This document shows positions 1-64,000 of a stretch of DNA of 64,000 nucleotides, piece by piece; the first letter of the stretch is position 1; each line of letters starts with the position of its first letter. A model generated the notes under the pieces. The model had not been told where the DNA came from. It saw nothing but the letters and a program-made list of their open reading frames with translations, and searched no databases. The translations under genes were made by a program, and so were the position numbers. The stretch is taken from positions 186,001 through 250,000 of IMG/VR virus record IMGVR_UViG_3300020188_000808. One strand, given 5' to 3'.

Positions 1-35
1 ATTTTGTATTCCTCTTTCTGTTTGTTCAGTGCCAT
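1..35 (-). CDS. 5' end of a gene running off the left edge (MALNKQKEEYK...)
   Basis: ATG at 35 with an open frame to position 1, preceded by a sigma70-like promoter at 59..87. Confidence 0.55.
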   Translation of the reverse strand, partial: MALNKQKEEYK

Positions 36-58
36 ACTTAATTTCTTAGTATGTATAT

Positions 59-87
59 ATAATAGCACCTCTTTATCAAAAGGTCAA
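59..87 (-). promoter_or_regulatory. sigma70-like promoter TTGACC-N17-TATTAT
   Basis: Read directly; 17-nt spacer; lies upstream of the ATG at 35. Confidence 0.6.
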
Positions 88-128
88 CCAGAAAACGCAG
101 TTTTTTTAAGAAAAAATATGTAGTAATA

Positions 129-518
129 TCAAGGGGTTAGTTCTTCATCTGTCCGTTTTAGGGCTTTAGCTAGTCCATATTTACGGACATCTCCACTAAA
201 CAGATGTAATTCCATGCTCTTTTTTTCACTTGTAACTGTAATATGCTTGTTAGTTACATAGTATGGACAATCAATAAACTTATCTAAGAACAGTATAATT
301 TGGGTAGTTATTTTAAATTCGGGAGGAAATGGTATTTCGTAAGTAACTAATTCTAATTGGTCTGTAATAAACATCATGCCTTCGTCAGTTAGACGTAACC
401 CGCCAACTGCTCTAGTGTTTTGCCACCATAAAGGCATATATTCTTTTAACGTACTATCATTAATACTAATGTTGGCTTGTTTTAAGAACACCTTGGTATA
501 GGTTTCTTTCCAGTTCAT
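129..518 (-). CDS. hypothetical phage protein
   Basis: 129-aa ORF tightly packed with its neighbours; no recognised motif. Confidence 0.75.
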   Translation of the reverse strand: MNWKETYTKVFLKQANISINDSTLKEYMPLWWQNTRAVGGLRLTDEGMMFITDQLELVTYEIPFPPEFKITTQIILFLDKFIDCPYYVTNKHITVTSEKKSMELHLFSGDVRKYGLAKALKRTDEELTP

Positions 519-519
519 T

Positions 520-810
520 CTATTCTTCTTCTACTACTGGTCCGGTAGTTAACTTTACAACAGTAAACTCTTTAGTTGTAAATAATTCGTTTAATTTACT
601 TGCTAAGTTGTGTGCATGACCAGGATTACTGAAACTAACTTTTTTATATTTAGGCCCAGGATAATTAGTTAATGAATTTAAACTTTTTAAGTTAAAAGGA
701 TTACCTTGATAGAATACTGCCCAAATAGCCTCAGCGGCTAGAATCTGCTCGCTTCTATAAGACTTTTTGTCTGTATATTCTAATAAAATATTTGGTTTTG
801 GTCTACTCAT
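520..810 (-). CDS. hypothetical phage protein
   Basis: 96-aa ORF with GGAG SD and a GATAAATA motif upstream. Confidence 0.75.
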   Translation of the reverse strand: MSRPKPNILLEYTDKKSYRSEQILAAEAIWAVFYQGNPFNLKSLNSLTNYPGPKYKKVSFSNPGHAHNLASKLNELFTTKEFTVVKLTTGPVVEEE

Positions 811-829
811 TTATTATCTTCTCCCATAG

Positions 830-837
830 TATTTATC
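830..837 (-). promoter_or_regulatory. T4-late-like promoter GATAAATA
   Basis: Motif 20 nt upstream of the ATG at 810; recurs before many late-type genes. Confidence 0.6.
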
Positions 838-869
838 CAAAAAGGAGAGTTAAATGCGTAGTTTATTAG

Positions 870-1115
870 TTACTTCCAGCCTTGTCCGCCGCCGTCTACA
901 GTTACATTAATAACTTCTTCAGCGTTCTTTTCTTGGTGTACTAGAGCTTCTAAATCGCCGTGTAAGCGACTCATTACACTACCGATAGTAAATGCTAAGT
1001 TCTTAGCATCTCTAATGTTTAATGTAATGTCTTTTAGTTGCTGGTTATCAGCAGTCTTAACTCGGTCAATAAACTGCTGTAATGGAATTGTATTTAATGG
1101 ATTAACGGTTGGCAC
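870..1115 (-). CDS. hypothetical protein
   Basis: 81-aa ORF overlapping the stop region of the upstream gene. Confidence 0.65.
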   Translation of the reverse strand: MPTVNPLNTIPLQQFIDRVKTADNQQLKDITLNIRDAKNLAFTIGSVMSRLHGDLEALVHQEKNAEEVINVTVDGGGQGWK

Positions 1116-1584
1116 GTGATAACTCCTGTCTCATTTCAATCTCTGTTTTGAATGGACCTTTATATTCATAAGTTTCTAACGTTACTAGTTTTGGGCAAAA
1201 ACTTTTGACCCAACCCTTATCAAAGTGAATACAAAAATAACCTGCACAATACAAGCTCTTTGATTTTTTACTTTTTGTAAATAACCCAAACTTACGTTTT
1301 ACATCAAACATACTGTTGTAAGGAATAGTACTAGTTGGCAGATTATAAATTTCTTTTGAAATATTTTTCTTTGCTTCACTAACGTCTGATTTATTCCAAA
1401 GTAGAGAACCTAAATTCTTTTCAACAATACTTTTTGTATCATACATATATGTTCCAGTGTCGCAACTATACATATATTTGTTATCAGCATCACGTGATAG
1501 TGTGCCTTTCTTTTCATTTGAGTCTGTATCTTCAATAATCCAGAACTTGTTTTTTAATATTTCGTTTGCTTTTAGTTTTGTCAT
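1102..1584 (-). CDS. hypothetical phage protein
   Basis: 160-aa ORF, ATGA-coupled to rnh. Confidence 0.75.
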   Translation of the reverse strand: MTKLKANEILKNKFWIIEDTDSNEKKGTLSRDADNKYMYSCDTGTYMYDTKSIVEKNLGSLLWNKSDVSEAKKNISKEIYNLPTSTIPYNSMFDVKRKFGLFTKSKKSKSLYCAGYFCIHFDKGWVKSFCPKLVTLETYEYKGPFKTEIEMRQELSRANR

Positions 1585-2570
1585 TTTACCGGATACCTCG
1601 CTTGTAATGGTTTTGAATATGCTTGTGCATTATCAGAAATTCGTTGCATATCATATAATGCACAAAATTTCATAAGACGCAACCCAACCTGTGAAATATT
1701 TTTAGGTTGTGCATTTTCGTTAATAGTATTAGAAATCTTTTCTTTAATGTTTTCAGGCTGTGCAGTTAGGTCGCATAGTACAACATTACGTTGATAGTCA
1801 TCTAGTACACGATGCTCTTCACCGTTATGATCAACCCAACGTTGCAACATTATATTATTCCAGTTGTAACCTTTTGTGTCTTTGTCTGCATATGCTTCTT
1901 GCAATCCAACTTTGTTCTTTGTACCTTTTTTACGTACACCTGGATATGCACTAAACACATTATCACTAGTGTCGCCTCGCATACATTTTTCAAACAGCAT
2001 ATAGTCTGGATTAGGAGCAGGCTTTTCTAAACCTGTTTTCTTATCAATTATAGGTTTTCTTTTCTTATCATCAAAGTAGCCTTCATGTGTGATAATAGTA
2101 TTACTAACACCGTTGTATTGTGTTACATTAGGTGCAATTAGTTGTGCAAAGTCACCGTCAGTACTAATAATAACGTGTTCATCGTCTGGATGATGTTGTA
2201 CCCAACCAGCAATTAAATCATCTGCTTCAAGTTCAGGATGTTGCATAACAGTACAGTTAGTCTTTGTAGTTACAAAATCTTTAAATGCATCAAACGTTTC
2301 CCAGAATACTTTTTCTTCTTCTGCTTGACTAGGACTAAGTGCATCACGTGTCTCTTGCCGATTACGTTTGTAAGGCTCGTAATAATCCTTACGCCAACTA
2401 CGACCTTCTAAGCAGAACACTATATGATCTGCATCAAAGTCTTCCCATGCTTTCTTAATACTGTTTAATGTAATATGAAACGCCATGCCTACTTTTGTAT
2501 CAAGGTCACCACGTACTACATGCCTTGCTCTAAAGAATGTATTTGCCGTGTCTACTAATACGTATTTCAT
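1581..2570 (-). CDS. rnh: T4-type RNase H / 5'-3' flap exonuclease (PIN/FEN fold)
   Basis: Motifs LVDTAN, EADDLI, STDGDF, GDTSDN; likely start MKYVLVD at 2570 (ATGA overlap with the upstream stop). Confidence 0.9.
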   Translation of the reverse strand: MKYVLVDTANTFFRARHVVRGDLDTKVGMAFHITLNSIKKAWEDFDADHIVFCLEGRSWRKDYYEPYKRNRQETRDALSPSQAEEEKVFWETFDAFKDFVTTKTNCTVMQHPELEADDLIAGWVQHHPDDEHVIISTDGDFAQLIAPNVTQYNGVSNTIITHEGYFDDKKRKPIIDKKTGLEKPAPNPDYMLFEKCMRGDTSDNVFSAYPGVRKKGTKNKVGLQEAYADKDTKGYNWNNIMLQRWVDHNGEEHRVLDDYQRNVVLCDLTAQPENIKEKISNTINENAQPKNISQVGLRLMKFCALYDMQRISDNAQAYSKPLQARYPVK

Positions 2571-3523
2571 AATGTTACCCACTCCGTTTTGCCTAATATA
2601 TATAATGCCCATATAGCATGAAACGTTTCATTAGGATGAAATCCATTAAGACTGCTTGTCTTTAATAATTTGTTACTTGCTTCTAAATTATCTAACTGTT
2701 TCATCATATACTCTTGTTTACCTTCTACATTTCCGTATGTACTGTAATGCTCAGTCCACCAACCGGCTTCGTTAATTACAGGTAAATCAAAAACGTTACC
2801 ATGCATCTGTGAAGTTAATCTAACCCACGGACATGTTACTATTATAAACGATTCTGTATTAAAGTCAACCTGAAATGGATTAAAATTCTTCCAAACTAGA
2901 CCATTTACATTTGTATGTAATTTAAGAATTCGATCATATTCGGTTAACATCATTGTATCATATGCCTGAAACCATTCGGCATCAGTCATCTTGTTCGTTA
3001 ATGTTTGTTTAGTTGTATAAAGATTATCATAACCTTTTAACAATCTATGTTTATCTTCAATTTTAGATTGGTCTCTACCGGGACTAGTTAATTGTAATTG
3101 GACAAATACTTCTTCATAAAGAACAGAATATTCTTCAAGTAATCGATCTAAGTCTTGTAACATGTTTTGGTTACAGTTACCAGGAACTGCTGATAGTATT
3201 AGATCACTATCCAGCATTTTTGCACTATGACTTGCAAATGAATGATTGACTCTATATGTTATATTATCTCTACCAAGTCCGCTTTGTACACCTTGAAAGT
3301 TATCACCATAGGTCCAACTTTCACCTACAGAAATTAACAGTCTTGATTTTTTCTTGTTCTTAACATACACTTCTGTATTTCTAGCAGAAATCCAATCTGG
3401 TTTAGTTGGGCACTCACGAACCCATACACGAGTTCCTAAACTTTGTTGGATTATTCCGGGTGTATAACTATCTGACGGAAAGGTAACTTGTTCTACCCAT
3501 TTAGGATGCTTCACTTTTGCCAT
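2567..3523 (-). CDS. SGNH/GDSL-hydrolase-like hypothetical protein
   Basis: GESWTYG block-I-like motif, PGNCN, C-terminal GFHPN; likely start MAKVKH at 3523. Confidence 0.55.
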   Translation of the reverse strand: MAKVKHPKWVEQVTFPSDSYTPGIIQQSLGTRVWVRECPTKPDWISARNTEVYVKNKKKSRLLISVGESWTYGDNFQGVQSGLGRDNITYRVNHSFASHSAKMLDSDLILSAVPGNCNQNMLQDLDRLLEEYSVLYEEVFVQLQLTSPGRDQSKIEDKHRLLKGYDNLYTTKQTLTNKMTDAEWFQAYDTMMLTEYDRILKLHTNVNGLVWKNFNPFQVDFNTESFIIVTCPWVRLTSQMHGNVFDLPVINEAGWWTEHYSTYGNVEGKQEYMMKQLDNLEASNKLLKTSSLNGFHPNETFHAIWALYILGKTEWVTL

Positions 3524-3878
3524 CTTTTCTAGGAACAATTTTAATATGGCCAGCTTCTCTTTGCGGATCATGTCCTTGTTCTGTCAAAATTGTTCTAGCA
3601 ACATCTTTAAACCAACCGTCAATAATTTCTTCGTTTGTTTCACCTTTATATCCAACATCAAGTAACTGCTCAATAAACTCGTTATTCCAATCAAGTTCAA
3701 AGAAACCATTCTTAATATCTTTTGGATTAACTTGTGTATCTAATACACCAACCCAAGGTTTACCTGCTTTTGTTGCCTCAGCTTTTTCACGTTCCATAGC
3801 CTCTTTACTTGTAGGAGGAGTATTACCATCACTACTTGATTTAGACTTTGTAAACATAGTTTTTAGTTTTTCAATCAT
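3501..3878 (-). CDS. hypothetical phage protein
   Basis: 125-aa ORF with GGA SD. Confidence 0.7.
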   Translation of the reverse strand: MIEKLKTMFTKSKSSSDGNTPPTSKEAMEREKAEATKAGKPWVGVLDTQVNPKDIKNGFFELDWNNEFIEQLLDVGYKGETNEEIIDGWFKDVARTILTEQGHDPQREAGHIKIVPRKDGKSEAS

Positions 3879-3888
3879 AGTCTTTCCT

Positions 3889-3969
3889 TTATAGTAGACC
3901 TTTTTCTCTTAACTGTTCATCAAGAGGTCTAGTGTCTTTTGTTGCGTTGTGCTTCTTAACCTTTAACAT
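3889..3969 (-). CDS. possible 26-aa peptide (MLKVKKHNATKDTRPLDEQLREKGLL)
   Basis: Fills the gap directly after the queE stop; it is the 3' end of the track ORF 3889..4392. Confidence 0.35.
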   Translation of the reverse strand: MLKVKKHNATKDTRPLDEQLREKGLL

Positions 3970-3973
3970 TTCA

Positions 3974-4873
3974 TCAAGTTCCCCAGGCATTTCCGAATAA
4001 GCTGATGTGTAGTCTTGGAGTGAATCGCCATCCTTTTGCCATACACGCTTCAGCAACATCTTTAACGTTGAGGGAATATTCTTCACTGCGTCCACCCAAA
4101 GGCATAAGATATACTGGACATTGTACCCCGGCACTTCTGTAAGCCTCCACAGCTCTTTCAACTTCTTCAAAGTCGCCTTGAGTAGCGACAACAAACTTAA
4201 GATAGATGTCGCAATTAGTAATAGTACTATACTGACTAGCCACATCAGGCTTAATAGCAGTATCCCAAGGTTCTCCACTAACACTAAGTTTTGGGGAACA
4301 AGACCATGTAACTTTAATCCTGTCTTGATTGTTGAGATAGTCAAAGAAATCTTCGTGTAAAGTTTGCGTAGTGTTTGTTTCAAATGTAACATTTTTTAAG
4401 TCCTGCATACGTGGATGCTCGAATAATTCAATATATAATCGTTGCCATGCAAGTAATGGCTCGCCTCCGGTTAATATTAAATGGACATCTTGTCCATTGT
4501 CCTGTACCCACTTACCATTTGGAGTAAGTGAAAGTAAATGTTCAACAACAGCATCAACACCTGCTAGTTTATTAAAGTGTTTAAACTCAGGGTAGATACT
4601 TGCGTATGTATCACAACCTGTGTGTATAATAGGCAAGTCATTAAATTCTTTTGTAGTTTCGTGTACACCAGCATCAATCAATGCTTTAACTTCTGCATTG
4701 TGTTTTTTGCCGTCTTTGTGTTGTTCCCAACGATCACGTTTCTCATCTGTACCAAAGTTCATACAACGAAAATTACAACCAAATGTACGTAAGAACACAC
4801 TAGGTACTCCTACATATTGTCCTTCACCTTGTACACTATAAAATGCTTCTGAGTATCTAAGTTGAGCTGGCAT
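3974..4873 (-). CDS. queE: 7-carboxy-7-deazaguanine synthase (radical SAM)
   Basis: FYSVQGEG, VFLRTFGCNFRC, a later CDT cysteine, TGGEP, ETN, SPKL, C-terminal RLH. Confidence 0.92.
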   Translation of the reverse strand: MPAQLRYSEAFYSVQGEGQYVGVPSVFLRTFGCNFRCMNFGTDEKRDRWEQHKDGKKHNAEVKALIDAGVHETTKEFNDLPIIHTGCDTYASIYPEFKHFNKLAGVDAVVEHLLSLTPNGKWVQDNGQDVHLILTGGEPLLAWQRLYIELFEHPRMQDLKNVTFETNTTQTLHEDFFDYLNNQDRIKVTWSCSPKLSVSGEPWDTAIKPDVASQYSTITNCDIYLKFVVATQGDFEEVERAVEAYRSAGVQCPVYLMPLGGRSEEYSLNVKDVAEACMAKGWRFTPRLHISLFGNAWGT

Positions 4874-5061
4874 TATAATTCCTCCGCAATACCTAGTAAT
4901 TCAGCAATAAGAAATCCACTTGCAAGCCAAACAATACTACCAGTATACAATGCTATAGCACAAGCACCAATACGTAATGTGCTTTTTATAATACTAATAT
5001 AAAAATGTTTTTTATTAGGATCTCTAGGTTGTGGTACAAATACTCTTTCTGGAATAGGCAT
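4873..5061 (-). CDS. small membrane protein
   Basis: 62 aa with two hydrophobic segments; TAATG-coupled to queE. Confidence 0.6.
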   Translation of the reverse strand: MPIPERVFVPQPRDPNKKHFYISIIKSTLRIGACAIALYTGSIVWLASGFLIAELLGIAEEL

Positions 5062-5249
5062 TATGACACCACCTTAAGCAAAGGCTCAGTAGTCGTACTA
5101 TCATTATAGTCATCACCAAAGAACCTACGTACCGTTGTTTCTTTGCGTAGCATACCGTCTTTAACACGATACGTAATAAACTCTTGCTTAACAACTCCTG
5201 ACATATCGCCCAGGCTGTCAACTGCTGATTTTAATGGTCCGTCACTCAT
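5061..5249 (-). CDS. hypothetical protein
   Basis: 62-aa ORF translationally coupled on both sides. Confidence 0.6.
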   Translation of the reverse strand: MSDGPLKSAVDSLGDMSGVVKQEFITYRVKDGMLRKETTVRRFFGDDYNDSTTTEPLLKVVS

Positions 5250-5929
5250 TTTGAAAACTCCTGTTGTAATTTAATATTGTCCATAAATTCTTTTTTAGTA
5301 CCCGCATCTTCATTAAAAGCACCTTTAAGCACAGTTGTCTGTGTTAAACTGCTAGTTGCCATAATGCCTCTATTCTCACAACACCCATGTGTTGCCTGAA
5401 TATAAACACCTACGTTCTTTGAACCAGTTGCTTTCATAATCTCACGTGCGATATCATTACAAAGTTCTTCTTGTAGTGTACCACGTCTAGCACACCATTG
5501 TGCAATACGTGTGTATTTGCTTAAACCAATTAGTGTTTCAGCGGCAATAATACCAATGTATGCAATACCTGTTACTGGTTGATGATGATGTGAACACACA
5601 CTTTTAAGTTCTGAACGTACAACTAACATACCTTGATAACCATCATCTACATGATTAGGAAATGCAGTTGCATTAGGCATAGGATCATAACGTCCTGCCA
5701 TTAGTTCATTAATATACATTTTAGCAAGACGTCTACCAGTGTCCATACTGTTAGGATCATTTGCTCTATCAATTAATAAACTATCTAATACTGATTCAAA
5801 CTTAGGTGTAAGTTCTTCAATCAGTTCTTCTTTGTCGCCCTTCTGTAGGACTAAACTAATATTATCACCCGCCCAGTAACGTATGCCTTGTTCTTCTAGG
5901 CGAGCTTTAATTTGTTCACTTTTACTCAT
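5246..5929 (-). CDS. folE: GTP cyclohydrolase I
   Basis: SVCSHHHQP, GLSKYTR, LQEEL, HGCCENRG motifs. Confidence 0.95.
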   Translation of the reverse strand: MSKSEQIKARLEEQGIRYWAGDNISLVLQKGDKEELIEELTPKFESVLDSLLIDRANDPNSMDTGRRLAKMYINELMAGRYDPMPNATAFPNHVDDGYQGMLVVRSELKSVCSHHHQPVTGIAYIGIIAAETLIGLSKYTRIAQWCARRGTLQEELCNDIAREIMKATGSKNVGVYIQATHGCCENRGIMATSSLTQTTVLKGAFNEDAGTKKEFMDNIKLQQEFSK

Positions 5930-5973
5930 TTGTTTCTCCGATGTTAAGGCAGTGGATTGCCAAAGTTAGTATT

Positions 5974-6002
5974 ATTATATACTTTATTTAGGTTTTTGTC
6001 AA
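5974..6002 (-). promoter_or_regulatory. consensus sigma70 promoter TTGACA-N17-TATAAT upstream of folE
   Basis: Perfect -35/-10 read directly; the spacer also contains TAAATA. Confidence 0.85.
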
Positions 6003-6007
6003 TGACT

Positions 6008-6214
6008 TTAAGCACCAAAATGTTTGTCTAACATTTCAAGTCTGTCATTAGCAGTGGCCATTTTATCTAACTCTTTTTGAATTGTTTCGATAATATCTGA
6101 ATGCTCACCAATACCTACAACATTCTGCATATATACTTCGATGTTAGTCTTATGCAATTCAATCTCCGCTTCTGCGTGTTTCCTTGCCGCTTGTATCATT
6201 TGCTGTTTCAACAT
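6008..6214 (-). CDS. small hypothetical phage protein
   Basis: 68-aa helical ORF with a VGIGEHSDI motif. Confidence 0.7.
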   Translation of the reverse strand: MLKQQMIQAARKHAEAEIELHKTNIEVYMQNVVGIGEHSDIIETIQKELDKMATANDRLEMLDKHFGA

Positions 6215-6225
6215 AAAGTTCCTTT

Positions 6226-7074
6226 CTAAAATTGTGACGGCAAATACTCTGTAGCAATCATTTTATGAATCATTTCATCAAAATGCTCTCCGTCTACAGT
6301 ATAGTTGCCTACGTTGATATCTTTTTGTTGAAGAAACCAATCTTCAACGGTCGTCTTTGCTACTTGGATATAATTGAAATCAAAAAATTCTTTGTTCATT
6401 TCTTTTGGTATCCATGTCCAACTGTTTATTCCAAACAGTTTTACTTTAGCACCGTTGTTACGGCACAATTCTTGTATAATATATATCTCCTTAAACCACT
6501 CACGTTGTGCTTTAAGGCTCATAACTTCCATCCATGTTTTTACAGTCATGTATGGTTCATTTCTTAGATCAGGCTTTGCTAATTTAAAGTCTGGGTCGTA
6601 TACTGATTTAAAGGGTACTTCCTTTTGAAAGTCCATTGGCCAAACTTGCATTGGTATGTCATTAACACTACCGTCAGATGTTTGATTAGCAGGATACCAA
6701 CAGTCGATGCGTCCTTTTGTAAGTTCTTTAACATAGGTTGCATCTAGCGGTACAATGTTTTCATAGTGTGTAGGAAATTGAATACTTAATCTAAAACGAT
6801 TCCAGTAGGTCATTTGCACAACAACTTCTTCAATGTCGTCATATGTTTTAAACAAATGACTTAACCATTCTGAATAAGTCCACCAACCGTTTTGTGGATT
6901 AGCAAATATAACGCCGTCAGCATCTTTACTATTAATGTAATGTTCAGCCCAGTTGTTATCATTCCACTTACCACTATAAGGCCAGTGTTCTTGTGTCATG
7001 TCTTCTTTTGCTTCAGGCATATCACCAACGTGATATCCACTTGTATGACTACAACCTATAGCGGCAATTCTCAT
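6226..7074 (-). CDS. SGNH-like hypothetical protein
   Basis: N-terminal IGCSHTSG and C-terminal DGEHF. Confidence 0.55.
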   Translation of the reverse strand: MRIAAIGCSHTSGYHVGDMPEAKEDMTQEHWPYSGKWNDNNWAEHYINSKDADGVIFANPQNGWWTYSEWLSHLFKTYDDIEEVVVQMTYWNRFRLSIQFPTHYENIVPLDATYVKELTKGRIDCWYPANQTSDGSVNDIPMQVWPMDFQKEVPFKSVYDPDFKLAKPDLRNEPYMTVKTWMEVMSLKAQREWFKEIYIIQELCRNNGAKVKLFGINSWTWIPKEMNKEFFDFNYIQVAKTTVEDWFLQQKDINVGNYTVDGEHFDEMIHKMIATEYLPSQF

Positions 7075-7451
7075 GACTCGTAACTTTGTTTTGTAGGAAG
7101 AACACCACGAACACCACCTTTTGGATCGTCCATATCCCCGTCACGTCTAAAAATTAAATGTACATGTGGATACATACAAGTTTGTCCTGCACTCTTGCCT
7201 ATATTAATACCCATGTTGTAACCTGTAATATTATTGTTTTTACTTACAACATTTTCGTAGCCCATAGTAACACCATAATTAAAACATTTCATAATAGCTT
7301 CATGTGTGTTTTCACGTGGTACAATTAGTGTGTGTCCTTCTGTAACAGGATACTTGTCATTGTATACAACAAAGTCTCTTGTACTAATCTGTACATCGTT
7401 CCAAGGTGCTCTACCATCTGCTTGAGCTTGTTCTAAATTATCAACTTTCAT
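7071..7451 (-). CDS. HIT-family nucleotide hydrolase
   Basis: DKYPVTEGHTLIVP and GQTCMYPHVHLI (first His of the triad is Tyr); likely start MKVDN at 7451. Confidence 0.88.
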   Translation of the reverse strand: MKVDNLEQAQADGRAPWNDVQISTRDFVVYNDKYPVTEGHTLIVPRENTHEAIMKCFNYGVTMGYENVVSKNNNITGYNMGINIGKSAGQTCMYPHVHLIFRRDGDMDDPKGGVRGVLPTKQSYES

Positions 7452-8161
7452 TTTATACTCCATTTTGGATCACGTTTAATTAACTTCTTAGGTCTTAGTT
7501 TTAAGGCTCTAGTCATTAAATTAATTATACCACCTTTCTTAAAGTTTGTCAAATATCTTTTACGTTCTAATTCTTTAATCAGTTCATCTGTAAGTAAACA
7601 CTCTTCTAAACCGACCTTATTTGTCAAGTTAGTTGTTGTAAACTTAATGTAGCACAACGGGTCACCACGCTTAATAGACAGCTTAGATCGCGTATTATCA
7701 AAGATAAACCCCCAACTAGTAGTCCTTATCCACTTGTGTATATTAAAAGATCCACCAACAACTTCTCCAGGAAAGTTTTCGTTATGCATAAATGGCGGAA
7801 GTATTTCCATTAAGCAAGGCTCGTCTGCAACAAACAAATAATTTAAATTAAATTGAAATAATGGTTTTTTAACATCGTGCATATCTTCTTTAGGGTGTAT
7901 AGTAAACAAGTTATGTAATTGATGGTCATCAATTTCGTTAGATGTAACAACTACTATTCCGTCTTTAACTTCTGCATCAAACGACACAGGAGACTTTAAT
8001 AGAAACAAGTTGTTATAAAATCCTTGATATGAAGGACAATCAATAACACCACGCTTGTTGTAATCTTTGTTAACTACTTTTGGCGTTTTAAATCTTTCAG
8101 GTTCTATAACTAATAGATCAGGAATAGCACCTGCCCAACACCACCCTATATCAGCTGTCAT
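7448..8161 (-). CDS. hypothetical protein, possibly beta-rich dUTPase-like fold
   Basis: 237-aa ORF; CPxxxG and IKRGDPLC motifs resemble ORF 38479..39231. Confidence 0.55.
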   Translation of the reverse strand: MTADIGWCWAGAIPDLLVIEPERFKTPKVVNKDYNKRGVIDCPSYQGFYNNLFLLKSPVSFDAEVKDGIVVVTSNEIDDHQLHNLFTIHPKEDMHDVKKPLFQFNLNYLFVADEPCLMEILPPFMHNENFPGEVVGGSFNIHKWIRTTSWGFIFDNTRSKLSIKRGDPLCYIKFTTTNLTNKVGLEECLLTDELIKELERKRYLTNFKKGGIINLMTRALKLRPKKLIKRDPKWSIK

Positions 8162-8699
8162 ATTCGCCTACATTCTCCCAAGGATATACTAACCATACAT
8201 CATTTTCTTCTTTATTAATTTCGTGGCAAGTGTAATTTACGTCATGAAAAGTACTTGCTAGGTTTTCAGTGAGTGTAGCAAAGCGAACATTGTTACCCCA
8301 AACACGTTCCCATTTAGGATCGTTAGGTAAACAACTTGCTTGCCAGTCTTCTTTGATCCAATTGAATGTAGCACCAGTATCGTTGATATCATCTACAATA
8401 AGAATTTTCTTTTCTAATGGACCACCTGTAACTTTTAATGCATCATCACTTACATAACCATATGCATCTTCTGCCATCCAAAAGTTACTTTCTTGATGAC
8501 TTTCACTATCACGTAGACTTACTTTAATTGCTTCGCAACGAATGCCTGTCATGTTTGAAATAATAGTAGCAGGTACATTACCTCCACGTGTAATACCTAC
8601 AATATAATCAGGACGCCAATGGTCCTTATACATTTGATTTACAATATTAACGCACATGTTTTCTACGTCAGTCCAACTATAGTAATGTTTCTTAATCAT
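8151..8699 (-). CDS. type I phosphoribosyltransferase (purine PRTase-like)
   Basis: VGITRGG, PRPP-binding ILIVDDINDTGATF, C-terminal WLVYPWE. Confidence 0.9.
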   Translation of the reverse strand: MIKKHYYSWTDVENMCVNIVNQMYKDHWRPDYIVGITRGGNVPATIISNMTGIRCEAIKVSLRDSESHQESNFWMAEDAYGYVSDDALKVTGGPLEKKILIVDDINDTGATFNWIKEDWQASCLPNDPKWERVWGNNVRFATLTENLASTFHDVNYTCHEINKEENDVWLVYPWENVGEYDS

Positions 8700-9327
8700 T
8701 TTTGTTTCTCCAAGGGTATGTTTCTTTCATTGCTAACCTTAATGGTCCTTGTGTGTGTATTTCAGGATCAAAGGGTACAAATTTGATAGTAGGTGTAAAT
8801 CTGTGAAAGTCTTTGAAAGGAGTAGCAGTATGTAATATATTACTTTTGAAAATAATCATACGTCCTGGAATAGGAGGGATAGCAATAATTTCAGGATATG
8901 ATTGACCTTCAATAGTACCTTCGTGTTTAAGGTTAGTAATAAACTTTGTTTCACCACCTTGATTAATATCCCAGCTATTGTTTGCATAGAACATAAATGT
9001 CCATGCATTATCACCTTCGTCATCAATGTGATAGTTTGCTAATTCACGTGGTGCAAAGATGTTTGCATGTGATCTTTTTAATACTGATCCATGTACATGC
9101 GGTACATGTTCTTCTAAGAATGTCCAAAGACTGTTAAATGTTTTAGTACCTAAGTAATCTCCGGTACTCATTCCTGTTGGAGGCAAATCAACATCGTCAA
9201 CTTCACCGTAGAAATAATTCCAACTAGCGACTTCTGTTACTAGTTCATTTAGTTCAGGTGGTCCAAATACTTCATCATATATTTTAATATCACCATCTAA
9301 GTATTCTGTAATTTTAGGCTTATGCAT
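8692..9327 (-). CDS. 2OG-Fe(II) oxygenase
   Basis: HxD (YHIDD), GGET, distal His (ILHTA) and Arg. Confidence 0.85.
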   Translation of the reverse strand: MHKPKITEYLDGDIKIYDEVFGPPELNELVTEVASWNYFYGEVDDVDLPPTGMSTGDYLGTKTFNSLWTFLEEHVPHVHGSVLKRSHANIFAPRELANYHIDDEGDNAWTFMFYANNSWDINQGGETKFITNLKHEGTIEGQSYPEIIAIPPIPGRMIIFKSNILHTATPFKDFHRFTPTIKFVPFDPEIHTQGPLRLAMKETYPWRNKND

Positions 9328-9766
9328 CTTTCAAATAATCCCTATTATCAATCCACTTGCCATCTTTGACAAAGCCCCAGCTTTGTGCTTTTTTACCCAT
9401 AAAGAACAAACTCCAACATGGAATGTTATTGTTGTTCTTGTCTTTAGCAAGTTCTAACCAATGCAAATCTTTTGCACTTCTAAATCTAATATGTCCTGGC
9501 CCACGCCAAAACTTACCTTCAGGTGTATGTTCCCAATAGCCACCACTTAAAATAATAGCACCCCAACTCCATGGATGATCATGTAGTGTAGGTTCATCGC
9601 TTACAAGAACTTTGTGTAGTGTAATATTAAACGGAAAGTTTTTACGTTCTTTTAAAAATAGATAATAACGGATAAGGTAAGGTACCTTTCCGTCTCTGTC
9701 TGTAATTACTCGACGTCTTCCAAGTTTGTCCATAATCTTAGAAAGGAATGTCATCATCAAATTCAC
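9320..9766 (-). CDS. cupin-fold protein
   Basis: LHDHPW...GGYWE...LHWLEL metal-binding cupin pattern; true start probably 9757 or 9733. Confidence 0.65.
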   Translation of the reverse strand: MNLMMTFLSKIMDKLGRRRVITDRDGKVPYLIRYYLFLKERKNFPFNITLHKVLVSDEPTLHDHPWSWGAIILSGGYWEHTPEGKFWRGPGHIRFRSAKDLHWLELAKDKNNNNIPCWSLFFMGKKAQSWGFVKDGKWIDNRDYLKDA

Positions 9767-10118
9767 CTGCTTCTTTTTTACCTTTGTAATCTTGCTTAAC
9801 TAAATCATACATAGTTTTAAAATTATGCCAAACTATTTTTAGTGCTGGATACTCTTTACACATTTCTGTTATTTCATCTTCGTCTAATGTATTTAGGCCA
9901 ACGTCAGAAAAAAGTGTACTATTAATATCAATACTAGTAATTCCGCCTACTGTTGCACCTGACTGAAATGAGTCATCAAATGAATATGTAACGTCACTCA
10001 TTGTGTTATCAAGGATAAGCCCACTATCTGATGCACTACCAATAGTAATTGTACTTGTACTGCACTGATCGTCAGTACCAATAGTAATTGAATAGTCATC
10101 TTTGTCTTTATCATCCAT
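9738..10118 (-). CDS. acidic protein ending in an SSB-like tail (EFDDDIPF)
   Basis: AAGGA SD before the ATG at 10118; C-terminus read directly. Confidence 0.7.
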   Translation of the reverse strand: MDDKDKDDYSITIGTDDQCSTSTITIGSASDSGLILDNTMSDVTYSFDDSFQSGATVGGITSIDINSTLFSDVGLNTLDEDEITEMCKEYPALKIVWHNFKTMYDLVKQDYKGKKEAGEFDDDIPF

Positions 10119-11157
10119 TACTAATTCCTTTATATAAAGCTCGACCATCAAAGAACTCTTTCTTTAATAGATCTGTTTGTTTTAATAGTGCAGGCAAATA
10201 AGATTCATAATTTTCTACATAGTCAACTAACTGTGCAACTATTTTATCTTTATTAGCTTTGTAGCTTTCAAAAGATTCAGTCCACGCACTAGGATATTTA
10301 AATTTATCAATAGCCATTTCACTATAGCTTAGTCTATCAGGCACCATAGGAAGTGCATTTACTAATGCACCTTCATACCAACTAATGCCAAGTGTTTCTT
10401 GTAGGTTAGCACTAAACACTACTTTTGCTTCACCTAGCAAGTTATGATATTCGTTTTTACTTAATGTTTGTTCTTGACATACTACAAATTCGTATTCAGG
10501 AAGTTGCTCCGCTAAGTCACGGAATATGTCTACTTGCTTCTCCGGTGCTACACGATGTGGGAACAAGACCAAGTCTCGCTTCTGCATACCTTTGTAACTG
10601 TCTAAACTGTTACGCAAATACTCCATAGGCCAACCAACTCTGTGATTCTTGTTTGGATCCATACGTAAACTTTTTGCAAATAGATCAATATGGAATTGTG
10701 TAGCAAAATAGTTATCATCATAACATTCATACATAGAACGTTCTGCATGTCTTACCCAAGGTTTGTCGCCTATTAGTCTACCCAAGAAGTCATGTGGATC
10801 ATAGCTACCAGCATGCCACATACCACCAATGCGAATGTCAACACCCAATAGTTCTGCCATGTAGCGTAGTTGTATAACTGTAGGGTTCCAGGCATCGGTA
10901 TAAAGAAAATAATCACCGTCCTTAATAGTTCCTGCACAGAACATTTCTCCTATTTGTTCTAGTTGTTTACTTTTGTAAACGTTAGTACCACCAAAGTTGA
11001 GAAAAGCCCCAGGCGTTGTAGCCTGAGGCGTTTCCCCTCCACTAATAATCTTTACGTCCATATTTGTAGCACGTTGAAGTTGCTTTGGAAGATATTCTTT
11101 CCATTGCTTAGTATAACGGGTATCTACTGCTTCAATGTCTACAATGTACGTTGTCAT
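10111..11157 (-). CDS. GT-B glycosyltransferase (GT4-like)
   Basis: MWHAG in the N-terminal domain; FPHRVAPEKQ and QETLGISWYEG (EX7E-like) in the C-terminal domain. Confidence 0.8.
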   Translation of the reverse strand: MTTYIVDIEAVDTRYTKQWKEYLPKQLQRATNMDVKIISGGETPQATTPGAFLNFGGTNVYKSKQLEQIGEMFCAGTIKDGDYFLYTDAWNPTVIQLRYMAELLGVDIRIGGMWHAGSYDPHDFLGRLIGDKPWVRHAERSMYECYDDNYFATQFHIDLFAKSLRMDPNKNHRVGWPMEYLRNSLDSYKGMQKRDLVLFPHRVAPEKQVDIFRDLAEQLPEYEFVVCQEQTLSKNEYHNLLGEAKVVFSANLQETLGISWYEGALVNALPMVPDRLSYSEMAIDKFKYPSAWTESFESYKANKDKIVAQLVDYVENYESYLPALLKQTDLLKKEFFDGRALYKGISNG

Positions 11158-11375
11158 TAGTTAGGTTTCCTATTCCGGGTAAACTTACCCTTATTCTTAT
11201 TATCACGATTCTTCCTCAATTTGGAAGGATCTAAATAGAATTGCCATGCTCGGCTATTCTTGTTGTACAAATCTTTTTCATCGAACTTAAAACCGTAGTT
11301 ACGACAAAAAACACGGAACTTATCCAAGTCATCAAAAATTTTGATAATCTCAGGCTTTTCTTCCCAGTACGACAT
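11157..11375 (-). CDS. small basic hypothetical protein
   Basis: 72 aa, GGAG SD, TAATG-coupled to the glycosyltransferase. Confidence 0.65.
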   Translation of the reverse strand: MSYWEEKPEIIKIFDDLDKFRVFCRNYGFKFDEKDLYNKNSRAWQFYLDPSKLRKNRDNKNKGKFTRNRKPN

Positions 11376-11387
11376 TGCTTTACTCCT

Positions 11388-11846
11388 TTAGCTTTTTGCA
11401 TACTCAATATGTGCGCCGTTTTCTCCATCTTCACTAATGTCAATATGAATCTCACGACCGGGGTATTTAGCATTGATCTTTTGGTACAGATCGTCTGCCA
11501 TCATCTCACAACTTTTATAATCTACATTTAGTTCACCTTCATATAGTTTCATTAACCATCGTTTAAATTGAATAAATTCGATATCTCTGTCGTTGTGTGT
11601 TACAGTGATAGCGACCTTAAAATGGAATATGTGTCTGTGGGGATATCCCAAAAACGAAACATCATATTCGTCACCTGTTGCAAGACTAGGATCATCTAGT
11701 GCCGCAGGATACTTATGGATACCTTCTTTAGTAAAAGTAACCCAAATCATTCTTTTTGCGTTGTTCATAAGATCTTTCATGTTTTCTTCTTTAGTCCTTC
11801 TCATCATATAATCATGATGTGATTCGTAGTTGTTATTTGTACTCAT
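11388..11846 (-). CDS. QueD-paralog T-fold protein, candidate CDG decarboxylase (DpdL-like)
   Basis: LGYPHRHIF (LxxxHRHxF) instead of the QueD CxxxHGH motif; DRDIEF and SCEMMA T-fold motifs; true start likely a later Met because the promoter abuts 11846. Confidence 0.75.
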   Translation of the reverse strand: MSTNNNYESHHDYMMRRTKEENMKDLMNNAKRMIWVTFTKEGIHKYPAALDDPSLATGDEYDVSFLGYPHRHIFHFKVAITVTHNDRDIEFIQFKRWLMKLYEGELNVDYKSCEMMADDLYQKINAKYPGREIHIDISEDGENGAHIEYAKS

Positions 11847-11875
11847 AGTATACTATCTTTCGTCCTCATTGTCAA
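11847..11875 (-). promoter_or_regulatory. sigma70 promoter TTGACA-N17-TATACT
   Basis: Read directly; the -35 and spacer lie in the 3' end of the upstream gene. Confidence 0.75.
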
Positions 11876-12401
11876 CCGGATTATCGTTTTCATATTTGGA
11901 CCAATCTGTAAATTTTGAACGGTCTTGTAAGTCATGTACTTGATGAATCCAAACTCCAGCATTAGATGCCTTAAAGTCTTTGTCATCAATTTTAATACAA
12001 GCATTATAGTTTAGTAGATCAATGTAAGGAAGTTTAACACTAATTTGGCTAATAAATTTATTATCTTCGTTGTACCCTGCTTCTATAACATACTCATGAT
12101 ATTTTACATCATAGTCTAATGTAACCATATAACCTTCTTTAAGCAAACCATGTACAAGTGTATCCCATGCCTTGTTAGTAGCATCGTCACCGTGTGGTAA
12201 TTTTATTTGAAAACTTTGATTAGCACCAAGATAGATATGATCAACGTGATGCTTGTGTGCTTGTTCGAGAACTTCATCTAATGGAGGACATCCTACGACA
12301 AATAGTGTATCCATTTCAAATGCTGGTGTTTTTTCTACTTCATAACCAGTAAAGTATACTACATCATCTTTAACTACACCATCTGAATAATCACGTTTCA
12401 T
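11853..12401 (-). CDS. hypothetical protein within the deazaguanine cluster
   Basis: 182-aa ORF; VDHIYLGANQSF and IKIDDKDF segments; family not recognised. Confidence 0.75.
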   Translation of the reverse strand: MKRDYSDGVVKDDVVYFTGYEVEKTPAFEMDTLFVVGCPPLDEVLEQAHKHHVDHIYLGANQSFQIKLPHGDDATNKAWDTLVHGLLKEGYMVTLDYDVKYHEYVIEAGYNEDNKFISQISVKLPYIDLLNYNACIKIDDKDFKASNAGVWIHQVHDLQDRSKFTDWSKYENDNPVDNEDER

Positions 12402-12579
12402 TTTTTGTTAACCTATCAATTTGATCTTTAATTACTAATTTCATTTTTTTAAGTTTTGTTAATAGGGCTTTATGTCCAAAGTCTCTATACATTGTACGTT
12501 CTTTTTCAATCTCGTCAACTTTTTTTGCATAGAATTTATGCTCTTCGGTTAATTTTTTTACAAGTTTTTTTTGTTTCAT
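12391..12579 (-). CDS. small basic coiled-coil protein (DUF465-like)
   Basis: 62 aa, LKKMKLVIKDQI pattern. Confidence 0.55.
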   Translation of the reverse strand: MKQKKLVKKLTEEHKFYAKKVDEIEKERTMYRDFGHKALLTKLKKMKLVIKDQIDRLTKNET

Positions 12580-12584
12580 AATAT

Positions 12585-12613
12585 ATTATAGCACTATAAT
12601 GACTTGTCGTCAA
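12585..12613 (-). promoter_or_regulatory. sigma70 promoter TTGACG-N17-TATAAT
   Basis: Read directly. Confidence 0.75.
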
Positions 12614-13199
12614 GTGCTTCTCCTCCTAAATTGCCATTAAATGCTATTGATATACGTGATGTATTGCTCGTATTATCTCCAACACTATGATTGATCCAAC
12701 CCGGAAAACATACAAGATCACCATCTTTTGGCATCACTGTGTATCTTGTTCCGTTAAAGGGAGTTGGAATTTTGGTTAGTTTATATGGTAATGCATAGTC
12801 CATTAGTCCATGCGGACTAGAAAGAACAAGATTACCACCTTCTGCGGGCGCCTTTACGTAGTATACAGCTGACATAATATGTCCTGGGTGCATATGCATG
12901 TCATTAGTATTAGACCTGCTTGTATTAGGCTTATTAACGTTAATCCAAGCCTGTGTTACTTCTATACGGCAGTTGTCAACAAGTCCTAATAGTTCTGCTT
13001 GTTTATCAAACAATGCTTGTACACGAGCTACAAGAGGTTGCAATATTACGTTAGTAAGATCAAGATGCATACTTTGCCAGTTGTCATTTGTACCTTCTGC
13101 ACTATACAGGCCATGACAAAATGCATACAACGTATCGTTGCTTAGTTCGTTAGCATGTTCATACAAGAAGGGCGTTGCAAAAAGCGATTCTGTATGCAT
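12594..13199 (-). CDS. putative 2OG-Fe(II) oxygenase (TIGR02466-like)
   Basis: HMHPG, SAVYYV, FPGWINHSV, RISIAFN. Confidence 0.85.
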   Translation of the reverse strand: MHTESLFATPFLYEHANELSNDTLYAFCHGLYSAEGTNDNWQSMHLDLTNVILQPLVARVQALFDKQAELLGLVDNCRIEVTQAWINVNKPNTSRSNTNDMHMHPGHIMSAVYYVKAPAEGGNLVLSSPHGLMDYALPYKLTKIPTPFNGTRYTVMPKDGDLVCFPGWINHSVGDNTSNTSRISIAFNGNLGGEALDDKSL

Positions 13200-13208
13200 T
13201 AATAACTC

Positions 13209-14741
13209 CTATAAATTCTCTTCTAAGTTATCTAACTTATCTTCTGATAGTTCAGGTTCGTCTACTGTTGCTGTGTTAGTATCTTCAACTTCAAACAAGT
13301 TTCCAAAGTGTGTACTTGCGTTTACAGTCTTTTTACCTGTTGCACCACGTGTTCCAATAATGGTCATAAAAAACTTTGAATTGTCTTCTATGATTTTGTT
13401 CGCTTTGTCTCTGTCGTCAGTTGCAAATATTGCCTCCACAACATCTCGGAAAAATACCCTGTCAAAACGCTCTTCCACAAGCATGTTCGGAACGACTCCA
13501 TTGTCGTATTGTCTATTCGCTTCTTGTACTGCATTAATATGACTCCATACATTATGACCCATTTGGATCGCATATGAAAAACTATCCCAAGATGTTTTTC
13601 CTTCTTTACCTATTTTATTTAAATCACCAGGTGCATAAATTGTAACATCTTTGGCTTTTAAATCTTGTGTAATAGGTGAATCTTTAAAACTAGTATGTTT
13701 ACCTTCTCTAACAAATGCCTGTCCAAACGGAGTAGTGTCTGTTGCTAGTGCTTTGTTGTCGATACTAGGAACCATTCTATACACCCATTTACTTCTATCC
13801 TGTGTTTCTAATTCACAATATATTTGACCGTTTGCTGTTGCTAAAAATGGAGAAGCACAATCAAATGTAATCATAAAGTTAGGGTTGTGATACTTACGCA
13901 CCGCACGTTGGATATCAGTTAATAGTGTAGCCCACTCCAATTTACTTGTACCTAAGAAGTGCATTACATCATGTAAGCCTGTTTGTAATAGTCCGTCAAA
14001 CCTTAATGCAACTAGACGTTTAAGAACCAAATGCACATCACACATGTTCTGTCCACCCATACTCCAACCATTAAAATGTGTATCAGGATACTTGGCTGGA
14101 TCACAATAGTCTTTCATCTGTTGATACCAATCTTCAGCATCAGCATGATTTTCACCTTGTAGTACGTTTAGGAATTTACAAGCACCACTTCTATTTTTCA
14201 TAAAGAAGTCATTGTTAATACGTGTAGCATTAACGGCATCTTGATAGTTGTCAATACCTGTTGCTTTAGCACCTTCAGGTGAACGTGCCACCCAGGCAGG
14301 GATATCAAGGATCATACCATAGTCCATGTAAGCATCCATCCATGCAAGAACTTGTGTACGTTTTTTCATTGCTTTAGGACAGTTAGGATTCTTCCAGTCG
14401 CCTTCCCAAACACCTTTACCAATTTGGAAACCACCTGAGTCACCAAGTAGCCAACTAGTAGTACGATCTCTGTTACGGATCATATCTTCTTTAGGTGAGT
14501 CCTTGTTGATATCAAGTTCGGCATGTCCTGCTGAATACAAACTCCAATGGTATTGAAACTGTCCGTCTTTACGGTTTAACCAATTAAGACTTTCAACACC
14601 GTTCTTAAAGTTTGCAGGAATACGATTGTATTCTACATATTCGCCTGCTCTTTGTTTACCAACAAACGTAGCATAGAAGCCACTTAGTGCTGGTAAGAAC
14701 GTTGCGTAATCGTTCTGTGCTTTTGTTAAGTCGGTATTCAA
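13209..14741 (-). CDS. dpdA: tRNA-guanine-transglycosylase-like DNA 7-deazaguanine transglycosylase (DpdA/DpdA2-like)
   Basis: TGT motifs in the correct order: DSGGFQ, LDIP, VLQG, MGG, HFLG, FDCAS; clustered with folE, queE and the QueD paralog. Confidence 0.8.
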   Translation of the reverse strand: MNTDLTKAQNDYATFLPALSGFYATFVGKQRAGEYVEYNRIPANFKNGVESLNWLNRKDGQFQYHWSLYSAGHAELDINKDSPKEDMIRNRDRTTSWLLGDSGGFQIGKGVWEGDWKNPNCPKAMKKRTQVLAWMDAYMDYGMILDIPAWVARSPEGAKATGIDNYQDAVNATRINNDFFMKNRSGACKFLNVLQGENHADAEDWYQQMKDYCDPAKYPDTHFNGWSMGGQNMCDVHLVLKRLVALRFDGLLQTGLHDVMHFLGTSKLEWATLLTDIQRAVRKYHNPNFMITFDCASPFLATANGQIYCELETQDRSKWVYRMVPSIDNKALATDTTPFGQAFVREGKHTSFKDSPITQDLKAKDVTIYAPGDLNKIGKEGKTSWDSFSYAIQMGHNVWSHINAVQEANRQYDNGVVPNMLVEERFDRVFFRDVVEAIFATDDRDKANKIIEDNSKFFMTIIGTRGATGKKTVNASTHFGNLFEVEDTNTATVDEPELSEDKLDNLEENL

Positions 14742-14753
14742 ATTATTCTCCTA

Positions 14754-14954
14754 TTATCCAAAGGCTTTAATTGCTAAAAGCGGAACAAGCCAAGGATAAA
14801 CTAAATGTTCTATTAGTTCGTATATTACTAATACTGTTAATAATATTGCCCATAGTTTACTTGTCTTTGCTTTGTTACTAACATATGTAAACACCTTTGA
14901 ATGTGCTTTTCCTATTTTGTCTATTAAGCCTGGCTTTTTATTTTTTTTCGTCAT
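14754..14954 (-). CDS. small membrane protein
   Basis: 66 aa; basic N-terminus, hydrophobic C-terminal half. Confidence 0.6.
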   Translation of the reverse strand: MTKKNKKPGLIDKIGKAHSKVFTYVSNKAKTSKLWAILLTVLVIYELIEHLVYPWLVPLLAIKAFG

Positions 14955-14960
14955 TTATCC

Positions 14961-15692
14961 TTACTTAGTTTGTGCTGGTAGAATATAGTCGTACTGACCT
15001 AAACCACTGTCAACACTTAATGCCATTGCACCTTGATCACTAATCTTCATAGTTACTTTACCATCAAGATTTAAAATAGCTTGTACTTGTGCTACAGGCC
15101 AACTCCAAGCATGTTTCAATTCACTGCCAACTCCGTGTTGGAATACAAATGATCCTGCGTGTTGTGAAGCGTCACCAAAAGTAAACACTAAGTTATCATT
15201 TTCAGTCTTAACTGTAAATGTAGTTTCTTCTGAATGTGCCGCACTTTGCAATTTCATTCTAGTAATTGAAGCCATTGTAGGCTCAATGGTTACGTCCCAA
15301 CTTGCACCTTTAAACTTAACAGTTTTAAGTTTCTCATCAATAATTGCTTTATTCATAAAGCGATAATCGTTTTCAAAGTCACCTGCTTCGTTTTCAAAGT
15401 GTAAGTGTGTTGGCAAAGTTTCGCCGTCTTTTTCTCTAGACTCTACAGTAATCTTTGCTTGTTTTTGATACTCAGGATTCTTTAAGTGTAGTGCTAACTT
15501 GTCTAAGTTAGGCATACCAAAGGTTCCTTTAAATTCGTTTACTGCCGCCTTTGTTGTAGCAGTTAAGATAACACTTCTATCTTCTGCCATTGATTCGATT
15601 GTCGTTGCGGCATCTTCACCAGTAACTTTTACTAAAGTTAAAAATCCTAGTGAATGTGTATGAGCAACAACGTCTTGTAAGATATCTTTCAT
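14961..15692 (-). CDS. sliding clamp (T4 gp45-like)
   Basis: 243 aa, alpha/beta repeat pattern, FGMPNLDKL segment, located near PolB. Confidence 0.7.
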   Translation of the reverse strand: MKDILQDVVAHTHSLGFLTLVKVTGEDAATTIESMAEDRSVILTATTKAAVNEFKGTFGMPNLDKLALHLKNPEYQKQAKITVESREKDGETLPTHLHFENEAGDFENDYRFMNKAIIDEKLKTVKFKGASWDVTIEPTMASITRMKLQSAAHSEETTFTVKTENDNLVFTFGDASQHAGSFVFQHGVGSELKHAWSWPVAQVQAILNLDGKVTMKISDQGAMALSVDSGLGQYDYILPAQTK

Positions 15693-15707
15693 TTTAACAT
15701 TTCTCCA

Positions 15708-16475
15708 TTAGTTATATACATTATATTTAGGTTTTTCTAAAAAGTCAAGCTCTTTCTTGTCTTTTAAGAATTGTATTAGCTCAATTGTTGTTTTCCAACC
15801 CAAGCCTTGTAACACTGATATGTCAGCAACATTATCAGCTCTTTCATTGGGAGTATCCATTTTCATTTGTGGATTCATTCCAAATTCTTTTAAAATACTT
15901 TTTAGTGATTGGCTTTTGCCAGTTCCGATATCAATAACTCCTCTTACATCTTCGTTTTTGATTAATGTAAGTATTGCACTTACAATATCGGCAACATGAA
16001 TAAAGTCTCTTTTATGATTAGTTACGTGTGGTACATCATTGCGTATAATTCGAGGTATTAACATGTTTGGCCTAAGTTCTGAGTTGTTACTGTATATAGT
16101 TGTAAATCTCATGCCTAGACTTGATTGTGGTGCAATGCGTTCAACTGTATGTTTAGTTAATGCATACGGATTTCTATTAGGTTCTTTTGCAGTACTTGAA
16201 CTAGCATACAGTATTCTAGTATTTTTAAAATGGTCAAATAATCTTTTAGTTGCTAGTACGTTATGTTGAAAATACAAATCAGGTTCTTCTAAACTTCTTA
16301 GTATTCCGCTTTCGCCTGCAAGATGAATTACTAGATCAACATCGAAGTCTAACGAACAGTCTAGTAAGTTATTACCGTCTTTTAAATCAATACCAATAAC
16401 ACGATGGTCTTTGGTTAGAGCAGTATACAACTCTGTTCCAACCATACCTTTATGTCCTGTTAGTAGTATCCTCAT
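15708..16475 (-). CDS. NAD-dependent epimerase/dehydratase (extended SDR)
   Basis: LTGHKGMVG Rossmann motif, HLAG, ASSS, YALTK (YxxxK), RDFIHV. Confidence 0.9.
   Translation of the reverse strand: MRILLTGHKGMVGTELYTALTKDHRVIGIDLKDGNNLLDCSLDFDVDLVIHLAGESGILRSLEEPDLYFQHNVLATKRLFDHFKNTRILYASSSTAKEPNRNPYALTKHTVERIAPQSSLGMRFTTIYSNNSELRPNMLIPRIIRNDVPHVTNHKRDFIHVADIVSAILTLIKNEDVRGVIDIGTGKSQSLKSILKEFGMNPQMKMDTPNERADNVADISVLQGLGWKTTIELIQFLKDKKELDFLEKPKYNVYN
15720..15748 (-). promoter_or_regulatory. sigma70 promoter TTGACT-N17-TATAAT upstream of clamp and dpdA
   Basis: Read directly; inside the epimerase 3' end. Confidence 0.75.
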
Positions 16476-17017
16476 CGAGATTTAACTCCAAAGTGTTTAT
16501 AGGTTGATTGTACACACTTAGCTTGATAGTAACAGTCTGCTAATGCATTATGTAATTCTTCTTGTATTGCTTTACGAGGATCTGTAGGCATCATAGCAAA
16601 CAATGTTCTACTGTCTCTAATCTGCCAAAAGTTCCATGGACACGGCTTACCAACGCCTTTGTATAAGTTTTGTAAAATAGCATAATCAAACAATGGACCT
16701 TGACACCAAAGTTGATCTACTCCTACACAAAATTTATTAATTGCTTTTGTAAGTTGCTCCATGTTCACACGATCTTTGTGTTCACCAAATGCTTCTTCTC
16801 TAATCTTAGGATCTTGTTTACCCCACCATTCAAGTGTATTGTCATCTATTGTACGATGATACTTTTCACTTTGTTCTTCAATGTCGCAACGTAGATACAA
16901 TCCTGAGTGCGGATCTTCATCTGTATACGGGTCGAATTTAATAGCACCGAGTGTTATGATAACACTATCTGGCTCAACGCCAAGTGTTTCTAAATCTATC
17001 ATTCCATGTACAGCCAT
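16472..17017 (-). CDS. DEDDh 3'-5' exonuclease (DexA / RNase AS-like)
   Basis: MIDLETLG, QGPLFD, HNALADC. Confidence 0.88.
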   Translation of the reverse strand: MAVHGMIDLETLGVEPDSVIITLGAIKFDPYTDEDPHSGLYLRCDIEEQSEKYHRTIDDNTLEWWGKQDPKIREEAFGEHKDRVNMEQLTKAINKFCVGVDQLWCQGPLFDYAILQNLYKGVGKPCPWNFWQIRDSRTLFAMMPTDPRKAIQEELHNALADCYYQAKCVQSTYKHFGVKSR

Positions 17018-17018
17018 A

Positions 17019-17144
17019 TTAAATTACCTTCACTAAAATTACTATTTGAAGTATTAGCACAGCAATTGGAACAACAGTTCTAATTAGTTCCATAGTGTGA
17101 TTATACTCGTCAAGTTTTCTTTCAAGTTTATTTCTTCTTGCCAT
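17019..17144 (-). CDS. small membrane peptide
   Basis: MARRNKLERK...hydrophobic C-terminus; start after AGAAAGG just downstream of the polB stop. Confidence 0.5.
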   Translation of the reverse strand: MARRNKLERKLDEYNHTMELIRTVVPIAVLILQIVILVKVI

Positions 17145-17154
17145 AATCGCCTTT

Positions 17155-19824
17155 CTATTCTCCGAAATCAAACAAACTATTAAATGTATTGTTCTGTAAT
17201 GTGCTTGAAATATCATAGTCTAGCACACCGATCAAATTACCTAGTTTGTTGTCAATAATTGTTGATTCCATTGCATCATCATCAAACGGAAGTTCTTTAA
17301 ACCAATCTGGAATACGTAGTTCGTCTGTTGGATATGCAACACTTGTGTAGCCTAGTGGGTTCTGTTTTAGTTTACAAACAATAACTTTCATACCGTCTAC
17401 AATCTCTTGCGAGTATTTGTCACCGTTCATACGCTTTAGTGTGTTCCAGTTAATACTTGCACGAACATGTCCGGGCATAGTTGCTTTGCCTTGCTTTGCT
17501 TCTTTACGTTGATACTCGCCAATTTTGTTTGCACGTTTAGGTGAACCTTTTTCAAAACCAGGACGTAGTTTAAATGCAGTACGGAAGTCTGTAATCTTTG
17601 CAAGTATTTCAGCTTCTGTCTTATCTGTAAGTACCATAAGCAATAGTTCACTTAAAAACTCTTGCATAAACACAGGTGTATCTGATCGTTTAAGATCAAG
17701 ACCCATTGCTTTTACTTTACCTAGTTTACCGTTGACGTCCATGCGTTCGCCTTCGTTATCATAAATTAAAGCCGCATAACGTTTCTTAGTAATAAACAAA
17801 CCTGACTCAGCAACAATTTCTCTACCTGCCGCAATAACATCTGATCTGCTCTTTGGACAATGAAATGCTTCTTGCATAAACTTTGGAAATGTTTCATTCG
17901 CCGCTTCACATACTTGATCATATAATGTAATAACACTATCTTTTGTCCAAGGAATTTTTCCAGCATCAATATCTGCTTTTAGTACAGGGTGGGCACTAAA
18001 GTAAACAGAATCAGTATCACCATAGATAATACTATCACCTACATGATCATATGTGCCTGTAATAACTTTATTAACTTCTGCACTCATATGTTTTGCGATA
18101 GCTCTACCTGTTAGTGTTGTTGATTGACCAATCCGCGGATCAAAGAATCTACAACCAGGATTAAGAATTGCACCATACAAACTGTTCAAGTTAATCTTCT
18201 TAACCAACTGTCGTTTATCCCAAAACTCAACTTCAATTCTGTTTCCAGCATCAATAGCTTTGCCTTTTTGTTTTTGTAAATCTTTACGTTCACTATACCA
18301 ACGTTTAAGAAGTCCTGGAATAACACCGTCAAATTCATTAGTTAAGATAGTTCCGTTAGCAGTTAGCATCCATGGCTTGTGTGAATCAAATATTAGTTTG
18401 TATATCTCAGCACCACTAAGAATTTCACTTTCACCGTTTTCAAAGTCAACAGTAATACTAATGTCTTTCTTCTTCTCCATAACTGCTTCGTATTCAATAG
18501 TACCAAAGCGGCCTTCCCAAGCACCTGCAAATGACTTCTTCTGAAGTGTCATTGCATCTTCAACCATTGCATCAGTTAGCTCAGGACGTAATTGTCCTAT
18601 AACTGTTGCAGGATCCATATTTAATGCTCTAATAACAGACGGATATAGTGAATTCAAATCCATTGAACCAATCCACTTGTGTACACCTTTTTTAGGAAAT
18701 GCTACATAAGCACCTGCCGCAGGATCACTGCCAGGCTCACGTTTTACTCTGTTAGGAACTTGCAAGCCTCTGTGATGTGCTTCGTTGATAATTGCTTGTT
18801 CTGTAACTGCAACTGCACCCATAGTGGTCTGTAGTAACACCGTGTTACTATGTGCAAGTTCGTTACTAAGATCAATAAACTTTAGTTTTTTGTCCAGCTT
18901 GTCCAGTAGTGCAACGTCTTGTCTGTTGTACTCAATGAACGTTCTGAAGTCATTGTTATAAAGTTGATCGAGCGTACCTTCGTACACAGTTTTGTTTTCG
19001 CCGATCTCAAGTTCGCCAATAGCGTCGAGTCGATATGTGTGTCTTTCTTCATATGTGTATTTACGATATAATTCCAAACTATCTAAATGCACTCTGCCTA
19101 TTAGGTCATAGGTTTCAGCTTTACGTCCGTACTTTTCATATTCACGTTTCTTAGGAAGTTGTTTCCATAAACAAAAACGTCTTGTATCATCTTTACTTAA
19201 AACTCTTTTTACACGATTTACAGTATATGGAATATCATAACCTTCACTGTTCCAACCTGTAAGTATATCACTGTCTTGTATAATATCAAGAAACGCTTCT
19301 AACATGTCGCCTTCTTTTTCATACAAGTATGTGTTTGGAAAATCTTTTACTTCTTCTTTTGCTTGTTCCATTGATAAGCCTTTAGGAGGCATAGCAAATG
19401 TAACTAGACTATCTAACCATTGTAAGTGTACAGTAATAGCAGTAATAGGCATAAACGGATCACTAGGATCAGCAAAGCCACGTTCTGGATCAAAGTCTGT
19501 CTCAATATCAAAAAAGCAAACATTCAACTTAGGTGAATCTACATTTAAATAGTTTTCACTCAAACATTGGAAGATTGGATTAATATCACTTTCAAACAAT
19601 TCTTTGTTTGCGTTAATGGCTAGTTCTTTACGAAACTGTTTTGTGTTTTTAGCAACAATTCTGCTTAACGGATCGCCGTAAATACTTTTGTACTTACCAC
19701 GTTGATCTTTATAATAAAATGTGTATTTGATTGGGTATTCTGTGTAAGAACGCTTACCATCTTTTCGTTCGACTACTCTGATCACATCCTGATCACGATC
19801 AAACTGTGCGTCTACATAACTCAT
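17155..19824 (-). CDS. polB: family B DNA polymerase with proofreading domain (gp43-like)
   Basis: DIETD, NSEGYD, YNRQD exonuclease motifs; DLNSLYPS, KINLNSLYG, YGDTDS polymerase motifs. Confidence 0.97.
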   Translation of the reverse strand: MSYVDAQFDRDQDVIRVVERKDGKRSYTEYPIKYTFYYKDQRGKYKSIYGDPLSRIVAKNTKQFRKELAINANKELFESDINPIFQCLSENYLNVDSPKLNVCFFDIETDFDPERGFADPSDPFMPITAITVHLQWLDSLVTFAMPPKGLSMEQAKEEVKDFPNTYLYEKEGDMLEAFLDIIQDSDILTGWNSEGYDIPYTVNRVKRVLSKDDTRRFCLWKQLPKKREYEKYGRKAETYDLIGRVHLDSLELYRKYTYEERHTYRLDAIGELEIGENKTVYEGTLDQLYNNDFRTFIEYNRQDVALLDKLDKKLKFIDLSNELAHSNTVLLQTTMGAVAVTEQAIINEAHHRGLQVPNRVKREPGSDPAAGAYVAFPKKGVHKWIGSMDLNSLYPSVIRALNMDPATVIGQLRPELTDAMVEDAMTLQKKSFAGAWEGRFGTIEYEAVMEKKKDISITVDFENGESEILSGAEIYKLIFDSHKPWMLTANGTILTNEFDGVIPGLLKRWYSERKDLQKQKGKAIDAGNRIEVEFWDKRQLVKKINLNSLYGAILNPGCRFFDPRIGQSTTLTGRAIAKHMSAEVNKVITGTYDHVGDSIIYGDTDSVYFSAHPVLKADIDAGKIPWTKDSVITLYDQVCEAANETFPKFMQEAFHCPKSRSDVIAAGREIVAESGLFITKKRYAALIYDNEGERMDVNGKLGKVKAMGLDLKRSDTPVFMQEFLSELLLMVLTDKTEAEILAKITDFRTAFKLRPGFEKGSPKRANKIGEYQRKEAKQGKATMPGHVRASINWNTLKRMNGDKYSQEIVDGMKVIVCKLKQNPLGYTSVAYPTDELRIPDWFKELPFDDDAMESTIIDNKLGNLIGVLDYDISSTLQNNTFNSLFDFGE

Positions 19825-19840
19825 ATTTTAACTCCTTGTA

Positions 19841-19889
19841 TGTCACTTGGGGCTGACAAAAACCAATAAGGTCGCTTATGGCCGACTTT
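19841..19889 (-). promoter_or_regulatory. tandem hairpins 5' of the polB ribosome-binding site (candidate translational operator)
   Basis: UGUCA-GCCCCAAG-UGACA 3 nt before AAGGAG, plus GUCG-GCCAUAAG-CGAC upstream. Confidence 0.5.
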
Positions 19890-20190
19890 TACCTTCATTC
19901 TTAAAATATTCATTCGCCTCTCTTGCCTTGTCATCTATCCAAATATCATAGTGTGGCTTTCTAAAACTTAGTGTTGTGTATAGTACACCCCACTCCGCAA
20001 ACTGGTCTTTAGTAAGCTCACTCCAATCTTTGCCTGTGCTACCGCCTCTAGCAGTCCAATAATGTATTTCATTGCCTTCATTATACAACTTATTAAAGTG
20101 TTGTATACGTTGAACATCTGGTTTACTAAATTCGTACTCACTGTTATTATTATAACAGATAGTTCCGTCTATGTCAACCATATATTTCAT
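19876..20190 (-). CDS. small HAD-family phosphatase
   Basis: VDIDGT, WTARG, KPHYDIWIDDKA; start at 20190 by ATGA coupling. Confidence 0.85.
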   Translation of the reverse strand: MKYMVDIDGTICYNNNSEYEFSKPDVQRIQHFNKLYNEGNEIHYWTARGGSTGKDWSELTKDQFAEWGVLYTTLSFRKPHYDIWIDDKAREANEYFKNEGKSRP

Positions 20191-20495
20191 ATTACGAACA
20201 ACTGTATTAATGCCCAAAGGTTCATTGCTGAGAACCAAGAACAAAGTATAATTACAAATGCCGCTTGTCTAATAACTGCACTAACAATGCCCAAAATACT
20301 TCCAACCAAATATAATGGCACAAATATTGTTGTTGCAGGGTCTAATATAGTAAAGCTCAATATTGCACTTGCTGAGATTAAGAACAATGCCTCAATCATT
20401 TCGCAATAGAATGCAACAGGACTTAGCCTATAACTTGTTTTAAAGAAATTGGTTACTCTATTCAAACTACTTGTCCTTGCCAACTGTAACAACAA
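20187..20495 (-). CDS. small multi-pass membrane protein
   Basis: Three hydrophobic segments; the true start is probably downstream (TTG near 20465). Confidence 0.55.
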   Translation of the reverse strand: MLLQLARTSSLNRVTNFFKTSYRLSPVAFYCEMIEALFLISASAILSFTILDPATTIFVPLYLVGSILGIVSAVIRQAAFVIILCSWFSAMNLWALIQLFVI

Positions 20496-20727
20496 GTGTT
20501 TCTAGATCATCAAATTCATCAGCAACTTTATGCCATTCACCTTTTTGGGCAATCTTAATTGCTTTATTAATAAGGCTTGGTTTAATATCTAGTTCTTCTG
20601 CTACTGCTTTTACAGTATCTTTAAGACCTGTAGTTAAGTCTTCTACTTCTTGGAGTACTGTAACTCCTTCGTTAACCAATCTTTCTAGTTTGGCTTTTTC
20701 TTCTACGCCGTATGTTCGATCGCTCAT
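20467..20727 (-). CDS. dsDNA-binding protein (T4 DsbA / GapR-like)
   Basis: LKDTVKAVAEELDIKPSLINKAIK pattern, 86 aa. Confidence 0.6.
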   Translation of the reverse strand: MSDRTYGVEEKAKLERLVNEGVTVLQEVEDLTTGLKDTVKAVAEELDIKPSLINKAIKIAQKGEWHKVADEFDDLETLVVTVGKDK

Positions 20728-20751
20728 GTTATCTCCTTAATTGTTATATAC

Positions 20752-20780
20752 ATTATACACGAACTGTAAGTGCTTGTCAA
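20752..20780 (-). promoter_or_regulatory. consensus sigma70 promoter TTGACA-N17-TATAAT
   Basis: Perfect match in the intergenic region. Confidence 0.85.
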
Positions 20781-20786
20781 CAACTA

Positions 20787-21326
20787 TTATTCAGCTTGTG
20801 TACGATGAATTGTTAAATTACCTGCTATTACTATTCGCTCTTTGTCGTTCTTCTGTGGGGGTACTTCGTGTGTTACCCAACCTGGGAATACTGCTATAAG
20901 TCCGGGATTTGGAAATATAGCATTACCACTTGTTGGAAATACTAAAGGTGCATCATCTGGAGTTGCATCAACATAGTATACAAAACTCCAAATAGCAGGA
21001 TGATGTGCATGTGGTTTACAGCTATCGCCTTTGGAATATACTGCACCCCAACAATCTGTTACTTCATACTTACCACCAACTAAATGTTCAAGACCATTTT
21101 GTACAACATCAATAGCAAAGTTAATAATCTTTTTAAAGTCAGGATCTCTAAACATTGTCCATTCTGTCATATTTGCTTGAACATTTGTTTTTCTAAATTG
21201 GCAATCCCCTCTAGCTCTAATTTTTTCAGCTAGTATTGGATTGAGTGTCTCGGCATCTTCATATACGTGAGTATAGATGTCAGCAGATTCTTTAAACTCT
21301 AATTTTTGCACGTTTGGTATGAACAT
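20787..21326 (-). CDS. putative 2OG-Fe(II) oxygenase
   Basis: PHAHHP, SFVYYV, FPGWVTHEV, RIVIAGN. Confidence 0.82.
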   Translation of the reverse strand: MFIPNVQKLEFKESADIYTHVYEDAETLNPILAEKIRARGDCQFRKTNVQANMTEWTMFRDPDFKKIINFAIDVVQNGLEHLVGGKYEVTDCWGAVYSKGDSCKPHAHHPAIWSFVYYVDATPDDAPLVFPTSGNAIFPNPGLIAVFPGWVTHEVPPQKNDKERIVIAGNLTIHRTQAE

Positions 21327-21331
21327 GCAAT

Positions 21332-21339
21332 TATTTATA
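21332..21339 (-). promoter_or_regulatory. T4 late promoter consensus TATAAATA
   Basis: Exact match 6 nt upstream of the ATG at 21326. Confidence 0.6.
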
Positions 21340-21359
21340 TAGGGGTGTTTAATGTATTG

Positions 21360-22244
21360 TTATTGCTGGTTCTGTCCAGCTTCAGCTTGTTTCATAAGTG
21401 CTTTGAACTTACCAAACAGTTGAGGATTAGACATCATACTTTGAATAGCAGTTGCATATGGAGCAATCGCTTTAATAATATTTGGCGGTAATGTTTCACC
21501 TGATGATATTTTATCTAAGCCTTTTGCAACTTGGGCACCACTTGCTTTACCACCAACAACACCTTTTAATGCTGTTGCTTTTTGTGCAACCTGTTGTGTT
21601 TGTTTGTTATCGTCGCCTTTTGCTAAGCCAGTAACTTTGCCAATTACGCCGCCTTGTTCTGCACCAGCTCTTTTGATATCATCTCTACTAGCACCTGTGG
21701 CATTCGCCGCAAAATCTACTGCCTTGTCTGCTACTTTACCTGCAACTTTTTTAACAATGCCTGCACCTGGTGCTTCTTTTACAAATTTGTTTTTAGCTTT
21801 ATTAAATCCCTTCCATCCTGTTTCGGGCTTTAATTTAACTGCACCGTCACTCCAATCTGATCCAGTCCATGTCCAAGTTACAGTACCATCGTTGTATGCA
21901 CTACCTGGTTTTAAATCATCTATTGTTTTAGGTTGTTTTTGAGTTTGTGCTTTAGGATCTGGTGTCGGTGTTGGTGTTGGTTTTGCTTTAGTCTTTGTGT
22001 CTTTTTTAGAAGTGTCGCCTTTAGCAATCCAATCATCAGTTTCTTTATCGTCAATGCCACCGCCGGGTGCGATTGGTTCTTTACTGCCGTGTGCGCCACC
22101 AAACTTTTTTGAAAATGCTTTATTTAGATTACTAAGACCTGTACCTAAACGATTGTTGCGAACTAAATCATCTACTTTACCAAGCGATGCTTTAGTGTTT
22201 AACCAACCTCCTGGAGGTGCTTCTACAAGATCTTCAACTTTCAT
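21360..22244 (-). CDS. putative internal virion protein, Lys/Ala-rich with PT linker
   Basis: 294 aa; N-terminus MKVEDLVE; low-complexity linkers. Confidence 0.6.
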   Translation of the reverse strand: MKVEDLVEAPPGGWLNTKASLGKVDDLVRNNRLGTGLSNLNKAFSKKFGGAHGSKEPIAPGGGIDDKETDDWIAKGDTSKKDTKTKAKPTPTPTPDPKAQTQKQPKTIDDLKPGSAYNDGTVTWTWTGSDWSDGAVKLKPETGWKGFNKAKNKFVKEAPGAGIVKKVAGKVADKAVDFAANATGASRDDIKRAGAEQGGVIGKVTGLAKGDDNKQTQQVAQKATALKGVVGGKASGAQVAKGLDKISSGETLPPNIIKAIAPYATAIQSMMSNPQLFGKFKALMKQAEAGQNQQ

Positions 22245-22247
22245 TGA

Positions 22248-22910
22248 CTAAGCCTTTACGCAATTATCAACGGTCTTGCCGCCTTTTTTCTTAGTACCCA
22301 TACGCTTGTAGCCTTTCCAGCATACTTTGCCGTCAACGCCTTTTTGTTTTTCTTCGTCAAGTGTAGTGTAACTAGGCTTGCCACAATCTTTACATTTACT
22401 ATTTGCTACTTTTTCGTTTAGCATATTAGCTAATGTGTTTTTGTATGATTCGTTTTTCTTTTTGTCTGCTTTAGAAGCGTGTACTGCTTTACGCTGTGCA
22501 TCGTTCTTGTACTTGCCTTCATTCTTTTGATTTTCTTTGTAGCAATCGCAATGTTCGCAATCAGGTCCGCATTTACATTCTGTTACAGGCTTTCCGCAAC
22601 ATGCTTCTGGACACATTTTTTCTTTAGCTTCGTTAGCTGTAGATTCTGCTACTTCGTCAAACTTCATTTGGTAGTCTAAGTGATGGTAAACACTACCTAA
22701 ATAATCTGCTGATTTAGTAATTTTAGCTTGTACCCAACCTTCTAAGCCTGCTGACTCGTCAACACCTTTAAGCATTTCGTGTAGTTTGATACTGTATTTT
22801 GCAATTTTGTATAGTTCAGCTCTAGCCATTTGTACTTCATGGTCTGACTCAGCTTTGTAAGCCATGTCTGCTAAACCTTCTTTTAGTTGTTTTTTATTCA
22901 TATCCATCAC
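22248..22910 (-). CDS. modular putative internal virion protein
   Basis: Short Cys-rich and basic modules separated by Glu sites; late promoter at 22927..22934. Confidence 0.6.
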   Translation of the reverse strand: MMDMNKKQLKEGLADMAYKAESDHEVQMARAELYKIAKYSIKLHEMLKGVDESAGLEGWVQAKITKSADYLGSVYHHLDYQMKFDEVAESTANEAKEKMCPEACCGKPVTECKCGPDCEHCDCYKENQKNEGKYKNDAQRKAVHASKADKKKNESYKNTLANMLNEKVANSKCKDCGKPSYTTLDEEKQKGVDGKVCWKGYKRMGTKKKGGKTVDNCVKA

Positions 22911-22929
22911 TTTATCTCTCTAATAGTAT

Positions 22930-23160
22930 TTATCGTTTAGCTACTTTGCCACCAAAGAAACTGTCTGACGCATCTAGTGCATTAACCACTGTGCCGTCTG
23001 CTTTTTTCTTAGACTTCTTTTTAGGTACACCGTTCTTATCACGTGGTATTTGACCATGTGCATGTACTGGATTTGCCACAGTTGCTATAGCACCTGCACT
23101 AGTACCGCCTGCTGTTGCAGTTTCTTCTAGGTCTTTTTGAAATAGTTCACGTATTAACAT
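22930..23160 (-). CDS. small putative internal virion protein
   Basis: MLIRELFQKDLEE then TATAGGTSAG; late promoter at 23166..23173. Confidence 0.6.
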   Translation of the reverse strand: MLIRELFQKDLEETATAGGTSAGAIATVANPVHAHGQIPRDKNGVPKKKSKKKADGTVVNALDASDSFFGGKVAKR

Positions 23161-23168
23161 AGTATTAT

Positions 23169-24059
23169 TTATCCTGATTTAGCCATCTTAGTTGCTGTTG
23201 CATACATAACTGCTTCAGCATCTTTGCCATAACGCTTTTTAAAGTCACTTTTATTCTTTTTCATACCCTTTACTATGCGTTCTTTTTCTGCTTCTTCGTC
23301 TTTATCTAGTTCACGTTCTTCTACAGGTTTATTAAAGTAATCCTTTAATAGTCCAGCAGTACGCTCGAACTTGTGATCTTTGTGCTTAAATCCAACTCCA
23401 CCTTTAGCTTCCCAGTTTCTAATATTAGATCCAAAGTCGTCAATTAGTATGTTAGGTGTACCATCAGGTTGTTTAGCCCACTTGTATTTGTCTGCGGATA
23501 TAATAACTTCTTTAGGTGGAAAAAACGCTAAGTTCTTTTTAATCCATTCACGCTTGTGTGGTTCTGCTTTAGGGTCGTTAGCTAACGGAGCACTTAATAT
23601 GTTGTACTCTCCTTTTAGCTCTTTAATAATGTTTAATAAGTTTTGAGCATTTTTTGTTAATGGTAATGATAACCAAAAATCATCTTTGTCTCTAATTGTT
23701 TGTAATGCACTTTCAATGTCTGTAATTTGTCGCCAATCTTTACCTACTATCTTCTTCCAAGCTGGAAAGAAATCAGCTAATACTCCGTCCATGTCTACGT
23801 ATATTTCACTAACTGCTGATAGTTCTTTTGATTTTAATTCTTTTATTTGCGACTCAGTCATCCCCATATTAAATAAAGTATTTGGTTTTGTATTTTTATG
23901 TGCTTTCTTATGCATAGTATACAACGGCTTTCCATCTTTGTCAACCGAATTACCAAATTTCTTTGCTTCAATACTAGTTTGATCCACGCCAACATCAGGA
24001 GTTGTGTTAACACCTTTTACAATGCGTCCTACGCCTTCTGATATCTCATGCCATCTCAT
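23169..24059 (-). CDS. 5'(3')-deoxyribonucleotidase (HAD, NT5C-like) with flanking basic modules
   Basis: YVDMDGVLADF, ILSAP, KREWI, ILIDD motifs. Confidence 0.8.
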   Translation of the reverse strand: MRWHEISEGVGRIVKGVNTTPDVGVDQTSIEAKKFGNSVDKDGKPLYTMHKKAHKNTKPNTLFNMGMTESQIKELKSKELSAVSEIYVDMDGVLADFFPAWKKIVGKDWRQITDIESALQTIRDKDDFWLSLPLTKNAQNLLNIIKELKGEYNILSAPLANDPKAEPHKREWIKKNLAFFPPKEVIISADKYKWAKQPDGTPNILIDDFGSNIRNWEAKGGVGFKHKDHKFERTAGLLKDYFNKPVEERELDKDEEAEKERIVKGMKKNKSDFKKRYGKDAEAVMYATATKMAKSG

Positions 24060-24283
24060 TTCTTTTTACGTCCTCTAAACCCTTGTGGCATATTTTGGTT
24101 AGTCATATAAGGTCTACTAAACCAAAGTTTAAACCAATCTTGATCACCTGGTTTTACACCCATTGCTTTTTCTTTTTTCTTTAGAGCTGTTGCAGTAATA
24201 CTAGGATTTTCGTCAATCTTATACTCCGAATAACCTGAGAATTCATTAATCCCTGCTAGTCGTTGTAAAGTTTTAATATCCAT
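24056..24283 (-). CDS. small hypothetical protein
   Basis: 75 aa, coupled to both neighbours. Confidence 0.6.
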   Translation of the reverse strand: MDIKTLQRLAGINEFSGYSEYKIDENPSITATALKKKEKAMGVKPGDQDWFKLWFSRPYMTNQNMPQGFRGRKKK

Positions 24284-26223
24284 TACTTCTTTCCACTCTT
24301 CATGTTAGCACACCAGTGATACATTTTAGCCTTTTCGCCACTTGCATTTTTAGCACGTTTGCGTAGTGCTGTAACACTACCATTGCAACTAGCACCTGAC
24401 TTTTTTACACGCCCTGGTCTGCTTTTACCTTTTTTTTTACCGTCAGCAAAGTTTTCTTCTACATTTTCGTTATGTTTAAAGTATTCTATTTGTCCTAGAC
24501 GCTTTTCAGCCGCTTTACGACTATCGTATGTGCCAAGTTTCTTTTTACCGTCTTTACTGTAGATAACATACTTGTCACCTTGCTTACGAATAGTTTCTTC
24601 TATAGTTTCTTTTTTCTTACCGTCAGCAAAGTTTTCGTCTAGCATGTTTTCTAATACTTCATCTGCCATATGCACACGAGCATACTCTGCACCTGTTAAA
24701 CGTAGTGCATCATATCTGTGATGTCCGTTTACAATACGTCCTTTGCGATCAATTTGTAAAGGTGCATAATCGTCGTTTAATACGTTTACTAGTTGCTTAC
24801 CTAGTTTATGCCAATGGCGTTCGCTTTGTACAGTTTTAAGTTTGTCTAGTTTAATTTTACCTGGCGACCCAAGTTTCTTTAACTGCGGAGGTGCTTTACC
24901 GCCTGTGGGTTTGTCATCAAAATGTGCATCTTGATAACCTTGAGCATCTTGTGTTTGATAACCAATACGATTAAGTTGCTTCATAAGGTACTTCATTTCT
25001 TTAGCACCTGCATAAGGAGCAATCATAATGTCTGGTTCATCTACATTAGATCCTGCTGGCATTGACTTTAGATTAGCTAAATTAGTACCTAATTTTAAAA
25101 AGTCGTATGCTGTGTCTGACTTAGTTAAGAAAGAATTTTTAGGATTAGGAAACATTTTACCTTCGTGGTGTCCTTTTTTAAGAGGCTTTTTCTTTTTCTT
25201 TTCACTAGCATTTAACCCACTTTGAAATGTTGCAAATTTTGCCTTGCCTTGCTCAATTTTTGAGTTAGACGCTGATGGAACAGAGTCGGAAGGACGTTCG
25301 TTAACATCAACTTCTTTAGTTAAGTTAGCTTTAAGTCTATCATATGGGTCTTGTGTTGAAATTTCTTTATTTTTTGGAACTTTAATACTTACATTAATGT
25401 TTAAGTTATTGAATAAGTTCTTAACACCGTTAACACTTTTTAGTGCTTTTTGCATTAGTTCTTTTTCATCTTCAGCTCTACTATCGTAAAACTTAATAAA
25501 TTTCTGTGCTTCTTGTGGAGTAATTAATACTTCACCACCGCTACTTGCACCACCTGTATCTTTATAACTTAATGGAAAAGGCATACTGTCTTTTCTATCA
25601 GCAATGTTATATAATACTTCAATCTTTGGTCGTTGTTGCTTTACACTATATTCATCTAAACTTTCATCAACAATGCCCATGCCTTTTCTAACTTGGTCAT
25701 ACATTTGCTGTGCCATCTGTGCATTAGCAACACCTTGTTTGAAACTATCAAAGTCACCTTCTTGTGCCGCGGCTCTCATTTTACTTGCACTCATGCCTTC
25801 AGCACCATCTGCATCAGGATCACGTTCGCCTGCACTTACAATGTTAATACTGTTAAAGTTATAGTCTTTACCGTTGTAGTCATTTAATAATTTAGTAAAT
25901 GAATCAACTCTGTCTGAACCTGCTACATATATAATATCTGTATAGCCTTTAGCTTCTAGACTTTGCATAGCTTGGATAATAGTTTTTACTTTAGGATCAC
26001 CTATTTCAATACCTGGAAAACTTTTAGATGCAAAGTACATCTTTTCTGGGAATGGTAGTGGATCTGTTTTAGGTTTTTGTGTTTGACTTAAAAATAAAAA
26101 AGGATCGCCCTTTTGTGATTTTACTACGTCAGCTAATTTAGCATGTCCAATAGTTGGAGGATTCATTCTTCCAAATGCAAACACCGCAGTCTTAGGTGCT
26201 TCAAAAAGCTCACGTAAAAGCAT
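24283..26223 (-). CDS. HxGH-superfamily nucleotidyltransferase fused to ParB-like and basic modules
   Basis: FGRMNPPTIGH, AGSDR, GMSASKMR in the N-terminal ~180 aa; IVNGHHRYDA ParB-like motif; repeated ENFADGKKK. Confidence 0.75.
   Translation of the reverse strand: MLLRELFEAPKTAVFAFGRMNPPTIGHAKLADVVKSQKGDPFLFLSQTQKPKTDPLPFPEKMYFASKSFPGIEIGDPKVKTIIQAMQSLEAKGYTDIIYVAGSDRVDSFTKLLNDYNGKDYNFNSINIVSAGERDPDADGAEGMSASKMRAAAQEGDFDSFKQGVANAQMAQQMYDQVRKGMGIVDESLDEYSVKQQRPKIEVLYNIADRKDSMPFPLSYKDTGGASSGGEVLITPQEAQKFIKFYDSRAEDEKELMQKALKSVNGVKNLFNNLNINVSIKVPKNKEISTQDPYDRLKANLTKEVDVNERPSDSVPSASNSKIEQGKAKFATFQSGLNASEKKKKKPLKKGHHEGKMFPNPKNSFLTKSDTAYDFLKLGTNLANLKSMPAGSNVDEPDIMIAPYAGAKEMKYLMKQLNRIGYQTQDAQGYQDAHFDDKPTGGKAPPQLKKLGSPGKIKLDKLKTVQSERHWHKLGKQLVNVLNDDYAPLQIDRKGRIVNGHHRYDALRLTGAEYARVHMADEVLENMLDENFADGKKKETIEETIRKQGDKYVIYSKDGKKKLGTYDSRKAAEKRLGQIEYFKHNENVEENFADGKKKGKSRPGRVKKSGASCNGSVTALRKRAKNASGEKAKMYHWCANMKSGKK
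24437..24636. repeat. 20-bp direct repeat, copies 180 nt apart (24437..24456 and 24617..24636)
   Basis: ttaccgtcagcaaagttttc read at both positions. Confidence 0.9.
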
Positions 26224-26561
26224 TAGTACTCTCCGTCTCTAAGTGCTTCCATTTCTTCACTACAAATTACTTCTGCTAAAGATTTATATTCTTCTTTAGT
26301 TAAAAGTTTTGTAGGATCTTTTGAAATGTTAAATTTATTACAATACTGTTCACAGCATCTATCAATCATAGGTGATAAATCTTGAGGTACTGGACTTTTG
26401 CCGCCTTTTAATTTATCTTGTAGTTTTGCCATTGTTGGATAATACTGTTTGCGATAGAACATTGGGTCGTTCTTCATAAACACTTGTAAGTCGCCAATGA
26501 CATCAAATCCTAACTCATTTTCTTTTGTTGGGTCTAAATCTGCAAACTCAGTTATTTTCAT
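26223..26561 (-). CDS. hypothetical protein
   Basis: Likely start MKITEF at 26561, just after the upstream stop. Confidence 0.65.
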   Translation of the reverse strand: MKITEFADLDPTKENELGFDVIGDLQVFMKNDPMFYRKQYYPTMAKLQDKLKGGKSPVPQDLSPMIDRCCEQYCNKFNISKDPTKLLTKEEYKSLAEVICSEEMEALRDGEY

Positions 26562-26562
26562 A

Positions 26563-27153
26563 TTACCACTTCCTACATGACCAGTAACGTGCCTTAGTAC
26601 GTGGTCCTGGATTATCACAGTTGTGTCTAGCACGGAAACTTCTTCTACGTGCTGGATTAGACTTTTTAATACTCATTGCCTTACCTTTGACACTTGATCC
26701 ACCGTGTCCAAAGTTTACTTTTTTAACATTTCCTGTTTTAGGATCTTTTACATATACCTTAAACTTCTTAACATCACCTTGCATAGGTTTACCAAGTTTT
26801 ACTTTACGTCCTTGATATTCTGCTTCGTCTACAATATCATCTTCGTTATACCACATAACACCGTACTGTTCATAAAACTCATCATCATCGTCATAAGTTT
26901 CTTCAATAATATCTTCGCCAAGCCCTGCACTAATTTCAATATCAAAGTCATCGTAACCTTGTTCGAACATGTAGTTTGCTAGTCTGTTAGCATACTCGTT
27001 TGATTCGTCTTCTGAAAGTTGTTTTGGTAAAGCAATTTCCCATGCTGTACCACCTTGCTCAGTTTCGTAAAGATTTTGATCAGGAAAGATACTTTCGTCT
27101 AACAACTTAGTTGTTTCCTGTTTTTCCATTACTATTCTTACAAAATGTTCCAT
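26563..27153 (-). CDS. acidic-then-basic putative internal virion protein
   Basis: Acidic N-terminal half; C-terminal basic module EAEYQGRKVKL...ARYWSCRKW. Confidence 0.65.
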   Translation of the reverse strand: MEHFVRIVMEKQETTKLLDESIFPDQNLYETEQGGTAWEIALPKQLSEDESNEYANRLANYMFEQGYDDFDIEISAGLGEDIIEETYDDDDEFYEQYGVMWYNEDDIVDEAEYQGRKVKLGKPMQGDVKKFKVYVKDPKTGNVKKVNFGHGGSSVKGKAMSIKKSNPARRRSFRARHNCDNPGPRTKARYWSCRKW

Positions 27154-27161
27154 CTTATCTC

Positions 27162-27500
27162 CTAGTGGTTTAATAGCACACTATTTACTGTACCTGCTGT
27201 ATGTACTGCTAACACTCTTACCCAAACAAAATTGCCTGTAAAGTTTTTAAAGTAATTACCGTCACTACCTGTTTCGCTTGTATTAGTTATATCAAACCAA
27301 TCATCAGCTGTAGGAGTTACTGCTAGAGTTCCTTGCATTTTAATAGTTCCGTTAAAGCCACTAAGGTTGTATTGCACAGTATGGAACCCATCTGCACGAC
27401 CGTAATAGCCGTCTCCTTTAAACTTCTCACCTGTAATAGTCTGTGTTGTACTATCTCCTAGGTGTGTGTTTTGTGTTAATATTGTTGTACTGTTGGACAT
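27162..27500 (-). CDS. putative structural protein
   Basis: 112 aa, beta-rich and Thr/Gly-rich; late promoter at 27506..27513. Confidence 0.6.
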   Translation of the reverse strand: MSNSTTILTQNTHLGDSTTQTITGEKFKGDGYYGRADGFHTVQYNLSGFNGTIKMQGTLAVTPTADDWFDITNTSETGSDGNYFKNFTGNFVWVRVLAVHTAGTVNSVLLNH

Positions 27501-27504
27501 ATAG

Positions 27505-28161
27505 TTATTTATCTAGATCTTTACTACTTATAATTTTATCAATTCTCATCAAATCCTTCTTTAAGAACAATCTAATTAAGGTTATAGTGGCAAAATCTTT
27601 AACATACATGTACATACCTTTGAGATTATATCCGCGTTGTATGTTACTTAATACTCTATTACCTATCTTAATTTTACTTTTATGTTTGATGCAGAAGTTC
27701 GCAAGGTTCGGATCAGCAGTTCCGTTAAGTGTAATTTTATAACCAAAGTCTATAGTATCATTAATAATAATATTAGGGGTTAAGATTGCATTATCTTTGG
27801 GCATGTGTACTACGCAAACTGCGTTTAGTTTACTAGTTATAGTTTTAACCCATTCATAGTTATTAGTGTATATTCCTAAGTGATAACTTTCACAACGAAT
27901 TTTAAAATTTTCTTTTTGTTTTATGAATAACGAAAGTAATATCTGTAGATCGGATAGTTCTTCAGAAGTAACATTTACTGTTCTAAATCCAGACCCCCAT
28001 TTAACAAAACCTTCAGCTTCGTATTGTTGAATAGCAGTATCGATAGACTTTCTTGCATGAGAAAAGTTTTTATTTCTAAAAACAAAGCCTAATGCATTAT
28101 GAAAGTCTACCTTATACTTGTATTGATCGTAGAATAGTTTATGAGAATCAACTTTTATCAA
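27505..28161 (-). CDS. hypothetical protein
   Basis: 218-aa ORF overlapping the clpA stop region. Confidence 0.7.
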   Translation of the reverse strand: MIKVDSHKLFYDQYKYKVDFHNALGFVFRNKNFSHARKSIDTAIQQYEAEGFVKWGSGFRTVNVTSEELSDLQILLSLFIKQKENFKIRCESYHLGIYTNNYEWVKTITSKLNAVCVVHMPKDNAILTPNIIINDTIDFGYKITLNGTADPNLANFCIKHKSKIKIGNRVLSNIQRGYNLKGMYMYVKDFATITLIRLFLKKDLMRIDKIISSKDLDK

Positions 28162-30415
28162 CTGTTTCGGGCTCCTTGACTGTATTTACAGTAGTCTGTA
28201 AGTCAAACGCTCCGTCTTTAATGTCGATATGTAGTTTACCACCGTTCTTTAGGTCACCAAACAGTAATACTTTAGACAACGGAGTTTTAATATCATTATC
28301 AATTACACGTTGCAACGGTCTTGCACCCATCTTGGGATCAAATCCTTTGTCTACTAAGTAATCAATTGCTTCGTCTGAAATAGTAGTTACAACATTCTTT
28401 TCAGTAAGCATTGTCTTAAGATCAACTAAGAACTTACCAACAATTTTAATCATTGTATTCTTTTCTAATCTACCAAATGTCATAACACCGTCAAGTCTGT
28501 TACGGAATTCTGGAGCAAAGAACTTTTTAAGTTCGCCATCGTCGTGGTCTTTCTCCATATCGCCAAATCCTACTGCATTAGTATCAGCTTCAGCTGAACC
28601 TAAGTTTGTTGTAAGGATTAATACAAGGTTTCTACAGTCAGCAGTCTTACCGTTACTACCTGTAACAAATCCGTTGTCCATAATTTGTAATAATAATGAA
28701 CTTACATCTGGGTGTGACTTCTCAATTTCATCAAGTAGTAATACACAGTTTGGATTCTCTTGTACTTTAGTAATTAGTAAGCCACTATTTTCTTCAAAGC
28801 CTACATATCCTGGAGGCGAACCAATTAGTTTAGCAACACTATGTTTCTCTTGATACTCTGACATATCAAATCTAATTAGTTTTACACCTAATTGTTTTGC
28901 AAGTTGTTTCGCTGTTTCAGTTTTACCTACACCAGTTGGCCCCATAAACACAAACGATCCAATTGGTTTGTTTTCTGCTTTAAGTCCTGCTTGTGCTACA
29001 TGAATCTTATCAACAATGCTGTCAATTGAACTGTCTTGTCCGTAAATTGCGGCTTTCATATTATGGTTTAAATTAGCAAGGTTACTAGTTTCAGTTTCCA
29101 TAATTTGTTCTTTAGGCATGTTAATCATCTTAGCAAGTTCAAACTGTACTTCTTTCATACCAACTGTCTTGTTTGGTTCACTTGTAATATTAAATCTTGA
29201 ACATGCTACATCTAATAAGTCAATAGCTTTGTCAGGTAATTTTTTATCTGTTTGATATTTCACACTAAGTTTAATTGCAGTATCAATAGCTTCTTCTGTA
29301 ATAGATACTTTGTGAAAGTCTTCGTAATATTTTTTAATACCTAATAAAATATCTTTAGTAATTTCATTAGTAGGCTCGTCAACACTTACACGAGCAAATC
29401 TACGCATCAATGCACGATCTTTTTCAAAGAACTTTCTATATTCTTCCCATGTAGTTGATGCTACAACTTTAATATTTCCTTTAGTAAGAATAGGCTTTAG
29501 CATATTAGCTAAGTCATTTGATTGACCACTACCGCCAGCACCTGCTCCACTAATCATATGGGCTTCGTCAATAAACATAATAGTTTTGCCTTTCTTCTTA
29601 AGGCCAGCAATAACTAATTTAAATCTTTCTTCAAAGTCTCCTCGGTATTTACTACCTGCTAACATACTACCAATGTCTAAGTTGTATACTGCATATTCTT
29701 TAAGAAACTCTGGAACATTGTTATTAACAATATTATATGCAAGTCCTTCTGCAATAGCAGTTTTACCTACACCAGGCTCACCAACTAGCAATACATTGTT
29801 CTTCTGTCTACGGCCAAGTGCTAGTGCAATGCTTTCGAGTTCTTCTGAACGTCCAATAACAGGATCAATTTTTCCTGTTTCAGCATCAGTATTAAGATTA
29901 GTTGTAAACGAACGTAATGCACGATTGGCCATCCCGGCCATTTCCTCATCTTCAAAGTTAGCTTCAAGTTCATTGTTTAGATAGTCGGCAAACTTTTCTT
30001 TTTCAATGCCTACTTCGTTAATAAAGTACAATGCCCAACTTTTCTTTTCGTTAAACATACTTAGGAATACATCGCTAACTTCAATAGAGTTGCGACCACT
30101 AAACAACACTTGTGTAAATGCTCTGTTTAGTACACGTTCTACAGCCTGTGTTTTCTTAGGCTTCCATTTTTTAGGAAGTTCCGCTCCTTCAGGCATTAGT
30201 AAGTCGTTACATTTAGTTTTAAGATAGTTCTCTACATTCTTTTTTATAAAATCAGGGTCAGTATCATTATACCCAGATAGAATATTAGAAAAGTCTTCTT
30301 CACATAACATTGCAAACAACAAATGCTCTAATGTAAGATACTCGTGATTTAACTTTTTAGTTACATCAAGTGCTTTGTCAAATATTTTCTGTAAATTTTC
30401 GCTAGGTTCAACCAT
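28148..30415 (-). CDS. clpA: ATP-dependent Clp protease ATP-binding subunit ClpA
   Basis: Clp N-domain; two AAA+ modules (GEPGVGKT/FIDEAH and GPTGVGKT/LLDEIEK); no ClpB M-domain; VGF loop. Confidence 0.92.
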   Translation of the reverse strand: MVEPSENLQKIFDKALDVTKKLNHEYLTLEHLLFAMLCEEDFSNILSGYNDTDPDFIKKNVENYLKTKCNDLLMPEGAELPKKWKPKKTQAVERVLNRAFTQVLFSGRNSIEVSDVFLSMFNEKKSWALYFINEVGIEKEKFADYLNNELEANFEDEEMAGMANRALRSFTTNLNTDAETGKIDPVIGRSEELESIALALGRRQKNNVLLVGEPGVGKTAIAEGLAYNIVNNNVPEFLKEYAVYNLDIGSMLAGSKYRGDFEERFKLVIAGLKKKGKTIMFIDEAHMISGAGAGGSGQSNDLANMLKPILTKGNIKVVASTTWEEYRKFFEKDRALMRRFARVSVDEPTNEITKDILLGIKKYYEDFHKVSITEEAIDTAIKLSVKYQTDKKLPDKAIDLLDVACSRFNITSEPNKTVGMKEVQFELAKMINMPKEQIMETETSNLANLNHNMKAAIYGQDSSIDSIVDKIHVAQAGLKAENKPIGSFVFMGPTGVGKTETAKQLAKQLGVKLIRFDMSEYQEKHSVAKLIGSPPGYVGFEENSGLLITKVQENPNCVLLLDEIEKSHPDVSSLLLQIMDNGFVTGSNGKTADCRNLVLILTTNLGSAEADTNAVGFGDMEKDHDDGELKKFFAPEFRNRLDGVMTFGRLEKNTMIKIVGKFLVDLKTMLTEKNVVTTISDEAIDYLVDKGFDPKMGARPLQRVIDNDIKTPLSKVLLFGDLKNGGKLHIDIKDGAFDLQTTVNTVKEPETVDKS

Positions 30416-30942
30416 TATGTTATGTACGCTCCAAATCTTTTTAATAATTTTGATTGCTTTTTCTTAGCAATGTCGAGTTTTAATTTACTTACACGGTCAA
30501 TGTAATTGATTCCGTATAAGTGATCGTATTCATGTCCTGCAATTCTTGCATTCCATCCTACTAGTTCTATTGTACACTCTTTACGACTAGAGTCAAGACA
30601 CTCTATTACCATTCCTGTTGGTCTTTTAACCTTAAAAAATAGTAATGGAAAACTTAAACAACCTTCTTCGCCTAACACAGTCTCCTGACTTACGGCTGTA
30701 ATTTTAGGATTAATAATTGCAAAAGGTTTATTATCTTCATAACCTTCTAATCCTTCAGGTTTAATAATAAAGATTTGTGCATCAAGCCCAACTTGATTAG
30801 CACTAAGTCCTACACCGTTTTCTTTTTCCATAATTTCAATCATTTCTGATTCAATTTGTTTAGCATCGTACTTGTCAAAGTCAAACGGCGCTACTTTTTT
30901 ATCTAAGAACGGGTCGGGGAATCTAAGTAGTTTTAGTTTCAT
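30415..30942 (-). CDS. def: peptide deformylase
   Basis: GVGLSANQ, EGCLS, HEYDH. Confidence 0.95.
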   Translation of the reverse strand: MKLKLLRFPDPFLDKKVAPFDFDKYDAKQIESEMIEIMEKENGVGLSANQVGLDAQIFIIKPEGLEGYEDNKPFAIINPKITAVSQETVLGEEGCLSFPLLFFKVKRPTGMVIECLDSSRKECTIELVGWNARIAGHEYDHLYGINYIDRVSKLKLDIAKKKQSKLLKRFGAYIT

Positions 30943-31771
30943 CTTGTATCTTTCTTATTTTTTCTCTTAATAGTTCGTCGTTAATTTTTGGTGTAACACC
31001 ATTTACTTTAATATATAAGTTGCCTGTTTGTCCTTGTCGTCTATTTGGTAATCCCTGTCCACCAACACTAAAAACTGTTCCTGGGTTTGACCCTGCTGGT
31101 ACATTAACACTTAATGTACGTCCGTGTATTGTTTGGATGGTTATGTTTGTGCCTAAAATGAAATCAAATAAATTTAACTTCTTGTCTATATATAAATTTA
31201 TGCCATCTTGAGTGTACTCGGGGTGCTTTCTGACTCTTATAAGAACATGCAAATCACCTCTTGGTGCTTGGCTATGTGCATCACTGCCCATGCCTGCATA
31301 CCGTATTCTATCACCTGCTTGTACACCTGGTGGTAATTTAATTTCTACTGTTTCTTCTCTACCACTAGGCAATCTGTAAGTTGCAATAACTTCTTTACCG
31401 GTAACAATATCTTCTAAATCAATATCAGCACCAATAGTTATATCTTGGTTCCTCATATGTCTACGCATATTTGGGTTTGCTCCAAACATTTGTCCAAATA
31501 TATCTTCAAAATTAGCACCACCAAAAGCATTTGAAAAATGACTCTGCTGTTGTGCTTGTGCTTGTTGAGGATCAGCAGTTCCATACTGATCATACATCTG
31601 TCTTTTTTGTGGATCTTTTAGTGCAGAGTATGCTTCGTTAATTTGTTTGAACTTTTCATCACTTCCACCATTCCGATCAGGGTGGTGTTGCATACTTTGT
31701 TTCTTGTATGCTTTCTTCAGCTCTGAGTCTGTGGCGTTTCTTGGAACACCTAAAAGTTCGTAATAATCCAT
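30923..31771 (-). CDS. dnaJ: DnaJ/CbpA-type co-chaperone (class B, no zinc finger)
   Basis: MDYYELLGV...HPD J-domain, G/F region, C-terminal domain; no CxxCxGxG repeats. Confidence 0.92.
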   Translation of the reverse strand: MDYYELLGVPRNATDSELKKAYKKQSMQHHPDRNGGSDEKFKQINEAYSALKDPQKRQMYDQYGTADPQQAQAQQQSHFSNAFGGANFEDIFGQMFGANPNMRRHMRNQDITIGADIDLEDIVTGKEVIATYRLPSGREETVEIKLPPGVQAGDRIRYAGMGSDAHSQAPRGDLHVLIRVRKHPEYTQDGINLYIDKKLNLFDFILGTNITIQTIHGRTLSVNVPAGSNPGTVFSVGGQGLPNRRQGQTGNLYIKVNGVTPKINDELLREKIRKIQDETKTT

Positions 31772-31777
31772 AATAGT

Positions 31778-31806
31778 ATTATATACTTATCTTAGGCTTT
31801 TGTCAA
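31778..31806 (-). promoter_or_regulatory. consensus sigma70 promoter TTGACA-N17-TATAAT for dnaJ-def-clpA
   Basis: Perfect match; -10 ends 6 nt upstream of the ATG. Confidence 0.85.
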
Positions 31807-31809
31807 GTT

Positions 31810-32151
31810 CTATTTGTCTGGATTCTTTTTAGATGTACCAGCATATAGTCCAAACCATGCCGCTCCTGCACCTACAACAATACTAACTAATCCTGATTGC
31901 TCTAAGTTTGGATTTGGTAAATTCATGAACCATGTTGTAACATCATATAATAAGTAAATGTAAACTGACAAAAAGATTCTTGGAAAAATTCTCCAAGCAT
32001 CTACAGCTCTTGCGAGAAAGATAAGATGCATATACGGATTCTTACCACTGTCAACTACATTAGTATCTACTTCTAATTCTAGTTTAACTTTTTTTGTATC
32101 TGTAGTTTCTACCTTTGTATCAGTTTCTACTTTTTTAGTTTCATTTTCCAT
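31810..32151 (-). CDS. two-TM membrane protein (holin-like candidate)
   Basis: Charged N-terminus, two hydrophobic helices, basic C-terminus. Confidence 0.55.
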   Translation of the reverse strand: MENETKKVETDTKVETTDTKKVKLELEVDTNVVDSGKNPYMHLIFLARAVDAWRIFPRIFLSVYIYLLYDVTTWFMNLPNPNLEQSGLVSIVVGAGAAWFGLYAGTSKKNPDK

Positions 32152-32575
32152 TTTTAATTTTCTCTATATTTTCTTTATTATCTTTAATTGCATCAGTTTG
32201 TGCTTTATCAATCATCTCTTGAAGACGTCTTCCTTTATCAATATCTGAATCTAAATGTAGATTTTTATTAATAACTTTTTCTAACCTGTGAAACTTAACA
32301 CGGTCATTTGGAATATATCTCCAAGTATAACCACGCTTACCGTAAACACCAAACACACTTTCACGCAATCCTATTTTAACTATAATAGCATCATCGTCAT
32401 CTAATATAATAGCATCACCCTCATTAAACGCAGGATTCATTTTAAACTTTAATCCTGACATTAGATTAGCCGCAAAATCTTTAAACCAGAAAGCAACAGA
32501 AATACTAATTAGTATTGCTATCCAAGGTGCTAACAAATCTGTTAAGCTCATTCCTAATTGATCAAATGCGTCCAT
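32141..32575 (-). CDS. mini MscS-like membrane protein
   Basis: TM helix, then FNEGD-x-I...VKIGLR...IPN of the MscS beta domain. Confidence 0.6.
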   Translation of the reverse strand: MDAFDQLGMSLTDLLAPWIAILISISVAFWFKDFAANLMSGLKFKMNPAFNEGDAIILDDDDAIIVKIGLRESVFGVYGKRGYTWRYIPNDRVKFHRLEKVINKNLHLDSDIDKGRRLQEMIDKAQTDAIKDNKENIEKIKNGK

Positions 32576-32607
32576 CTTCGTCTCCACTAGTATTTATCAG
32601 TCAAAAG

Positions 32608-32641
32608 GAAAGGTTGTCCAAAATAAATTAAACAACCTTTC
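32608..32641 (-). terminator. probable intrinsic terminator
   Basis: 10-bp perfect stem GAAAGGTTGT/ACAACCTTTC followed by CUUUU on the minus strand, just after the stop at 32652. Confidence 0.6.
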
Positions 32642-32651
32642 TAGTTTTTTC

Positions 32652-34445
32652 TTAGTTTATAGCAGGTAACTTACTGTAGTTAACTGTATAATACCCTGAT
32701 GGGTGTGTATCAACTGCGTCTGCATACTTAGTTTCTAATAGCTCTTGTGCCATTACACCTGTTTGTACTGCATTATCCCACACATAATTATATGTGTAAG
32801 TGTTAATACCGTTGACTTTGCCTGCAAATTCAACGTTTTCTTTTAAGCGTGAGTCTGAAAAGAATTTCTTAACACTCTTCCAACTCTTCTTAGCACCGTC
32901 AGCAACTACATTAGCCGCATCAGTAATAGCTTTTTCAGCACTCTTAATGGCATTGTTTGCTTGATTAATAGTATTGTTACATGCATTAATGGCGCTGTTA
33001 CATGCATTAATAGTGCTGTTAGCCGCTTTAACAGCGTTATTAGCATTAAATACACTTGTAGTCCACTTACCTACTTCGTTACCCCAATGTGCAACTGCAT
33101 TAGCCGCATCAGTCATTGCTTGACCAGTTTGGTTAATTGCATCTTCGGTAGCACTTACTGCCGAGTTACATGCATCTACAGTTTGTTTTGCAACTTTTTC
33201 GCCTTGTTTAGCAACTACTTGTGCTTGGTTTGCAACTTTCATTGCTTCTGCTTGTGCTTTATCAATTCCATCAGTTACATGGTTCAATGCTTCGTCCATT
33301 GTTCCACCTGCGTTTAGAATAGCGTTAGCACCGTCTACTAGTGGTCCAATATCAATGTCAACATTCACATCAACATCTAGTCCAACTAGCAAAGCCGCTT
33401 GTCCGTCAATACCAAAACTAATTGTATCATCTGTATATGTAGCGTGTGCAGAACCTTGAGCACCAATTTGGCCTCCAATACTTGCACCAGCACCACCGGA
33501 TACTGTTGCTCCGCCTATGTGTGCAGAACCTTCAGCATCAACTCCAACGTTAGCACCTGCAATAGCACCGCCACCTACGTCAACTCCGTCTTTACCAATA
33601 CTTGCATGTCCACCTGCTTCTGCGTATGCTTCAGCGTGAGCACCTGCTGTACCTTCTGCACCTGCATCAACACTAATATCACCTACAGGTGTATCAATAC
33701 CAATCTTAGCATCTGCTGATCCTGTTGCTGTTACATCTGCACTTGCACTTGCACCAACTGTAGCCGCGGCTTCAACACCGTCTTTGTCAACTGATCCACT
33801 TGCTTTTGCGTGTGCTTCTGCTTCTGCTTTTGCTTTAGCTTCTACGTCTGCACTTGCATCTGCATGTGCGTCTACGCCTGGAACAATTTCTTGTTCAGCA
33901 TGAGCTTCAGCACCTGCACTTGCACTTGCTTCTGCACTAGCATGAGCTTCAGCGCCTGCGGCAAATGAACTATCAGTTACTTCGTAACCTGCACTTGCTC
34001 CTGCTTCAGCACTTGCACTTGCATCAGCTTCGTAACTAGCACCTGCGTGTTCGTCGCCTACTGTTTCACCTACTGATGTTTCGACACCTGCGGCAACTTG
34101 AATTGTGTACTGAGGTCTTGAAACATCTTGGACCATTGCTTCAGCTTGTGCAACTTGTGCCTGTGCCGCCGCATAATCGTCATCTGCTTGTTTTTGTTTT
34201 GCAATAGCATCATCATGATCTTTAATTGCTTGATCATGTGCCGCTTCAGCCGCCTCTTGTTGCTGTTGTGCAGTCTTTTGTTCGCTTTGTGCGTTTGCTT
34301 TATTAGCTTTTGCTGTATCTGCTTCTTGTTGTGCAGATTTCTTTTGATTTTCTGCTTTAGCTTTTTCTGAATTTTTTTGATTTATTTGATTTTGAGCATC
34401 ACGCTTTTGGGCTTCGGCTTTGTTTTTATCGTCTTGTGCTGACAT
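32652..34445 (-). CDS. fibrous protein: coiled coil + Gly/Ala beta-repeat + coiled coil + peptidase S74 chaperone domain
   Basis: AEASASA-type repeats, Asn-containing heptads, C-terminal SDSRLKENV...GVMAQEL. Confidence 0.7.
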   Translation of the reverse strand: MSAQDDKNKAEAQKRDAQNQINQKNSEKAKAENQKKSAQQEADTAKANKANAQSEQKTAQQQQEAAEAAHDQAIKDHDDAIAKQKQADDDYAAAQAQVAQAEAMVQDVSRPQYTIQVAAGVETSVGETVGDEHAGASYEADASASAEAGASAGYEVTDSSFAAGAEAHASAEASASAGAEAHAEQEIVPGVDAHADASADVEAKAKAEAEAHAKASGSVDKDGVEAAATVGASASADVTATGSADAKIGIDTPVGDISVDAGAEGTAGAHAEAYAEAGGHASIGKDGVDVGGGAIAGANVGVDAEGSAHIGGATVSGGAGASIGGQIGAQGSAHATYTDDTISFGIDGQAALLVGLDVDVNVDIDIGPLVDGANAILNAGGTMDEALNHVTDGIDKAQAEAMKVANQAQVVAKQGEKVAKQTVDACNSAVSATEDAINQTGQAMTDAANAVAHWGNEVGKWTTSVFNANNAVKAANSTINACNSAINACNNTINQANNAIKSAEKAITDAANVVADGAKKSWKSVKKFFSDSRLKENVEFAGKVNGINTYTYNYVWDNAVQTGVMAQELLETKYADAVDTHPSGYYTVNYSKLPAIN

Positions 34446-34732
34446 TACTTTCTCCTTTTAGATTCTAAATGTTTAATACGTGTTTCTAACTCGTCAATCT
34501 TACGAGCTATATTTGGATTTACTTTCTTCCATGCATCAGGGTCTTGATTAAACCATGTCCAACCATATCTATCTCTAATGCTGTCTAAAAGTGTGTCCCA
34601 TTTACCAAATACCCATAGTGCAATACGTGTATCTCTCATATATGCAATGAATAATGCTCCAAATATACTGCCGGCAATCGCGGTATATATCCATAGTCTA
34701 TCACTAGCCATGCGTTCTATCATTTCGATCAT
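34445..34732 (-). CDS. single-TM membrane protein
   Basis: N-terminal TM helix; late promoter at 34758..34765. Confidence 0.65.
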   Translation of the reverse strand: MIEMIERMASDRLWIYTAIAGSIFGALFIAYMRDTRIALWVFGKWDTLLDSIRDRYGWTWFNQDPDAWKKVNPNIARKIDELETRIKHLESKRRK

Positions 34733-34763
34733 ATTGTAATCCTGTGTATTATGTTAGTATTTA

Positions 34764-34925
34764 TCAGAAGGCACAAGCAATTTCGCCTTTGGGTTGTACC
34801 TCAATATTTTTATTATTTTTAGAATCTTTGGTAATATCAATGTCTGCACCAGGACGTACAGAACATGTACTTTTAGCACAAGAGGATAATAGGACAATCA
34901 GAGTCAACATTGCCCAAATACGCAT
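34764..34925 (-). CDS. 53-aa lipoprotein (not in the ORF track)
   Basis: Translated by hand: MRIWAMLTLIVLLSSCAKSTCSVRPGADIDITKDSKNNKNIEVQPKGEIACAF; lipobox LSSC; TAATG coupling. Confidence 0.75.
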   Translation of the reverse strand: MRIWAMLTLIVLLSSCAKSTCSVRPGADIDITKDSKNNKNIEVQPKGEIACAF

Positions 34926-35314
34926 TACTTTTTAGTTTTGCTTTTGTCTGTAGACTCGTAATATTCTTTGTAAGATTTAATAATTTCGTCTTGTTGAAGC
35001 ATATATGCACGTATTTGTGCGAAGTTTTTACTTAGAGCTTCATAACCGTCATCTGTTAATCCAAATAATACAGGGTCAACACCGCCTGCTTTAAGTTTAG
35101 CAAATACTTCATCGGCATTGTCACTAGTAATGATAGTCCATTTGATTTCTTCTAGTTTTGGAGTTAACGGTTGTGGCAACGCAAGAGGTTCTCTTGGAAC
35201 TTCTGTCTTAAAGACTTCTAGTTGCTTAACAGAACTACATCCACTAATAAGGAACGTAATTGGGATTAGCAATACTAGGACACTCAGAGTTGATCTCAGA
35301 TTTCTTAGTAGCAT
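34925..35314 (-). CDS. outer-membrane spanin-like lipoprotein (o-spanin)
   Basis: Signal peptide with ISGC lipobox, Pro-rich segment, overlaps the 3' end of the i-spanin. Confidence 0.7.
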   Translation of the reverse strand: MLLRNLRSTLSVLVLLIPITFLISGCSSVKQLEVFKTEVPREPLALPQPLTPKLEEIKWTIITSDNADEVFAKLKAGGVDPVLFGLTDDGYEALSKNFAQIRAYMLQQDEIIKSYKEYYESTDKSKTKK

Positions 35315-35729
35315 TTTTCTCTTTCTCCGTTAATGGTGACCCCATAGCAATTTCTACACATCTCATTGCTTTTGTAGTCGCACCGTTAATAACACGTTCA
35401 ACTGATTTAGGACGTTCATCTGCAAGTTTGCCAATGTCACGTACTTCACCTTGAGCGTTAATTTTATTAAAGCGTTCGTCTAGTGCTTGGAATTCAGCGG
35501 CTAGTGTTTTATTTTGTTCAGTTAGTTTGGCTGATATAGCTTTTTGCGATTCAAAGTCAGCTTTTGCTTGTGCAATTACTTCTTTTTGATCAGCAACACT
35601 TTGTTCTAACTTTAAATTATTTGCTTCTGATGTAGCCAAGTCTGCTTTTATATTCTTAACATATACATAGCCACCGCCGGCACCTGCCAACGCTACAACT
35701 ATCATTGCTATTTTAATCGATGCAAACAT
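35244..35729 (-). CDS. inner-membrane spanin-like protein (i-spanin)
   Basis: N-terminal TM, long coiled coil, two C-terminal Cys; follows the endolysin. Confidence 0.7.
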   Translation of the reverse strand: MFASIKIAMIVVALAGAGGGYVYVKNIKADLATSEANNLKLEQSVADQKEVIAQAKADFESQKAISAKLTEQNKTLAAEFQALDERFNKINAQGEVRDIGKLADERPKSVERVINGATTKAMRCVEIAMGSPLTEKEKNATKKSEINSECPSIANPNYVPY

Positions 35730-35849
35730 CTTTTACCTCATATCTATGTTGTTCACAGACGACAATTTCAATTGGCTTGTTGTCGCCGTCTGTAAACGTT
35801 TCAATTAGTTTACCTTCGTGTTGTCTACCGCAATTTTGGCAAACGTCAC

Positions 35850-36359
35850 TCATGCCATTGACAAAGCAAGTTCCGTTGTTTCGTCTACTCTACGTGTCCA
35901 ACCTCGACCAAATGTTTCAAAGGTCTTTAATCTTTCGTAGTATCCTTGACGGTCTTCTTGGAACTCTTTAATAGTTTCTTTAAGTCCATGTGTGTCAACA
36001 TATTCAGCTAATTTCTTTAGCGTGTTAGGACCAATTCCGCCATCAGCTACTGTACCAATCATAGTTTGTAAGTATTTTGCTGAACGTCCTGTACCGGCAT
36101 TAACACCAAAGTCAAATACACATAAGTCTAATCCACTTGGTAGTTCATCGCCTTTAACACGATCCCAATAATTCTTTTTGTAAATTGGAGCAACATCTGC
36201 GACTGTTAAGTCTTTCATGTCTTTTGTTCCGCCCCATTCTTCATACACACGTTTTGTAACACCCAAGTTAGTTTCGCCACCTGGATCTTTAGGGTGATTT
36301 ACATATCCGCCCTCGTGGTGTAGAATAGTTTCTAAACATTTTTGATAGTTTTCTTGCAT
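35850..36359 (-). CDS. endolysin, glycoside hydrolase family 108 with C-terminal peptidoglycan-binding region
   Basis: HEGGYVNHPKDPGGETNLGVT, DFGVNAG, FGRGWTRR. Confidence 0.92.
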   Translation of the reverse strand: MQENYQKCLETILHHEGGYVNHPKDPGGETNLGVTKRVYEEWGGTKDMKDLTVADVAPIYKKNYWDRVKGDELPSGLDLCVFDFGVNAGTGRSAKYLQTMIGTVADGGIGPNTLKKLAEYVDTHGLKETIKEFQEDRQGYYERLKTFETFGRGWTRRVDETTELALSMA

Positions 36360-36370
36360 TGTAATTTATC

Positions 36371-37081
36371 CTATTTTGTTAGGACTACTACATACCCATT
36401 GTTCTCAACCAAATAATTTTGACCATACTTTGATATATTGTAGTCTCCAATATATTTAGTTAAGTAAATAATCTCGGCAAAAGAATTGGCATCATATGAT
36501 TCAGTAATTCTTTCGTGGATGTCTTTATGCTCTCCAAAATCTACAACATTGTACTGTAATGGTTCAGCATATATTTTTGAGAATTTAATTTTATTTTCAA
36601 CAAGATCAATACTGTCAAGATAGCTTTTACTAAAAAAGTTCTTGTAGTTGTCCATATTGTTTTCGTTTACTCTTATTTCGTATGCACCTTTATCTAATGG
36701 AACTGTTGCTAAAATGTTTTCCATTTGTGCTTCTTGGCTTTTAAAACTTTTGTAATAGCGGAATTTAAACTTATCTATGTTAGCTAATTTACCAACACCG
36801 TCTAACATTTCTATGATTTGTTTTGGAACATCTTTATGACGTTCAATTTCTACAAATACTTTATATGTTCCATCAGTCTGTTCTCCTGAAGTAACATCAG
36901 CATCTAGTATGTAAGGATAACCTTTCTCAAAAAAGTTCATTAAATCTTTTGCTGGTCCTTCAGACATGCAACTAAAACTGCATACTACAATATCCTTATC
37001 ATCACCCATTTTACTTTTAAAACTATCAATTTCAAAAATAGGTAAAACTAAATCGTTAAGATCTCCGGCAATCAATCCCAT
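36371..37081 (-). CDS. hypothetical phage protein
   Basis: 236-aa ORF, TAATG-coupled. Confidence 0.75.
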   Translation of the reverse strand: MGLIAGDLNDLVLPIFEIDSFKSKMGDDKDIVVCSFSCMSEGPAKDLMNFFEKGYPYILDADVTSGEQTDGTYKVFVEIERHKDVPKQIIEMLDGVGKLANIDKFKFRYYKSFKSQEAQMENILATVPLDKGAYEIRVNENNMDNYKNFFSKSYLDSIDLVENKIKFSKIYAEPLQYNVVDFGEHKDIHERITESYDANSFAEIIYLTKYIGDYNISKYGQNYLVENNGYVVVLTK

Positions 37082-37602
37082 TATACTGCTCCACCTTCGA
37101 CTGCGGCAGTTTCGCCTTCTTGTGCAATGTCGTCAACTGCTGGTTGAGTTGAAGCTACTGCTGGTTCTTTAACATAATCCAATTGTTCTTTGTATCCACT
37201 ATAGATGTTTAAAATAAGTTCTTTAGGCATTTTAATAGTTACTACCCAAACAGGTTCTCTATCTAGTTTGCCTTTCTTAGTACCAGGTCTAATATCGCTT
37301 GGTTCTTTAATTTTGCGTGGTTTAAGAATAGCTGTTTTTTCGTATGATACATAACAGTCGTAATCTAATAGACGTTTTCCACCTGCTGGATCAGGCATCT
37401 TATCTTTAGGCCACATAAATGAAGCCGCTACCCAATGTCTTTCAATTTTAGGTCCTTCAACTAACTCACCATCTTCCCAGTTAGCATACACGTATAGATC
37501 TAATTCGTCTAATACACGTTCAAAGTCTTTTAAAACACTTAAAGCAGTATCACTTTCGTATATACTTTCAATGTTTGTAATAATATCTAATACATCACGC
37601 AT
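37081..37602 (-). CDS. hypothetical phage protein (late)
   Basis: 173 aa; late promoter at 37629..37636. Confidence 0.75.
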   Translation of the reverse strand: MRDVLDIITNIESIYESDTALSVLKDFERVLDELDLYVYANWEDGELVEGPKIERHWVAASFMWPKDKMPDPAGGKRLLDYDCYVSYEKTAILKPRKIKEPSDIRPGTKKGKLDREPVWVVTIKMPKELILNIYSGYKEQLDYVKEPAVASTQPAVDDIAQEGETAAVEGGAV

Positions 37603-37689
37603 GTCGTTTTCACCTATTCTTATACACTTATTTATCCGGATACGATCTATAAGTGTGCAGTTTTGTCTTGTGACCCAAATGGTAAATAT

Positions 37690-37738
37690 TAGTGTAGGGC
37701 AGTAATACTGTGAATCTACAGTGACTGTCTTTATACTA
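37690..37738 (+). promoter_or_regulatory. long hairpin in the phoH 5' leader, just after a TAAATA motif (37683..37688)
   Basis: TAGTGTAG/TTATACTA, GGCAGT/ACTGTC and ACTGT/ACAGT nested stems. Confidence 0.45.
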
Positions 37739-37758
37739 ACTCATGAAGGAGGAACTTA

Positions 37759-38478
37759 ATGGGTGCTAAAAGACGAGCAAGAGCTCATAAAACCCCCGCT
37801 GATAACAATGTTATTAGCTTTTCAAAACCACAACAAAAACAAATCAATATACTTCCTAGAAACAAAAACCAAGAAACATATATGCTAAAACTGTTGGACC
37901 CGAAGAAAGACATAGTCTTCGGTGTTGGTCCTGCGGGAACCGGTAAGACCCTACTTGCGGTCCAGGTGGCTATTAAGTTATTCAAAGAAGGCGCAATTGA
38001 TAAGATTGTTGTAACAAGACCTGCTGTTTCAGCTGACGAAGATCTTGGTTTTTTACCAGGAACAATGGAAGAAAAAATGGCTCCATGGACAAGACCTATC
38101 TTTGATGTTTTTAAAGAGTACTTTAGTGCTAAAGAACTTGAAGGTATGATGTACGATGGTGTTATTGAAATTTCACCGTTAGCTTATATGAGAGGTCGAA
38201 CATTTAAGAAATCAATAATTGTTGCAGATGAGATGCAAAATGCAACACCAAATCAAATGAAAATGTTACTAACACGTATTGGTGAGAAATCACAGATGGT
38301 AGTAACAGGCGATTTAGCTCAAGCTGATAAGTTGAGTAATAATGGTTTGATTGATTTTATTAAATCGTTAGAAAAACACAGAGAAACAACGCACATTGAC
38401 ATAGTCAGATTCCAAACTCATGATATAGAAAGGCATGATGCAGTTAAAGAAGTATTAGCTGTTTATGGCGACGAGTAA
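37759..38478 (+). CDS. phoH: PhoH-family ATPase
   Basis: GPAGTGKT, TRPAV, LGFLPG, YMRGRTF, DEMQN, GDLAQ; GGAGG SD. Confidence 0.95.
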   Translation: MGAKRRARAHKTPADNNVISFSKPQQKQINILPRNKNQETYMLKLLDPKKDIVFGVGPAGTGKTLLAVQVAIKLFKEGAIDKIVVTRPAVSADEDLGFLPGTMEEKMAPWTRPIFDVFKEYFSAKELEGMMYDGVIEISPLAYMRGRTFKKSIIVADEMQNATPNQMKMLLTRIGEKSQMVVTGDLAQADKLSNNGLIDFIKSLEKHRETTHIDIVRFQTHDIERHDAVKEVLAVYGDE

Positions 38479-39231
38479 TTAATCATCACCTGGAAGATCT
38501 ATGTCGTTTTGATCAACGATGTAGGTCTTCTTAGCGTGTTGCCACTTAGACCAACTGTTAAAGATCATTCTTTGCAGTCCAATGATAGCATTGTGTCTAT
38601 CAACTGCGGTCTCACTTAGATTTCCTGTACGAGCAACAACTGTTTCTCTCTTAATAGGAATCAGTTGGCACAAAGGTTCACCCATTTTAATTGTTGTAGG
38701 CTTAATTTCTTTTAGCATAATATTAAGCGGACTAACTAATGCACCTAAGTCATGGTCAATAATACCAGGAATTGCTTCATAGTTTCGATCTTCATGATAA
38801 AACATAGGTTGATATAAAACACTCCAATTAGACTTGCTCCATATTCTCCAAGGACAATCTAATTTAACCGCGGCTCTTACACCAAACTTAGTTAGTAGTT
38901 GTGTTTCATTCTCTACTTGATCTGCAGGATGATATGCAGAATTATAAGCTGGATCACTATAGCGTGTTTCTACGTAATTTCCATCATCACTTGGTAAAAT
39001 TTCCATATCGCACCAAGCAGGAATAACAAATCCAGTCTCCATAAAATCTTTAATGCCTGGGCATCCTTTTACAGTTTGTTCACTGTCAATTTTATGCTTT
39101 TGTTTATTAATATACGCTGGCATCTTTTTCCAGGCTGTAGGTTTAAATTCACCAGCTGGTCTAATAGGAGCATGTTTGCGTACAGCCCACCTTTCAGTTT
39201 CAAAAAATATTACTGGTTCTGGATTATTCAT
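38479..39231 (-). CDS. hypothetical protein (DUF6065-like)
   Basis: KGCPG, GFVIPAW, IKMGEPLCQLIP. Confidence 0.6.
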   Translation of the reverse strand: MNNPEPVIFFETERWAVRKHAPIRPAGEFKPTAWKKMPAYINKQKHKIDSEQTVKGCPGIKDFMETGFVIPAWCDMEILPSDDGNYVETRYSDPAYNSAYHPADQVENETQLLTKFGVRAAVKLDCPWRIWSKSNWSVLYQPMFYHEDRNYEAIPGIIDHDLGALVSPLNIMLKEIKPTTIKMGEPLCQLIPIKRETVVARTGNLSETAVDRHNAIIGLQRMIFNSWSKWQHAKKTYIVDQNDIDLPGDD

Positions 39232-39904
39232 TAATTGTTTCCATCAAAGGAAATATTTCTGCAATTACCTTTGCACATGCATGAGCAATATCCATATGTT
39301 CTTTTTGTGTACCATTAGCACCACGTAGATCAATGTAATGTAACCAACTACGCAAAGTACCATTCATGTACAGTCGTGTTTTAGTACAACCTTCGGGCAA
39401 TACTGCACGAGCTTGTTCTTTTGCAATACCGTTATCAATTGCCCACTCGTATGCTTCTTTAGACGCATCAATTACTTTTTGTTGTTGCGTTTCCCAATCA
39501 TTGAGTAGATTCATATCTTGTTGTGTATTACCTAGTGCAATACTATTTTGTCTGTTCTTTGTGTCCTGTAGTCGTGCTTCACGTAATACAAATTGATTGC
39601 CAAACTCTGCAGGATCTGCATAACGCTGACTAAACTCTTGGAAACTAAAACTACGATGACGCACAATTTGATGTGCAATATCACGTGTAGTATTAATTTC
39701 TAAACAAGCACTAACCATTTCTAAAGGAGACCAATGTTGATGTTTAATCAAATACTTAATTAAACGTTCACTTGTTTCGTTGTTAATTTGTGCCGCAGGG
39801 TTACTTACCTTGGCACAAAAAGCAATAAGTTCCTGTAAATCATCAACACCTTCAGTTGAAAATTCATCCGTTGCTTTTGAGTAACTTACTAGTCTGACCT
39901 TCAT
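39224..39904 (-). CDS. thyX: FAD-dependent thymidylate synthase
   Basis: HWSPLE, RHRSFSFQEFSQRY, NGTLRSW. Confidence 0.96.
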   Translation of the reverse strand: MKVRLVSYSKATDEFSTEGVDDLQELIAFCAKVSNPAAQINNETSERLIKYLIKHQHWSPLEMVSACLEINTTRDIAHQIVRHRSFSFQEFSQRYADPAEFGNQFVLREARLQDTKNRQNSIALGNTQQDMNLLNDWETQQQKVIDASKEAYEWAIDNGIAKEQARAVLPEGCTKTRLYMNGTLRSWLHYIDLRGANGTQKEHMDIAHACAKVIAEIFPLMETINE

Positions 39905-40052
39905 TTTTTAATTCCTTTGTTCGATGTTCTAACCAATTAATGGCTGTGTGTATATGTCCTGTATCATGTTCACGTAAACAAGATTTTGCATATTCAATTT
40001 CACGTTCTAATATAGTAACTGCTATTAGGTTACCGGGAAAGTCTTTTTTCAC
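39864..40052 (-). CDS. small hypothetical protein
   Basis: GGAGG SD before a GTG at 40052 that overlaps the parvulin stop. Confidence 0.55.
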   Translation of the reverse strand: MKKDFPGNLIAVTILEREIEYAKSCLREHDTGHIHTAINWLEHRTKELKNEGQTSKLLKSNG

Positions 40053-40384
40053 CCAGTCCTCCAAATCACATGTACGCCAAATTCTGTTACGAATGGGTGT
40101 GGCCCTAATTCTCCAATTGGAATAGCCGCACACGCAGTCGAAAATTCTACAACCATGTCAGTTGGTTCAAACCAACCTAGGTCGCCTCCGTTATTCTTAC
40201 TAGGACATGCAGAGTTTTCTTTTGCCATTTGATCAAAAGAAACGCCACCTTTTTTTAGTTCTGCTGTAATTCTTTCACCTTCGGCCATTGCTTCACCAAC
40301 GCCTCGACTGTGTGTAGAATTCTTTGCTCCTTTAAATGATAGCAGTATATGACTTGCTCTCATCTTTTTCGTGTTTAGTGCCAT
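40049..40384 (-). CDS. parvulin-type peptidyl-prolyl isomerase
   Basis: RASHILL, FDQMAKENS, GGDLGWF, FGVHVI. Confidence 0.92.
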   Translation of the reverse strand: MALNTKKMRASHILLSFKGAKNSTHSRGVGEAMAEGERITAELKKGGVSFDQMAKENSACPSKNNGGDLGWFEPTDMVVEFSTACAAIPIGELGPHPFVTEFGVHVIWRTG

Positions 40385-40705
40385 TTAATCTCCTTTACCT
40401 GGTTTAGTTGACATTACATCAATTACAGGAATTTTATCTGCTAATACATCTTCTTCTCTGACCTGTGTAATATTGGGCCATTCATAACTATATTTACTAT
40501 TGATCTTAAACCAAGTACCGTCATCCTGATCCTCTGTAATAATAGCATCAACAGGACATTCAGGTTCACATACTCCACAGTCAATACATTCATCTGGGTT
40601 AATAACAAGCATATTTTCACCTTCATAAAAACAATCCACAGGACATACTTCAACGCATGTCATATGCTTACAATTAACACAATTATTATTAACCAAATAA
40701 CTCAT
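40385..40705 (-). CDS. fdxA: 7Fe (FdxA-type) ferredoxin
   Basis: [21 protein letters not shown]...[21 protein letters not shown]. Confidence 0.9.
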
Positions 40706-40708
40706 AAT

Positions 40709-40954
40709 TTACCCCATCCAGTTCCATACACCTCTAATTGCTAATAGCAAATACATCAATTCCATTAATGCTCTAGGTATATCTTTATCTTTAATTCCCA
40801 TCCAAATCCAGATACTACAACTTGCAAGAGCAACACCCCAACCTATCCATTGTATTTTTGGATCACCACCACTTAATATAAATGCACTAACCATTGCTAG
40901 TATAAATCCTAGCCATCGCCAGCCGTCAATTTTGTGGTAGTAGCGTATTTTCAT
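40709..40954 (-). CDS. small membrane protein
   Basis: 81 aa with three hydrophobic segments. Confidence 0.65.
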   Translation of the reverse strand: MKIRYYHKIDGWRWLGFILAMVSAFILSGGDPKIQWIGWGVALASCSIWIWMGIKDKDIPRALMELMYLLLAIRGVWNWMG

Positions 40955-41865
40955 ACTTTACCAAGTTTAATTAATGTTGCGGCTAAATTAATTTCCGGAT
41001 CAACTACTAATGTGTGATCTACTAGACCTTGTTTAATAATCATAATAGCTTTATCTTGTTGATCAGCATCACCGAATAAATCAATATTGTCATAAAGCCA
41101 ACGATAAATCTCTTCCATCTCTTCAGCTCTAGCACTTGCACAAACAAGTTTACGTGCTTCTGTAATTTTACCTGCTTTAAATAATTGTACCATATCAAGT
41201 TTCCAATCAGCTTCTGTTTTATCAGCTTCGTTGGGTTTAATTAGTACACCGTCTTGTGAATTCATTTGCACCATATTAATGCATTTACGTAAATCTGGAT
41301 ATGTTGCTTTTACATATGTATCAAGTGTGTCTAAGTCTGGTTGTACACCTTCTGCAATTAAAATCTCTGCAACTCTAGCAGTAAACTCTGTTTGATCTAC
41401 TTTTGCAATATGAAATCCTTGACATCTACTGTGCAATGCCGGAATAATTCTATTAGGATAGTTACACGTTAAAATAAATCTGCTTGTAGTATGATATTCC
41501 TCCATAACACCACGTAGTGCGGCTTGTGCGTTAGGCGACAAATAATCAGCCTCATCTAGTAGCACAACCTTAAAGTCACCAAATGGAATCATCTGTACAA
41601 AGTTTACAATCTTATTTCTAACTTCATCTACAGAGTTTGTTCGACTTGCGTTAATTTCTAGTATGTCTAGATCATTTAATTCTAGTTCGTTAAACAGTAG
41701 TTTAGCAAGTGTTGTCTTTCCAATACCTGCGTTACCACTAAACAACAAATGAGGAATAGTTTTGTCTTTAATCCAAGTTTGTATTTGTTTCTTTTGATGT
41801 TCATCTCTGAACACATAACCGTCTACTGTTTTAGGACGATATTTTTCTACCCAAAGTTCTTTCAT
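40951..41865 (-). CDS. clamp loader AAA+ subunit (RFC small / T4 gp44-like)
   Basis: WVEKYRP, GNAGIGKTT, INAS, LLDEAD, SRC, DLRKCIN. Confidence 0.93.
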   Translation of the reverse strand: MKELWVEKYRPKTVDGYVFRDEHQKKQIQTWIKDKTIPHLLFSGNAGIGKTTLAKLLFNELELNDLDILEINASRTNSVDEVRNKIVNFVQMIPFGDFKVVLLDEADYLSPNAQAALRGVMEEYHTTSRFILTCNYPNRIIPALHSRCQGFHIAKVDQTEFTARVAEILIAEGVQPDLDTLDTYVKATYPDLRKCINMVQMNSQDGVLIKPNEADKTEADWKLDMVQLFKAGKITEARKLVCASARAEEMEEIYRWLYDNIDLFGDADQQDKAIMIIKQGLVDHTLVVDPEINLAATLIKLGKV

Positions 41866-42275
41866 GTTTGTGCCTCGCTTATTCGTTTTCTCAAATTAGA
41901 TGTACTAAATGAGTGTTGTCTTTTATTATAATACAATTCTATGCCTTTGTCAACACAAATCTGCTTACCTGTAAACTCTTTATCACGATATTCTTCGCCA
42001 ATAAATCTACGATTCAATGTATATGTTAACAAAATATCTTTTAAATCTTGTTCTGTAGCATAGGGAATAATTTCATCGATATACTTACAACCTTTTAATT
42101 GAACATATCGTTCGAACACACTTTGTATAGGTTTATTCTTTTCTGGTCTATCAATAGTTGGATCTGTTTGTAATCCAACAATCAAATAGTTGCAATTCTC
42201 ACTTGCTTCTTTTAGCATAGCAACATGTCCACTATGGAACAAATCAAAACTGCTAAATGTTATTCCTACTGTCAT
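41862..42275 (-). CDS. TagD-like cytidylyltransferase
   Basis: FSSFDLFHSGH, LIVGLQTD, RQHSFSTS; start MTVGIT at 42275. Confidence 0.88.
   Translation of the reverse strand: MTVGITFSSFDLFHSGHVAMLKEASENCNYLIVGLQTDPTIDRPEKNKPIQSVFERYVQLKGCKYIDEIIPYATEQDLKDILLTYTLNRRFIGEEYRDKEFTGKQICVDKGIELYYNKRQHSFSTSNLRKRISEAQT
41925..41953 (-). promoter_or_regulatory. consensus sigma70 promoter TTGACA-N17-TATAAT upstream of the clamp loader
   Basis: Perfect match inside the cytidylyltransferase 3' end. Confidence 0.75.
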
Positions 42276-42879
42276 AGTTAACTTGCTCCTTTTTAAATAT
42301 AGGTAATATAATATTGCGTTGTCTTGCAAACGGAGTACTCTTACCACTAAACACGTATCCAGCAGTAACACGAGGACTTACATCTTTAACAGGTATGCCT
42401 CTATGTAAGTAACGACTTGGAAAGACGATTAGACGTCCTTCTTTGTATTCCACTTCATCAATTTTTTTACCATCTTTCTCAGGATCGCCATCCCAAAAAT
42501 CCATACCAGTGTCACCGTGAATTAAATAAACCATAGTGTAAGCAGGTACATCATCTCCACTATCGACATGCAATCCACCTGTGTGTTCTTTTGTTGTAAG
42601 ATTAATTTGTACTTGATTTAATTGTATGTCGCCAACATCATTGTCAATTAGATTCTTATGATGTTCAAAGGCGTGCCATACTGCTTTTAGTGTCCACGGA
42701 GTATTTTCTAACTCTGCTTGTGAAAACTGTTGACTAAAGATTTGATGTCCTTGATACTGACCTAAACCTCTATGTCCAAAACTAAGTGGATAATGTAATA
42801 CTTGATTTATAGCTTGGTCATGTAACCATTGTGGAACTACATCATCAAGTATTACTATTTTATTGGGATCATAATTCAT
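42253..42879 (-). CDS. 2OG-Fe(II) oxygenase
   Basis: LHVDS, FPSRYLHRG, PRVT. Confidence 0.82.
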   Translation of the reverse strand: MNYDPNKIVILDDVVPQWLHDQAINQVLHYPLSFGHRGLGQYQGHQIFSQQFSQAELENTPWTLKAVWHAFEHHKNLIDNDVGDIQLNQVQINLTTKEHTGGLHVDSGDDVPAYTMVYLIHGDTGMDFWDGDPEKDGKKIDEVEYKEGRLIVFPSRYLHRGIPVKDVSPRVTAGYVFSGKSTPFARQRNIILPIFKKEQVNYDSRNNI

Positions 42880-42885
42880 AGTTTA

Positions 42886-42914
42886 ATTATAAACTATGTT
42901 TGTTAGAATGTCAA
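42886..42914 (-). promoter_or_regulatory. consensus sigma70 promoter TTGACA-N17-TATAAT
   Basis: Perfect match in the intergenic region. Confidence 0.85.
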
Positions 42915-42922
42915 GTTCTTTT

Positions 42923-43336
42923 TTATAAATCGCCTTTGACTCTATTTTCGGAATAATGTGCATCAAATTCGCCGCCTGGGTATCGTGATTTAAGTTTATC
43001 AATATTCATTTGAATTACTTCATTAGGATCAATATTTAATGCCATACATCCTTGCATCCAATACCACATAACATCACCTAACTCACGTTGCATATGCCAA
43101 ATGTTGTCTTTGTCCAAAGGCTTACCTTGAAACAAGATCTTTTTAATAATCTCAGTAAACTCTCCTGCTTCAGCACCTAACCCCATAGACGCTGTTAATA
43201 GTCTAGGTAAGTTAATATCTCTATCAGTATTGTTTAATGTAGCCCAATGTGATGAAAACGCATCATTACTTGAACTTTCTTTTGATGTTACAGCATCAAC
43301 AAATTCTTTATATTTATTTAGGTCTATTTCAGCCAC
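42923..43336 (-). CDS. mazG: MazG-like nucleotide pyrophosphohydrolase
   Basis: GAEAGEFTEIIKK and RELGDVMWY (ExxE...ExxD). Confidence 0.85.
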   Translation of the reverse strand: MAEIDLNKYKEFVDAVTSKESSSNDAFSSHWATLNNTDRDINLPRLLTASMGLGAEAGEFTEIIKKILFQGKPLDKDNIWHMQRELGDVMWYWMQGCMALNIDPNEVIQMNIDKLKSRYPGGEFDAHYSENRVKGDL

Positions 43337-43363
43337 AAGGTATTCCTCTTCTTTTTTAAAGTG

Positions 43364-43810
43364 TTATGGTGTTCTAACGAAATCGCTAGGATCAATTGTT
43401 GGTTGTGATAAGTCTGTTGAATGACCAATACCAAGATCTTCGGGTGCGTCTTTACTTGTAAGTAAGATAGCATTAACATCAATTAATCTAATATCTAACT
43501 CACCTAGTTCTTCGTCTTCGAGTATAATACTTCTACTCCAACGCCCGTGTTCTACATAAATCCAATCACCAACTTCGTATGGATCTTTATTCTCAGAACC
43601 AATAGCATAAATTTGGCACCATCGTGGACGAATGCCTCTTTCTTTACCATCGTCATGAGTAAGAATAATTCCTCCTTTGGTAGTACGTTCTCCAAAGTTC
43701 ATATTATAAGCAAGTACACCATCATGAATGGGTCTTATAGTTCCTTTGATACGAGTTTTAACTTTCGGGCCTTCTCCAAAGCCTTTAACTACTTCTGGAT
43801 CTAATTGCAT
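43364..43810 (-). CDS. groES: GroES-like co-chaperonin
   Basis: IRPIHDGVL, ERTTKGGIIL mobile loop, VGDWIY. Confidence 0.85.
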   Translation of the reverse strand: MQLDPEVVKGFGEGPKVKTRIKGTIRPIHDGVLAYNMNFGERTTKGGIILTHDDGKERGIRPRWCQIYAIGSENKDPYEVGDWIYVEHGRWSRSIILEDEELGELDIRLIDVNAILLTSKDAPEDLGIGHSTDLSQPTIDPSDFVRTP

Positions 43811-43813
43811 TTT

Positions 43814-44254
43814 TTAGTCACCTTTTTTTACAAAATTACCATCTTCATCTTCTACCCATGCTGTACCTGTTTCATCAGCTTCTTCATCGATAGCCGCCAT
43901 TTCTGCTTCTACTTTAGAAGTAGTAGCTTTGACTGCTTTTTTAGCTGGTGCTTTAGTTTCAGTTGCTGGTACTACTACTTGAGGTTGTGCAACTTGATCT
44001 ATAGCAACATCATGATTGCCTTGATTTGGTACTTCATCTGTAACAGTTTGTGGATGATCTTTATAGTACTCTTCTAAAATATCGTCACGTTTTTTAATGA
44101 TTTGACCGCCTGGGCCTAATTCATCACCACGTGCATTTACTCTAGCATTTCCTACAGCTGGTGTAAGTTCATTACGTTGGCGTAGTAGATCCATATCAAC
44201 GGACTTACCTTGCATACTTTTATAAACTTTACGACCTGATTGCTTCATAGCCAT
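43814..44254 (-). CDS. hypothetical protein
   Basis: 146 aa; GNARVNARGDELGPGG motif; GGAG SD. Confidence 0.75.
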   Translation of the reverse strand: MAMKQSGRKVYKSMQGKSVDMDLLRQRNELTPAVGNARVNARGDELGPGGQIIKKRDDILEEYYKDHPQTVTDEVPNQGNHDVAIDQVAQPQVVVPATETKAPAKKAVKATTSKVEAEMAAIDEEADETGTAWVEDEDGNFVKKGD

Positions 44255-44284
44255 TTTATTTCTCCTATTATATTATATACTTAC

Positions 44285-44806
44285 TTATCTCAGGAACTCA
44301 CGCCAATCCAGGCCAAACTGGATTGAATTTACCTTGTGTACACCTATCAAATATAGCACATATGATGCTACGCTTGATCCACGTCCTACACCCCATACAA
44401 TGTCGTTCTCACGCATAAAGTTCACAAGATATATCATATACTGTAGCAAAGGCTTCATACCTCTGCCTTCAAACTCTGCAAGTTCTTCTGCACATCTTGC
44501 TGTTTCTTCTTGTGTAGTACATTTCTCCAGCACCCAATTATGTACATTAATGGCTTTGTATGCGTCAGGCATGAACCATTCACTTTGACATACACCGTCA
44601 AAAGTCTTTTGATCTACATCTAATGGGATATACTTTTGTAGTTTGCTAAGGCCTTGTTCTTCCATAGCACTATTGAACTTGTCTACGTCATCACTTGGAT
44701 CACATAGTACAACGTGTACCTTATCCGCATGACCACTATAGATCATATCAATAAGATCTTTATTAGAAAATCGTGGAATACCTAAATCGTCAGTTTTCAT
44801 AAGCAT
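44285..44806 (-). CDS. stand-alone DNA polymerase III alpha (DnaE)-like fragment
   Basis: R-x3-EL...YMIYLVNFMREND IVWGVGRGSSVASYVLYLIGVH...EFLR mirrors the DnaE GxGRGS region. Confidence 0.7.
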   Translation of the reverse strand: MLMKTDDLGIPRFSNKDLIDMIYSGHADKVHVVLCDPSDDVDKFNSAMEEQGLSKLQKYIPLDVDQKTFDGVCQSEWFMPDAYKAINVHNWVLEKCTTQEETARCAEELAEFEGRGMKPLLQYMIYLVNFMRENDIVWGVGRGSSVASYVLYLIGVHKVNSIQFGLDWREFLR

Positions 44807-44812
44807 ACACTT

Positions 44813-44841
44813 ATTTTAACTTACATTGATTAGATTGTCAA
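44813..44841 (-). promoter_or_regulatory. sigma70 promoter TTGACA-N17-TAAAAT
   Basis: Read directly. Confidence 0.65.
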
Positions 44842-45040
44842 GATCTTTATTGCCGTTTTCTGGATTTGATTTGCTCGATCTATCAATCATTTCTAATTTG
44901 TATGTGTCTAACATAGTTTGGATTTGATGTTGAGCATCAGGATTTCTAGTTTGAAACCATTTCTGTGTTAACGAATTAATTTTTTCTACAATTTGTTCGT
45001 CTGTTAGAGAACTTATATCTGATAGTAATGGATGATCCAT
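44816..45040 (-). CDS. small hypothetical protein
   Basis: 74-aa ORF. Confidence 0.7.
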   Translation of the reverse strand: MDHPLLSDISSLTDEQIVEKINSLTQKWFQTRNPDAQHQIQTMLDTYKLEMIDRSSKSNPENGNKDLDNLINVS

Positions 45041-45051
45041 TAATTAATACC

Positions 45052-45630
45052 TTATGCGAATTGACCAATGTATTGTGCGTAAACTGTGATACCACCGTCA
45101 TATGTCCAAACGTCAACACAAATTGGATCACTATTGCTGTTTACAACAAATGGTGCTGGAAATGGGTTATCGCCGTTTGTACCATATTTGATAGTACCAT
45201 TTTCTGTAGCAAAAGATACTGTTCTTGCTGTACTATCGCCTAATGTATCTAACAGCATAACTCTAATTCTACCTACTTTGTTTGCTGTAGGCCAATCAGT
45301 AAATGTTAGTGTAAGTGTGTTTGATCCAATAGTAAATGTTTGAAAATTACCATTAGTAAAACTAACGTTTGTTGGACCAGTTACTGTACCACCTGGATAA
45401 TGTTTTTCAGTGTTAGCAATAAAGTTTGCTCCACTTACATCGTTACCTAGAAAGTTGTTTGCCGCGTTTAATTTTGCAGTATTTGTCTGCAAATCTTCAA
45501 TTTCATTCTTTGCGGCTGTGAAATTGTTCTTGATAGTATTAAAGTTATTACGAAATCCCTGGCTGTCATTATCCTGACCTGCTACGGGAAACGTAGAATC
45601 AATACTTGTATTGTCAATATTACTTGCCAT
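45052..45630 (-). CDS. putative baseplate/tail structural protein
   Basis: N-terminal coiled coil and beta-rich C-terminus; CTAAATA upstream. Confidence 0.65.
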   Translation of the reverse strand: MASNIDNTSIDSTFPVAGQDNDSQGFRNNFNTIKNNFTAAKNEIEDLQTNTAKLNAANNFLGNDVSGANFIANTEKHYPGGTVTGPTNVSFTNGNFQTFTIGSNTLTLTFTDWPTANKVGRIRVMLLDTLGDSTARTVSFATENGTIKYGTNGDNPFPAPFVVNSNSDPICVDVWTYDGGITVYAQYIGQFA

Positions 45631-45664
45631 ATTAGTTCCTCTCTAGTATATGTATTTAGCTAGG

Positions 45665-48600
45665 TTAAACATTATATTGATAGTTTCCGAATGCAATATA
45701 TTGCTCATCGCTATTACCTATAGTAGCATCAACAATATATCTATCTATTTCAAAATCTAAATTCTTAAAGTCGAACCCACTATTAGTTATATTTAATAAA
45801 ATCTGTGCCGCTGTTCCTGGTTTACAATAGCATAATGGTACTGCTGTAACATATCCTAATTCTTGTACACCAGAACCTTGTGCAGTTGACATCCAAATAG
45901 GTAAGAAACTACCTTCTGTAACGCCCGCTTGTGCTATATTTTCACGCATATTTGTTACATTACTAATAAAGCGTGTTTGATCGGTAGAATTACTAATTTG
46001 TACAGCATCACTATCTACTTTAAGAGTGTTGTATGTTGGTCTAAATCTAAACGGATCACTACTTGTAGTAGCAATTTGTCCTGCTTTTAATATAGCACCA
46101 TTTCTAGTTGTAATTTCAATAGTGCCGTTTGCATCGTATATAACAGATCCTGCTCTAGTAATAATTTCTAAATCGTTACCAAACGCTCGAACATTAATAA
46201 TTTGATTTACACTATTTCTAATTTGGAAAACAGCTTCACCTGCTCCTTCTTTACTAGCATCATCACGTGTTTCGTACTCAACACTATCAACTGTAATTTT
46301 CTTTTTGTTAGCAATTCCTGTAGTTTTAGCAACCTTTCCAGTCTTTGTATCTAAAGGGTCATTTACATCTACATAAATTACTTCATACAATACTGTGTTA
46401 GTTCCGTTCTCTTTTGCTTCTGCAACTTTCAACTCACCAAATTTAAATCTTTTACGTTTATGATTTTTTCTAGAAGCCGCAACATACTCTTTAATTTCTT
46501 TAGTTTCAATACCAGCATATACTAACATCTTAACTTCTTTTTGTAGACCAAACTGTGCATCATTTGGTCTGTAAATACTATTAGGTGTAAAGATATTACT
46601 ATCACCTATGAAATTTTTATATATTTGGCGCTGTGTAGTTTTAAATAAAGGTTTAACATATAAGTTACTGTACGTCAAATTGTCAGGATCTCTTACAACA
46701 ATGTTAAACGTTCTAGTTGTAGAACTAAACCCAAATCTATCTCTTGCTTGTACTGTGAAAATAAACTTTCTATCAATAGTAGTTGTACCACCGTCAAGTG
46801 TAAATTTATTATTATCAATAGTTGAAAGACCATCTGAAGTAGGTGTTGCAAACTGTACAACTTTACCAACAATTTCACCATCAAAGTTTAAAGTTAACCC
46901 TGGTGGCAATCTACCACTTGATAATGTATAAAGTAATGAACTATCTGTAACACTTGTTAATGCTTCTACAAAAAACGTACTAACAAAGTTAGCTTTGATA
47001 CTGCCTAAGTTTTCTGTAGTTTGCCATTTAATTGTACTTTCAACTTCTCCTAAAATCTTAACTGTAAACGTTTTTCTTTTTTCAGCAATTAACTCTTGAC
47101 TGATACTAGTAAAGCGTTGAGCATTAATTGTAAATTTGTATTCTTTTGTAACAGCTGGCTGATAAGGAACACGACCTGCTATTTCGCCGGTAGTAACATC
47201 TAATACTAACCCTGGTGGAATTTCACTTGGAGTATTATCTGGATTAGTTGATTCAAACGTATATGTTAGATCACCTAGTACTGTTTGAGGATCAAATACA
47301 TCTAAGAAAATTGTTACGTAATTGTTAGCACGTTTAAACCCTAAGTCTGCTGGTGTTAACCAAACAGGAGTTCTTAAATAAGTGTTGTCTGCTTTGAATA
47401 CCCCTGTACCAATTTGCATAACTGTGTTATCTGCACGTAGGAAATCATCACCTACTAAAAATATTTCAAATGATCTTTTAACAACAGTATCACCGTCACT
47501 TACACTTACATCAAATGCGTATCTTCGATTTAATTTTTTTCTACTTTGTGTTGGGATAGCATCGTCATATCCTTTTGTATCATAGTAGTAACTTTCAAAG
47601 CCGTTAGCACTTCTTAATCCAAAGTCAAACGCATATGAGTCAAACTGTGTTGCATCATAAAATCCACTACCTGCATTTTTGTCTATTGCTAGGATAGGGT
47701 CAACAATTCCAACTAATCTTCCGTCAGTTGTTAATTGTAATCCTGGTGGTATTTCTCCATCACCGTCGGCAATAAAATATTCTAATGTTTGTCCAGTTGG
47801 TAAGTCAGCATCAATTGCTTCTAATTGGAAGTCAACAATACTACTGTCTAAAATGAATGTAGCACTTCCTCTTCCTAATGGTAATAGTCCTTCTGTTGTT
47901 GACCATACTGGATCATCAGGACCTTCTATAGTTAGAGTAAATGTTCTATCTCTTAATCCTTCTTCGTTGGTTGCACGTAACACAAATTTAAATTCAGTAG
48001 TACGTGACACTTCAAAAGGAGTACCAACAATTTTATTTTGTTCTAAACGCATACCCGGAGGTAATTCCCCACTAATTAGTGTAACAATATCTGTGTTTAA
48101 TGTAATAGTAGTTGGGGATCCATCAGATATATAAACGTCTTTTAATACTGATTCTGTATATGTAAAGTAACTTCTTACAATATCTCTATACCATAATTCA
48201 GTTGTTACATAGTCACTACTTCCACTTGTTTTATAGTGTAGTACTTGACCTGACAAGTATGAGTAATAATATGTACTGTACTGTCCATAAAATGTTCCTC
48301 CAGCATCTGGTATTTGTCCACCAACATATCCTTGAGATAATGCCCATTGATATGCTGTTTCTTGACCGCCTAACCATGTTACTGGAGTTGTACTATAATT
48401 AGGTGCTATGTTATTACTAGGATCAACATAACCTCCAACGTAAGGCATCATATCGTTCGTTGTAGCAACATTTGTGTCACCATCAGTACTTTGTATTGTT
48501 AATATTCTTTTACCTTGTTTAACAGCCGTATTTGTGTTATAGTCGTCTGCCGAATTACCTGTATTTGCTTCTGATGACGGAAAGTAAAAACTACCATTTC

Positions 48601-49225
48601 TAAACATTGGGTTAAACAGTGGAGCATTAATTGTAGCAAAATCTTTAACGCCAATGTCGTCAATTTCAATCATTGCACGATTAACTAACAGTCCGCCGTT
48701 ATTAATACCAAGTAGTTTGATTTCGTTTGATTCAACATTTGAAAATTTACTAAGTTTATTAATAAGTTGACGTAGCATTTCAATGTCTGGTGATTTATTA
48801 GTATCTTCGTCAATCACATTCCAATCATTTAACGGTTTGTCAGGAGCAACAATAATATGATCTCCTAAATAATTTTGCCAGTCGTTGATCATATTAGCAC
48901 CTGTACTACCCTGAGGGTGTAAAATAATAACAACAGGTATTAGCTTGTTTGATAAAGTAGGAATAGTTGGAACACGTATAGCTGGGGTTGGATATGTTGT
49001 AGTCATACTAGCACCATATTGATCAACATGATCAATACTAATACTAATAGTACTAGCATTACTTAATGCCGATTGTGGTGGATAACTTAAACTTTGATTG
49101 CTAGGATTATATCCGCTACCGCCGCCTATTGTTGGATCTAACGGCAGTGGAACTGATGCTGTAACTCTTTCTTGTAGAGTTGCTAAATTATAACCTGATT
49201 TTTGAGTCCAACTTGGTACTGCCAT
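45665..49225 (-). CDS. large baseplate/tail structural protein with Ig-like repeats and an inserted alpha/beta-hydrolase-like domain
   Basis: Repeated SGxLPPGLxL...GxIxG Ig-like motifs; residues ~95-350 are esterase-like; late promoter at 49250..49257. Confidence 0.7.
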   Translation of the reverse strand: MAVPSWTQKSGYNLATLQERVTASVPLPLDPTIGGGSGYNPSNQSLSYPPQSALSNASTISISIDHVDQYGASMTTTYPTPAIRVPTIPTLSNKLIPVVIILHPQGSTGANMINDWQNYLGDHIIVAPDKPLNDWNVIDEDTNKSPDIEMLRQLINKLSKFSNVESNEIKLLGINNGGLLVNRAMIEIDDIGVKDFATINAPLFNPMFRNGSFYFPSSEANTGNSADDYNTNTAVKQGKRILTIQSTDGDTNVATTNDMMPYVGGYVDPSNNIAPNYSTTPVTWLGGQETAYQWALSQGYVGGQIPDAGGTFYGQYSTYYYSYLSGQVLHYKTSGSSDYVTTELWYRDIVRSYFTYTESVLKDVYISDGSPTTITLNTDIVTLISGELPPGMRLEQNKIVGTPFEVSRTTEFKFVLRATNEEGLRDRTFTLTIEGPDDPVWSTTEGLLPLGRGSATFILDSSIVDFQLEAIDADLPTGQTLEYFIADGDGEIPPGLQLTTDGRLVGIVDPILAIDKNAGSGFYDATQFDSYAFDFGLRSANGFESYYYDTKGYDDAIPTQSRKKLNRRYAFDVSVSDGDTVVKRSFEIFLVGDDFLRADNTVMQIGTGVFKADNTYLRTPVWLTPADLGFKRANNYVTIFLDVFDPQTVLGDLTYTFESTNPDNTPSEIPPGLVLDVTTGEIAGRVPYQPAVTKEYKFTINAQRFTSISQELIAEKRKTFTVKILGEVESTIKWQTTENLGSIKANFVSTFFVEALTSVTDSSLLYTLSSGRLPPGLTLNFDGEIVGKVVQFATPTSDGLSTIDNNKFTLDGGTTTIDRKFIFTVQARDRFGFSSTTRTFNIVVRDPDNLTYSNLYVKPLFKTTQRQIYKNFIGDSNIFTPNSIYRPNDAQFGLQKEVKMLVYAGIETKEIKEYVAASRKNHKRKRFKFGELKVAEAKENGTNTVLYEVIYVDVNDPLDTKTGKVAKTTGIANKKKITVDSVEYETRDDASKEGAGEAVFQIRNSVNQIINVRAFGNDLEIITRAGSVIYDANGTIEITTRNGAILKAGQIATTSSDPFRFRPTYNTLKVDSDAVQISNSTDQTRFISNVTNMRENIAQAGVTEGSFLPIWMSTAQGSGVQELGYVTAVPLCYCKPGTAAQILLNITNSGFDFKNLDFEIDRYIVDATIGNSDEQYIAFGNYQYNV

Positions 49226-49270
49226 GTTTCATATCCTTTAACTTATTAGTATTTATCGGATATCAAGTGT

Positions 49271-50149
49271 TTAGAATGCACGTTGTTGTTTAGTACTAGG
49301 ACCTACGATATATGGGTATACTGGTTGGTTATTTGTATCTACAGTCATAAAGTAAGCATATGTGCCATCTGGATATTCCGGAGTTTTTGTGAAGCGTCCG
49401 TTGTATTGATCCAAAGTTCCTGTACCAATTTGAAATTCGTGATCGTTAACAAATGTTCCTGCTGTTTTTTCTGAATACAAATAGTCACGACCTGGTCTTT
49501 CACTACCATAATATTGATATGAACTTGTCATTCTAATTACTACTGACAAAGGATCGTTAAAGTCTGAATAACCAAATGGTCCGTAAATAGGATATCCATC
49601 AAAACAGTAACCTACAATTTTACTATGACCGTCTGCATGTCTAAACTTATCTCCACCAAAGTCGCTTCCAGCATAATATGTAGGAGTTGGACTTGCGTCA
49701 GTATCAATCATTGTAGTTGACCATGCTGGTCCTGTTTCACTTGATCCTGTTGGTAAAAATAAAAACATTGCTGACATATAATGATATTGACCATTTGTTT
49801 CTGGCCATCCACCTGCATCGTCACCGCCATAATTTCCTCTAAACTGTACAGCATTATATTCAAATCCTGTAGCTGGTGCATCGTCAATTGCACTTAGTCC
49901 AGGTGGAACAACGCCAACTCCTGAACTTGGTGAGTAAAATACAACACCATTAGACATAATGCCTAGTGGAGTTAGTGCAGTAGTTAGCTGTGCGTTTGTA
50001 GTATTTTCGCCACCTCTAAATGTAAAAGAATAGTTGTATGATTGTGATTGGGCTGTATTTGCACTAGGTGCAAACGCATTATTGCCAAACGCTTTACCAA
50101 ATTGTGCTGGATTAGGTAATCCATTTGATGTAATTGTTAAAGTTGCCAT
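49271..50149 (-). CDS. YHYH-domain protein
   Basis: TSNGLP, GQYHY, DGYPIYGPFGY, LDQYNG, YAYF. Confidence 0.8.
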   Translation of the reverse strand: MATLTITSNGLPNPAQFGKAFGNNAFAPSANTAQSQSYNYSFTFRGGENTTNAQLTTALTPLGIMSNGVVFYSPSSGVGVVPPGLSAIDDAPATGFEYNAVQFRGNYGGDDAGGWPETNGQYHYMSAMFLFLPTGSSETGPAWSTTMIDTDASPTPTYYAGSDFGGDKFRHADGHSKIVGYCFDGYPIYGPFGYSDFNDPLSVVIRMTSSYQYYGSERPGRDYLYSEKTAGTFVNDHEFQIGTGTLDQYNGRFTKTPEYPDGTYAYFMTVDTNNQPVYPYIVGPSTKQQRAF

Positions 50150-50150
50150 A

Positions 50151-50855
50151 TTAGCTTATTACTCCTGCGTCAAAAGTTCTATCATCAGGAGTCATATATC
50201 CTCCAAAGTCTATATCTGTTTCGTAAAGTAGCCAGTCACTGAAGCCCCTTACATCATTACTTAGCGTTCCAAAATCAAATCCTGCTGTATTTGGCTCAAT
50301 ACTTCTAATATCAATACCGTATACTAATCCTTGTAAGTTACCTGTAACAGGACCACTAAATTCACTTGCTGTAAATGTTCCGCCGTTAGTAATATCAAAA
50401 CCAGCGGCATTTAAGTTTCCGCCTAATTCTGGACTTGTGTCTGTTACAATTTCTGCTGTTGAATTAACAGTTAAAACATTTCCTGATAATGATGTATTTG
50501 CACCTGTACCACCAAAGATACTAAGTGATTGGCCATCTGCAAGTGATATGCTACCTGAATCTGAAACTATAGTTAATGCTTGTAATCCTCCTGTAGCATT
50601 AACTGTAATTCCTTGCGGAGTACTAGTTAGTGTTACATTAGATCCTTGTACTAATTTTTTAAGTTGAATTTCAGCTCCAACCTTTTGTGAAAATATACCT
50701 TCGCCAACATTCCCTACATTGGCAACGGTTGTGCTTTCTGGTGAACGTAGATCTAAATCATCAAAATTTTGATTTACTTTAATAAACGCTTCACGAAGAT
50801 CATCACCTGTTCCGTCGTTTGCTAGTGTACCGATATTAATTGTTTGTAAAGCCAT
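50151..50855 (-). CDS. structural protein with a T4 gp9/gp10-like N-terminus
   Basis: INIGTLANDGTGDDLREAFIKVNQNF; late promoter at 50876..50883. Confidence 0.75.
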   Translation of the reverse strand: MALQTINIGTLANDGTGDDLREAFIKVNQNFDDLDLRSPESTTVANVGNVGEGIFSQKVGAEIQLKKLVQGSNVTLTSTPQGITVNATGGLQALTIVSDSGSISLADGQSLSIFGGTGANTSLSGNVLTVNSTAEIVTDTSPELGGNLNAAGFDITNGGTFTASEFSGPVTGNLQGLVYGIDIRSIEPNTAGFDFGTLSNDVRGFSDWLLYETDIDFGGYMTPDDRTFDAGVIS

Positions 50856-50878
50856 ATTATCTCTCTTCTATAATGTAT

Positions 50879-52501
50879 TTATCCTTGTCCACTACCACTA
50901 GTACCTTTGGCACTAAACTGTATTGGACTATTATAAGGCCAATATGCTATATTACGTGTACCACCATATAATCTAGGTATACTATTACTTGCAACAAAAC
51001 TGTCAGGATTACCTGTATTATATAATTGTTCTTTTGCGTTGTTAGTCAAGAAATCTTTAAATTCTTGTGCTGTGCCTCCCGGATTTGCTTGTAACCATAA
51101 AGCACCCATTCCTGTTATTTGCGGCGCCGCCATGCTTGTTCCACTAATTCTAGCAATAGAATATGCTGTGTTAGGTGGATAATTTTGTTTGGTACTATAT
51201 GTAGATACATTACTTGTAACACTTGTAATTTGTTCACCAGCGGCATTGATGTCTAATCGAGCACCACGCTCACTATCTTCTCTTAAAAATTCTTCTGAAC
51301 CATACTGGTCACATGCCATATTGCCAACCCATACTGTATCTAATGAGTGCGGGCTACTTGGCCTATTATAAAATACAGGCTGTCCTGCGGCAATGTATCC
51401 AGCCCATGTTTCGTTGAGTGTATAATAACTGTCATATATTGTATCAGCATATTGTCCTGCGGATGATCCTGCACAAGGATGATATCCATTACCTGCGGCT
51501 TTAACACATATTACTCCGGCATCAGTTAATTGTTCTTGTTCAACATCAGCTGGCGTATATGCCATTGGGTGTCTACTTGCTACTGCACCGTATTGTGTAA
51601 ATGTACCACTAGTCCACGCCTGTGGTGTAATACTTTGATCAACACCTCTATAAAAAATTGATTGAATTTGTGTAGATCCAAATTGTGAATTTCTATAATA
51701 CCAACTATATCCCCAACTTTGATTTACAATAGTAGGACGTTTAAATCCTGTATTTGGATCAATTGGTTTTTGTTCGTGGAATAATCTAATTAAATCATAA
51801 CGATCAGTATCAATACTATGATTAGACCCGCCAAATATTCTCATAGAATAAATTCTTGCATTCTTTGCCCAACCATATGTTTTACCAGCGGCAATACCTG
51901 TACAATGACTACCATGAGCACCTGCTCTATTTGAATCATTTGATGTGTTAGCATAAAAGCTACTAGGCATTGTTCCTGATAATCCAGTTAGTTCGTACCA
52001 ATCAACTTGTTGGAATCTACTTACTCCATTTGCATCTTCCCATTCAGGGTGATCAACTTGTACACCGTCATCTTGAATAACAATGTCTACTCCGGTTCCG
52101 TCTAGTGTATAATTGTAATCAGCTGTACGTGTGCTTGAAGAATTATAATCTAAATTTGGATCAATATGTCTTTCTAAACCCCAGTTAACACTATTTGAAC
52201 CGTTTACAAAACTTCTTTGAAATTCTGCATTTTGTGTAGCATATAGTTCTTGTGTTTCTATGTCTGGAACTCCTGCTACTGATAGTACTCGCGGGTCATT
52301 TGATAATGCCGCGGCTTCTTCGTCAGTAAGATCATAATGCGTCATTCTGTTATTAGCAGGCCTAGCATTAATTACTGGTACACTTCTATCAGGTACAATA
52401 CTACTGTTTACAGAGTCATCAGTCGATGTGTCTCTTTGTAAATCGTTATCGACTACTGCAACATCTATGCCTTTTTCTGTAACTACAATATATTCAGCCA
52501 T
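50879..52501 (-). CDS. subtilisin-like (S8) serine protease
   Basis: IQDDG (Asp), HGSH (His), AAGN, SGTSMAAP (Ser); N-terminal propeptide-like region. Confidence 0.9.
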   Translation of the reverse strand: MAEYIVVTEKGIDVAVVDNDLQRDTSTDDSVNSSIVPDRSVPVINARPANNRMTHYDLTDEEAAALSNDPRVLSVAGVPDIETQELYATQNAEFQRSFVNGSNSVNWGLERHIDPNLDYNSSSTRTADYNYTLDGTGVDIVIQDDGVQVDHPEWEDANGVSRFQQVDWYELTGLSGTMPSSFYANTSNDSNRAGAHGSHCTGIAAGKTYGWAKNARIYSMRIFGGSNHSIDTDRYDLIRLFHEQKPIDPNTGFKRPTIVNQSWGYSWYYRNSQFGSTQIQSIFYRGVDQSITPQAWTSGTFTQYGAVASRHPMAYTPADVEQEQLTDAGVICVKAAGNGYHPCAGSSAGQYADTIYDSYYTLNETWAGYIAAGQPVFYNRPSSPHSLDTVWVGNMACDQYGSEEFLREDSERGARLDINAAGEQITSVTSNVSTYSTKQNYPPNTAYSIARISGTSMAAPQITGMGALWLQANPGGTAQEFKDFLTNNAKEQLYNTGNPDSFVASNSIPRLYGGTRNIAYWPYNSPIQFSAKGTSGSGQG

Positions 52502-52527
52502 ATTATGCTCCGTCTCTTTGTTTAAAT

Positions 52528-54978
52528 TTAATCAACAACATATCCTGATTCTCCTGCTAGTCTTGGATCGTCTTGTGCTGGTGTGTTACCATCTTGGAAT
52601 ATACTTCTAATTGTTGCAAGTGATGGTTTACTAATTATTGGTGCAATGTATGTGTTATGGAATGCATAACCTAACGGATTGTTTGTTTGAATGCCTGCTT
52701 GGGTACGCATATCATCTGTCCACTCTGGAGCAAGACTTCCACCGTCCCATAATTCTGTGTATTCAAACATAGCAAAGTTTAGTAGGAACAAGTATTCTTT
52801 TGCGGCTACTTCAAATGCATCTGCATCTGTTTTCCAATCATCTGGATTTTCTTGATAACCTGATGGATCCCACTTGCCAGCATCGTATGCTTCTTCCATT
52901 GCGGCATACAAATCACCTGTCTGCCAGTCAGCGGCTAAGAACTGATATAGTTTTATATCGTCTGCAGGTAACCCGTGCATGTGTAGTGTGTGGAATACGT
53001 GTTCAATAACTTCTTGTGCGTCAATGTCACCATCGCCATACCCATCACCAGTTGAGTTTAAATACCATACCATGTCATTTTGTACAGTCGTATCAAACAG
53101 GTTAGTTAAGTTCCAAGCAAGAACACCTGCATCAGTTAAGAAGTTTGGAGTGTAATCTGCTCCTGCACCTCTTGCTACTCTTTGTATAGTTGGTAAGCCT
53201 GCGTGATAAGTTCCTGCATCACCACGGAGTGTTTTAATTAAATTTCTTTGGTATTCTTCGTTAATGCCTGCACCATTTGGATCTGTAAATAATTCAAACA
53301 TACGTGCTACTTTTTCTAACCATGCATCTGGTACTGCTGTTTGTCCACCTACTGTGCCAGCACCCATAACTCTTACACCGTTAACAGTAACTTCACGTTT
53401 GAAGAAGTCACTGCCGTCACCTGTAACATTAATAATTGGAAAATTACGATATTCTGAGTCTGCTATATCTTTAAAGGTTACAGCAAAATGCGCCGCAAAT
53501 GGAAACACCCCTATTCTATTAGATGTTGCATCTGGACTCATTAAATTTCTACTGTTTGCAAAAAATGTACTTGCATTACCTTCATCAGTAGAACCTTGAA
53601 ATAATGCACCTTTGAGTGCATTGTCCTGCCACCATTTACGCAACTGTGCCGGAGACCAACCTGGGTTAAGTTGTAATAATAAACAACTCATACCCGATAC
53701 TTGTGGTGTTGACATACTTGTTCCTGAATAGGTTGCAACTGCTGATGAACTTGTATTTGTAGCACTAACAATATCAGTTCCTGCTGTATAAACATCTACT
53801 CGAGGTCCTTTATCACTTGATGATTGGCAAGCCTCTGATCCTGAATACAACGCACTATCTATATTACCTACCACAATAGTGTCAGGACCAATATTACCTG
53901 CTCCTCTATTATAATAAATTGGATTACCAGAAGCAATACCTCCTGTTGTAATACTACGTAAGATATAATTATCGTAATCTACGTCACCTGGGTAACAAAG
54001 TTTTTGACCTTGGTTACCTGCACTTTTCATATAGTGTACACCTTCGTCCTGCATTTCTTCAACTTCAGCATTTAGGTTGTACAAGTTAGCATTAAATCTA
54101 TTTAAAGTATCTCCAATCATTCCGTATGCTGTACTTTTAACAGTACCAACATTTTGACCTCTAAAATTTATAGCAGTCATACTTGTAAAGTATGCTTTAT
54201 ATCCCCAACTAGCACCAACCACAGTTGGACGCTTAACACCTGTTACAGGGTCAACAGTTTTTGCTCTATGAAATTCTTTAATACTATCAAACCATAATGA
54301 ACTAGGAATAATATCCATAGGCATACAAAAAATATTTGCATTTTTAGCCCAGCCATAATCTTTACCTACAGCAATGCCGCAACAATGTGTTGCATGATAA
54401 CTTGATCCAGATGTATTTGAATAATCAATAGTAGAAATACTACCCATGTTTGGAAGTGTATTCCATTGAAATTCTTGTAAGCGACTATTGCCGTCTTTGT
54501 CTTGCCATTGTACGTGATCAAATCTAAATTTACTTTCTTGGTGTACGTAGTCAATACCTGTTCCATCTAGATGGTATGGATAAACACCACCAATATCAAT
54601 ATTTTGAGAACCTGAACCCCAAGCATTAGCTTCTTGTATGTGTCTACGTAGTCCCCAATTTCCTCTAAGAGTACTACTATTGTCTCTAGTCCAATTTGCT
54701 TCTTGTTCGTAGTCGACCCAGCTTTCGTCCCATTCTAACGGTTCGTTAACTCCGCCAACATCTGGATGGTTTAATAATGCTTGTGCTTCTTCGTCTGTAA
54801 GAGCAACATGAAACATTCGTTTACTAACAGGTCGTTCATTTACAATACTAATAGTTCTATCTGGAACAATGTTACTATCAATACCATCATCCATAGATGT
54901 GTCTCTGTTAAGATCTGATAATATTAAATTTTTATCAGCACCTTTGTGTAGCGAAACAACATATTCTTTTTCTGACAT
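52528..54978 (-). CDS. subtilisin-like (S8) protease with a C-terminal His-rich domain
   Basis: HQES (Glu at the Asp position), HATH, SAGN, SGTSMSTP; C-terminal EHVFHTLHMH. Confidence 0.85.
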   Translation of the reverse strand: MSEKEYVVSLHKGADKNLILSDLNRDTSMDDGIDSNIVPDRTISIVNERPVSKRMFHVALTDEEAQALLNHPDVGGVNEPLEWDESWVDYEQEANWTRDNSSTLRGNWGLRRHIQEANAWGSGSQNIDIGGVYPYHLDGTGIDYVHQESKFRFDHVQWQDKDGNSRLQEFQWNTLPNMGSISTIDYSNTSGSSYHATHCCGIAVGKDYGWAKNANIFCMPMDIIPSSLWFDSIKEFHRAKTVDPVTGVKRPTVVGASWGYKAYFTSMTAINFRGQNVGTVKSTAYGMIGDTLNRFNANLYNLNAEVEEMQDEGVHYMKSAGNQGQKLCYPGDVDYDNYILRSITTGGIASGNPIYYNRGAGNIGPDTIVVGNIDSALYSGSEACQSSSDKGPRVDVYTAGTDIVSATNTSSSAVATYSGTSMSTPQVSGMSCLLLQLNPGWSPAQLRKWWQDNALKGALFQGSTDEGNASTFFANSRNLMSPDATSNRIGVFPFAAHFAVTFKDIADSEYRNFPIINVTGDGSDFFKREVTVNGVRVMGAGTVGGQTAVPDAWLEKVARMFELFTDPNGAGINEEYQRNLIKTLRGDAGTYHAGLPTIQRVARGAGADYTPNFLTDAGVLAWNLTNLFDTTVQNDMVWYLNSTGDGYGDGDIDAQEVIEHVFHTLHMHGLPADDIKLYQFLAADWQTGDLYAAMEEAYDAGKWDPSGYQENPDDWKTDADAFEVAAKEYLFLLNFAMFEYTELWDGGSLAPEWTDDMRTQAGIQTNNPLGYAFHNTYIAPIISKPSLATIRSIFQDGNTPAQDDPRLAGESGYVVD

Positions 54979-54989
54979 TTTGTTAATCC

Positions 54990-57623
54990 TTAAACAATAG
55001 TTATGTTACCAACCATAGCTGAATGAATTGTACATTGGTATACTAACGTACTATCACTAATATCGTGTGGTACGGTAAATGTTTGTGTTCCTGTTTGTAA
55101 TCCTGAAATTCCTTCACTAAATGCCGCGCCACCGTTTGATACTCTAAATTCAAATGGATGAGTTGATCCTGTAGTATTTTTAAACACGTAGGTAAATCCT
55201 TTGTACAAAGTAAAGTTAGGATTATCAGTAGTACCACCAATTCCTGGACCACTAAATCTGTATGCAGTACTTCCATTTGCTGTAATAGTGTAATGAAGTA
55301 TAGGACCATCATGTTCTGCCCAAGCAGTTCCGTTGTACCAAATCATTGATCCTTCTATTGGATTAGCAATACTAACATTGTCGTCTGGTAGTGCTATCCA
55401 ATCATAGTCTGCTCCAGTCCAACTTAAAATTTCATTTGAATTTGCTGTAACTGTATTTAAATGTGCATCTACATCTGAGTTAGCATATACAGTATCTGTG
55501 AAAGTTGAATTAATTGTAATATTACCCTCAGCATCACTTGTAGTTGTAACATTTGTGCCGCCAACAAACTTAATACTTTCTTGATTGTTAACTATTCTTA
55601 GTGTGGAGTCATCTGCACCAACACTAAATCTAAAATCATCACTAGATGACTTCCAAGATGTACCATCCCAGAATTGCATTTGTCTTTCTGAACTATTATA
55701 AACTACATCGCCTGCTTGAGCAGTTAATGTTGACATTCCGTCGGTGTCATAAGATCCTAATCTTAATACTGTTTTTTGTAATACAACAGCATTAGCCGCA
55801 TCAAGTATAATATTACTTGCACTAGTAATAGTTGGAATACCTGTTGAACTTGAAAATATTTCTGGTGCTTCAATTTTACCAGTTGCTACTAAATTAACTC
55901 CTGTTAATGTATTAGTAGTTTTATTATAAACTAGATCTGCATCACCGCCAAATTCTCCGCCGTCATTAAACTGTACTTGTGTATCACTACCGCCTGGGAT
56001 CCCTGATCCACCACCACTTGCGGCATTAATAGTAATTGTGTCTGTTGCATCATTGGTTGTAATTGTTACGTTAGTACCAGCTACTAAAGTTAATGTATCA
56101 TTTGCAGTATCTGCAACAACATTGTTTGATCCTGCTACAATGATTGTACTAAACGAATTACCGCCTGCAATGTTATCAACCCAGGCTAAATTCCCTGAAC
56201 CATCTGTCTTTAAAATTTGGTTATTAGTACCGTCACCGTCTGGTAAGGTCCAAGTTACATTAGTTGTTAATGCCGCAGGACTCTTAAATGCGTTGTACTT
56301 AATGTTAGCAGTATCGTATAATCTTAATTCTTTACCACTAGTTAATCTAACAGCATCTGCAAAGTTAACTTCTGAAGCAGTACCTGTAATGTTACCGGTA
56401 ACAGCAAGTCCACTTGTTTGTGTACTAGTAGCAACAATAGTATTAAGTGAAATAACATTAGTATTTGGATTGTACGTAATGCCTGAATCTGTTTTTAATA
56501 TCTGTTGACTTCCATTACCTGCCGCAACAAACGGAATGTAATGACTTGCCGCAGTATTATCTAACTGAGTAGTAACAGTTGATGCATCTAAGTTGTTTAA
56601 TGCTCTAGGACGCCAATAACTGTTTCCGTTATCCCAACTTAGTACATAATTATCTACAGGTGTAACTACTGTTACATCTACATCGTCTAAGTCACCAATT
56701 GTTGAAATACCACCAGCTACTGTTCCTGGTTCCCATCTTGAATTTGAATTACTCCAAACTAGTGCTTGTCCATCTGCAGGAGTTGGTGCAACAACATTTG
56801 TTAAGTCACCTAATGCTCCTACTGTAATTGTAATATCACCTTCAGCTGTACTTGTAGTACTAATACCTGTACCACCTGAAATTTTAAATGATTCTCCGTT
56901 ACCAATTTGTCTTAGTGTTGAGTCATCAGCACCTATGCTAAATGATGTAAAGTTTTCACCTTCGTTCTGTAAAACTTTCCATTCTCCACTGTGAGCATAA
57001 TATGCTTTACCTGTTGCATGAACGTGTGCAAACATACCATGGTAAGTTGCCGCATCAGGTAAATCTTCTAACTGTGCAAATACGTTTGCAAAGTAAACTT
57101 TACCTGTTGTATTAATATCTTGGTTAGTAGTATTACCTCTTGTAAGTATTGACTGTAAGTTATCTGATTCAGTAATAACATTTGTAAATTTAAATGTTCC
57201 TGTTTCATGATTATAATATATAACTTTTCCATCATCACCACTAGTAACAGGATCAACATTGTTTAAACTTGATAAGTTAGTTGACTGTATACGAGCATCA
57301 ACTCTTGCAGTTGAGTAATATAAATTAGTAAGTCCTTCTGGAATACTATCAGTATCAGTACCAAACACTAAGTATCCTGAGTCGTTTGCAAATGCACTTA
57401 TTGCACTTGGTACAACAGGAATAATTGGTTTGTTAGTTAGATCGTTGTAGTTACCACTGAATGGATTATTGAATGATACTCCGTTAATTGTAACGTCTGT
57501 AGCATTTACAGTTCCAACATTAGTAAGCCCAGCGTTACCTAAATCTAAATTATCACCTGCTGGTAATTCTTTGATTTTGTTGTCATCTAATGTGTCAACT
57601 ATAAGTGGTATTCTATTTGCCAT
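54990..57623 (-). CDS. tail fibre-like protein with a C-terminal cupredoxin-like domain
   Basis: Repeated FSxGADDSTLR modules, T/G-rich; ends HPF...YQCTIHSAMVG; late promoter at 57642..57649. Confidence 0.75.
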   Translation of the reverse strand: MANRIPLIVDTLDDNKIKELPAGDNLDLGNAGLTNVGTVNATDVTINGVSFNNPFSGNYNDLTNKPIIPVVPSAISAFANDSGYLVFGTDTDSIPEGLTNLYYSTARVDARIQSTNLSSLNNVDPVTSGDDGKVIYYNHETGTFKFTNVITESDNLQSILTRGNTTNQDINTTGKVYFANVFAQLEDLPDAATYHGMFAHVHATGKAYYAHSGEWKVLQNEGENFTSFSIGADDSTLRQIGNGESFKISGGTGISTTSTAEGDITITVGALGDLTNVVAPTPADGQALVWSNSNSRWEPGTVAGGISTIGDLDDVDVTVVTPVDNYVLSWDNGNSYWRPRALNNLDASTVTTQLDNTAASHYIPFVAAGNGSQQILKTDSGITYNPNTNVISLNTIVATSTQTSGLAVTGNITGTASEVNFADAVRLTSGKELRLYDTANIKYNAFKSPAALTTNVTWTLPDGDGTNNQILKTDGSGNLAWVDNIAGGNSFSTIIVAGSNNVVADTANDTLTLVAGTNVTITTNDATDTITINAASGGGSGIPGGSDTQVQFNDGGEFGGDADLVYNKTTNTLTGVNLVATGKIEAPEIFSSSTGIPTITSASNIILDAANAVVLQKTVLRLGSYDTDGMSTLTAQAGDVVYNSSERQMQFWDGTSWKSSSDDFRFSVGADDSTLRIVNNQESIKFVGGTNVTTTSDAEGNITINSTFTDTVYANSDVDAHLNTVTANSNEILSWTGADYDWIALPDDNVSIANPIEGSMIWYNGTAWAEHDGPILHYTITANGSTAYRFSGPGIGGTTDNPNFTLYKGFTYVFKNTTGSTHPFEFRVSNGGAAFSEGISGLQTGTQTFTVPHDISDSTLVYQCTIHSAMVGNITIV

Positions 57624-57656
57624 TTTGTTTTCCTATATCCATATTTATCGTACTCA

Positions 57657-58478
57657 TTATAGTGCCGCTATTCTTACTTGGAAGTCAGCAAAGTCGGCAC
57701 TTGCCGCTACTTCTGTTTTCAGTGTTGTTAAACTAATTGTTTCTGCTTGTAATGCAGTATCCGCCAATGCACCTTGTGCTGATGTTGCCGCATCTGTGAT
57801 TCCATAACCTGATAGTGTAGTTGGTGTACTTGTAATGTCGCCAAATGCAACGGTTGTTAAGAAATTTGTTCCTGTAATAGTAGCACCTGTAAAGTCTACT
57901 GTTGTACCACTTGGATAATCTACTGTGTTAGTTCCACTACCAATAGTAACTGTACCACTTGTAGATCCGCCAATGTCAATACTAGCCAATGCGGCACCTA
58001 TTAAAGTAATACCTGCTGTGCCTCCTATTGTAACACCAGTAACTGCACTTGTTGTTACTGTAGCAACTCCAAGTCCGTCATCCAATGCTGATTGTGTTGG
58101 TATTGTTAAATTTGTTAATGCTGAACCATCTAATGCTGGTAAGTTACCTACTAGCACACTAGAGTTAATAGTGCCTGCAACACCGTCAATTATTAATGTA
58201 CTGTTATCAGCAAATACACTACCTGTCACGTCACCGTCTAATGCACCTACAAATGATCCGTAGTGTGTATTAGTAGCTGAACTATATGCTAATGAACTAT
58301 CTTGTGCAAAAATATCACCTTGTATGTCTTGTGCAACGGCAACGCCACCACCTTCAAGTACAACTACTCTAGCATATAAATCTGTAAAGTTTGCATTAAC
58401 TTTAGTAAACGCAACTCTAATAGGATCTCCATCACCTTTGTTAGCATATGTGCCAATGTTTATAGTTTGTTGTGCCAT
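57657..58478 (-). CDS. structural/fibre protein with a gp9/gp10-like N-terminus
   Basis: INIGTYANKGDGDPIRVAFTKVNANF. Confidence 0.72.
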   Translation of the reverse strand: MAQQTINIGTYANKGDGDPIRVAFTKVNANFTDLYARVVVLEGGGVAVAQDIQGDIFAQDSSLAYSSATNTHYGSFVGALDGDVTGSVFADNSTLIIDGVAGTINSSVLVGNLPALDGSALTNLTIPTQSALDDGLGVATVTTSAVTGVTIGGTAGITLIGAALASIDIGGSTSGTVTIGSGTNTVDYPSGTTVDFTGATITGTNFLTTVAFGDITSTPTTLSGYGITDAATSAQGALADTALQAETISLTTLKTEVAASADFADFQVRIAAL

Positions 58479-61400
58479 TATACTCTCCCTACCACTGCTT
58501 CAACTGTGCCATGACCGGGATCATCTTTGGCTTGTAATGCTTTACCAATTACAGTTCCAACACTAGGGTTTGAACTTGCTATTGCGTAACCTGGAATACT
58601 TGCTGAAACAAGCATATCACCTTTGCGTACTATGCCAACAACATTTACAGGAACTCTACCTTGTAATGCTATTGCAGTAACGTGTTCGCCTTCTAAACCA
58701 CTGTTCATTAAGTAACCTGGTTTCTCTGAAACTACACCAGCTACCCTTGTGTCGTCTTTTAATTTTGTACTTGTTAGTTCTTGTTCACCGCCAAATATCA
58801 ATACAGTACCAACAGCGTAGTCTTGGTCTGCTAAATAATTCTCTGCTAAGTCAGCATAACGTGATTGTGTTGATGTACCATCTATTACCGTTGCATAAAC
58901 AGTATTGTATCTATTCGAACTTGTACCAATATTATACGTATCGTGTAGTCCTGGTTCAAATCCTGTTGATGTTGTTTTAACAACTACTGCACCGTCACTA
59001 ATTAACGCAATCTGTCCTGCCGCACTATAACCTGTGTTAGCACCAATACCAATACCTGTTGAGTTTGCATCAAGTTCACCTGGTGCTTCAATAAAGCTAC
59101 TGTGTATCCAATCAACTGCTAGTCTGCTTTCGCCTGCTAGTGCTGAGTTAGTTTGGAATGATCCTTGTGTAACTCCTGTTGCTCCAATGTTAACCGATCC
59201 TGGAATTTCAATTGTTGGTGTAACTGAACCAGCTGATGTCATAAACAATGCACCACCAGGTGTTGAAAGTTGTATTTCATTACCGCTAGTATCTAGTATT
59301 AAGTAGTTGTCAACTTTAAGACCTTGTACACTTGCTACTCCAACACCGTCTGTTTTAACAAGAGAGTTTATTGCTCCTGTTGTACTAACATTTTCTTGTA
59401 CACCGCCACCTTCACTAACAATAGTTGCAAATGGAACTTCACTTACATCACCGTTACTTGAGTCACCAGCCGCTCTACCAATTACAGTACCGTCGGCAAT
59501 GTTAATAATTTTTCTATAGTCTAAAGCACCATTGTCAATTGTAATCCAACCACTGTCTGCTGTAAATATATCACTATCAAAACTAGCAACACCTAAATCA
59601 TTCTGTGTAATACCAGTTGCGTTAGCTCTTGTACTTGCAGTTTCTAATGCTAGTTTACTTTGTTGTATACCTGCACTTGCATTTACATCAGCATTAATAA
59701 TACTATCAGGTCTAAGTCTTAGATCAACAGTTGCTCCTGTGCCACTTCTAGCAACAACAATATTAACATCTGAACTTGCTAGTTCAACTAAGTTTGCAAA
59801 TTCATCAATTGGTCCTGTTTTAACTTGTGCTGACACACCGCCTGCTGTTGAAACAATATCTGAATTTAGTATTGTTCCTGTTACTGCGGTGTATGTAATT
59901 AAGTTTTCTGCTTCACCATTGCGTGTAACATTTGTAATTTCTACAATAGTACCTGTTGCACTTGATCCGTTACCTGTAATAGTATCGCCTGCTACAAAGT
60001 TACCACCAGTTGCAGGTTGTGTATAAATTCTAAACTTACCTGTTGAACCAATAAGTTGATTTCCAGCTAACCCATTAGTTTTCATATCAATTAATTCAGG
60101 AATAGTATCACCGGAATCAATTAACCCGTCAACATAACTCTTAGTTGCCGCTTCTTGATCACTTGACGGATCAGCTAAGTTTGTAAATGTAAATCCACCA
60201 GCGTTGATATTAGCTGTTAAAGATGTTGTACCGTCTCTTGCTAATGCACCTGGACCAATAATATTAGCGTATGGGTTACCACCGTGGTCCCAACCTAATC
60301 TTCTTGCAACATACCCACGTACTGCTGATTCAACCGGAACTGTATCAGTAGCGTTATCAGTCATGCCGTCATCAGCACTAAATTCTGCTACAACAACACC
60401 ACGTTTAAATCCAATACCATCCAAATTACTCAATGCAATCGAAGCACTAAATGTAACTGTACCTGTACCTTGGTCAACTGTAAAGAACTTACCTACTCTA
60501 AAGAAACCGTCTTCATCTGTACTTACGTAGAATACTCTACCCTTATCTCGTTCGTCAACTTGTCTAGCAGTTTGTTTAGGTTGTGTTGGTTGTCCTAGTA
60601 CAACATTTGGATAGTTACTTGTGTTAAAGCCACCTGTACCAATGTTTAAGAAGTCATGTCCTGTTGCTCTAGTTGTTGAAATGTTAACAGTAATGTTACC
60701 GCCTTCACCACTAATTAATCCTACTCTCAATGTAACTGTATTAGTTGCATTATAAACTGAACTTACAATACCTGCCGCCGATGCCGGACTGTTAATGTCT
60801 GATCCAGCCAAGTCTTGAATGGCAATAGTACCATAGCCTGTTCTTTGTGTGTATCCTGTAACAGTATGCGTTTTACCATTCCAGGTAAAGATCATGTCAC
60901 CTGCATTAAGTTGATCTAATTGTTTCTGTGAGAAAATACTAACAACAGCAATAACATTATCACCTGCTGTAGCACCCATTGTAGTACCTGTACCAGCATA
61001 AGTGCTTAACTGTGAATTTGTTTCGTCAACAACAAGTTTGATATATTCATATGTACTATCAAGTCTAACTTGCTGTGTTCCTGCCGGTAAAGCATTACCC
61101 AATGCGTTTGTAGTATTAAAACTAATAACTCTATAAATTGTATTAGGTTCTTGATCAAATATTAATGCACTACTTGGTCTAGTTGTTGCAACATCAACTC
61201 CTGATAGTTCAAGAGTTTGTCCAATTCTAATAGTACCAATTTGACCGTTTGTTAATACTGCTTTAAGTCCTGTTGTACTAGTTTGGTTAGCACCTGTTGT
61301 TGCCATGTTTAATTTATAAACAGTACTGTTAATAACACCAGTTGGAGGTGATACAGGTTGTGTTATCGCTTCAACAGTTGTAATTTCGTATCTAGTAGTT

Positions 61401-64000
61401 CCTAATACTCCGCCGTGATCAATTTCAATTTCTGAATTTGTTCTTGGAGGTGTAGCAAACTCGTATGCATATATAAACAGTTGATCTTCTGCGTGATCAA
61501 AATCGGCACCATCGTCAAAGATTTTAAATGGTGTAGTAAAGTTGTTTCCAGTTGTAATAATGTCCGGAATTTCGTTTGGATCTGAACCTGTACTTACTAG
61601 TCCGTATTCTCCATATGCGTTAGATCCGTTAAGTGATCTAATTTCTGAACCACTGCCTGCATAGTATGCCGCTTGACAATAATATGTAAACTGTGATACA
61701 AGCTCTGAAAGTCCTGTGTTAACAGCAACAGTACCGTAACCTAAGTCGTTAACTTGTGTAAAGTCGTTTGCTAACATACTTCTGTTACCAGCTGTTTGTA
61801 ACACAATGTTAGTTGGCATAGGTTGATCAAAACCAGTTCCACTATTTGAAGTTGGATCTAATATAAGTGTTGCAGTACCTGCCGCCTGATCATAACTAGT
61901 AATTGCATTTACCTGGAAACGCTTGCCGTTAATATAAAATGGGCTTGGTACTTGTGGACGCTTAATTCTTAGTCCTTCACCTGCCGCACTTTGTACGTTT
62001 AGTGTGAAGTTATCTGTTTTACTGTTTACAACAGTTCGTAAGTTACCAACAAATCCGTCAATAAACATACCGCCTCTAAATGCTTGTTTATTAATACTCT
62101 GTGAGAAACTTGTTCCTGTTTGAATGTATGGTGATTTAGTTAGTACTACTCCTTCTGGATCTAGTACACACATAAAGCCACCGTGTCCCTGTACACTCAT
62201 GTTACGTACGATAGTTGCGTCATTCATTAAGAAGACGTCCATATCTTTGTTTTCTTTTGGTGTACTTGAAGCGTTAGTATAATCTGTTAAGTAATGGTAA
62301 CCATAACTTGGTGAGTCAAGTGCTGGTAATACAGCAAGTCCGTTAGTAATAACGTTACCAACCATGTCAAGCAATGTACCAACTTGTGTACTTGCCGCCG
62401 CTTCAGCCGCTGTAGAGTCAATTGTTTGTGTTGTTCTTATAGGGTTTTGTAAACTTGTATATGTAGCGTTAGCAAAAATATATGTTTGAATTATTGCTTT
62501 TAGCTGTGCCATTGCGGCTGTAGTTTGTGCTTCTTGTCCGTTAACTAAACTAACAACACCGTCATAATATCTTGATGCATTAAGATGTGTTTTTTCATTA
62601 CCACTCCATCTAATATCATATATTAATCCGTCAATGATAATTCCTGCATCTCTTTCACATTTTTGTTTATCGTAAGTAAAGCCAGCCCAAATTCCAGTAC
62701 CAATTACAATCTGTGCTTCAATCCAAGCTACAACTTCATCTTTAAGAAATTCTTTGTTTGCAGTTAAGAGTTCAATAGCATTTGGGTTGTATTCCGGTTT
62801 TAATGCAAGACCATCAAATTCAGGTTCTCTATAAAAATAAGTATTAGCCCAAATTGATGTACTTGTACCTGGAGCTGGTTTAATATTAACACGTCTAAAC
62901 TCGTCACCTTTTATTGATACTCCTGCTGGAATCTTAATTGGAAACTGTTCTAAGTATGTACCCGACTCAACATGGATACTGATATCTTTGGTTGAAAACT
63001 TATTACCATAATCAATTTCTTCGCCAACTACTGGAGTAATTGGTTCAAGTAATTCTATTTCAATAGTATCAACTGCTGGACCTCTTGTTGTTGATACAAT
63101 TCTACCAACTGCTCCAGAAGTCCTAAATGACATTAGTTTGCCTGGTACTAAGTCTTGGTTTGAAATAATGTTTTGGTCAACATAACCTTGACCACCATTG
63201 GTAATTGTAACAGTCCATGTGCTACCTTCAACTGTTTGTGGAGCACTAGCAATAGTTGGTCCTGTTACGATTGTTTTAACAATATCCCATTTTGCCGCTA
63301 CTGCTGTTTGTCCAACTAAGTCAACTACTTGTGCCGGAATAGTAACCTGTGTACTAACATTTTGATATAAATTAGTTTCTACTGTGTTAGTAATAACTTT
63401 AGCATGTAGAGCTTTGGCAAAGTTAAGTGACGCTATTGTTTCAGTATATTGTGTACGTCTAGCAATCTGTCCACTTGCACTACTGTAATATCTTAATCCA
63501 GCATTTCTACTGTGATAGTTTGCAAAGGTTCCATCTAAAATATCTAATACAATACCTTCTGCAATAAATCCTAAATCTCTACGACATAATGTTTCGTCAT
63601 ATAATAAGTTTGGAAATTGATCTGCTAGGTATGCAATAGTTTCATCTATAATAAATTGTTTGTTTGCATCTGTAAGAATTTTAACTTCTTCATAACCGCT
63701 ACTACTAGTAACGCCACTTGATGCAACAGTTGAATTAGTTAGCCCATTGCCATATGTAATTCGTTGTTGATAAGGTCCTAAGTTAACAGGACTTGTTATA
63801 ATAATTTCTTCTGCTTTTGCCGCCGCGGCCGCAACTGAAGCATATGAATAGTTCCATGAACGACCTTCTTGACCAACTGGAACGTTAGCCATTGTATCGT
63901 CACCTTTGGTACTTACATATAAGTTTGTTTTAGAAGGGTATGCACTATTGTCTACATAATATTTTGTAACTGCTTGTAAATCTGTAATACCGCCTGGCGT
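58478..64000 (-). CDS. very large tail/virion protein with a C-terminal autocleavage (peptidase G2/IMC-like) domain; 5' end lies beyond the window
   Basis: Frame is open from 64000 (TPGGITDLQAVTKYYVD...) through the track Met at 63892; C-terminal YADLAENY...AGVVS...GRVPV. Confidence 0.8.
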   Translation of the reverse strand, partial: TPGGITDLQAVTKYYVDNSAYPSKTNLYVSTKGDDTMANVPVGQEGRSWNYSYASVAAAAAKAEEIIITSPVNLGPYQQRITYGNGLTNSTVASSGVTSSSGYEEVKILTDANKQFIIDETIAYLADQFPNLLYDETLCRRDLGFIAEGIVLDILDGTFANYHSRNAGLRYYSSASGQIARRTQYTETIASLNFAKALHAKVITNTVETNLYQNVSTQVTIPAQVVDLVGQTAVAAKWDIVKTIVTGPTIASAPQTVEGSTWTVTITNGGQGYVDQNIISNQDLVPGKLMSFRTSGAVGRIVSTTRGPAVDTIEIELLEPITPVVGEEIDYGNKFSTKDISIHVESGTYLEQFPIKIPAGVSIKGDEFRRVNIKPAPGTSTSIWANTYFYREPEFDGLALKPEYNPNAIELLTANKEFLKDEVVAWIEAQIVIGTGIWAGFTYDKQKCERDAGIIIDGLIYDIRWSGNEKTHLNASRYYDGVVSLVNGQEAQTTAAMAQLKAIIQTYIFANATYTSLQNPIRTTQTIDSTAAEAAASTQVGTLLDMVGNVITNGLAVLPALDSPSYGYHYLTDYTNASSTPKENKDMDVFLMNDATIVRNMSVQGHGGFMCVLDPEGVVLTKSPYIQTGTSFSQSINKQAFRGGMFIDGFVGNLRTVVNSKTDNFTLNVQSAAGEGLRIKRPQVPSPFYINGKRFQVNAITSYDQAAGTATLILDPTSNSGTGFDQPMPTNIVLQTAGNRSMLANDFTQVNDLGYGTVAVNTGLSELVSQFTYYCQAAYYAGSGSEIRSLNGSNAYGEYGLVSTGSDPNEIPDIITTGNNFTTPFKIFDDGADFDHAEDQLFIYAYEFATPPRTNSEIEIDHGGVLGTTRYEITTVEAITQPVSPPTGVINSTVYKLNMATTGANQTSTTGLKAVLTNGQIGTIRIGQTLELSGVDVATTRPSSALIFDQEPNTIYRVISFNTTNALGNALPAGTQQVRLDSTYEYIKLVVDETNSQLSTYAGTGTTMGATAGDNVIAVVSIFSQKQLDQLNAGDMIFTWNGKTHTVTGYTQRTGYGTIAIQDLAGSDINSPASAAGIVSSVYNATNTVTLRVGLISGEGGNITVNISTTRATGHDFLNIGTGGFNTSNYPNVVLGQPTQPKQTARQVDERDKGRVFYVSTDEDGFFRVGKFFTVDQGTGTVTFSASIALSNLDGIGFKRGVVVAEFSADDGMTDNATDTVPVESAVRGYVARRLGWDHGGNPYANIIGPGALARDGTTSLTANINAGGFTFTNLADPSSDQEAATKSYVDGLIDSGDTIPELIDMKTNGLAGNQLIGSTGKFRIYTQPATGGNFVAGDTITGNGSSATGTIVEITNVTRNGEAENLITYTAVTGTILNSDIVSTAGGVSAQVKTGPIDEFANLVELASSDVNIVVARSGTGATVDLRLRPDSIINADVNASAGIQQSKLALETASTRANATGITQNDLGVASFDSDIFTADSGWITIDNGALDYRKIINIADGTVIGRAAGDSSNGDVSEVPFATIVSEGGGVQENVSTTGAINSLVKTDGVGVASVQGLKVDNYLILDTSGNEIQLSTPGGALFMTSAGSVTPTIEIPGSVNIGATGVTQGSFQTNSALAGESRLAVDWIHSSFIEAPGELDANSTGIGIGANTGYSAAGQIALISDGAVVVKTTSTGFEPGLHDTYNIGTSSNRYNTVYATVIDGTSTQSRYADLAENYLADQDYAVGTVLIFGGEQELTSTKLKDDTRVAGVVSEKPGYLMNSGLEGEHVTAIALQGRVPVNVVGIVRKGDMLVSASIPGYAIASSNPSVGTVIGKALQAKDDPGHGTVEAVVGRV

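Follow-up and report, generated by a model that had tools for sequence, protein, structure and literature searches.

Gene content of the deazaguanine cluster

The region analysed here (the window) is a 64,000-nucleotide stretch, positions 186,001 to 250,000, of the IMG/VR record IMGVR_UViG_3300020188_000808, a marine or salt-marsh jumbo phage related to Pseudomonas phage PA5oct. Between positions 3974 and 14741 it carries, on the minus strand, a set of genes for 7-deazaguanine synthesis and for its exchange into DNA, interleaved with a glycosyltransferase and several further enzymes. The gene content listed in the original prediction, made from the sequence alone, is confirmed by our analysis.

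Two genes belong to the early steps of the pathway. A QueE-like radical SAM enzyme (CDG synthase; 3974-4873) matches PHROG 2076 (2.6e-50) and yields partial hits to five NCBIfam QueE models, all below their curated cut-offs; it is 34% identical to the homolog of Vibrio phage 2.275.O, and up to 77% identical to proteins encoded next to QueD in sister loci. GTP cyclohydrolase I (FolE; 5246-5929) is identified by PF01227 (7.8e-38, above the gathering score) and NF006824 (3.8e-40), and is 66% identical to FolE of phage Phosso.

The T-fold protein (11388-11846) carries the motif LGYPHRHIF, found once in the window, at 11651, and corresponds to DpdL, a QueD paralog and proposed CDG decarboxylase. 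In tblastn searches it matches ACP17 gp125 (51% identity, 7e-33) and phiST CGPG_00067 (32%, 8e-10), the two named DpdL proteins (PMC10516641), and it is 54% identical to PA5oct gp166. Our own profile comparison of DpdL with QueD was, however, weak (40% probability). The DpdA-like DNA-guanine transglycosylase (13209-14741; 510 aa) belongs to a jumbo-phage subfamily without Pfam coverage: it possesses a DSGGFQ motif but has no Pfam or NCBIfam hit. Nevertheless, D101 and D294 (the latter in TFDCASP, compare MFDCVMP in Tgt) are invariant in 45 diverse homologs, and profile-profile comparison (hhalign) links its family to E. coli Tgt plus the DpdA of phages X1 and ACP17 (96.9%, E 1.9e-10). Its Atlas neighbours include TGT and DpdA clusters, and it is 36% identical to PA5oct gp168.

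The glycosyltransferase (10111-11157; 348 aa) has no Pfam hit, but its AlphaFold2 model (pLDDT 86) matches retaining GT-B enzymes of the GT4 type in the PDB, namely GlgM, BshA, glycogen synthase, MshA and PimA (Foldseek probability 1.0, TM 0.6-0.67). Residues R202, K207, E254 and E262 (an E-x7-E spacing) are invariant. Between it and DpdL lies a 72-aa basic ORF (11157-11375; pI 9.8), present in most related loci. On the other side of DpdL, a 182-aa protein (11853-12401) is predicted by AlphaFold2 (pLDDT 85) to adopt a fold with no PDB or BFVD match except ACP17 gp122, of which it is also a sequence homolog (31%, 1.4e-15); a further homolog is a gene in L088.

The remaining genes include a HIT-family nucleotide hydrolase/transferase (7071-7463; PF01230, 1.8e-07; HinT-like, 2.1e-10), a type I phosphoribosyltransferase (8151-8699; PF00156, 9.7e-11) whose best NCBIfam match, xanthine PRTase (4.8e-11), indicates a Gpt-like purine PRTase, and a cupin-like protein (9320-9766; PHROG 4786, 7.9e-36) with no PDB sequence match. 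Two 2OG-Fe(II) oxygenases are encoded at 8692-9327 (PF13640, 9.3e-08) and 12594-13199 (TIGR02466 type; PF13759, 6.7e-21), the latter having a paralog at 20787-21326. Outside these limits, two genes upstream of dpdA, lies an NAD-dependent sugar epimerase/dehydratase-like SDR (15708-16475, minus strand; PF01370, 2.2e-23; PF16363, 8e-16), a possible supplier of the sugar donor, which is present in many close relatives. Further away, a cytidylyltransferase-like nucleotidyltransferase (41862-42371, minus strand; PF01467, 4.8e-12) is 58% identical to a gene located between FolE and QueD in L296, a locus of a sister lineage.

Absence of QueC, QueF and canonical QueD

The original prediction further held that QueC, QueF, ArcS and a canonical QueD are missing from the window. 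No SGGxDS motif occurs in any frame, and CxxxHGH is found only in the plus-strand frames, which are not the coding strand, with one of the two matches interrupted by a stop codon. Searches with phage QueC, QueD, QueF and Gat (tblastn and phmmer --max), and with an HMM built from six phage QueDs, gave nothing better than E 0.05. ArcS was not searched with a profile of its own; Pfam scans of about 95 ORFs, one of them only partial, showed none. QueC is likewise absent from 120 DpdL-anchored IMG/VR loci and from 20 MAG loci, which matches the published DpdL rule (PMC10516641).

The lack of QueD holds for the window and for 10 kb on either side in 80 close relatives. Conversely, sister clades and cultured relatives do encode a canonical QueD, either within the block or 100 kb or more away, and a 64-kb piece of a jumbo genome does not show that the gene is absent from the whole. 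The QueD of the window's clade is therefore elsewhere in the genome or host-supplied.

Conservation of the glycosyltransferase and of its neighbours

Co-occurrence of the glycosyltransferase with dpdA across related phages had been put forward in advance as a test of its involvement, and the two do co-occur, although the glycosyltransferase is tied more tightly to DpdL than to any one DpdA subfamily. Of the 22 phage records with a homolog of this enzyme, 17 have DpdL within a few kb (the PA5oct group, Phosso, ACP17, X1/BUDD and BCSR5), and the two genes are neighbours in PA5oct, Phosso, ACP17, X1 and BCSR5. Among 36 IMG/VR loci with at least 3 kb on both sides of DpdL, 34 have a homolog within 3.5 kb, and 14 of 15 MAG loci longer than 5 kb have one 0-2 kb downstream of DpdL. 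However, the IMG/VR and MAG loci form one broad DpdL clade (a single cluster at 70% identity), so that much of this co-occurrence is inherited rather than independent.

The linkage survives rearrangement and gene replacement. The glycosyltransferase stays next to DpdL when DpdA is unlinked (Phosso) and when DpdA is of another subfamily (ACP17, X1). In L296, a non-orthologous glycosyltransferase fills the same position, the 72-aa ORF is retained in its own position (57% identity), and the cluster includes a second glycosyltransferase, an SDR epimerase, a nucleotidyltransferase, IMPDH and QueD. SDR epimerases sit beside the glycosyltransferase in L296 and in four MAG loci. The 182-aa protein travels with the same genes and is found in 29 of the 36 DpdL loci, making it a core partner of DpdL, DpdA and the glycosyltransferase.

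The other genes are less constant. The cupin-like protein is present in 18 of the 36 loci, the PRTase in 17, and the HIT protein in most close relatives but in only 9 of the 36 broader loci. The PRTase nevertheless lies next to QueD and QueE in sister lineages, in about 35 of 80 QueD-anchored loci. As for the oxygenases, the one at 12594-13199 occurs in about 10 of the 80 closest loci, the one at 8692-9327 in about half of close relatives, mostly at 36-38% identity, and each is found in only 2 of the 36 broader loci. At least four such genes are scattered over the window, suggesting that the two in the cluster are variable accessory genes and probably not part of the module. The 182-aa partner, the Gpt-like nature and consistent linkage of the PRTase, the epimerase, and the sharing of the module by PA5oct-type phages had not been recognized in the original prediction.

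Relationship to known systems

The closest characterized counterpart is the DpdL-type dDG system of Cellulophaga phage phiST (FolE, QueD, QueE, DpdL and DpdA3; PMC10516641). Both possess FolE, QueE and a DpdL homolog with the LxxxHRHxF motif, lack QueC, have a TGT-superfamily transglycosylase nearby and are located next to the replication genes. The transglycosylases belong to different subfamilies (510 aa here against 259 aa; hhalign to DpdA3 gives only 71% over 85 columns). The GT4 glycosyltransferase and the 182-aa protein, integral to the module here, are absent from phiST. In addition, QueD is not in the window's cluster, PRTase, HIT and cupin genes are added, and MazG is not adjacent (42923-43336).

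The cluster of PA5oct (gp162-gp168; noted in PMC7824862) shows the same gene order, namely DNA polymerase, clamp-like protein, DpdA-like protein, glycosyltransferase, DpdL, then QueE and the exonuclease, with 36-54% protein identity, and QueD is encoded elsewhere in that genome (gp230). PA5oct has no FolE in this stretch and only a weak PRTase-like gene (gp163), its DpdL motif reads HFH instead of HRH, and the HIT, cupin and oxygenase genes are additions of the window. PA5oct DNA resists cleavage at G-containing restriction sites and is hit by END nucleases specific for modified G (PMC12191111), although the chemical identity of this modification is also unidentified.

The tRNA queuosine glycosyltransferases QTMAN and QTGAL offer a further comparison (10.64898/2026.06.28.735034; PMC12518689). 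QTMAN-family proteins carry the Glycos_transf_1 domain and put a sugar on a 7-deazaguanine derivative already in a nucleic acid, and QTMAN-family clusters are among the structural neighbours of the Atlas cluster closest to the window protein (TM 0.75-0.78). Generic GT4 enzymes are, however, equally close or closer structural matches, and the window protein has no QTMAN_N domain and no detectable sequence relationship. Moreover, the QTMAN acceptor is the cyclopentenediol of queuosine, which this pathway cannot make, and its substrate is tRNA, not DNA. In T-even phages, phage-encoded GT-B enzymes glucosylate hydroxymethylcytosine after replication, and relatives differ in which glycosyltransferases they carry (PMC13216743). 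Here the base would be a purine analogue rather than a pyrimidine, no hydroxymethyl handle is evident, and no T4 glucosyltransferase appeared among the listed Foldseek matches.

A putative pathway to a glycosylated 7-deazaguanine

Taken together, the interpretation originally proposed is only partly supported. A 7-deazaguanine DNA-modification cluster of the known QueC-free, DpdL type, with dDG (or dCDG) rather than dPreQ0 as the expected core product, is supported, as is the association of the glycosyltransferase with it; participation of the oxygenases is not. In our view, FolE, a QueD not encoded in the window, and QueE turn GTP into 7-carboxy-7-deazaguanine (CDG), which is established chemistry for these families; DpdL would then convert CDG to 7-deazaguanine, as published but not proven; and the DpdA-like protein would exchange this base for guanine in phage DNA, as we infer from its conserved catalytic aspartates and gene context.

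What is new compared with the described DpdL route is a GT4-type glycosyltransferase which, together with the 182-aa protein, is a conserved member of the DpdL/DpdA module. We infer that it most likely transfers a sugar from a nucleotide-sugar onto the deazaguanine, either on the free base before insertion or on DNA afterwards, so that the final base may carry a sugar, which has not been described for a purine in DNA. The Gpt-like PRTase most likely returns the guanine released by base exchange to the GMP/GTP pool feeding FolE, which is equally an inference; IMPDH sits in the sister cluster.

We consider this reading plausible but unproven, with a probability of about 0.5, and no chemistry has been measured for any phage carrying the glycosyltransferase. 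Co-expression of dpdL and dpdA from ACP17 without the intervening genes gave no dDG in E. coli, and the authors suggested that missing enzymes could be one reason (PMC10516641); however, the phiST dpdL plus dpdA reconstitution also failed, so this failure does not single out the glycosyltransferase. dDG has no oxygen or nitrogen substituent at C7 to accept a sugar, leaving the acceptor atom unidentified.

Alternative interpretations

A less likely but possible alternative is that the final base is plain dDG, and that the glycosyltransferase and the 182-aa protein are helpers or do something else, for instance by making a transient sugar-linked or otherwise activated intermediate, stabilising DpdA or DpdL, or modifying a non-DNA target while merely sharing the early/replication operon. 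Indeed, phiST reaches 100% dDG without a glycosyltransferase (Table 1 of PMC10516641), and Ahp1 and RHph_I1_18 also lack one near DpdL. The lack of an obvious acceptor atom and the largely single-clade co-occurrence point the same way, as does the acidity of the glycosyltransferases (pI 5.4-5.7), which does not suggest DNA binding, although the DpdA-like protein is acidic too. Conversely, the enzyme stays beside DpdL in different phage families and with different DpdA types, its catalytic residues are invariant, and its replacement by a non-orthologous glycosyltransferase, with a second one and a sugar epimerase added, is a pattern typical of diversifying sugar decoration.

A nucleotide-level route appears unlikely. 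In this view the PRTase would convert the deazaguanine base (DG or CDG) with PRPP into a nucleotide, as ToyH and TubE do in toyocamycin and tubercidin biosynthesis, and the modified dNTP would be incorporated during replication, so that DpdA would not be the main entry point. The linkage of the PRTase to QueD and QueE, and the presence of HIT, an NT5C-like nucleotidase, MazG and IMPDH-type nucleotide enzymes in the window or in sister clusters, are compatible with this. However, a DpdA-like protein with both catalytic aspartates is conserved in 34 of the 36 loci, whereas the PRTase is missing from about half of them.

The original scheme, in which a co-clustered 2OG-Fe(II) oxygenase hydroxylates the deazaguanine and the glycosyltransferase then glycosylates that hydroxyl, is more doubtful still. 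Two oxygenases do lie between dpdA and queE, and the chemistry would provide an acceptor, but neither was detected in the PA5oct, ACP17, Phosso, X1 or L296 loci compared, and their scattered distribution is that expected of common marine-phage accessory genes; the scheme therefore lacks its first enzyme in most carriers of the glycosyltransferase. Finally, synthesis of a small-molecule pterin glycoside by FolE, the PTPS-like T-fold protein and the adjacent GT4 enzyme, as in cyanobacterial biopterin glucoside synthesis, is the least likely reading, since, although T-fold enzymes bind pterins (PMC10516641), no sepiapterin-reductase-like gene was seen in the cluster, the trio is embedded with QueE and a DNA transglycosylase in almost every locus, and PA5oct DNA is itself G-modified (PMC12191111).

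Gene content of the region

All genes in the first 20 kb are located on the minus strand, at about 36 % G+C. Reading downstream from a family-B DNA polymerase (17155-19824), we find an Rv2179c-type exonuclease, a short NAD-dependent sugar epimerase/dehydratase-like protein (15708-16475), a clamp-like protein (14961-15692), a 510-aa DpdA-like protein (13209-14741), a 2OG oxygenase (12594-13199), a 182-aa unknown protein (11853-12401), a putative T-fold protein (11388-11846), a 72-aa ORF, a 348-aa protein (10111-11157), an acidic ORF, a cupin-like protein (9320-9766), a second 2OG oxygenase (8692-9327), a PRTase (8151-8699), an unknown ORF, a HIT protein (7071-7463), another unknown ORF, FolE (5246-5929) and QueE (3974-4873), with a 5'-3' exonuclease further on. 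The genes listed in the original prediction are therefore all present, and the observation on which it rested is confirmed. The QueE assignment relies on a full-length match to PHROG 2076 (2.6e-50), whereas the NCBIfam QueE models hit only in part and below their cut-offs, and the Radical_SAM Pfam hit is below the gathering score. A 167-aa ORF (3889-4392) that overlaps queE in another frame has no family hit and looks spurious.

The polymerase is a single intact 889-aa ORF here, but is split by a homing-endonuclease gene in PA5oct (locus L001, 8605-13831) and around an intein-like ORF in the metagenome relative L086 (3822-7543). The clamp-like protein (PHROG 12062), which always follows the polymerase and precedes dpdA, is annotated as a 'structural protein' in PA5oct (gp170, with ESI-MS/MS evidence) but as 'sliding clamp beta' in Phosso.

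QueC, QueF and canonical QueD, which the original prediction had already reported as missing, are absent from the 64 kb, as is Gat-QueC: no SGGxDS motif occurs in any frame, CxxxHGH occurs only in the non-coding + strand frames, and tblastn and unfiltered phmmer or HMM searches with phage QueC, QueD, QueF and Gat found nothing better than E 0.05. A megablast search of the region against GenBank phages likewise returned no match.

Proteins not recognised by family libraries

Pfam and NCBIfam do not recognise the DpdA-like protein, the predicted glycosyltransferase, DpdL or the 182-aa protein, and single-sequence and profile searches of PDB with these four proteins and with the cupin gave only chance hits.

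The putative T-fold protein carries the signature LxxxHRHxF in place of the QueD motif CxxxHGH: LGYPHRHIF occurs once in the window and is conserved in 14 homologs, PA5oct having HFH. By tblastn the protein is homologous to ACP17 gp125 (51 % identity, 7e-33) and phiST CGPG_00067 (32 %, 8e-10), with 85-88 % of the query covered; these are the two proteins that Hutinet et al. named DpdL (PMC10516641). Its relationship to the PTPS/QueD T-fold was less tractable, since there was no Pfam PTPS hit, no PDB hit with the family profile, and only a 40 % probability over the C-terminal 43 columns when it was compared by hhalign with six phage QueDs. This weak match neither establishes nor excludes the link, and the published HHpred result (99.9 %) is for the phiST protein (PMC10516641). 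The gene context is similarly equivocal for the DpdL assignment, in that DpdA, FolE and QueE are present and QueC is absent, but QueD is found only in sister clades and cultured relatives. CDG decarboxylase activity was not assayed here; it is also unproven in the literature, where heterologous expression failed (PMC10516641).

Neither the 510-aa protein nor 44 diverse homologs hit the Pfam models TGT (PF01702) or DpdA (PF23859) at E <= 0.01, and the family profile had no sequence hit in PDB. Nevertheless, the family profile aligns with E. coli Tgt plus two phage DpdA proteins at 96.9 % probability (E 1.9e-10, 176 columns), and its feature and structure neighbours in the Atlas are TGT and DpdA clusters. 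Both catalytic aspartates, D101 and D294, are invariant in 45 diverse homologs; hhalign aligns the DSGGFQ region with that of Tgt, while the correspondence of TFDCASP to MFDCVMP is by sequence inspection. The protein is not close to the DpdA3 subfamily of phiST and Campylobacter phages: to phiST CGPG_00065 there was no tblastn or phmmer hit and only a 71 % hhalign probability over 85 columns, and the window protein is twice as long. Members of this subfamily also occur next to QueC and QueF in other phages. In L086 (10001-15340), for example, a 42-44 % identical DpdA-like gene sits beside QueC, with a Cas12f/TnpB-like gene nearby. The subfamily therefore also serves preQ0-type pathways and is not tied to one base.

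The 348-aa protein is predicted with confidence to fold into a GT-B enzyme with two Rossmann domains (AlphaFold2 pLDDT 86, pTM 0.85) that most resembles retaining GT4 glycosyltransferases: Foldseek gave 86 PDB hits at E <= 0.001, of which the top ones are GT4 enzymes, with TM up to 0.67. R202, K207, E254 and E262 are invariant in 31-32 homologs, although their assignment to the Arg/Lys pair and the E-x7-E motif is by inspection. With respect to Pfam Glycos_transf_1 the picture is mixed and does not settle membership, as the window protein has no hit, the X1 homolog scores 45.5 bits, above the cut-off, and the ACP17 and L296 glycosyltransferases (L296 being a 269 kb contig of a sister lineage) hit weakly. 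The glycosyltransferase partner in Vibrio phage 2.275.O, which we considered as a possible homolog, is not homologous to this one. For the 182-aa protein an Atlas search was uninformative, and its confident structural model has no fold match apart from ACP17 gp122.

Conservation of the module

The window comes from a very abundant uncultured lineage. A search with the glycosyltransferase scored at least 8000 metagenome proteins, all at E <= 0.001, the best hits including Tara Oceans sequences and contigs up to 405 kb. Sequencing runs place the window in salt-marsh metagenomes, and the region is also present in metatranscriptome contigs, although these do not separate transcription from carried-over DNA and carry no information on modification. 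Contigs from several salt-marsh runs, both metagenome and metatranscriptome, break at the same places inside the glycosyltransferase and dpdA genes (about 10367-10470 and 14028-14060); the loose ends differ in sequence, which suggests strain-level variants or recombination points.

Across the 80 closest IMG/VR loci, DpdA, the 182-aa protein, DpdL, the 72-aa ORF, the glycosyltransferase, PRTase, FolE and QueE are conserved, and HIT and the cupin are usually present. Conversely, oxygenase 12594-13199 is absent from most loci and oxygenase 8692-9327 from about half, and ORFs 7448-8161, 6226-7074 and 2567-3571 are also variable. We then drew an independent sample of 120 loci using a DpdL peptide pattern and retained the 36 with at least 3 kb on both sides of DpdL. 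Of these 36, 34 have the glycosyltransferase within 3.5 kb, 34 have a DpdA of this subfamily, 29 the 182-aa protein, 25 FolE, 18 the cupin, 17 the PRTase, 8 QueD, 2 each of the 2OG oxygenases, and none QueC. Co-occurrence of the glycosyltransferase with dpdA in related phages had been set out in advance as a criterion for the proposed tailoring, and these counts satisfy it.

The original prediction had also suggested a possible tailoring role for the co-clustered 2OG-Fe(II) oxygenases, and this is not supported: besides their rarity among the 36 loci, neither was detected in the loci of the cultured relatives compared. Moreover, at least four such genes (8692-9327, 12594-13199, 20787-21326 and 42253-42879) are scattered over the window, those at 12594-13199 and 20787-21326 being paralogs (31 % identity). 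We conclude that the oxygenases are accessory genes unrelated to the pathway.

The 36 loci form one broad DpdL clade, so their agreement is largely inherited; however, five further observations on the link between the glycosyltransferase and DpdL do not depend on that clade. First, in GenBank phages the glycosyltransferase family occurs in 22 records, in 17 of which DpdL lies within a few kb (the PA5oct group, Phosso, ACP17, X1/BUDD and BCSR5). Second, in ACP17 and X1 the partner DpdA is of another subfamily that does not match the window's protein by phmmer. Third, in Phosso the DpdA-like gene lies 170 kb away, while DpdL and the glycosyltransferase are still adjacent. Fourth, in the syntenic sister lineage L296 a non-orthologous Glycos_transf_1 protein fills the position after DpdL, and that cluster also contains IMPDH, FolE, a nucleotidyltransferase, QueD, the PRTase, QueE, a second glycosyltransferase and an SDR epimerase/dehydratase. 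Fifth, in MAG-binned phage contigs, 14 of 15 loci longer than 5 kb carry one of these glycosyltransferase types 0-2 kb downstream of DpdL, four of them with an epimerase beside it. For the MAG contigs (L298-L317), DpdL of this type was found only in MAG contigs, whose labels are mutually inconsistent (Rickettsiales, Methanobacteriota, Phycisphaerae, Neomarinimicrobiota, Nitrosotalea and others); they are most likely phage contigs binned by mistake, so the labels give no host information.

By contrast, DpdL occurs without a detectable nearby glycosyltransferase in the phiST group, Ahp1 and RHph_I1_18. In one further relative, L088 (DpdA 34 %, DpdL 51 %, the 182-aa protein present), the gene right after dpdA is a Methyltransf_24-type methyltransferase (6395-7147) and no glycosyltransferase lies in the 6 kb seen, which may represent a different tailoring variant.

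Location of QueD

Cultured relatives encode a canonical QueD far from the cluster: in Phosso it is at 372 kb against 150 kb for the cluster, in X1 at 172 kb against 72 kb, and in PA5oct it is gp230 (PMC12191111). Sister clades carry it inside the same syntenic block, either between the PRTase and QueE (for example L353, a sister locus whose QueE is 77 % identical to the window's), or after the exonuclease, or between the nucleotidyltransferase and the PRTase. The window and all 80 closest loci lack it in these positions, and it was not found in +-10 kb of those 80 loci. The window's clade therefore keeps QueD elsewhere in a large genome or uses the host enzyme, two alternatives that sequence extending only +-10 kb does not separate. 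Two QueD-anchored scans and one DpdL pattern scan of IMG/VR, intended to link QueD to a dpdA/dpdL contig by contig name, found no shared contig, but did show QueD inside the block in sister clades. The possibility that DpdL substitutes for QueD was rejected, because sister loci carry both genes.

Proposed pathway and possible role of the glycosyltransferase

It is established for the families concerned that FolE, QueD and QueE convert GTP to CDG, and that QueC is needed to go on to preQ0. That DpdL decarboxylates CDG to 7-deazaguanine has been published but is unproven, and only phiST-type phages, which lack the glycosyltransferase, have been shown by mass spectrometry to contain dDG (Table 1 of PMC10516641). 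The remaining steps are inferred here: the DpdA-like enzyme would exchange the base into DNA, the glycosyltransferase would add a sugar to the deazaguanine before or after insertion, and the Gpt-like PRTase, with IMPDH in the sister lineage, would recycle released guanine into the GTP that FolE consumes. The interpretation offered originally is partly supported, in that the glycosyltransferase belongs to the module and the oxygenases do not.

No acceptor atom for the sugar has been identified. Plain dDG offers only the pyrrole carbon or ring and exocyclic nitrogens, while CDG offers a carboxylate; isoelectric points, computed in order to guess whether the acceptor is DNA or a small molecule, did not discriminate. 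Two published experiments fit an extra step. PA5oct DNA resists several G-containing restriction sites and is targeted by nucleases specific for modified G, yet the modification has not been identified (PMC12191111). In addition, co-expression of ACP17 dpdL and dpdA alone gave no dDG (PMC10516641), but the same failed for phiST, so this is weak evidence.

It is possible, with a probability that we would put at roughly 0.4, that phages carrying the DpdA, glycosyltransferase, DpdL and 182-aa module replace guanine with a sugar-bearing 7-deazaguanine, for instance one in which the sugar is attached to the pyrrole C7 that DpdL unmasks by decarboxylation. Different lineages would then vary the sugar by swapping or adding glycosyltransferases and sugar-nucleotide enzymes, much as T-even phages vary the glycosylation of hydroxymethylcytosine. 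To our knowledge this would be the first glycosylated purine-type base in DNA, and it would be widespread in marine, soil and clinical jumbo phages, including PA5oct. A sugar-bearing G analogue would affect which restriction, END-nuclease and glycosylase defences can see these phages, as well as the behaviour of their DNA in sequencing and cloning.

Relation to described systems

The core of the cluster is a member of the DpdL branch of phage 7-deazaguanine systems, and the PA5oct system had already been noted (PMC7824862). 7-Deazaguanine DNA modifications are a major phage counter-defence, and the published list of derivatives (PMC10516641) contains no glycosylated one; nor did we find, in the library searched, a paper that links a glycosyltransferase to these clusters. 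What is new is that a glycosyltransferase is an integral, conserved part of the DpdL branch, which points to an uncharacterised step and possibly to a new class of DNA base, and may also help explain why dpdL plus dpdA alone could not be reconstituted. The product is unidentified, but the module exists in cultured phages (PA5oct, ACP17, X1/BUDD, BCSR5 and Phosso), of which PA5oct has therapeutic interest. The nearest functional analogy is glycosylation of queuosine in tRNA by QTMAN, whose family carries the Glycos_transf_1 domain. However, the window protein lacks the QTMAN_N domain (PF12038) and is no closer to QTMAN than to other GT4 enzymes, the resemblance being at the level of a fold shared with all GT4 enzymes.

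Other genes of the window

A set of auxiliary genes is present (23169-24059, 30415-31771, 37759-38478, 39224-40705 and 42923-43810), comprising an NT5C-like nucleotidase, peptide deformylase, DnaJ, PhoH (the one annotated + strand gene noted), ThyX, a PPIase, a 4Fe-4S ferredoxin, MazG and a Cpn10-like protein. The ferredoxin could serve radical-SAM QueE, a role that was not examined. Finally, two adjacent large proteins (50879-52501 and 52528-54978) are paralogs, with 35 % identity over about 530 aa.

Follow-up and report, generated by a model that had tools for sequence, protein, structure and literature searches.

A small acidic jumbo phage protein without a detected DNA-binding fold ends in the docking peptide of bacterial SSB

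Why would a small acidic phage protein, in which no DNA-binding fold is detected, end in the same peptide that bacterial SSB uses to recruit repair and replication enzymes? [quoted passage not shown] The question was raised by a sequence-only reading, which described a protein of about 126 residues ending in GEFDDDIPF, with a low-complexity S/T/D N-terminal half, one short helical segment and no obvious OB fold. It was interpreted there as an SSB-tail mimic that recruits or titrates host genome-maintenance enzymes, for example diverting repair from modified phage DNA, or that acts as a decoy for defences sensing SSB. We examined these claims in the whole stretch of DNA concerned, here called the window, which comprises 64,000 nucleotides (bases 186001-250000) of a linear IMG/VR viral contig of 267,783 bp, with 36% G+C and an estimated completeness of 75%.

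The contig belongs to an uncultured T4-related jumbo myovirus, encoding a family-B polymerase (PolB), baseplate and tail-fibre genes, UvsX and an SbcD-like nuclease. Based on the polymerase, the nearest isolates are Sinorhizobium phage Phosso (50% identity), Agrobacterium phage Atu_ph07 (46%) and Rak2-like coliphages (about 43%). The same sequence is abundant in salt-marsh metagenomes. It was also found in salt-marsh libraries labelled as RNA, but as these are stored as contigs this shows presence and does not prove transcription. No psbA was found in five genome fragments, making a cyanobacterial host unlikely, and no tRNA genes were found in the window.

The observation itself was confirmed. 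The open reading frame, here called X, encodes 126 amino acids and ends in AGEFDDDIPF, and its position and those of its parts and neighbours are given in Table 1. One small correction is needed, as positions 9741..9764 encode the eight residues EFDDDIPF, whereas the preceding Gly is encoded by 9765-9767. An alternative TTG start at 10151 is unlikely, because the N-termini of homologs align on the ATG and M1 is invariant in their alignment (A1). The last nine residues of E. coli SSB are MDFDDDIPF (PMC7913777), hence seven of the last eight residues of X are identical to it. The ending is more than chance. Among 535 six-frame ORFs of at least 50 aa in the contig, X is the only one that ends in [DE][DE]x[ILVMF]PF, and among 3,276 such ORFs in 86 related loci all 58 with that ending are orthologs of X.

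Table 1. Positions of X, its parts and its neighbours in the window.
Feature	Position	Strand	Description
CDS of X	9738..10118	-	ATG at 10118; last codon 9743-9741; stop TAA 9740-9738
Shine-Dalgarno sequence	10126..10130	-	AAGGA, 7 nt upstream of the ATG; the ATG overlaps the TGA stop of the upstream gene (ATGA)
Residues 1-77	9888..10118	-	Hypervariable, acidic, Ser/Thr-rich region with short T-I-T-I type stretches, predicted disordered
Residues 78-116	9771..9887	-	Conserved, predicted two-helix hairpin core, consensus MCKEYPALxKVWxNFKxVYDLVKQDYKGKK; M86, Y90, P91, L93, F100, Y104 and D110 invariant
Residues 117-126	9741..9770	-	AGEFDDDIPF, short linker plus SSB-tip-like motif at the extreme C-terminus
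Upstream gene	10111..11157	-	348-aa GT-B (GT4-like) glycosyltransferase, predicted from fold, overlapping the start codon of X
Downstream gene	9320..9733	-	137 aa, phrog_4786 (E=8e-36), labelled cysteine dioxygenase; 4 nt after the stop of X (gap 9734-9737); variable neighbour

How is X built? An AlphaFold2 model run with 43 sequences gave a disordered N-terminal half (pLDDT below 50), two helices rather than one at residues 80-89 and 91-116 (pLDDT about 84), and a disordered tail. The composition of the N-terminal half is as the sequence-only reading described, with a net charge of -12 and 14 Asp, 13 Ser and 11 Thr in residues 1-77. This half is hypervariable in length and sequence, but its composition is constant across the family, with medians of 17% Asp/Glu, 1.6% Lys/Arg and 29% Ser/Thr and a whole-protein pI of 4.05, and it contains short alternating stretches such as T-I-T-L-D. 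Such a region, almost free of Lys/Arg, is incompatible with ssDNA binding. The hairpin is strongly conserved, with a mean column identity of 73% in alignment A2. Several polar positions are conserved as well, which points to a specific binding surface.

No OB fold was found by any of the approaches used. Pfam and NCBIfam searches with X returned nothing, and no SSB or OB family was found among 43 members of the family scanned against Pfam at E up to 10. The AlphaFold2 model contains no beta-barrel, and a fold search against 48,161 PDB chains gave a best Z of 3.9 with generic helical hits only. A PHROGs search gave only a weak hit of the low-complexity half to phrog_30369, of unknown function.

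X belongs to a viral, metagenome-only family. A word-based search found 82 homologs, and a profile of the last 49 residues found 492 cluster representatives at 50% identity with E of 0.001 or better, widespread in marine and estuarine metagenomes. The 150 best representatives are all 42-165 aa, with the conserved domain at the C-terminal end and no fusion to any other domain. A tblastn search of 50,697 phage isolates gave no match, and a pattern scan of one genome each of 185,579 bacterial and archaeal species found no relative. The nearest ESM Atlas clusters are unnamed and 94-100% viral.

Is the tail maintained? Whether homologs conserve the terminal motif had been set beforehand as a check, and the answer is that it is selected but facultative. 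Of 81 close homologs, 55 end in [ILVF]PF, nine end in DDDLLI and 13 have no tail. Of the 150 best representatives, 63 end in the canonical motif, an acidic stretch followed by [ILVMF]PF, another eight end in a different xPF (APF, NPF, PPF, FPF), 23 end in another acidic-plus-hydrophobic sequence, 42 stop within nine residues of the helix and 14 have other endings. This sample is biased towards tail-bearing members, because the query profile included the tail. Where present, the motif is always at the very end, with no internal or extended copies apart from one probably frameshifted representative, and it sits on different linkers such as AGEL-, ERGL-, GNHED- and KQD-. The position matters, as SSB-tip pockets recognise the terminal carboxylate. 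Across 35 distinct DNA versions of the tail, Pro (CCT, CCA, CCG) and Phe (TTC, TTT) are invariant despite the synonymous codon changes. Furthermore, pN/pS is 0.29 for the tail and 0.24 for the core, against 0.69 for the N-terminal half, with synonymous sites near saturation.

On a tree of the adjacent, well-conserved glycosyltransferase, the canonical tail needs at least 5-6 changes of state among 51 loci, and these look like repeated losses or decay. Tail-less members keep the same core consensus and the same gene position. About 28% of the 150 best representatives have no tail and another 25-30% have degenerate ones, and the tail is therefore dispensable for the core function of the family.

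Could the tail simply copy a recruitment peptide of the phage itself? The idea that the phage has no SSB of its own was considered, as four Pfam searches for PF00436 and PF08804 found nothing in six large fragments. It was rejected because phrog_1192 finds a divergent, 321-aa gp32-like gene next to UvsX (G000:C1:35150-36115, E = 5e-65) and also finds it in two related contigs. X is a different ORF and matches none of PF08804, phrog_224 and phrog_1192. The gp32-like protein ends in a Pro/Ala-rich linker and EDILAMIRSRQS, which is unrelated to DDDIPF, and PolB ends in NSLFDFGE, an RB69-type clamp-binding motif. The tail of X therefore copies neither of these peptides but the bacterial one, and X as a clamp binder was rejected.

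The gene context is well conserved. X directly follows the 348-aa gene in 82 of 82 loci where the upstream flank is present, and also in the two distant members on long contigs, whereas one distant tail-less member follows a sugar epimerase. The conserved block consists of genes for a 515-aa, a 182-aa and a 152-aa protein, a 72-aa basic protein, the glycosyltransferase and X, followed by a variable gene, a phosphoribosyltransferase, a HIT protein and GTP cyclohydrolase I. The phrog_4786 gene follows X in 59 of 83 loci, and in the others a 2OG oxygenase or the phosphoribosyltransferase follows. The 348-aa protein models well by AlphaFold2 (pLDDT 82) as a GT-B fold, and Foldseek matches the model to BshA, GlgM, MshA and a tetrahydrobiopterin glucosyltransferase at E 1e-9 to 1e-7, that is, to GT4 enzymes with small-molecule acceptors.

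The proposed link to modified phage DNA is not supported. The neighbouring glycosyltransferase resembles GT4 enzymes with small-molecule or protein acceptors, no T4 DNA glucosyltransferase appears among the 50 fold matches listed for it, and no DpdA/TGT was found in five large genome fragments. A ThyA-family gene occurs in two related fragments, but it matches thymidylate synthase very strongly.

Taken together, the interpretation given with the original observation is only partly supported. The missing OB fold, the selection on the tail and its match to the bacterial consensus agree with an SSB-tip mimic, whereas a pure titration role fits poorly with the tail-less orthologs. The explanation we favour is that X is an early or middle gene product built from three modules: the fast-evolving disordered acidic half, the hairpin, which would dock onto a conserved partner, and, in about half of the family, a host-type SSB tip ([DE][DE]x[I/L]PF-COOH) on a linker of 4-10 residues. 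The tip would most likely insert its Pro-Phe and free carboxylate into the pockets that SSB-interacting proteins such as ExoI, RecQ, RecO, RecJ, PriA, the chi subunit, RNase HI and Ung use to bind SSB. X would thereby either tether those enzymes to whatever the hairpin binds or compete with SSB for them, and the two cannot be separated by computation. Our analysis establishes the architecture, the lack of a detectable OB fold, the selection on the tail, its strict C-terminal position and its difference from the phage's own SSB and clamp motifs. That the tail binds SSB-tip pockets, that those pockets belong to host proteins and that the hairpin has a separate partner is inferred, the host side by analogy with E. 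coli SSB, and we consider functional mimicry of the tip about as likely as not.

This inference is supported by published work showing that the tip alone is competent. A free 15-mer binds RecO with K = 1.2e7 per M, and tip peptides change the behaviour of RecO, RecQ and RadD allosterically (PMC7913777). A 10-mer activates mycobacterial ClpX only if the terminal Phe is present (PMC7847540). A 126-aa protein displaying the identical tip on a flexible end should therefore occupy the same pockets, although the linker between helix and tip is far shorter than the 56-residue linker of SSB. Minor tail variants in the family (LPF, PPF) resemble natural SSB variants such as mycobacterial DDEPPF. The equal conservation of the core in tail-less members argues that the hairpin has its own partner, and a modular protein is the most economical model.

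Of the alternatives, a pure decoy is the one that survives best, but we consider it unlikely. X would then exist only to titrate SSB-interacting enzymes away from SSB, either shutting down host replication restart and repair or shielding phage ssDNA from ExoI, RecJ and RecQ, and the acidic N-terminal half might add an ssDNA-like surface. The tail evidence, the strongly acidic and nearly Lys/Arg-free N-terminal half and the sub-micromolar affinity of free tip peptides (PMC7913777) are consistent with this. However, a decoy without its bait should not persist, yet 42 of the 150 best representatives lack the tail and keep the core in the same gene position, and at least five lineages lost or degraded the tail. 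Nor is there any sign that X presents several tails at once, as bacterial SSB does as a homotetramer or dimer of double-OB chains.

Somewhat less likely, the tail may be an internal phage motif that docks onto a phage-encoded replication, recombination or repair protein, such as the 5'-3' exonuclease, UvsX, the primase-helicase or an HhH-GPD glycosylase. Its likeness to the bacterial tip would then reflect shared pocket chemistry or descent from host-derived phage enzymes. X lies in the replication and nucleotide-metabolism region, near PolB, a 5'-3' exonuclease and an HhH-GPD gene, and the very high conservation of the core suggests a conserved partner, possibly a phage protein. Phage SSBs such as T4 gp32 and T7 gp2.5 use acidic C-tails for their own replisomes. 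On the other hand, the replisome of this phage is not visibly tuned to DDDIPF, given the unrelated C-terminus of its gp32-like SSB, the clamp motif is also different, and the tail matches the bacterial consensus to the residue.

A more speculative and doubtful possibility is that X is the founding member of a class of phage hub-mimic proteins, in which the host docking peptide has been moved onto a non-DNA-binding scaffold. The extended acidic, Ser/Thr-rich half, possibly glycosylated by the coupled glycosyltransferase, would imitate ssDNA. Together with the tip it would present a two-part imitation of SSB-coated ssDNA that traps or redirects host nucleases and helicases such as ExoI, RecJ, RecQ and PriA, and tip variants (IPF, LPF, PPF) would track the SSB tips of different host phyla.

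It is also improbable, though not excluded, that X is functionally tied to the glycosyltransferase, either as an acceptor for O-glycosylation through its Ser/Thr-rich half or as a targeting subunit of the enzyme, in which case the tail would only localise the product. The constant adjacency with overlapping stop and start codons, the Ser/Thr content and a fold match, at rank 50, to a glycosyltransferase that modifies serine-rich repeat proteins (3rhz) are consistent with this, as is the distant member that follows a sugar epimerase. Adjacency alone is weak evidence, however, the best fold matches have small-molecule acceptors, and Phosso, a relative, has the enzyme but an unrelated gene in the position of X. 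A complex prediction for the glycosyltransferase with X scored 0.00 without a verdict, which is no evidence either way. Finally, a degenerate AraC-type helix-turn-helix that brings SSB-tip-binding enzymes to a DNA site is very unlikely, as it rests on a lone hit of the C-terminal 49-residue profile to the second HTH region of E. coli XylR (4fe4, residues 352-384, E = 0.003), although many AraC-family structures are in the PDB, and is not corroborated by Pfam (no HTH_AraC, PF00165, or HTH_18, PF12833, hit in 43 members at E up to 10), by the fold search, by the single long second helix of the model in place of the AraC three-helix unit or by the pI of about 4.

If the tail works as inferred, phages can address the whole SSB interactome with a 10-residue peptide on a small scaffold, a bacterial-virus counterpart of the short-linear-motif mimicry well known in eukaryotic viruses. 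Host-motif mimicry and viral SSBs that copy the tip have been described before, whereas we found no report, in the full-text literature searched, of a phage protein carrying the tip without an ssDNA-binding fold. The large family offers natural on/off variants of the tail for comparison, and as the tip is identical to that of E. coli SSB the idea is directly testable with existing E. coli reagents.

How does X compare with known systems? Ocr, Arn and Ugi, the acidic DNA mimics of phages, are also small and very acidic, and X shares the Lys/Arg-poor surface, but these mimics are rigidly folded, whereas the acidic half of X is hypervariable and predicted disordered, and none of them is known to carry an SSB tip. 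T4 gp33 has a similar overall design, a small acidic protein of about 110-130 aa with a helical docking core and a terminal peptide, in gp33 a C-terminal clamp-binding tail, that tethers it to a replication hub. There is no sequence relationship (hhalign probability 0.5%), X as a gp33 analogue was rejected, and the tail of X differs from this phage's clamp motif SLFDF. The tails of T4 gp32 and T7 gp2.5 are likewise acidic recruitment handles, with a terminal aromatic residue in gp2.5, but they sit on the phage's own SSB and address phage replisome proteins. Bacterial SSB (PF00436) shares with X the acidic run followed by I/L-P-F with a free carboxylate. X differs from it in lacking a detectable OB fold, an ssDNA-binding composition and the long disordered Gly/Gln/Pro-rich linker, its disordered part being N-terminal and rich in Asp, Ser and Thr. 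Closest among viral proteins are phage- and prophage-encoded SSBs with a host-like tip, namely DUF669 prophage proteins (PMC13687109) and the OB-fold protein 0087 ending in DDIPF (bioRxiv 10.64898/2026.10.27.754916), which presumably plug into host genome maintenance. These are real ssDNA-binding proteins with a DUF669 or OB fold, whereas in X no such domain is found, and this phage has a separate gp32-like SSB without the tip.

The phage encodes its own gp32-like SSB, next to UvsX. This protein is missed by the Pfam models PF08804 and PF00436, whereas a match to phrog_1192 was found at E = 5e-65. It ends in a Pro/Ala-rich linker followed by EDILAMIRSRQS. Annotation based on Pfam alone would wrongly describe this phage group as lacking an SSB. 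The locations of this gene and of the other features considered here are listed in the table.

Locations of the features discussed in the text. Positions are those of the window unless another reference is named (G000:C1, contig of the phage; L102, locus of a distant member of the X family).
Feature	Reference	Position	Strand	Length (aa)
gp32-like SSB	G000:C1, outside the window	35150-36115	-	321
GT4-like glycosyltransferase	window	10111-11157	-	
FolE-like gene, assigned by synteny	window	about 5246-5929	-	
Protein with strongly basic C-terminal tail	window	11157-11375	-	72
Core of X, residues 78-116	window	9771-9887	-	
Region of X compared in RNA-labelled and DNA libraries	window	9600-10420		
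Family-B DNA polymerase	window	17155-19824	-	
ATP-dependent protease or AAA+ protein	window	28148-30415	-	755
First phrog_9158 paralogue	window	50879-52501	-	540
Second phrog_9158 paralogue	window	52528-54978	-	816
Distant tail-less family member, protein P0181	L102	990-1487		165

The GT4-like glycosyltransferase is very abundant in aquatic metagenomes, with at least 8,000 clusters at 90% identity, and is 70–88% identical across this phage group. It is part of a conserved block together with GTP cyclohydrolase I and a 152-aa protein (phrog_17812), although the FolE-like gene is assigned only by synteny with Pfam-annotated genes in three loci, L003, L006 and L100. One of the fold matches of the glycosyltransferase is a tetrahydrobiopterin glucosyltransferase, and the block might therefore make a glycosylated pterin or another small molecule. 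No DpdA was found in the genome fragments searched. In locus L102 the distant, tail-less member of the X family follows an NAD-dependent sugar epimerase rather than the glycosyltransferase; the neighbour is again a sugar-metabolism gene.

Just upstream of the glycosyltransferase is the gene for the small protein with a strongly basic C-terminal tail, and its start codon overlaps the stop codon of the glycosyltransferase (ATGA). It was found in 65 of 83 X loci, whereas no corresponding gene is annotated at that position in Sinorhizobium phage Phosso. A role as a charge-complementary partner of the acidic X is possible. A profile of the core of X aligned with the second helix-turn-helix region of E. 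coli XylR (4fe4, residues 352–384) at E = 0.003, but no other AraC-family structure and no Pfam AraC model was hit.

In two RNA-labelled salt-marsh libraries the contig covering X has a lower word depth (20 and 13) than its neighbours (29–107), whereas the depth in DNA libraries is nearly flat (110–190). This is consistent with real, uneven transcription, although contig depths are a poor measure of it.

Inspection of the window further revealed two adjacent paralogous genes located next to baseplate and tail-fibre genes, both of which match phrog_9158 (E = 1e-67 for the 540-aa and 7e-58 for the 816-aa protein). The phage also encodes an ATP-dependent protease or AAA+ protein (phrog_4871, E = 2e-242). 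Mycobacterial ClpX is activated by the SSB tip (PMC7847540), but this is only loosely associated with the SSB-like tail of X. The family-B DNA polymerase ends in NSLFDFGE, a clamp-binding tail resembling that of RB69, and its nearest isolates are Sinorhizobium phage Phosso (50%), Agrobacterium phage Atu_ph07 (46%) and the Rak2-like coliphages (about 43%).

Follow-up and report, generated by a model that had tools for sequence, protein, structure and literature searches.

Does the glycosyltransferase gene of a marine jumbo phage belong to the pathway that replaces guanine in phage DNA with 7-deazaguanine derivatives, or does it merely lie close to that pathway? The question arises from a stretch of 64,000 nucleotides (hereafter the window) that comprises positions 186,001 to 250,000 of IMG/VR record IMGVR_UViG_3300020188_000808, a 267,783-bp record that is about 75% complete. 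A preliminary description of the sequence had placed a putative glycosyltransferase (GT) gene behind a dedicated promoter together with a QueD paralog resembling DpdL and a 72-aa ORF, had pointed out an NDP-sugar epimerase, a HAD phosphatase and a cytidylyltransferase in the vicinity, and had inferred that the GT acceptor is DNA or a deazaguanine derivative rather than a surface glycan and that the phage may make its own sugar donor. The observation proved to be correct as each of these items is present in the sequence, although the GT assignment could not be made by family scans and required a structure model. The interpretation was supported in part.

A conserved promoter precedes the dpdL-orf72-GT genes

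The sigma-70-like element TTGACA-N17-TATACT is located on the minus strand with the -35 hexamer at 11875-11870 and the -10 hexamer at 11852-11847, and matches the consensus at 11 of 12 positions. The motif TTGACA-N17-TATAAT with at most one mismatch occurs 12 times in the window, invariably on the minus (coding) strand, whereas shuffled sequences yielded 1.34 ± 1.17 sites and none of 100 shuffles reached 12. A TTGACN-N16-18-TANNNT element lies just upstream of the DpdL ortholog in 73 of 78 distinct related IMG/VR loci even though the flanks have diverged. The element also was found before u243 (60/61 loci) and FolE (58/59 loci), but never before orf72, GT or u126. The -10 hexamer (to 11847) abuts the annotated dpdL ATG at 11846, and the element overlaps the last codons and stop of the upstream ORF, u182, so that a transcript from this promoter would start inside the annotated dpdL ORF. 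The TTGAC/TATAATA promoters of Pseudomonas phage PA5oct have been mapped by RNA-seq (PMC7318152).

The first gene, dpdL (11388..11846, minus strand), is followed by orf72 (11157..11375, minus strand) which encodes a 72-aa protein with a basic C-terminal tail. The latter gene has its own AGGAG Shine-Dalgarno sequence 7 nt upstream, is conserved in 69 of 78 loci and in relatives binned into MAGs, has no Pfam or PHROG hit, and is specific to this clade. The stop codon of orf72 (11159-11157) and the start codon of the GT gene (11157-11155) share base 11157 in a TAATG junction. The GT gene (10111..11157, minus strand) in turn overlaps the start of u126 (9738..10118, minus strand; ATGGATGA), a very acidic 126-aa ORF that is conserved in 62 of 78 loci and gave a weak match to phrog_30369. 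As the conserved promoter lies before dpdL and none lies before orf72 or GT, the three genes most likely share one transcript.

The description of the promoter as dedicated was not supported. The next strong coding-strand promoters downstream are at 7552-7524, which is a perfect 12/12 match, and at 6002-5974, and no terminator-like site was found on the minus strand in the intergenic stretches between. Thus, the unit probably continues through five further genes, u126, a cupin, a 2OG oxygenase, a xanthine/guanine phosphoribosyltransferase-like gene and u237, to a likely end at about 7,550. Read-through from upstream promoters also is likely. The phosphoribosyltransferase-like gene (8151..8699, minus strand; PF00156 E 1e-10; NF006613 XPRT E 5e-11) has homologs in phiST, BUCT-ZZ01, PA5oct and L085 next to deazaguanine genes.

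Deazaguanine genes surround the GT gene

The DpdL homolog is a QueD/T-fold paralog and proposed 7-carboxy-7-deazaguanine decarboxylase, an activity that has not been shown experimentally (PMC10516641). The protein matched CGPG_00067 of Cellulophaga phage phiST in hhalign (probability 99.1%, E 1.8e-18), was 51% identical to the Acidovorax phage ACP17 protein and 32% to that of phiST in tblastn, and matched phrog_17812. It carries the LxxxHRHxF signature (L-GYP-HRH-I-F) that replaces the CxxxHGH of QueD (PMC10516641), and L44, H48, R49, H50 and F52 are invariant in a 16-member alignment. Homologs outside the clade begin near residue 30, and the true start may be an internal methionine (M14, M23, M27 or M33).

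A 510-aa DpdA-like protein of the DNA/tRNA-guanine transglycosylase (TGT) superfamily is encoded at 13209..14741 (minus strand). The protein possesses DSGGFQ at residues 101-106, and DSGG-x-Q is invariant in 10 diverse homologs. There was no Pfam TGT hit, but all 49 PDB hits of the family profile were TGT chains with a best E of 1.3e-4 over about 170 residues. The subfamily is unresolved: comparison with the phiST DpdA3 protein (CGPG_00065) by hhalign gave a probability of only 18% and E 0.0013, the phiST protein is 259 aa and lacks DSGGFQ, and tblastn returned no hit to phiST or Campylobacter phages.

FolE, GTP cyclohydrolase I, is encoded at 5246..5929 (minus strand; PF01227 E 8e-38) behind the perfect TTGACA-N17-TATAAT promoter at 6002-5974. 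A QueE-like radical-SAM 7-carboxy-7-deazaguanine synthase is encoded at 3974..4873 (minus strand), with NCBIfam QueE matches of E 5e-13 to 2e-8 that fall below the cut-offs and a weak PF04055 hit, but in synteny with QueE of PA5oct and ACP17. QueD lies elsewhere in the record. QueC was not found, although this absence is provisional in view of the incompleteness of the record.

The GT gene encodes a predicted GT-B fold, GT4-like enzyme

The 348-aa protein yielded no Pfam hit at E ≤ 0.01, a single weak GT61 match (E 0.17) when the limit was relaxed to E 10, and thus no DUF3524-type domain, and no PHROG hit. The Glycos_transf_1 model (PF00534) matched the protein at E 0.06 and 10.3 bits against a cut-off of 26.4, which nevertheless was the only match to that model in the record. 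The family is too divergent for the curated model. In contrast, an AF2 model of high confidence (pLDDT 96.7, pTM 0.93) shows two Rossmann-like domains with an interdomain cleft. Structural alignment with VIA-align gave Z 26.5 (rmsd 3.1 Å, 317 residues aligned) to sucrose-phosphate synthase and Z 25-26 (rmsd about 3 Å, about 300 residues) to BshA and MshA, and Foldseek matched GT4 chains with probability 1.00. In an alignment of 80 family members down to 27% identity, E262 of the EX7E motif is invariant, and E254, R202, K207 and H115 are conserved in at least 90% of members. The EX7E and R/K diphosphate-binding residues align with the E-x-x-G-x4-E-A and F-x-G-R-L-x3-K motifs of 8xsg, 6eji and 2f9f. 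The protein therefore is predicted to be a retaining glycosyltransferase. The family is acidic, with a median pI of about 5.7, and is large, with at least 1,214 clusters at 50% identity and thousands of near-identical copies in ocean metagenomes.

Comparison with the T4 α- and β-glucosyltransferases had been suggested beforehand as a test of the DNA-acceptor reading. Neither enzyme was among the 50 best structural matches, which are all GT4/GT5/GT20-type enzymes, although a lower-ranked similarity is not excluded.

Linkage of GT to deazaguanine genes is conserved in distant phages and bacteria

GT homologs of 29-73% identity lie next to a DpdA-like transglycosylase, DpdL, or both in Pseudomonas phage PA5oct, Acidovorax phage ACP17, Xanthomonas phage X1, Sinorhizobium phage Phosso and metagenomic phages. 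The genes abut, often with overlapping stop and start codons, and occur in both orders. In ACP17, the GT ortholog is between dpdA and dpdL; in X1 the order is GT, a TGT-annotated gene, DpdL and QueE; and the linkage is evident in a T4-like metagenomic contig at 42% identity and in another at 29%. Among GTDB genome contigs with adequate flanks, the DpdA-like gene was within 3 kb of GT in 25 of 26 loci and DpdL in 14 of 26, and none had neither. The most constant partner of GT is therefore the DpdA-like transglycosylase and not DpdL. In alphaproteobacterial chromosomal islands, a PF02592 (Vut_1) membrane protein lies between or beside the pair. This is the family of the E. coli preQ0/preQ1 importer YhhQ. 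Overall, GT was located within 3 kb of a DpdA-like gene and/or DpdL in every locus with adequate flanks, except for one distant (26%) homolog in Xanthomonas phage PhiXhv-15 that lies next to GlmS and an LmbE-type deacetylase with no deazaguanine genes nearby. The genomic context thus ties GT to 7-deazaguanine DNA modification rather than to surface glycans, and a role in the deazaguanine pathway is well supported.

Sugar-nucleotide genes are present but do not track with GT

The gene at 15708..16475 (minus strand) encodes a short (255 aa) extended-SDR protein of the NDP-sugar epimerase/dehydratase family (PF01370 E 2e-23; phrog_540 E 2.5e-40) whose nearest PDB sequences are MoeE5, RmlB and GalE. 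It is conserved in 53 clade loci, but is absent next to GT in other lineages. The HAD-like small ORF at 19876..20244 (minus strand) matched Pfam HAD_PNKP only weakly (E 0.0045, below cut-off) but phrog_1238 at E 2.7e-27. Its start is uncertain because a promoter motif lies inside it at 20177-20149. The cytidylyl/adenylyltransferase-like gene at 41862..42371 (minus strand; PF01467 E 5e-12; TIGR02199 E 5e-16, below cut-off; phrog_7878 E 3e-34) is HldE domain II- or TagD-like, has ethanolamine-P and glycerol-3-P cytidylyltransferases as PDB matches, and is situated 30 kb from GT next to the clamp loader.

Outside the window, an ADP-heptose-type pair comprising an HldE-like (E 2e-103, 346 bits against a cut-off of 521) and an HldD-like (232 bits against 275) gene is located at 52.6-54.7 kb of the record (G000 C1). 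With respect to the GmhA-HldE-GmhB-HldD pathway, the HAD-like ORF and a second adenylyltransferase are in the window, whereas no SIS/GmhA protein was found in the record. No RmlA/GalU-type nucleotidyltransferase was found in the record either. These sugar-nucleotide genes are shared with marine cyanomyophages, and the HldE-like gene has no match in the other GT-bearing phages. Thus, the proposal that the phage makes its own donor was overstated: NDP-sugar enzymes are encoded, but are not linked to GT by distribution.

GT may decorate a deazapurine in DNA

The explanation that is favored, with moderate confidence, is that the 348-aa protein is an active retaining glycosyltransferase that is an accessory enzyme of a 7-deazaguanine DNA modification module. 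In this view, FolE, QueD and QueE would make 7-carboxy-7-deazaguanine which is processed by DpdL, the DpdA-like transglycosylase would exchange the product for guanine in phage DNA, and GT would add a sugar from an NDP-sugar to the deazapurine, most likely on the DNA after insertion as in T4 hmC glucosylation and in queuosine mannosylation and galactosylation in tRNA. The result would be a bulkier hypermodified guanine that blocks host nucleases. Expression would be from the conserved host sigma-70-type (early-like) promoter before dpdL which would drive dpdL, orf72, GT and the five downstream genes as one unit. The analysis itself establishes the predicted fold with its donor-site motifs, the conservation of the promoter, and the conserved linkage to DpdA-like and DpdL genes. 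In contrast, co-transcription, DpdL decarboxylation, NDP-sugar-dependent catalysis by GT, the deazapurine as acceptor, the acceptor atom, the timing of the step after insertion into DNA, and the donor are inferred.

Other lines of evidence accord with this view. No thymidylate-synthase-type hydroxymethylase (PF00303) that would provide a 5-hydroxymethyl-pyrimidine acceptor was found in the record, which is only about 75% complete so that absences are provisional. PA5oct DNA resists cleavage at G-containing restriction sites and is sensed as hypermodified (PMC12191111). ACP17 dpdL and dpdA alone gave no dDG in E. coli, and it was noted that other enzymes may be required (PMC10516641). The QTMAN and QTGAL enzymes glycosylate a 7-deazaguanine base in tRNA after TGT insertion (PMC12518689). 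However, with FolE, QueD, QueE and DpdL but no QueC, the expected base is 7-deazaguanine or its 7-carboxy form, neither of which offers an ordinary hydroxyl acceptor, and the 2OG oxygenases and cupin nearby are not conserved with GT. Furthermore, phiST has DpdL and makes plain dDG without any GT, which shows that GT is not needed for the core pathway. As bacterial islands often lack DpdL, the acceptor cannot be defined by DpdL chemistry alone.

The alternative that survives best, although it is considered unlikely, is that GT acts before insertion on a free deazapurine base, nucleotide or pathway intermediate, such as the substrate or product of DpdL. The DpdA-like enzyme then would install the decorated base, or the sugar would be a transient activating or protecting group. 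The closest structures are GT4 enzymes with small-molecule acceptors, namely BshA with malate, MshA with inositol-phosphate, LmbT with ergothioneine, and sucrose-phosphate synthase, which fits a free-base or metabolite acceptor as well as DNA. The acidity of the family, the tight coupling to DpdL, which is a base-level enzyme according to PMC10516641, the purine phosphoribosyltransferase in the same unit, the base importer in bacterial islands, and the unusual size of the 510-aa DpdA-like protein also favor this alternative. Against it, the known sugar hypermodifications of nucleic acids (T4 hmC, queuosine in tRNA) are made on the polymer (PMC12518689), TGT chemistry needs a free N9, and known TGT pockets accept at most queuine-sized bases. 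A predicted GT-DpdL complex spoke neither for nor against an interaction and so gives no support for a metabolon.

It is very unlikely that GT modifies host envelope glycans or LPS, virion proteins or another metabolite and resides in the cluster only because early genes are tightly packed. GT4 enzymes mostly build glycans, the phage carries ADP-heptose-type genes of the kind found in cyanophages, and the distant PhiXhv-15 homolog lacks deazaguanine neighbors. Nevertheless, adjacency to DpdA-like or DpdL genes is retained across phages of Pseudomonas, Acidovorax, Xanthomonas, Sinorhizobium and marine hosts and across alphaproteobacterial islands, in both gene orders, and chance packing does not survive that much rearrangement. 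The heptose genes also do not co-occur with GT elsewhere.

A pterin-glycoside route also is very unlikely. FolE, a PTPS-like T-fold enzyme, the SDR at 15708 and GT match the enzyme set for pterin glycosides, as in the cyanobacterial tetrahydrobiopterin glucoside pathway, and DpdL activity has never been shown. However, the most constant partner of GT is a TGT-superfamily protein, the 7-deazapurine-specific QueE is in the cluster, bacterial islands carry a deazapurine-type transporter but no FolE, phiST DpdL phages contain dDG (PMC10516641), and the SDR is absent from the other GT lineages. Finally, a non-glycosylating partner of the DpdA-like enzyme, analogous to DpdB for bacterial DpdA and acting in DNA handling or as a nucleotide-binding cofactor, is suggested by the almost constant pairing and by the inactivity of DpdA3/DpdA4-type enzymes alone in E. 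coli (PMC10516641), but is very unlikely because the full set of GT4 donor-binding and catalytic motifs is conserved in at least 90% of a very diverse family, and phiST and Campylobacter-type DpdA3 phages manage without GT.

Eight 7-deazaguanine derivatives are known in phage DNA and none carries a sugar. A more speculative reading, which is possible but tentative, is that GT-bearing phages (this abundant marine jumbo phage, PA5oct, ACP17, X1 and Phosso) and a set of alphaproteobacterial islands carry a glycosylated 7-deazaguanine in their DNA, which would be the first sugar-bearing purine hypermodification of DNA. The attachment might involve unusual chemistry, either a C-glycoside at the nucleophilic C7 that DpdL frees by decarboxylation or an acyl-glycoside on the 7-carboxyl, and the DpdA-like, YhhQ-like and GT trio in bacteria would be the modification arm of an undescribed restriction-modification-like system. 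If GT does decorate the base, it would define a new class of DNA hypermodification, could explain why DpdA and DpdL from ACP17 failed to reconstitute dDG in E. coli and what makes PA5oct DNA hypermodified to END nucleases, and would predict new targets and evasion routes in the interplay between phages and defense systems. Several GT-bearing phages are already in culture.

Relation to characterized systems

The closest system is phage 7-deazaguanine DNA modification by DpdA with FolE, QueD, QueE and DpdL, as described for phiST and ACP17 (Cui et al., 2023; PMC10516641), whose gene set is the same. ACP17 was among the phages tested in that work, yet a glycosyltransferase is not mentioned there, and no published link between a GT and deazaguanine DNA modification was found. 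phiST, in which dDG was measured, lacks GT, and the transglycosylase in the window is twice the size of the phiST DpdA3 protein and retains the DSGGFQ motif that the latter lacks.

The T4 α- and β-glucosyltransferases likewise are GT-B fold phage enzymes encoded with base-modification genes, and the role inferred for GT, the decoration of an already modified base to defeat host nucleases, would be shared. However, EX7E retaining-type motifs are present in GT and the linked base is a purine analog. QTMAN and QTGAL add a sugar to a 7-deazaguanine derivative after its insertion by a TGT enzyme, but to the cyclopentenediol hydroxyl of queuosine in tRNA (PMC12518689), whereas there is no QueC, QueA or QueG route here and the nucleic acid presumably is DNA. 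QTMAN (GTDC1) is a GT4-type enzyme. BshA and MshA, the GT4 retaining UDP-GlcNAc transferases of bacillithiol and mycothiol synthesis, share the two-domain architecture and EX7E donor site, but sequence identity is only 11-12%, the genomic context is entirely different, and the N-terminal acceptor domain of GT has its own conserved set of residues (E9, R14, Y15, W19, K62, Q65, D88, W90 and Y99).

In bacteria, the alphaproteobacterial islands in which GT homologs occur with a DpdA-like gene, near an integrase or a Lamassu gene, are reminiscent of a modification island such as the Dpd system (dpdA-K). No PADLOC model matched the island proteins tested, and the islands carry a Vut_1/YhhQ-like transporter and a GT instead of DpdB/DpdC.

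Organization of the deazaguanine gene region

The window belongs to a viral record of 267,783 bp with a GC content of 36.4% that is about 75% complete. All genes in the region of interest are on the minus strand. Running from 14741 down to 3974, the genes encode a 510-aa protein (13209-14741), a 2OG-Fe(II) oxygenase (12594-13199), u62 (12391-12579), u182 (11853-12401), a 152-aa QueD paralog (11388-11846), a 72-aa ORF designated orf72 (11157-11375), the 348-aa protein that is the focus of this analysis (10111-11157), an acidic 126-aa ORF designated u126 (9738-10118), a cupin (9320-9766), a second 2OG oxygenase (8692-9327), a xanthine/guanine-type phosphoribosyltransferase (8151-8699), u237, a HIT protein and u282 (together 6226-8161), FolE (5246-5929), and a QueE-like radical-SAM enzyme (3974-4873). 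Canonical QueD is located outside the window at positions 255051-255434 of the record, whereas QueC was not found in a search of this incomplete record. A megablast search for near-identical DNA in the phage collection produced no match.

Several members of the cluster have less certain roles. The u182 gene is conserved throughout the clade of related loci and has a homolog in Acidovorax phage ACP17 between FolE and dpdA (E 8e-14). A search of the Atlas with u182 returned nothing, and the confident parts of its AlphaFold2 model (pLDDT 82.6) have no significant fold match: the best Z score was 6.1, which is below the noise mark, and matches to QueE chains at Z of about 5.9 were not significant. 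The u126 product is very acidic and rich in Ser, Thr and Asp, is conserved in 62 of 78 clade loci, and has a composition reminiscent of DNA-mimic anti-restriction proteins. A xanthine/guanine-type phosphoribosyltransferase recurs inside or beside DpdL/DpdA deazaguanine clusters in unrelated phages, with or without the glycosyltransferase, including the additional loci L002 (8300-8761) and L085 (4124-4585) as well as phiST and BUCT-ZZ01. The enzyme might remove the guanine released by base exchange thereby pulling replacement towards completion, or alternatively might convert the deazapurine base into a nucleotide. At least five 2OG-Fe(II) oxygenase genes are present in the record, at 8692-9327, 12594-13199, 20787-21326 and 42253-42879 on the minus strand of the window and at 9609-10184 of L095, a locus of the record outside the window. 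Two of these genes are inside the deazaguanine cluster. However, they are present in only 12-16 of 78 related loci and so are not core to the module.

A conserved promoter element precedes the DpdL gene

The preliminary description placed a TTGACA-N17-TATACT promoter ahead of the QueD paralog, orf72 and the glycosyltransferase gene, and proposed that the three genes form one transcription unit with a dedicated promoter. This observation held: TTGACA (11875-11870), a 17-nt spacer and TATACT (11852-11847) are present exactly as described. Taken alone, an 11/12 match proves little, as loose matches in the region are at chance level (42 found, 41.9 expected). The strict motif is different. TTGACA-N17-TATAAT with at most one mismatch occurs 12 times in 64 kb, in each case on the coding strand, compared to an expectation of 1.34, and none of 100 shuffles reached 12. 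The element was examined further in 78 distinct related loci from IMG/VR in which the glycosyltransferase is 76-100% identical to that of the window. A TTGACN-N16-18-TANNNT element lies directly before the DpdL ortholog in 73 of 78 loci, before u243 in 60 of 61, before FolE in 58 of 59, and before u182 in 32 of 75. In contrast, it was found before the phosphoribosyltransferase in 1 of 72 loci and in none before orf72, the glycosyltransferase, u126 or the cupin. Overall the motif occurs 428 times on the coding strand and 93 times on the other. Thus, the element is real and the glycosyltransferase gene has no promoter of its own. Pseudomonas phage PA5oct, a relative that carries the same module, uses TTGAC/TATAATA promoters located at starts mapped by RNA-seq (PMC7318152).

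The gene junctions fit co-translation. The orf72 gene has an AGGAG site 7 nt upstream, its stop codon overlaps the start of the glycosyltransferase gene (TAATG), and the stop codon of the latter overlaps the next start, that of u126 (ATGGATGA). However, the description of the promoter as dedicated to three genes requires qualification. The next strong promoters on this strand of the window are at 7552-7524 and 6002-5974, both with 12/12 matches, and no intergenic terminator-like site was detected on the minus strand in between. A terminator-like hairpin inside the glycosyltransferase ORF (11029-11006) was treated as a chance occurrence, with 9 such sites found against 4.6 expected. The unit therefore probably is eight genes long, extending from DpdL to u237, instead of three, although this extent is inferred from sequence alone.

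The -10 hexamer abuts the annotated ATG of DpdL at 11846. In relatives this distance ranges from 0 to about 11 nt and often is 6-9 nt, which would fit leaderless transcripts, whereas in this window a transcript from the promoter would begin inside the annotated ORF. DpdL homologs outside the clade start near residue 30 of the window protein, and an internal Met could therefore serve as the start. Alternatively, the full-length form could be made from read-through transcripts. Residues 1-32 of the protein form an N-terminal extension in the marine clade that includes a conserved ERYYDYM-x-RR-x-REED-type stretch and that is absent from the two DpdL homologs outside the clade that were aligned (loci L085 and L087); the region might correspond to a peptide, a regulatory RNA region or a leader. 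Several of the strict promoter motifs on the minus strand lie inside annotated ORFs, namely the HAD-like ORF (20149-20177) and the cytidylyltransferase-like ORF (41925-41953), or end 0-5 nt before a start codon, as for DpdL (11847-11875) and u62 (12585-12613). Either these phages use leaderless transcripts or several mechanically assigned ORF starts are too far upstream.

The 348-aa protein is a predicted GT-B glycosyltransferase

Family scans of the 348-aa protein with Pfam, PHROGs, NCBIfam and PADLOC gave nothing usable, and a single-sequence search of the PDB also returned nothing, so that a profile and a fold model were needed. An exhaustive search for homologs found at least 1,214 clusters at 50% identity, and a word search produced at least 8,000 hits that were mostly marine. 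With an alignment of 80 members, AlphaFold2 gave a confident model (pLDDT 96.7, pTM 0.93) which has the GT-B fold. The best structural matches, also examined with Foldseek, are GT4-type retaining enzymes: sucrose-phosphate synthase (Z 26.5), BshA (26.0), MshA (25.3) and GlgM (24.7). The family keeps the E254-x7-E262 motif, in which E262 is invariant and E254 is present in at least 90% of members, and also retains R202, K207 and H115-A116-G117 in at least 90% of members. A profile search aligned these residues with the classic GT4 donor motifs. T4 alpha- and beta-glucosyltransferases are not among the listed best matches. The N-terminal (acceptor) domain possesses its own conserved, aromatic-rich set of residues that comprises E9, R14, Y15, W19, K62, Q65, D88, W90 and Y99.

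Neighboring DpdL and DpdA-like proteins

The 152-aa protein is a DpdL homolog. Comparison with phiST CGPG_00067 using hhalign gave a probability of 99.1% and E 1.8e-18, the protein is 51% identical to the ACP17 protein, and it carries the published LxxxHRHxF signature. A complex prediction for the glycosyltransferase with DpdL (score 0.00, mark 0.32) is neither support for nor evidence against binding. The 510-aa protein has no Pfam hit, but it belongs to the TGT superfamily as it has an invariant DSGGFQ loop and its profile hits only tRNA-guanine transglycosylases in the PDB, with a best E value of 1.3e-4. The hhalign comparison with phiST DpdA3 gave a probability of only 18%, and the protein therefore is designated here as DpdA-like without placement in the DpdA3 subfamily.

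The glycosyltransferase gene is linked to deazaguanine genes in distant phages and bacteria

Conserved linkage provides the decisive evidence on the context of the glycosyltransferase. Among cultured phages, the gene for DpdL overlaps that of the glycosyltransferase (51% identical) in Sinorhizobium phage Phosso, with FolE and QueE following. In Pseudomonas phage PA5oct and ten relatives (45%) the order is DpdA-like, glycosyltransferase, DpdL, then a phosphoribosyltransferase-like gene and QueE. In Acidovorax phage ACP17 (38%) the arrangement is QueD, FolE, a u182 homolog, DpdA, glycosyltransferase, DpdL and QueE, and in Xanthomonas phage X1 (25%) FolE is followed at a distance by the glycosyltransferase, a gene annotated as queuine tRNA-ribosyltransferase, DpdL and QueE. 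Among metagenomic contigs, a T4-like contig (42%) reads QueE, PRTase, QueD, FolE, DpdA-like, DpdL and glycosyltransferase, and DpdL again overlaps the start of a 29%-identical homolog.

A scan of one genome per prokaryotic species found 38 loci. Among the 26 loci with at least 3 kb of flank on each side, 25 have a DpdA-like gene within 3 kb of the glycosyltransferase gene, 14 have DpdL, and none has neither. Many of these loci are large chromosomal contigs of alphaproteobacterial isolates, namely Ochrobactrum, Pelagibacterium, Devosia, Azospirillum, Methylobacterium, Aurantimonas, Shimia, Sulfitobacter and Magnetospirillum. The order there is DpdA-like, a PF02592 (Vut_1) membrane protein, optionally DpdL, and then the glycosyltransferase, with an integrase or a Lamassu gene nearby. 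PF02592 is the family of the E. coli preQ0/preQ1 importer YhhQ. The islands (GTDB genome contigs L104-L126, for example L104:4055-7053 and L115:5492-8557) also hold conserved large proteins with no Pfam or PADLOC hit, including an 853-aa and a 411-aa protein in L104, which has the integrase, and a 585-aa protein in L115, which also has a second GT1 and Lamassu LmuA. These islands could represent an undescribed deazaguanine-based modification or defense system.

The only exception found to this linkage is a distant homolog (26%) in Xanthomonas phages of the PhiXhv-15 type, including Ep026 and Ep032, where the gene is located beside GlmS and an LmbE/BshB-type deacetylase instead of deazaguanine genes (positions 4669-7903 of the PhiXhv-15 locus, L089). 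This arrangement hints at a GlcNAc-transfer-then-deacetylation module and possibly at UDP-GlcNAc as an ancestral donor for the family. Conversely, DpdL-positive phages without the glycosyltransferase also exist: phiST, which has been shown to contain plain dDG, RHph_I1_18, Bakedbeans, BUCT-ZZ01 and others. The glycosyltransferase therefore is an add-on to the core pathway, and its most constant partner is the transglycosylase.

The deazaguanine pathway, DpdL and DpdA are known, whereas a glycosyltransferase as part of such modules was not described in any of the papers that could be searched. The association of this predicted enzyme with the pathway is well supported at the level of genomic linkage, with its biochemistry being inferred.

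Proposed role in deazaguanine modification

In the most likely model, the phage makes a 7-deazapurine through FolE, QueD, QueE and DpdL, the DpdA-like enzyme swaps this base for guanine in DNA, and the glycosyltransferase adds a sugar to that base. By analogy with glucosylation of hmC in T4 and with glycosylation of queuosine in tRNA, sugar transfer is placed after insertion. The analysis itself establishes the predicted fold, the motifs and the linkage, and all functional statements beyond these, including glycosyl transfer and the timing of the step, are inferences. The preliminary description had proposed that the acceptor is DNA or a deazaguanine derivative rather than a surface glycan and that the phage may make its own sugar donor; this interpretation is supported in part. 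An hmC or hmU acceptor was considered and set aside, as no hydroxymethylase was found in the incomplete record, which gives no sign of a hydroxymethyl-pyrimidine acceptor. The glycosyltransferase also is the only match in the record to the Glycos_transf_1 model, albeit one that is below cut-off. Experimental hints in relatives fit the model: PA5oct DNA is reported to resist enzymes with G in their sites and to be attacked by sensors of hypermodified DNA although the chemistry of its modification has not been described, and ACP17 dpdA plus dpdL alone reportedly gave no product in E. coli.

Four weak points remain, namely that the expected bases, DG and CDG, lack a normal hydroxyl acceptor, that the glycosyltransferase family is acidic, that its structural neighbors act on small molecules, and that many bacterial islands lack DpdL. 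Accordingly, glycosylation of a free base before insertion is retained as the main alternative. Smaller weight is given to an unrelated glycan or protein acceptor, to a pterin-glycoside route, and to a role as a non-catalytic partner.

Sugar-nucleotide genes and the potential donor

The sugar-related genes named in the preliminary description, an NDP-sugar epimerase (15708), a HAD phosphatase (19876) and a cytidylyltransferase (41862), all exist in the window. Outside the window, the record also carries genes for an HldE-like bifunctional heptose kinase/adenylyltransferase (E 2e-103) and an HldD-like ADP-heptose 6-epimerase (232 bits), together at 52585-54656 (L095:6586-8657), which are flanked by a NUDIX protein, a cupin and a 2OG oxygenase. 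The window adds the phrog_1238 HAD-like ORF and a second HldE-domain-II-like protein, and the gene set resembles those of P-SSM2- and P-TIM68-type cyanomyophages. It therefore is plausible that the phage can make or remodel an NDP-heptose. However, the link to the glycosyltransferase is weak. HldE homologs are found in marine cyanomyophages and not in the other phages that bear the glycosyltransferase, and ADP-heptose as the donor was set aside on these grounds. In addition, the epimerase at 15708 is absent beside the glycosyltransferase gene in other lineages, and no RmlA/GalU-type nucleotidyltransferase or GmhA was found in the incomplete record. These genes thus cannot be tied to this glycosyltransferase, and a host NDP-sugar is an equally good donor. 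The window also encodes a 646-aa protein (24283-26223, minus strand) with an N-terminal cytidylyltransferase-like domain (phrog_3041, E 1e-55) and a C-terminal region that matches PHROGs of unknown function.
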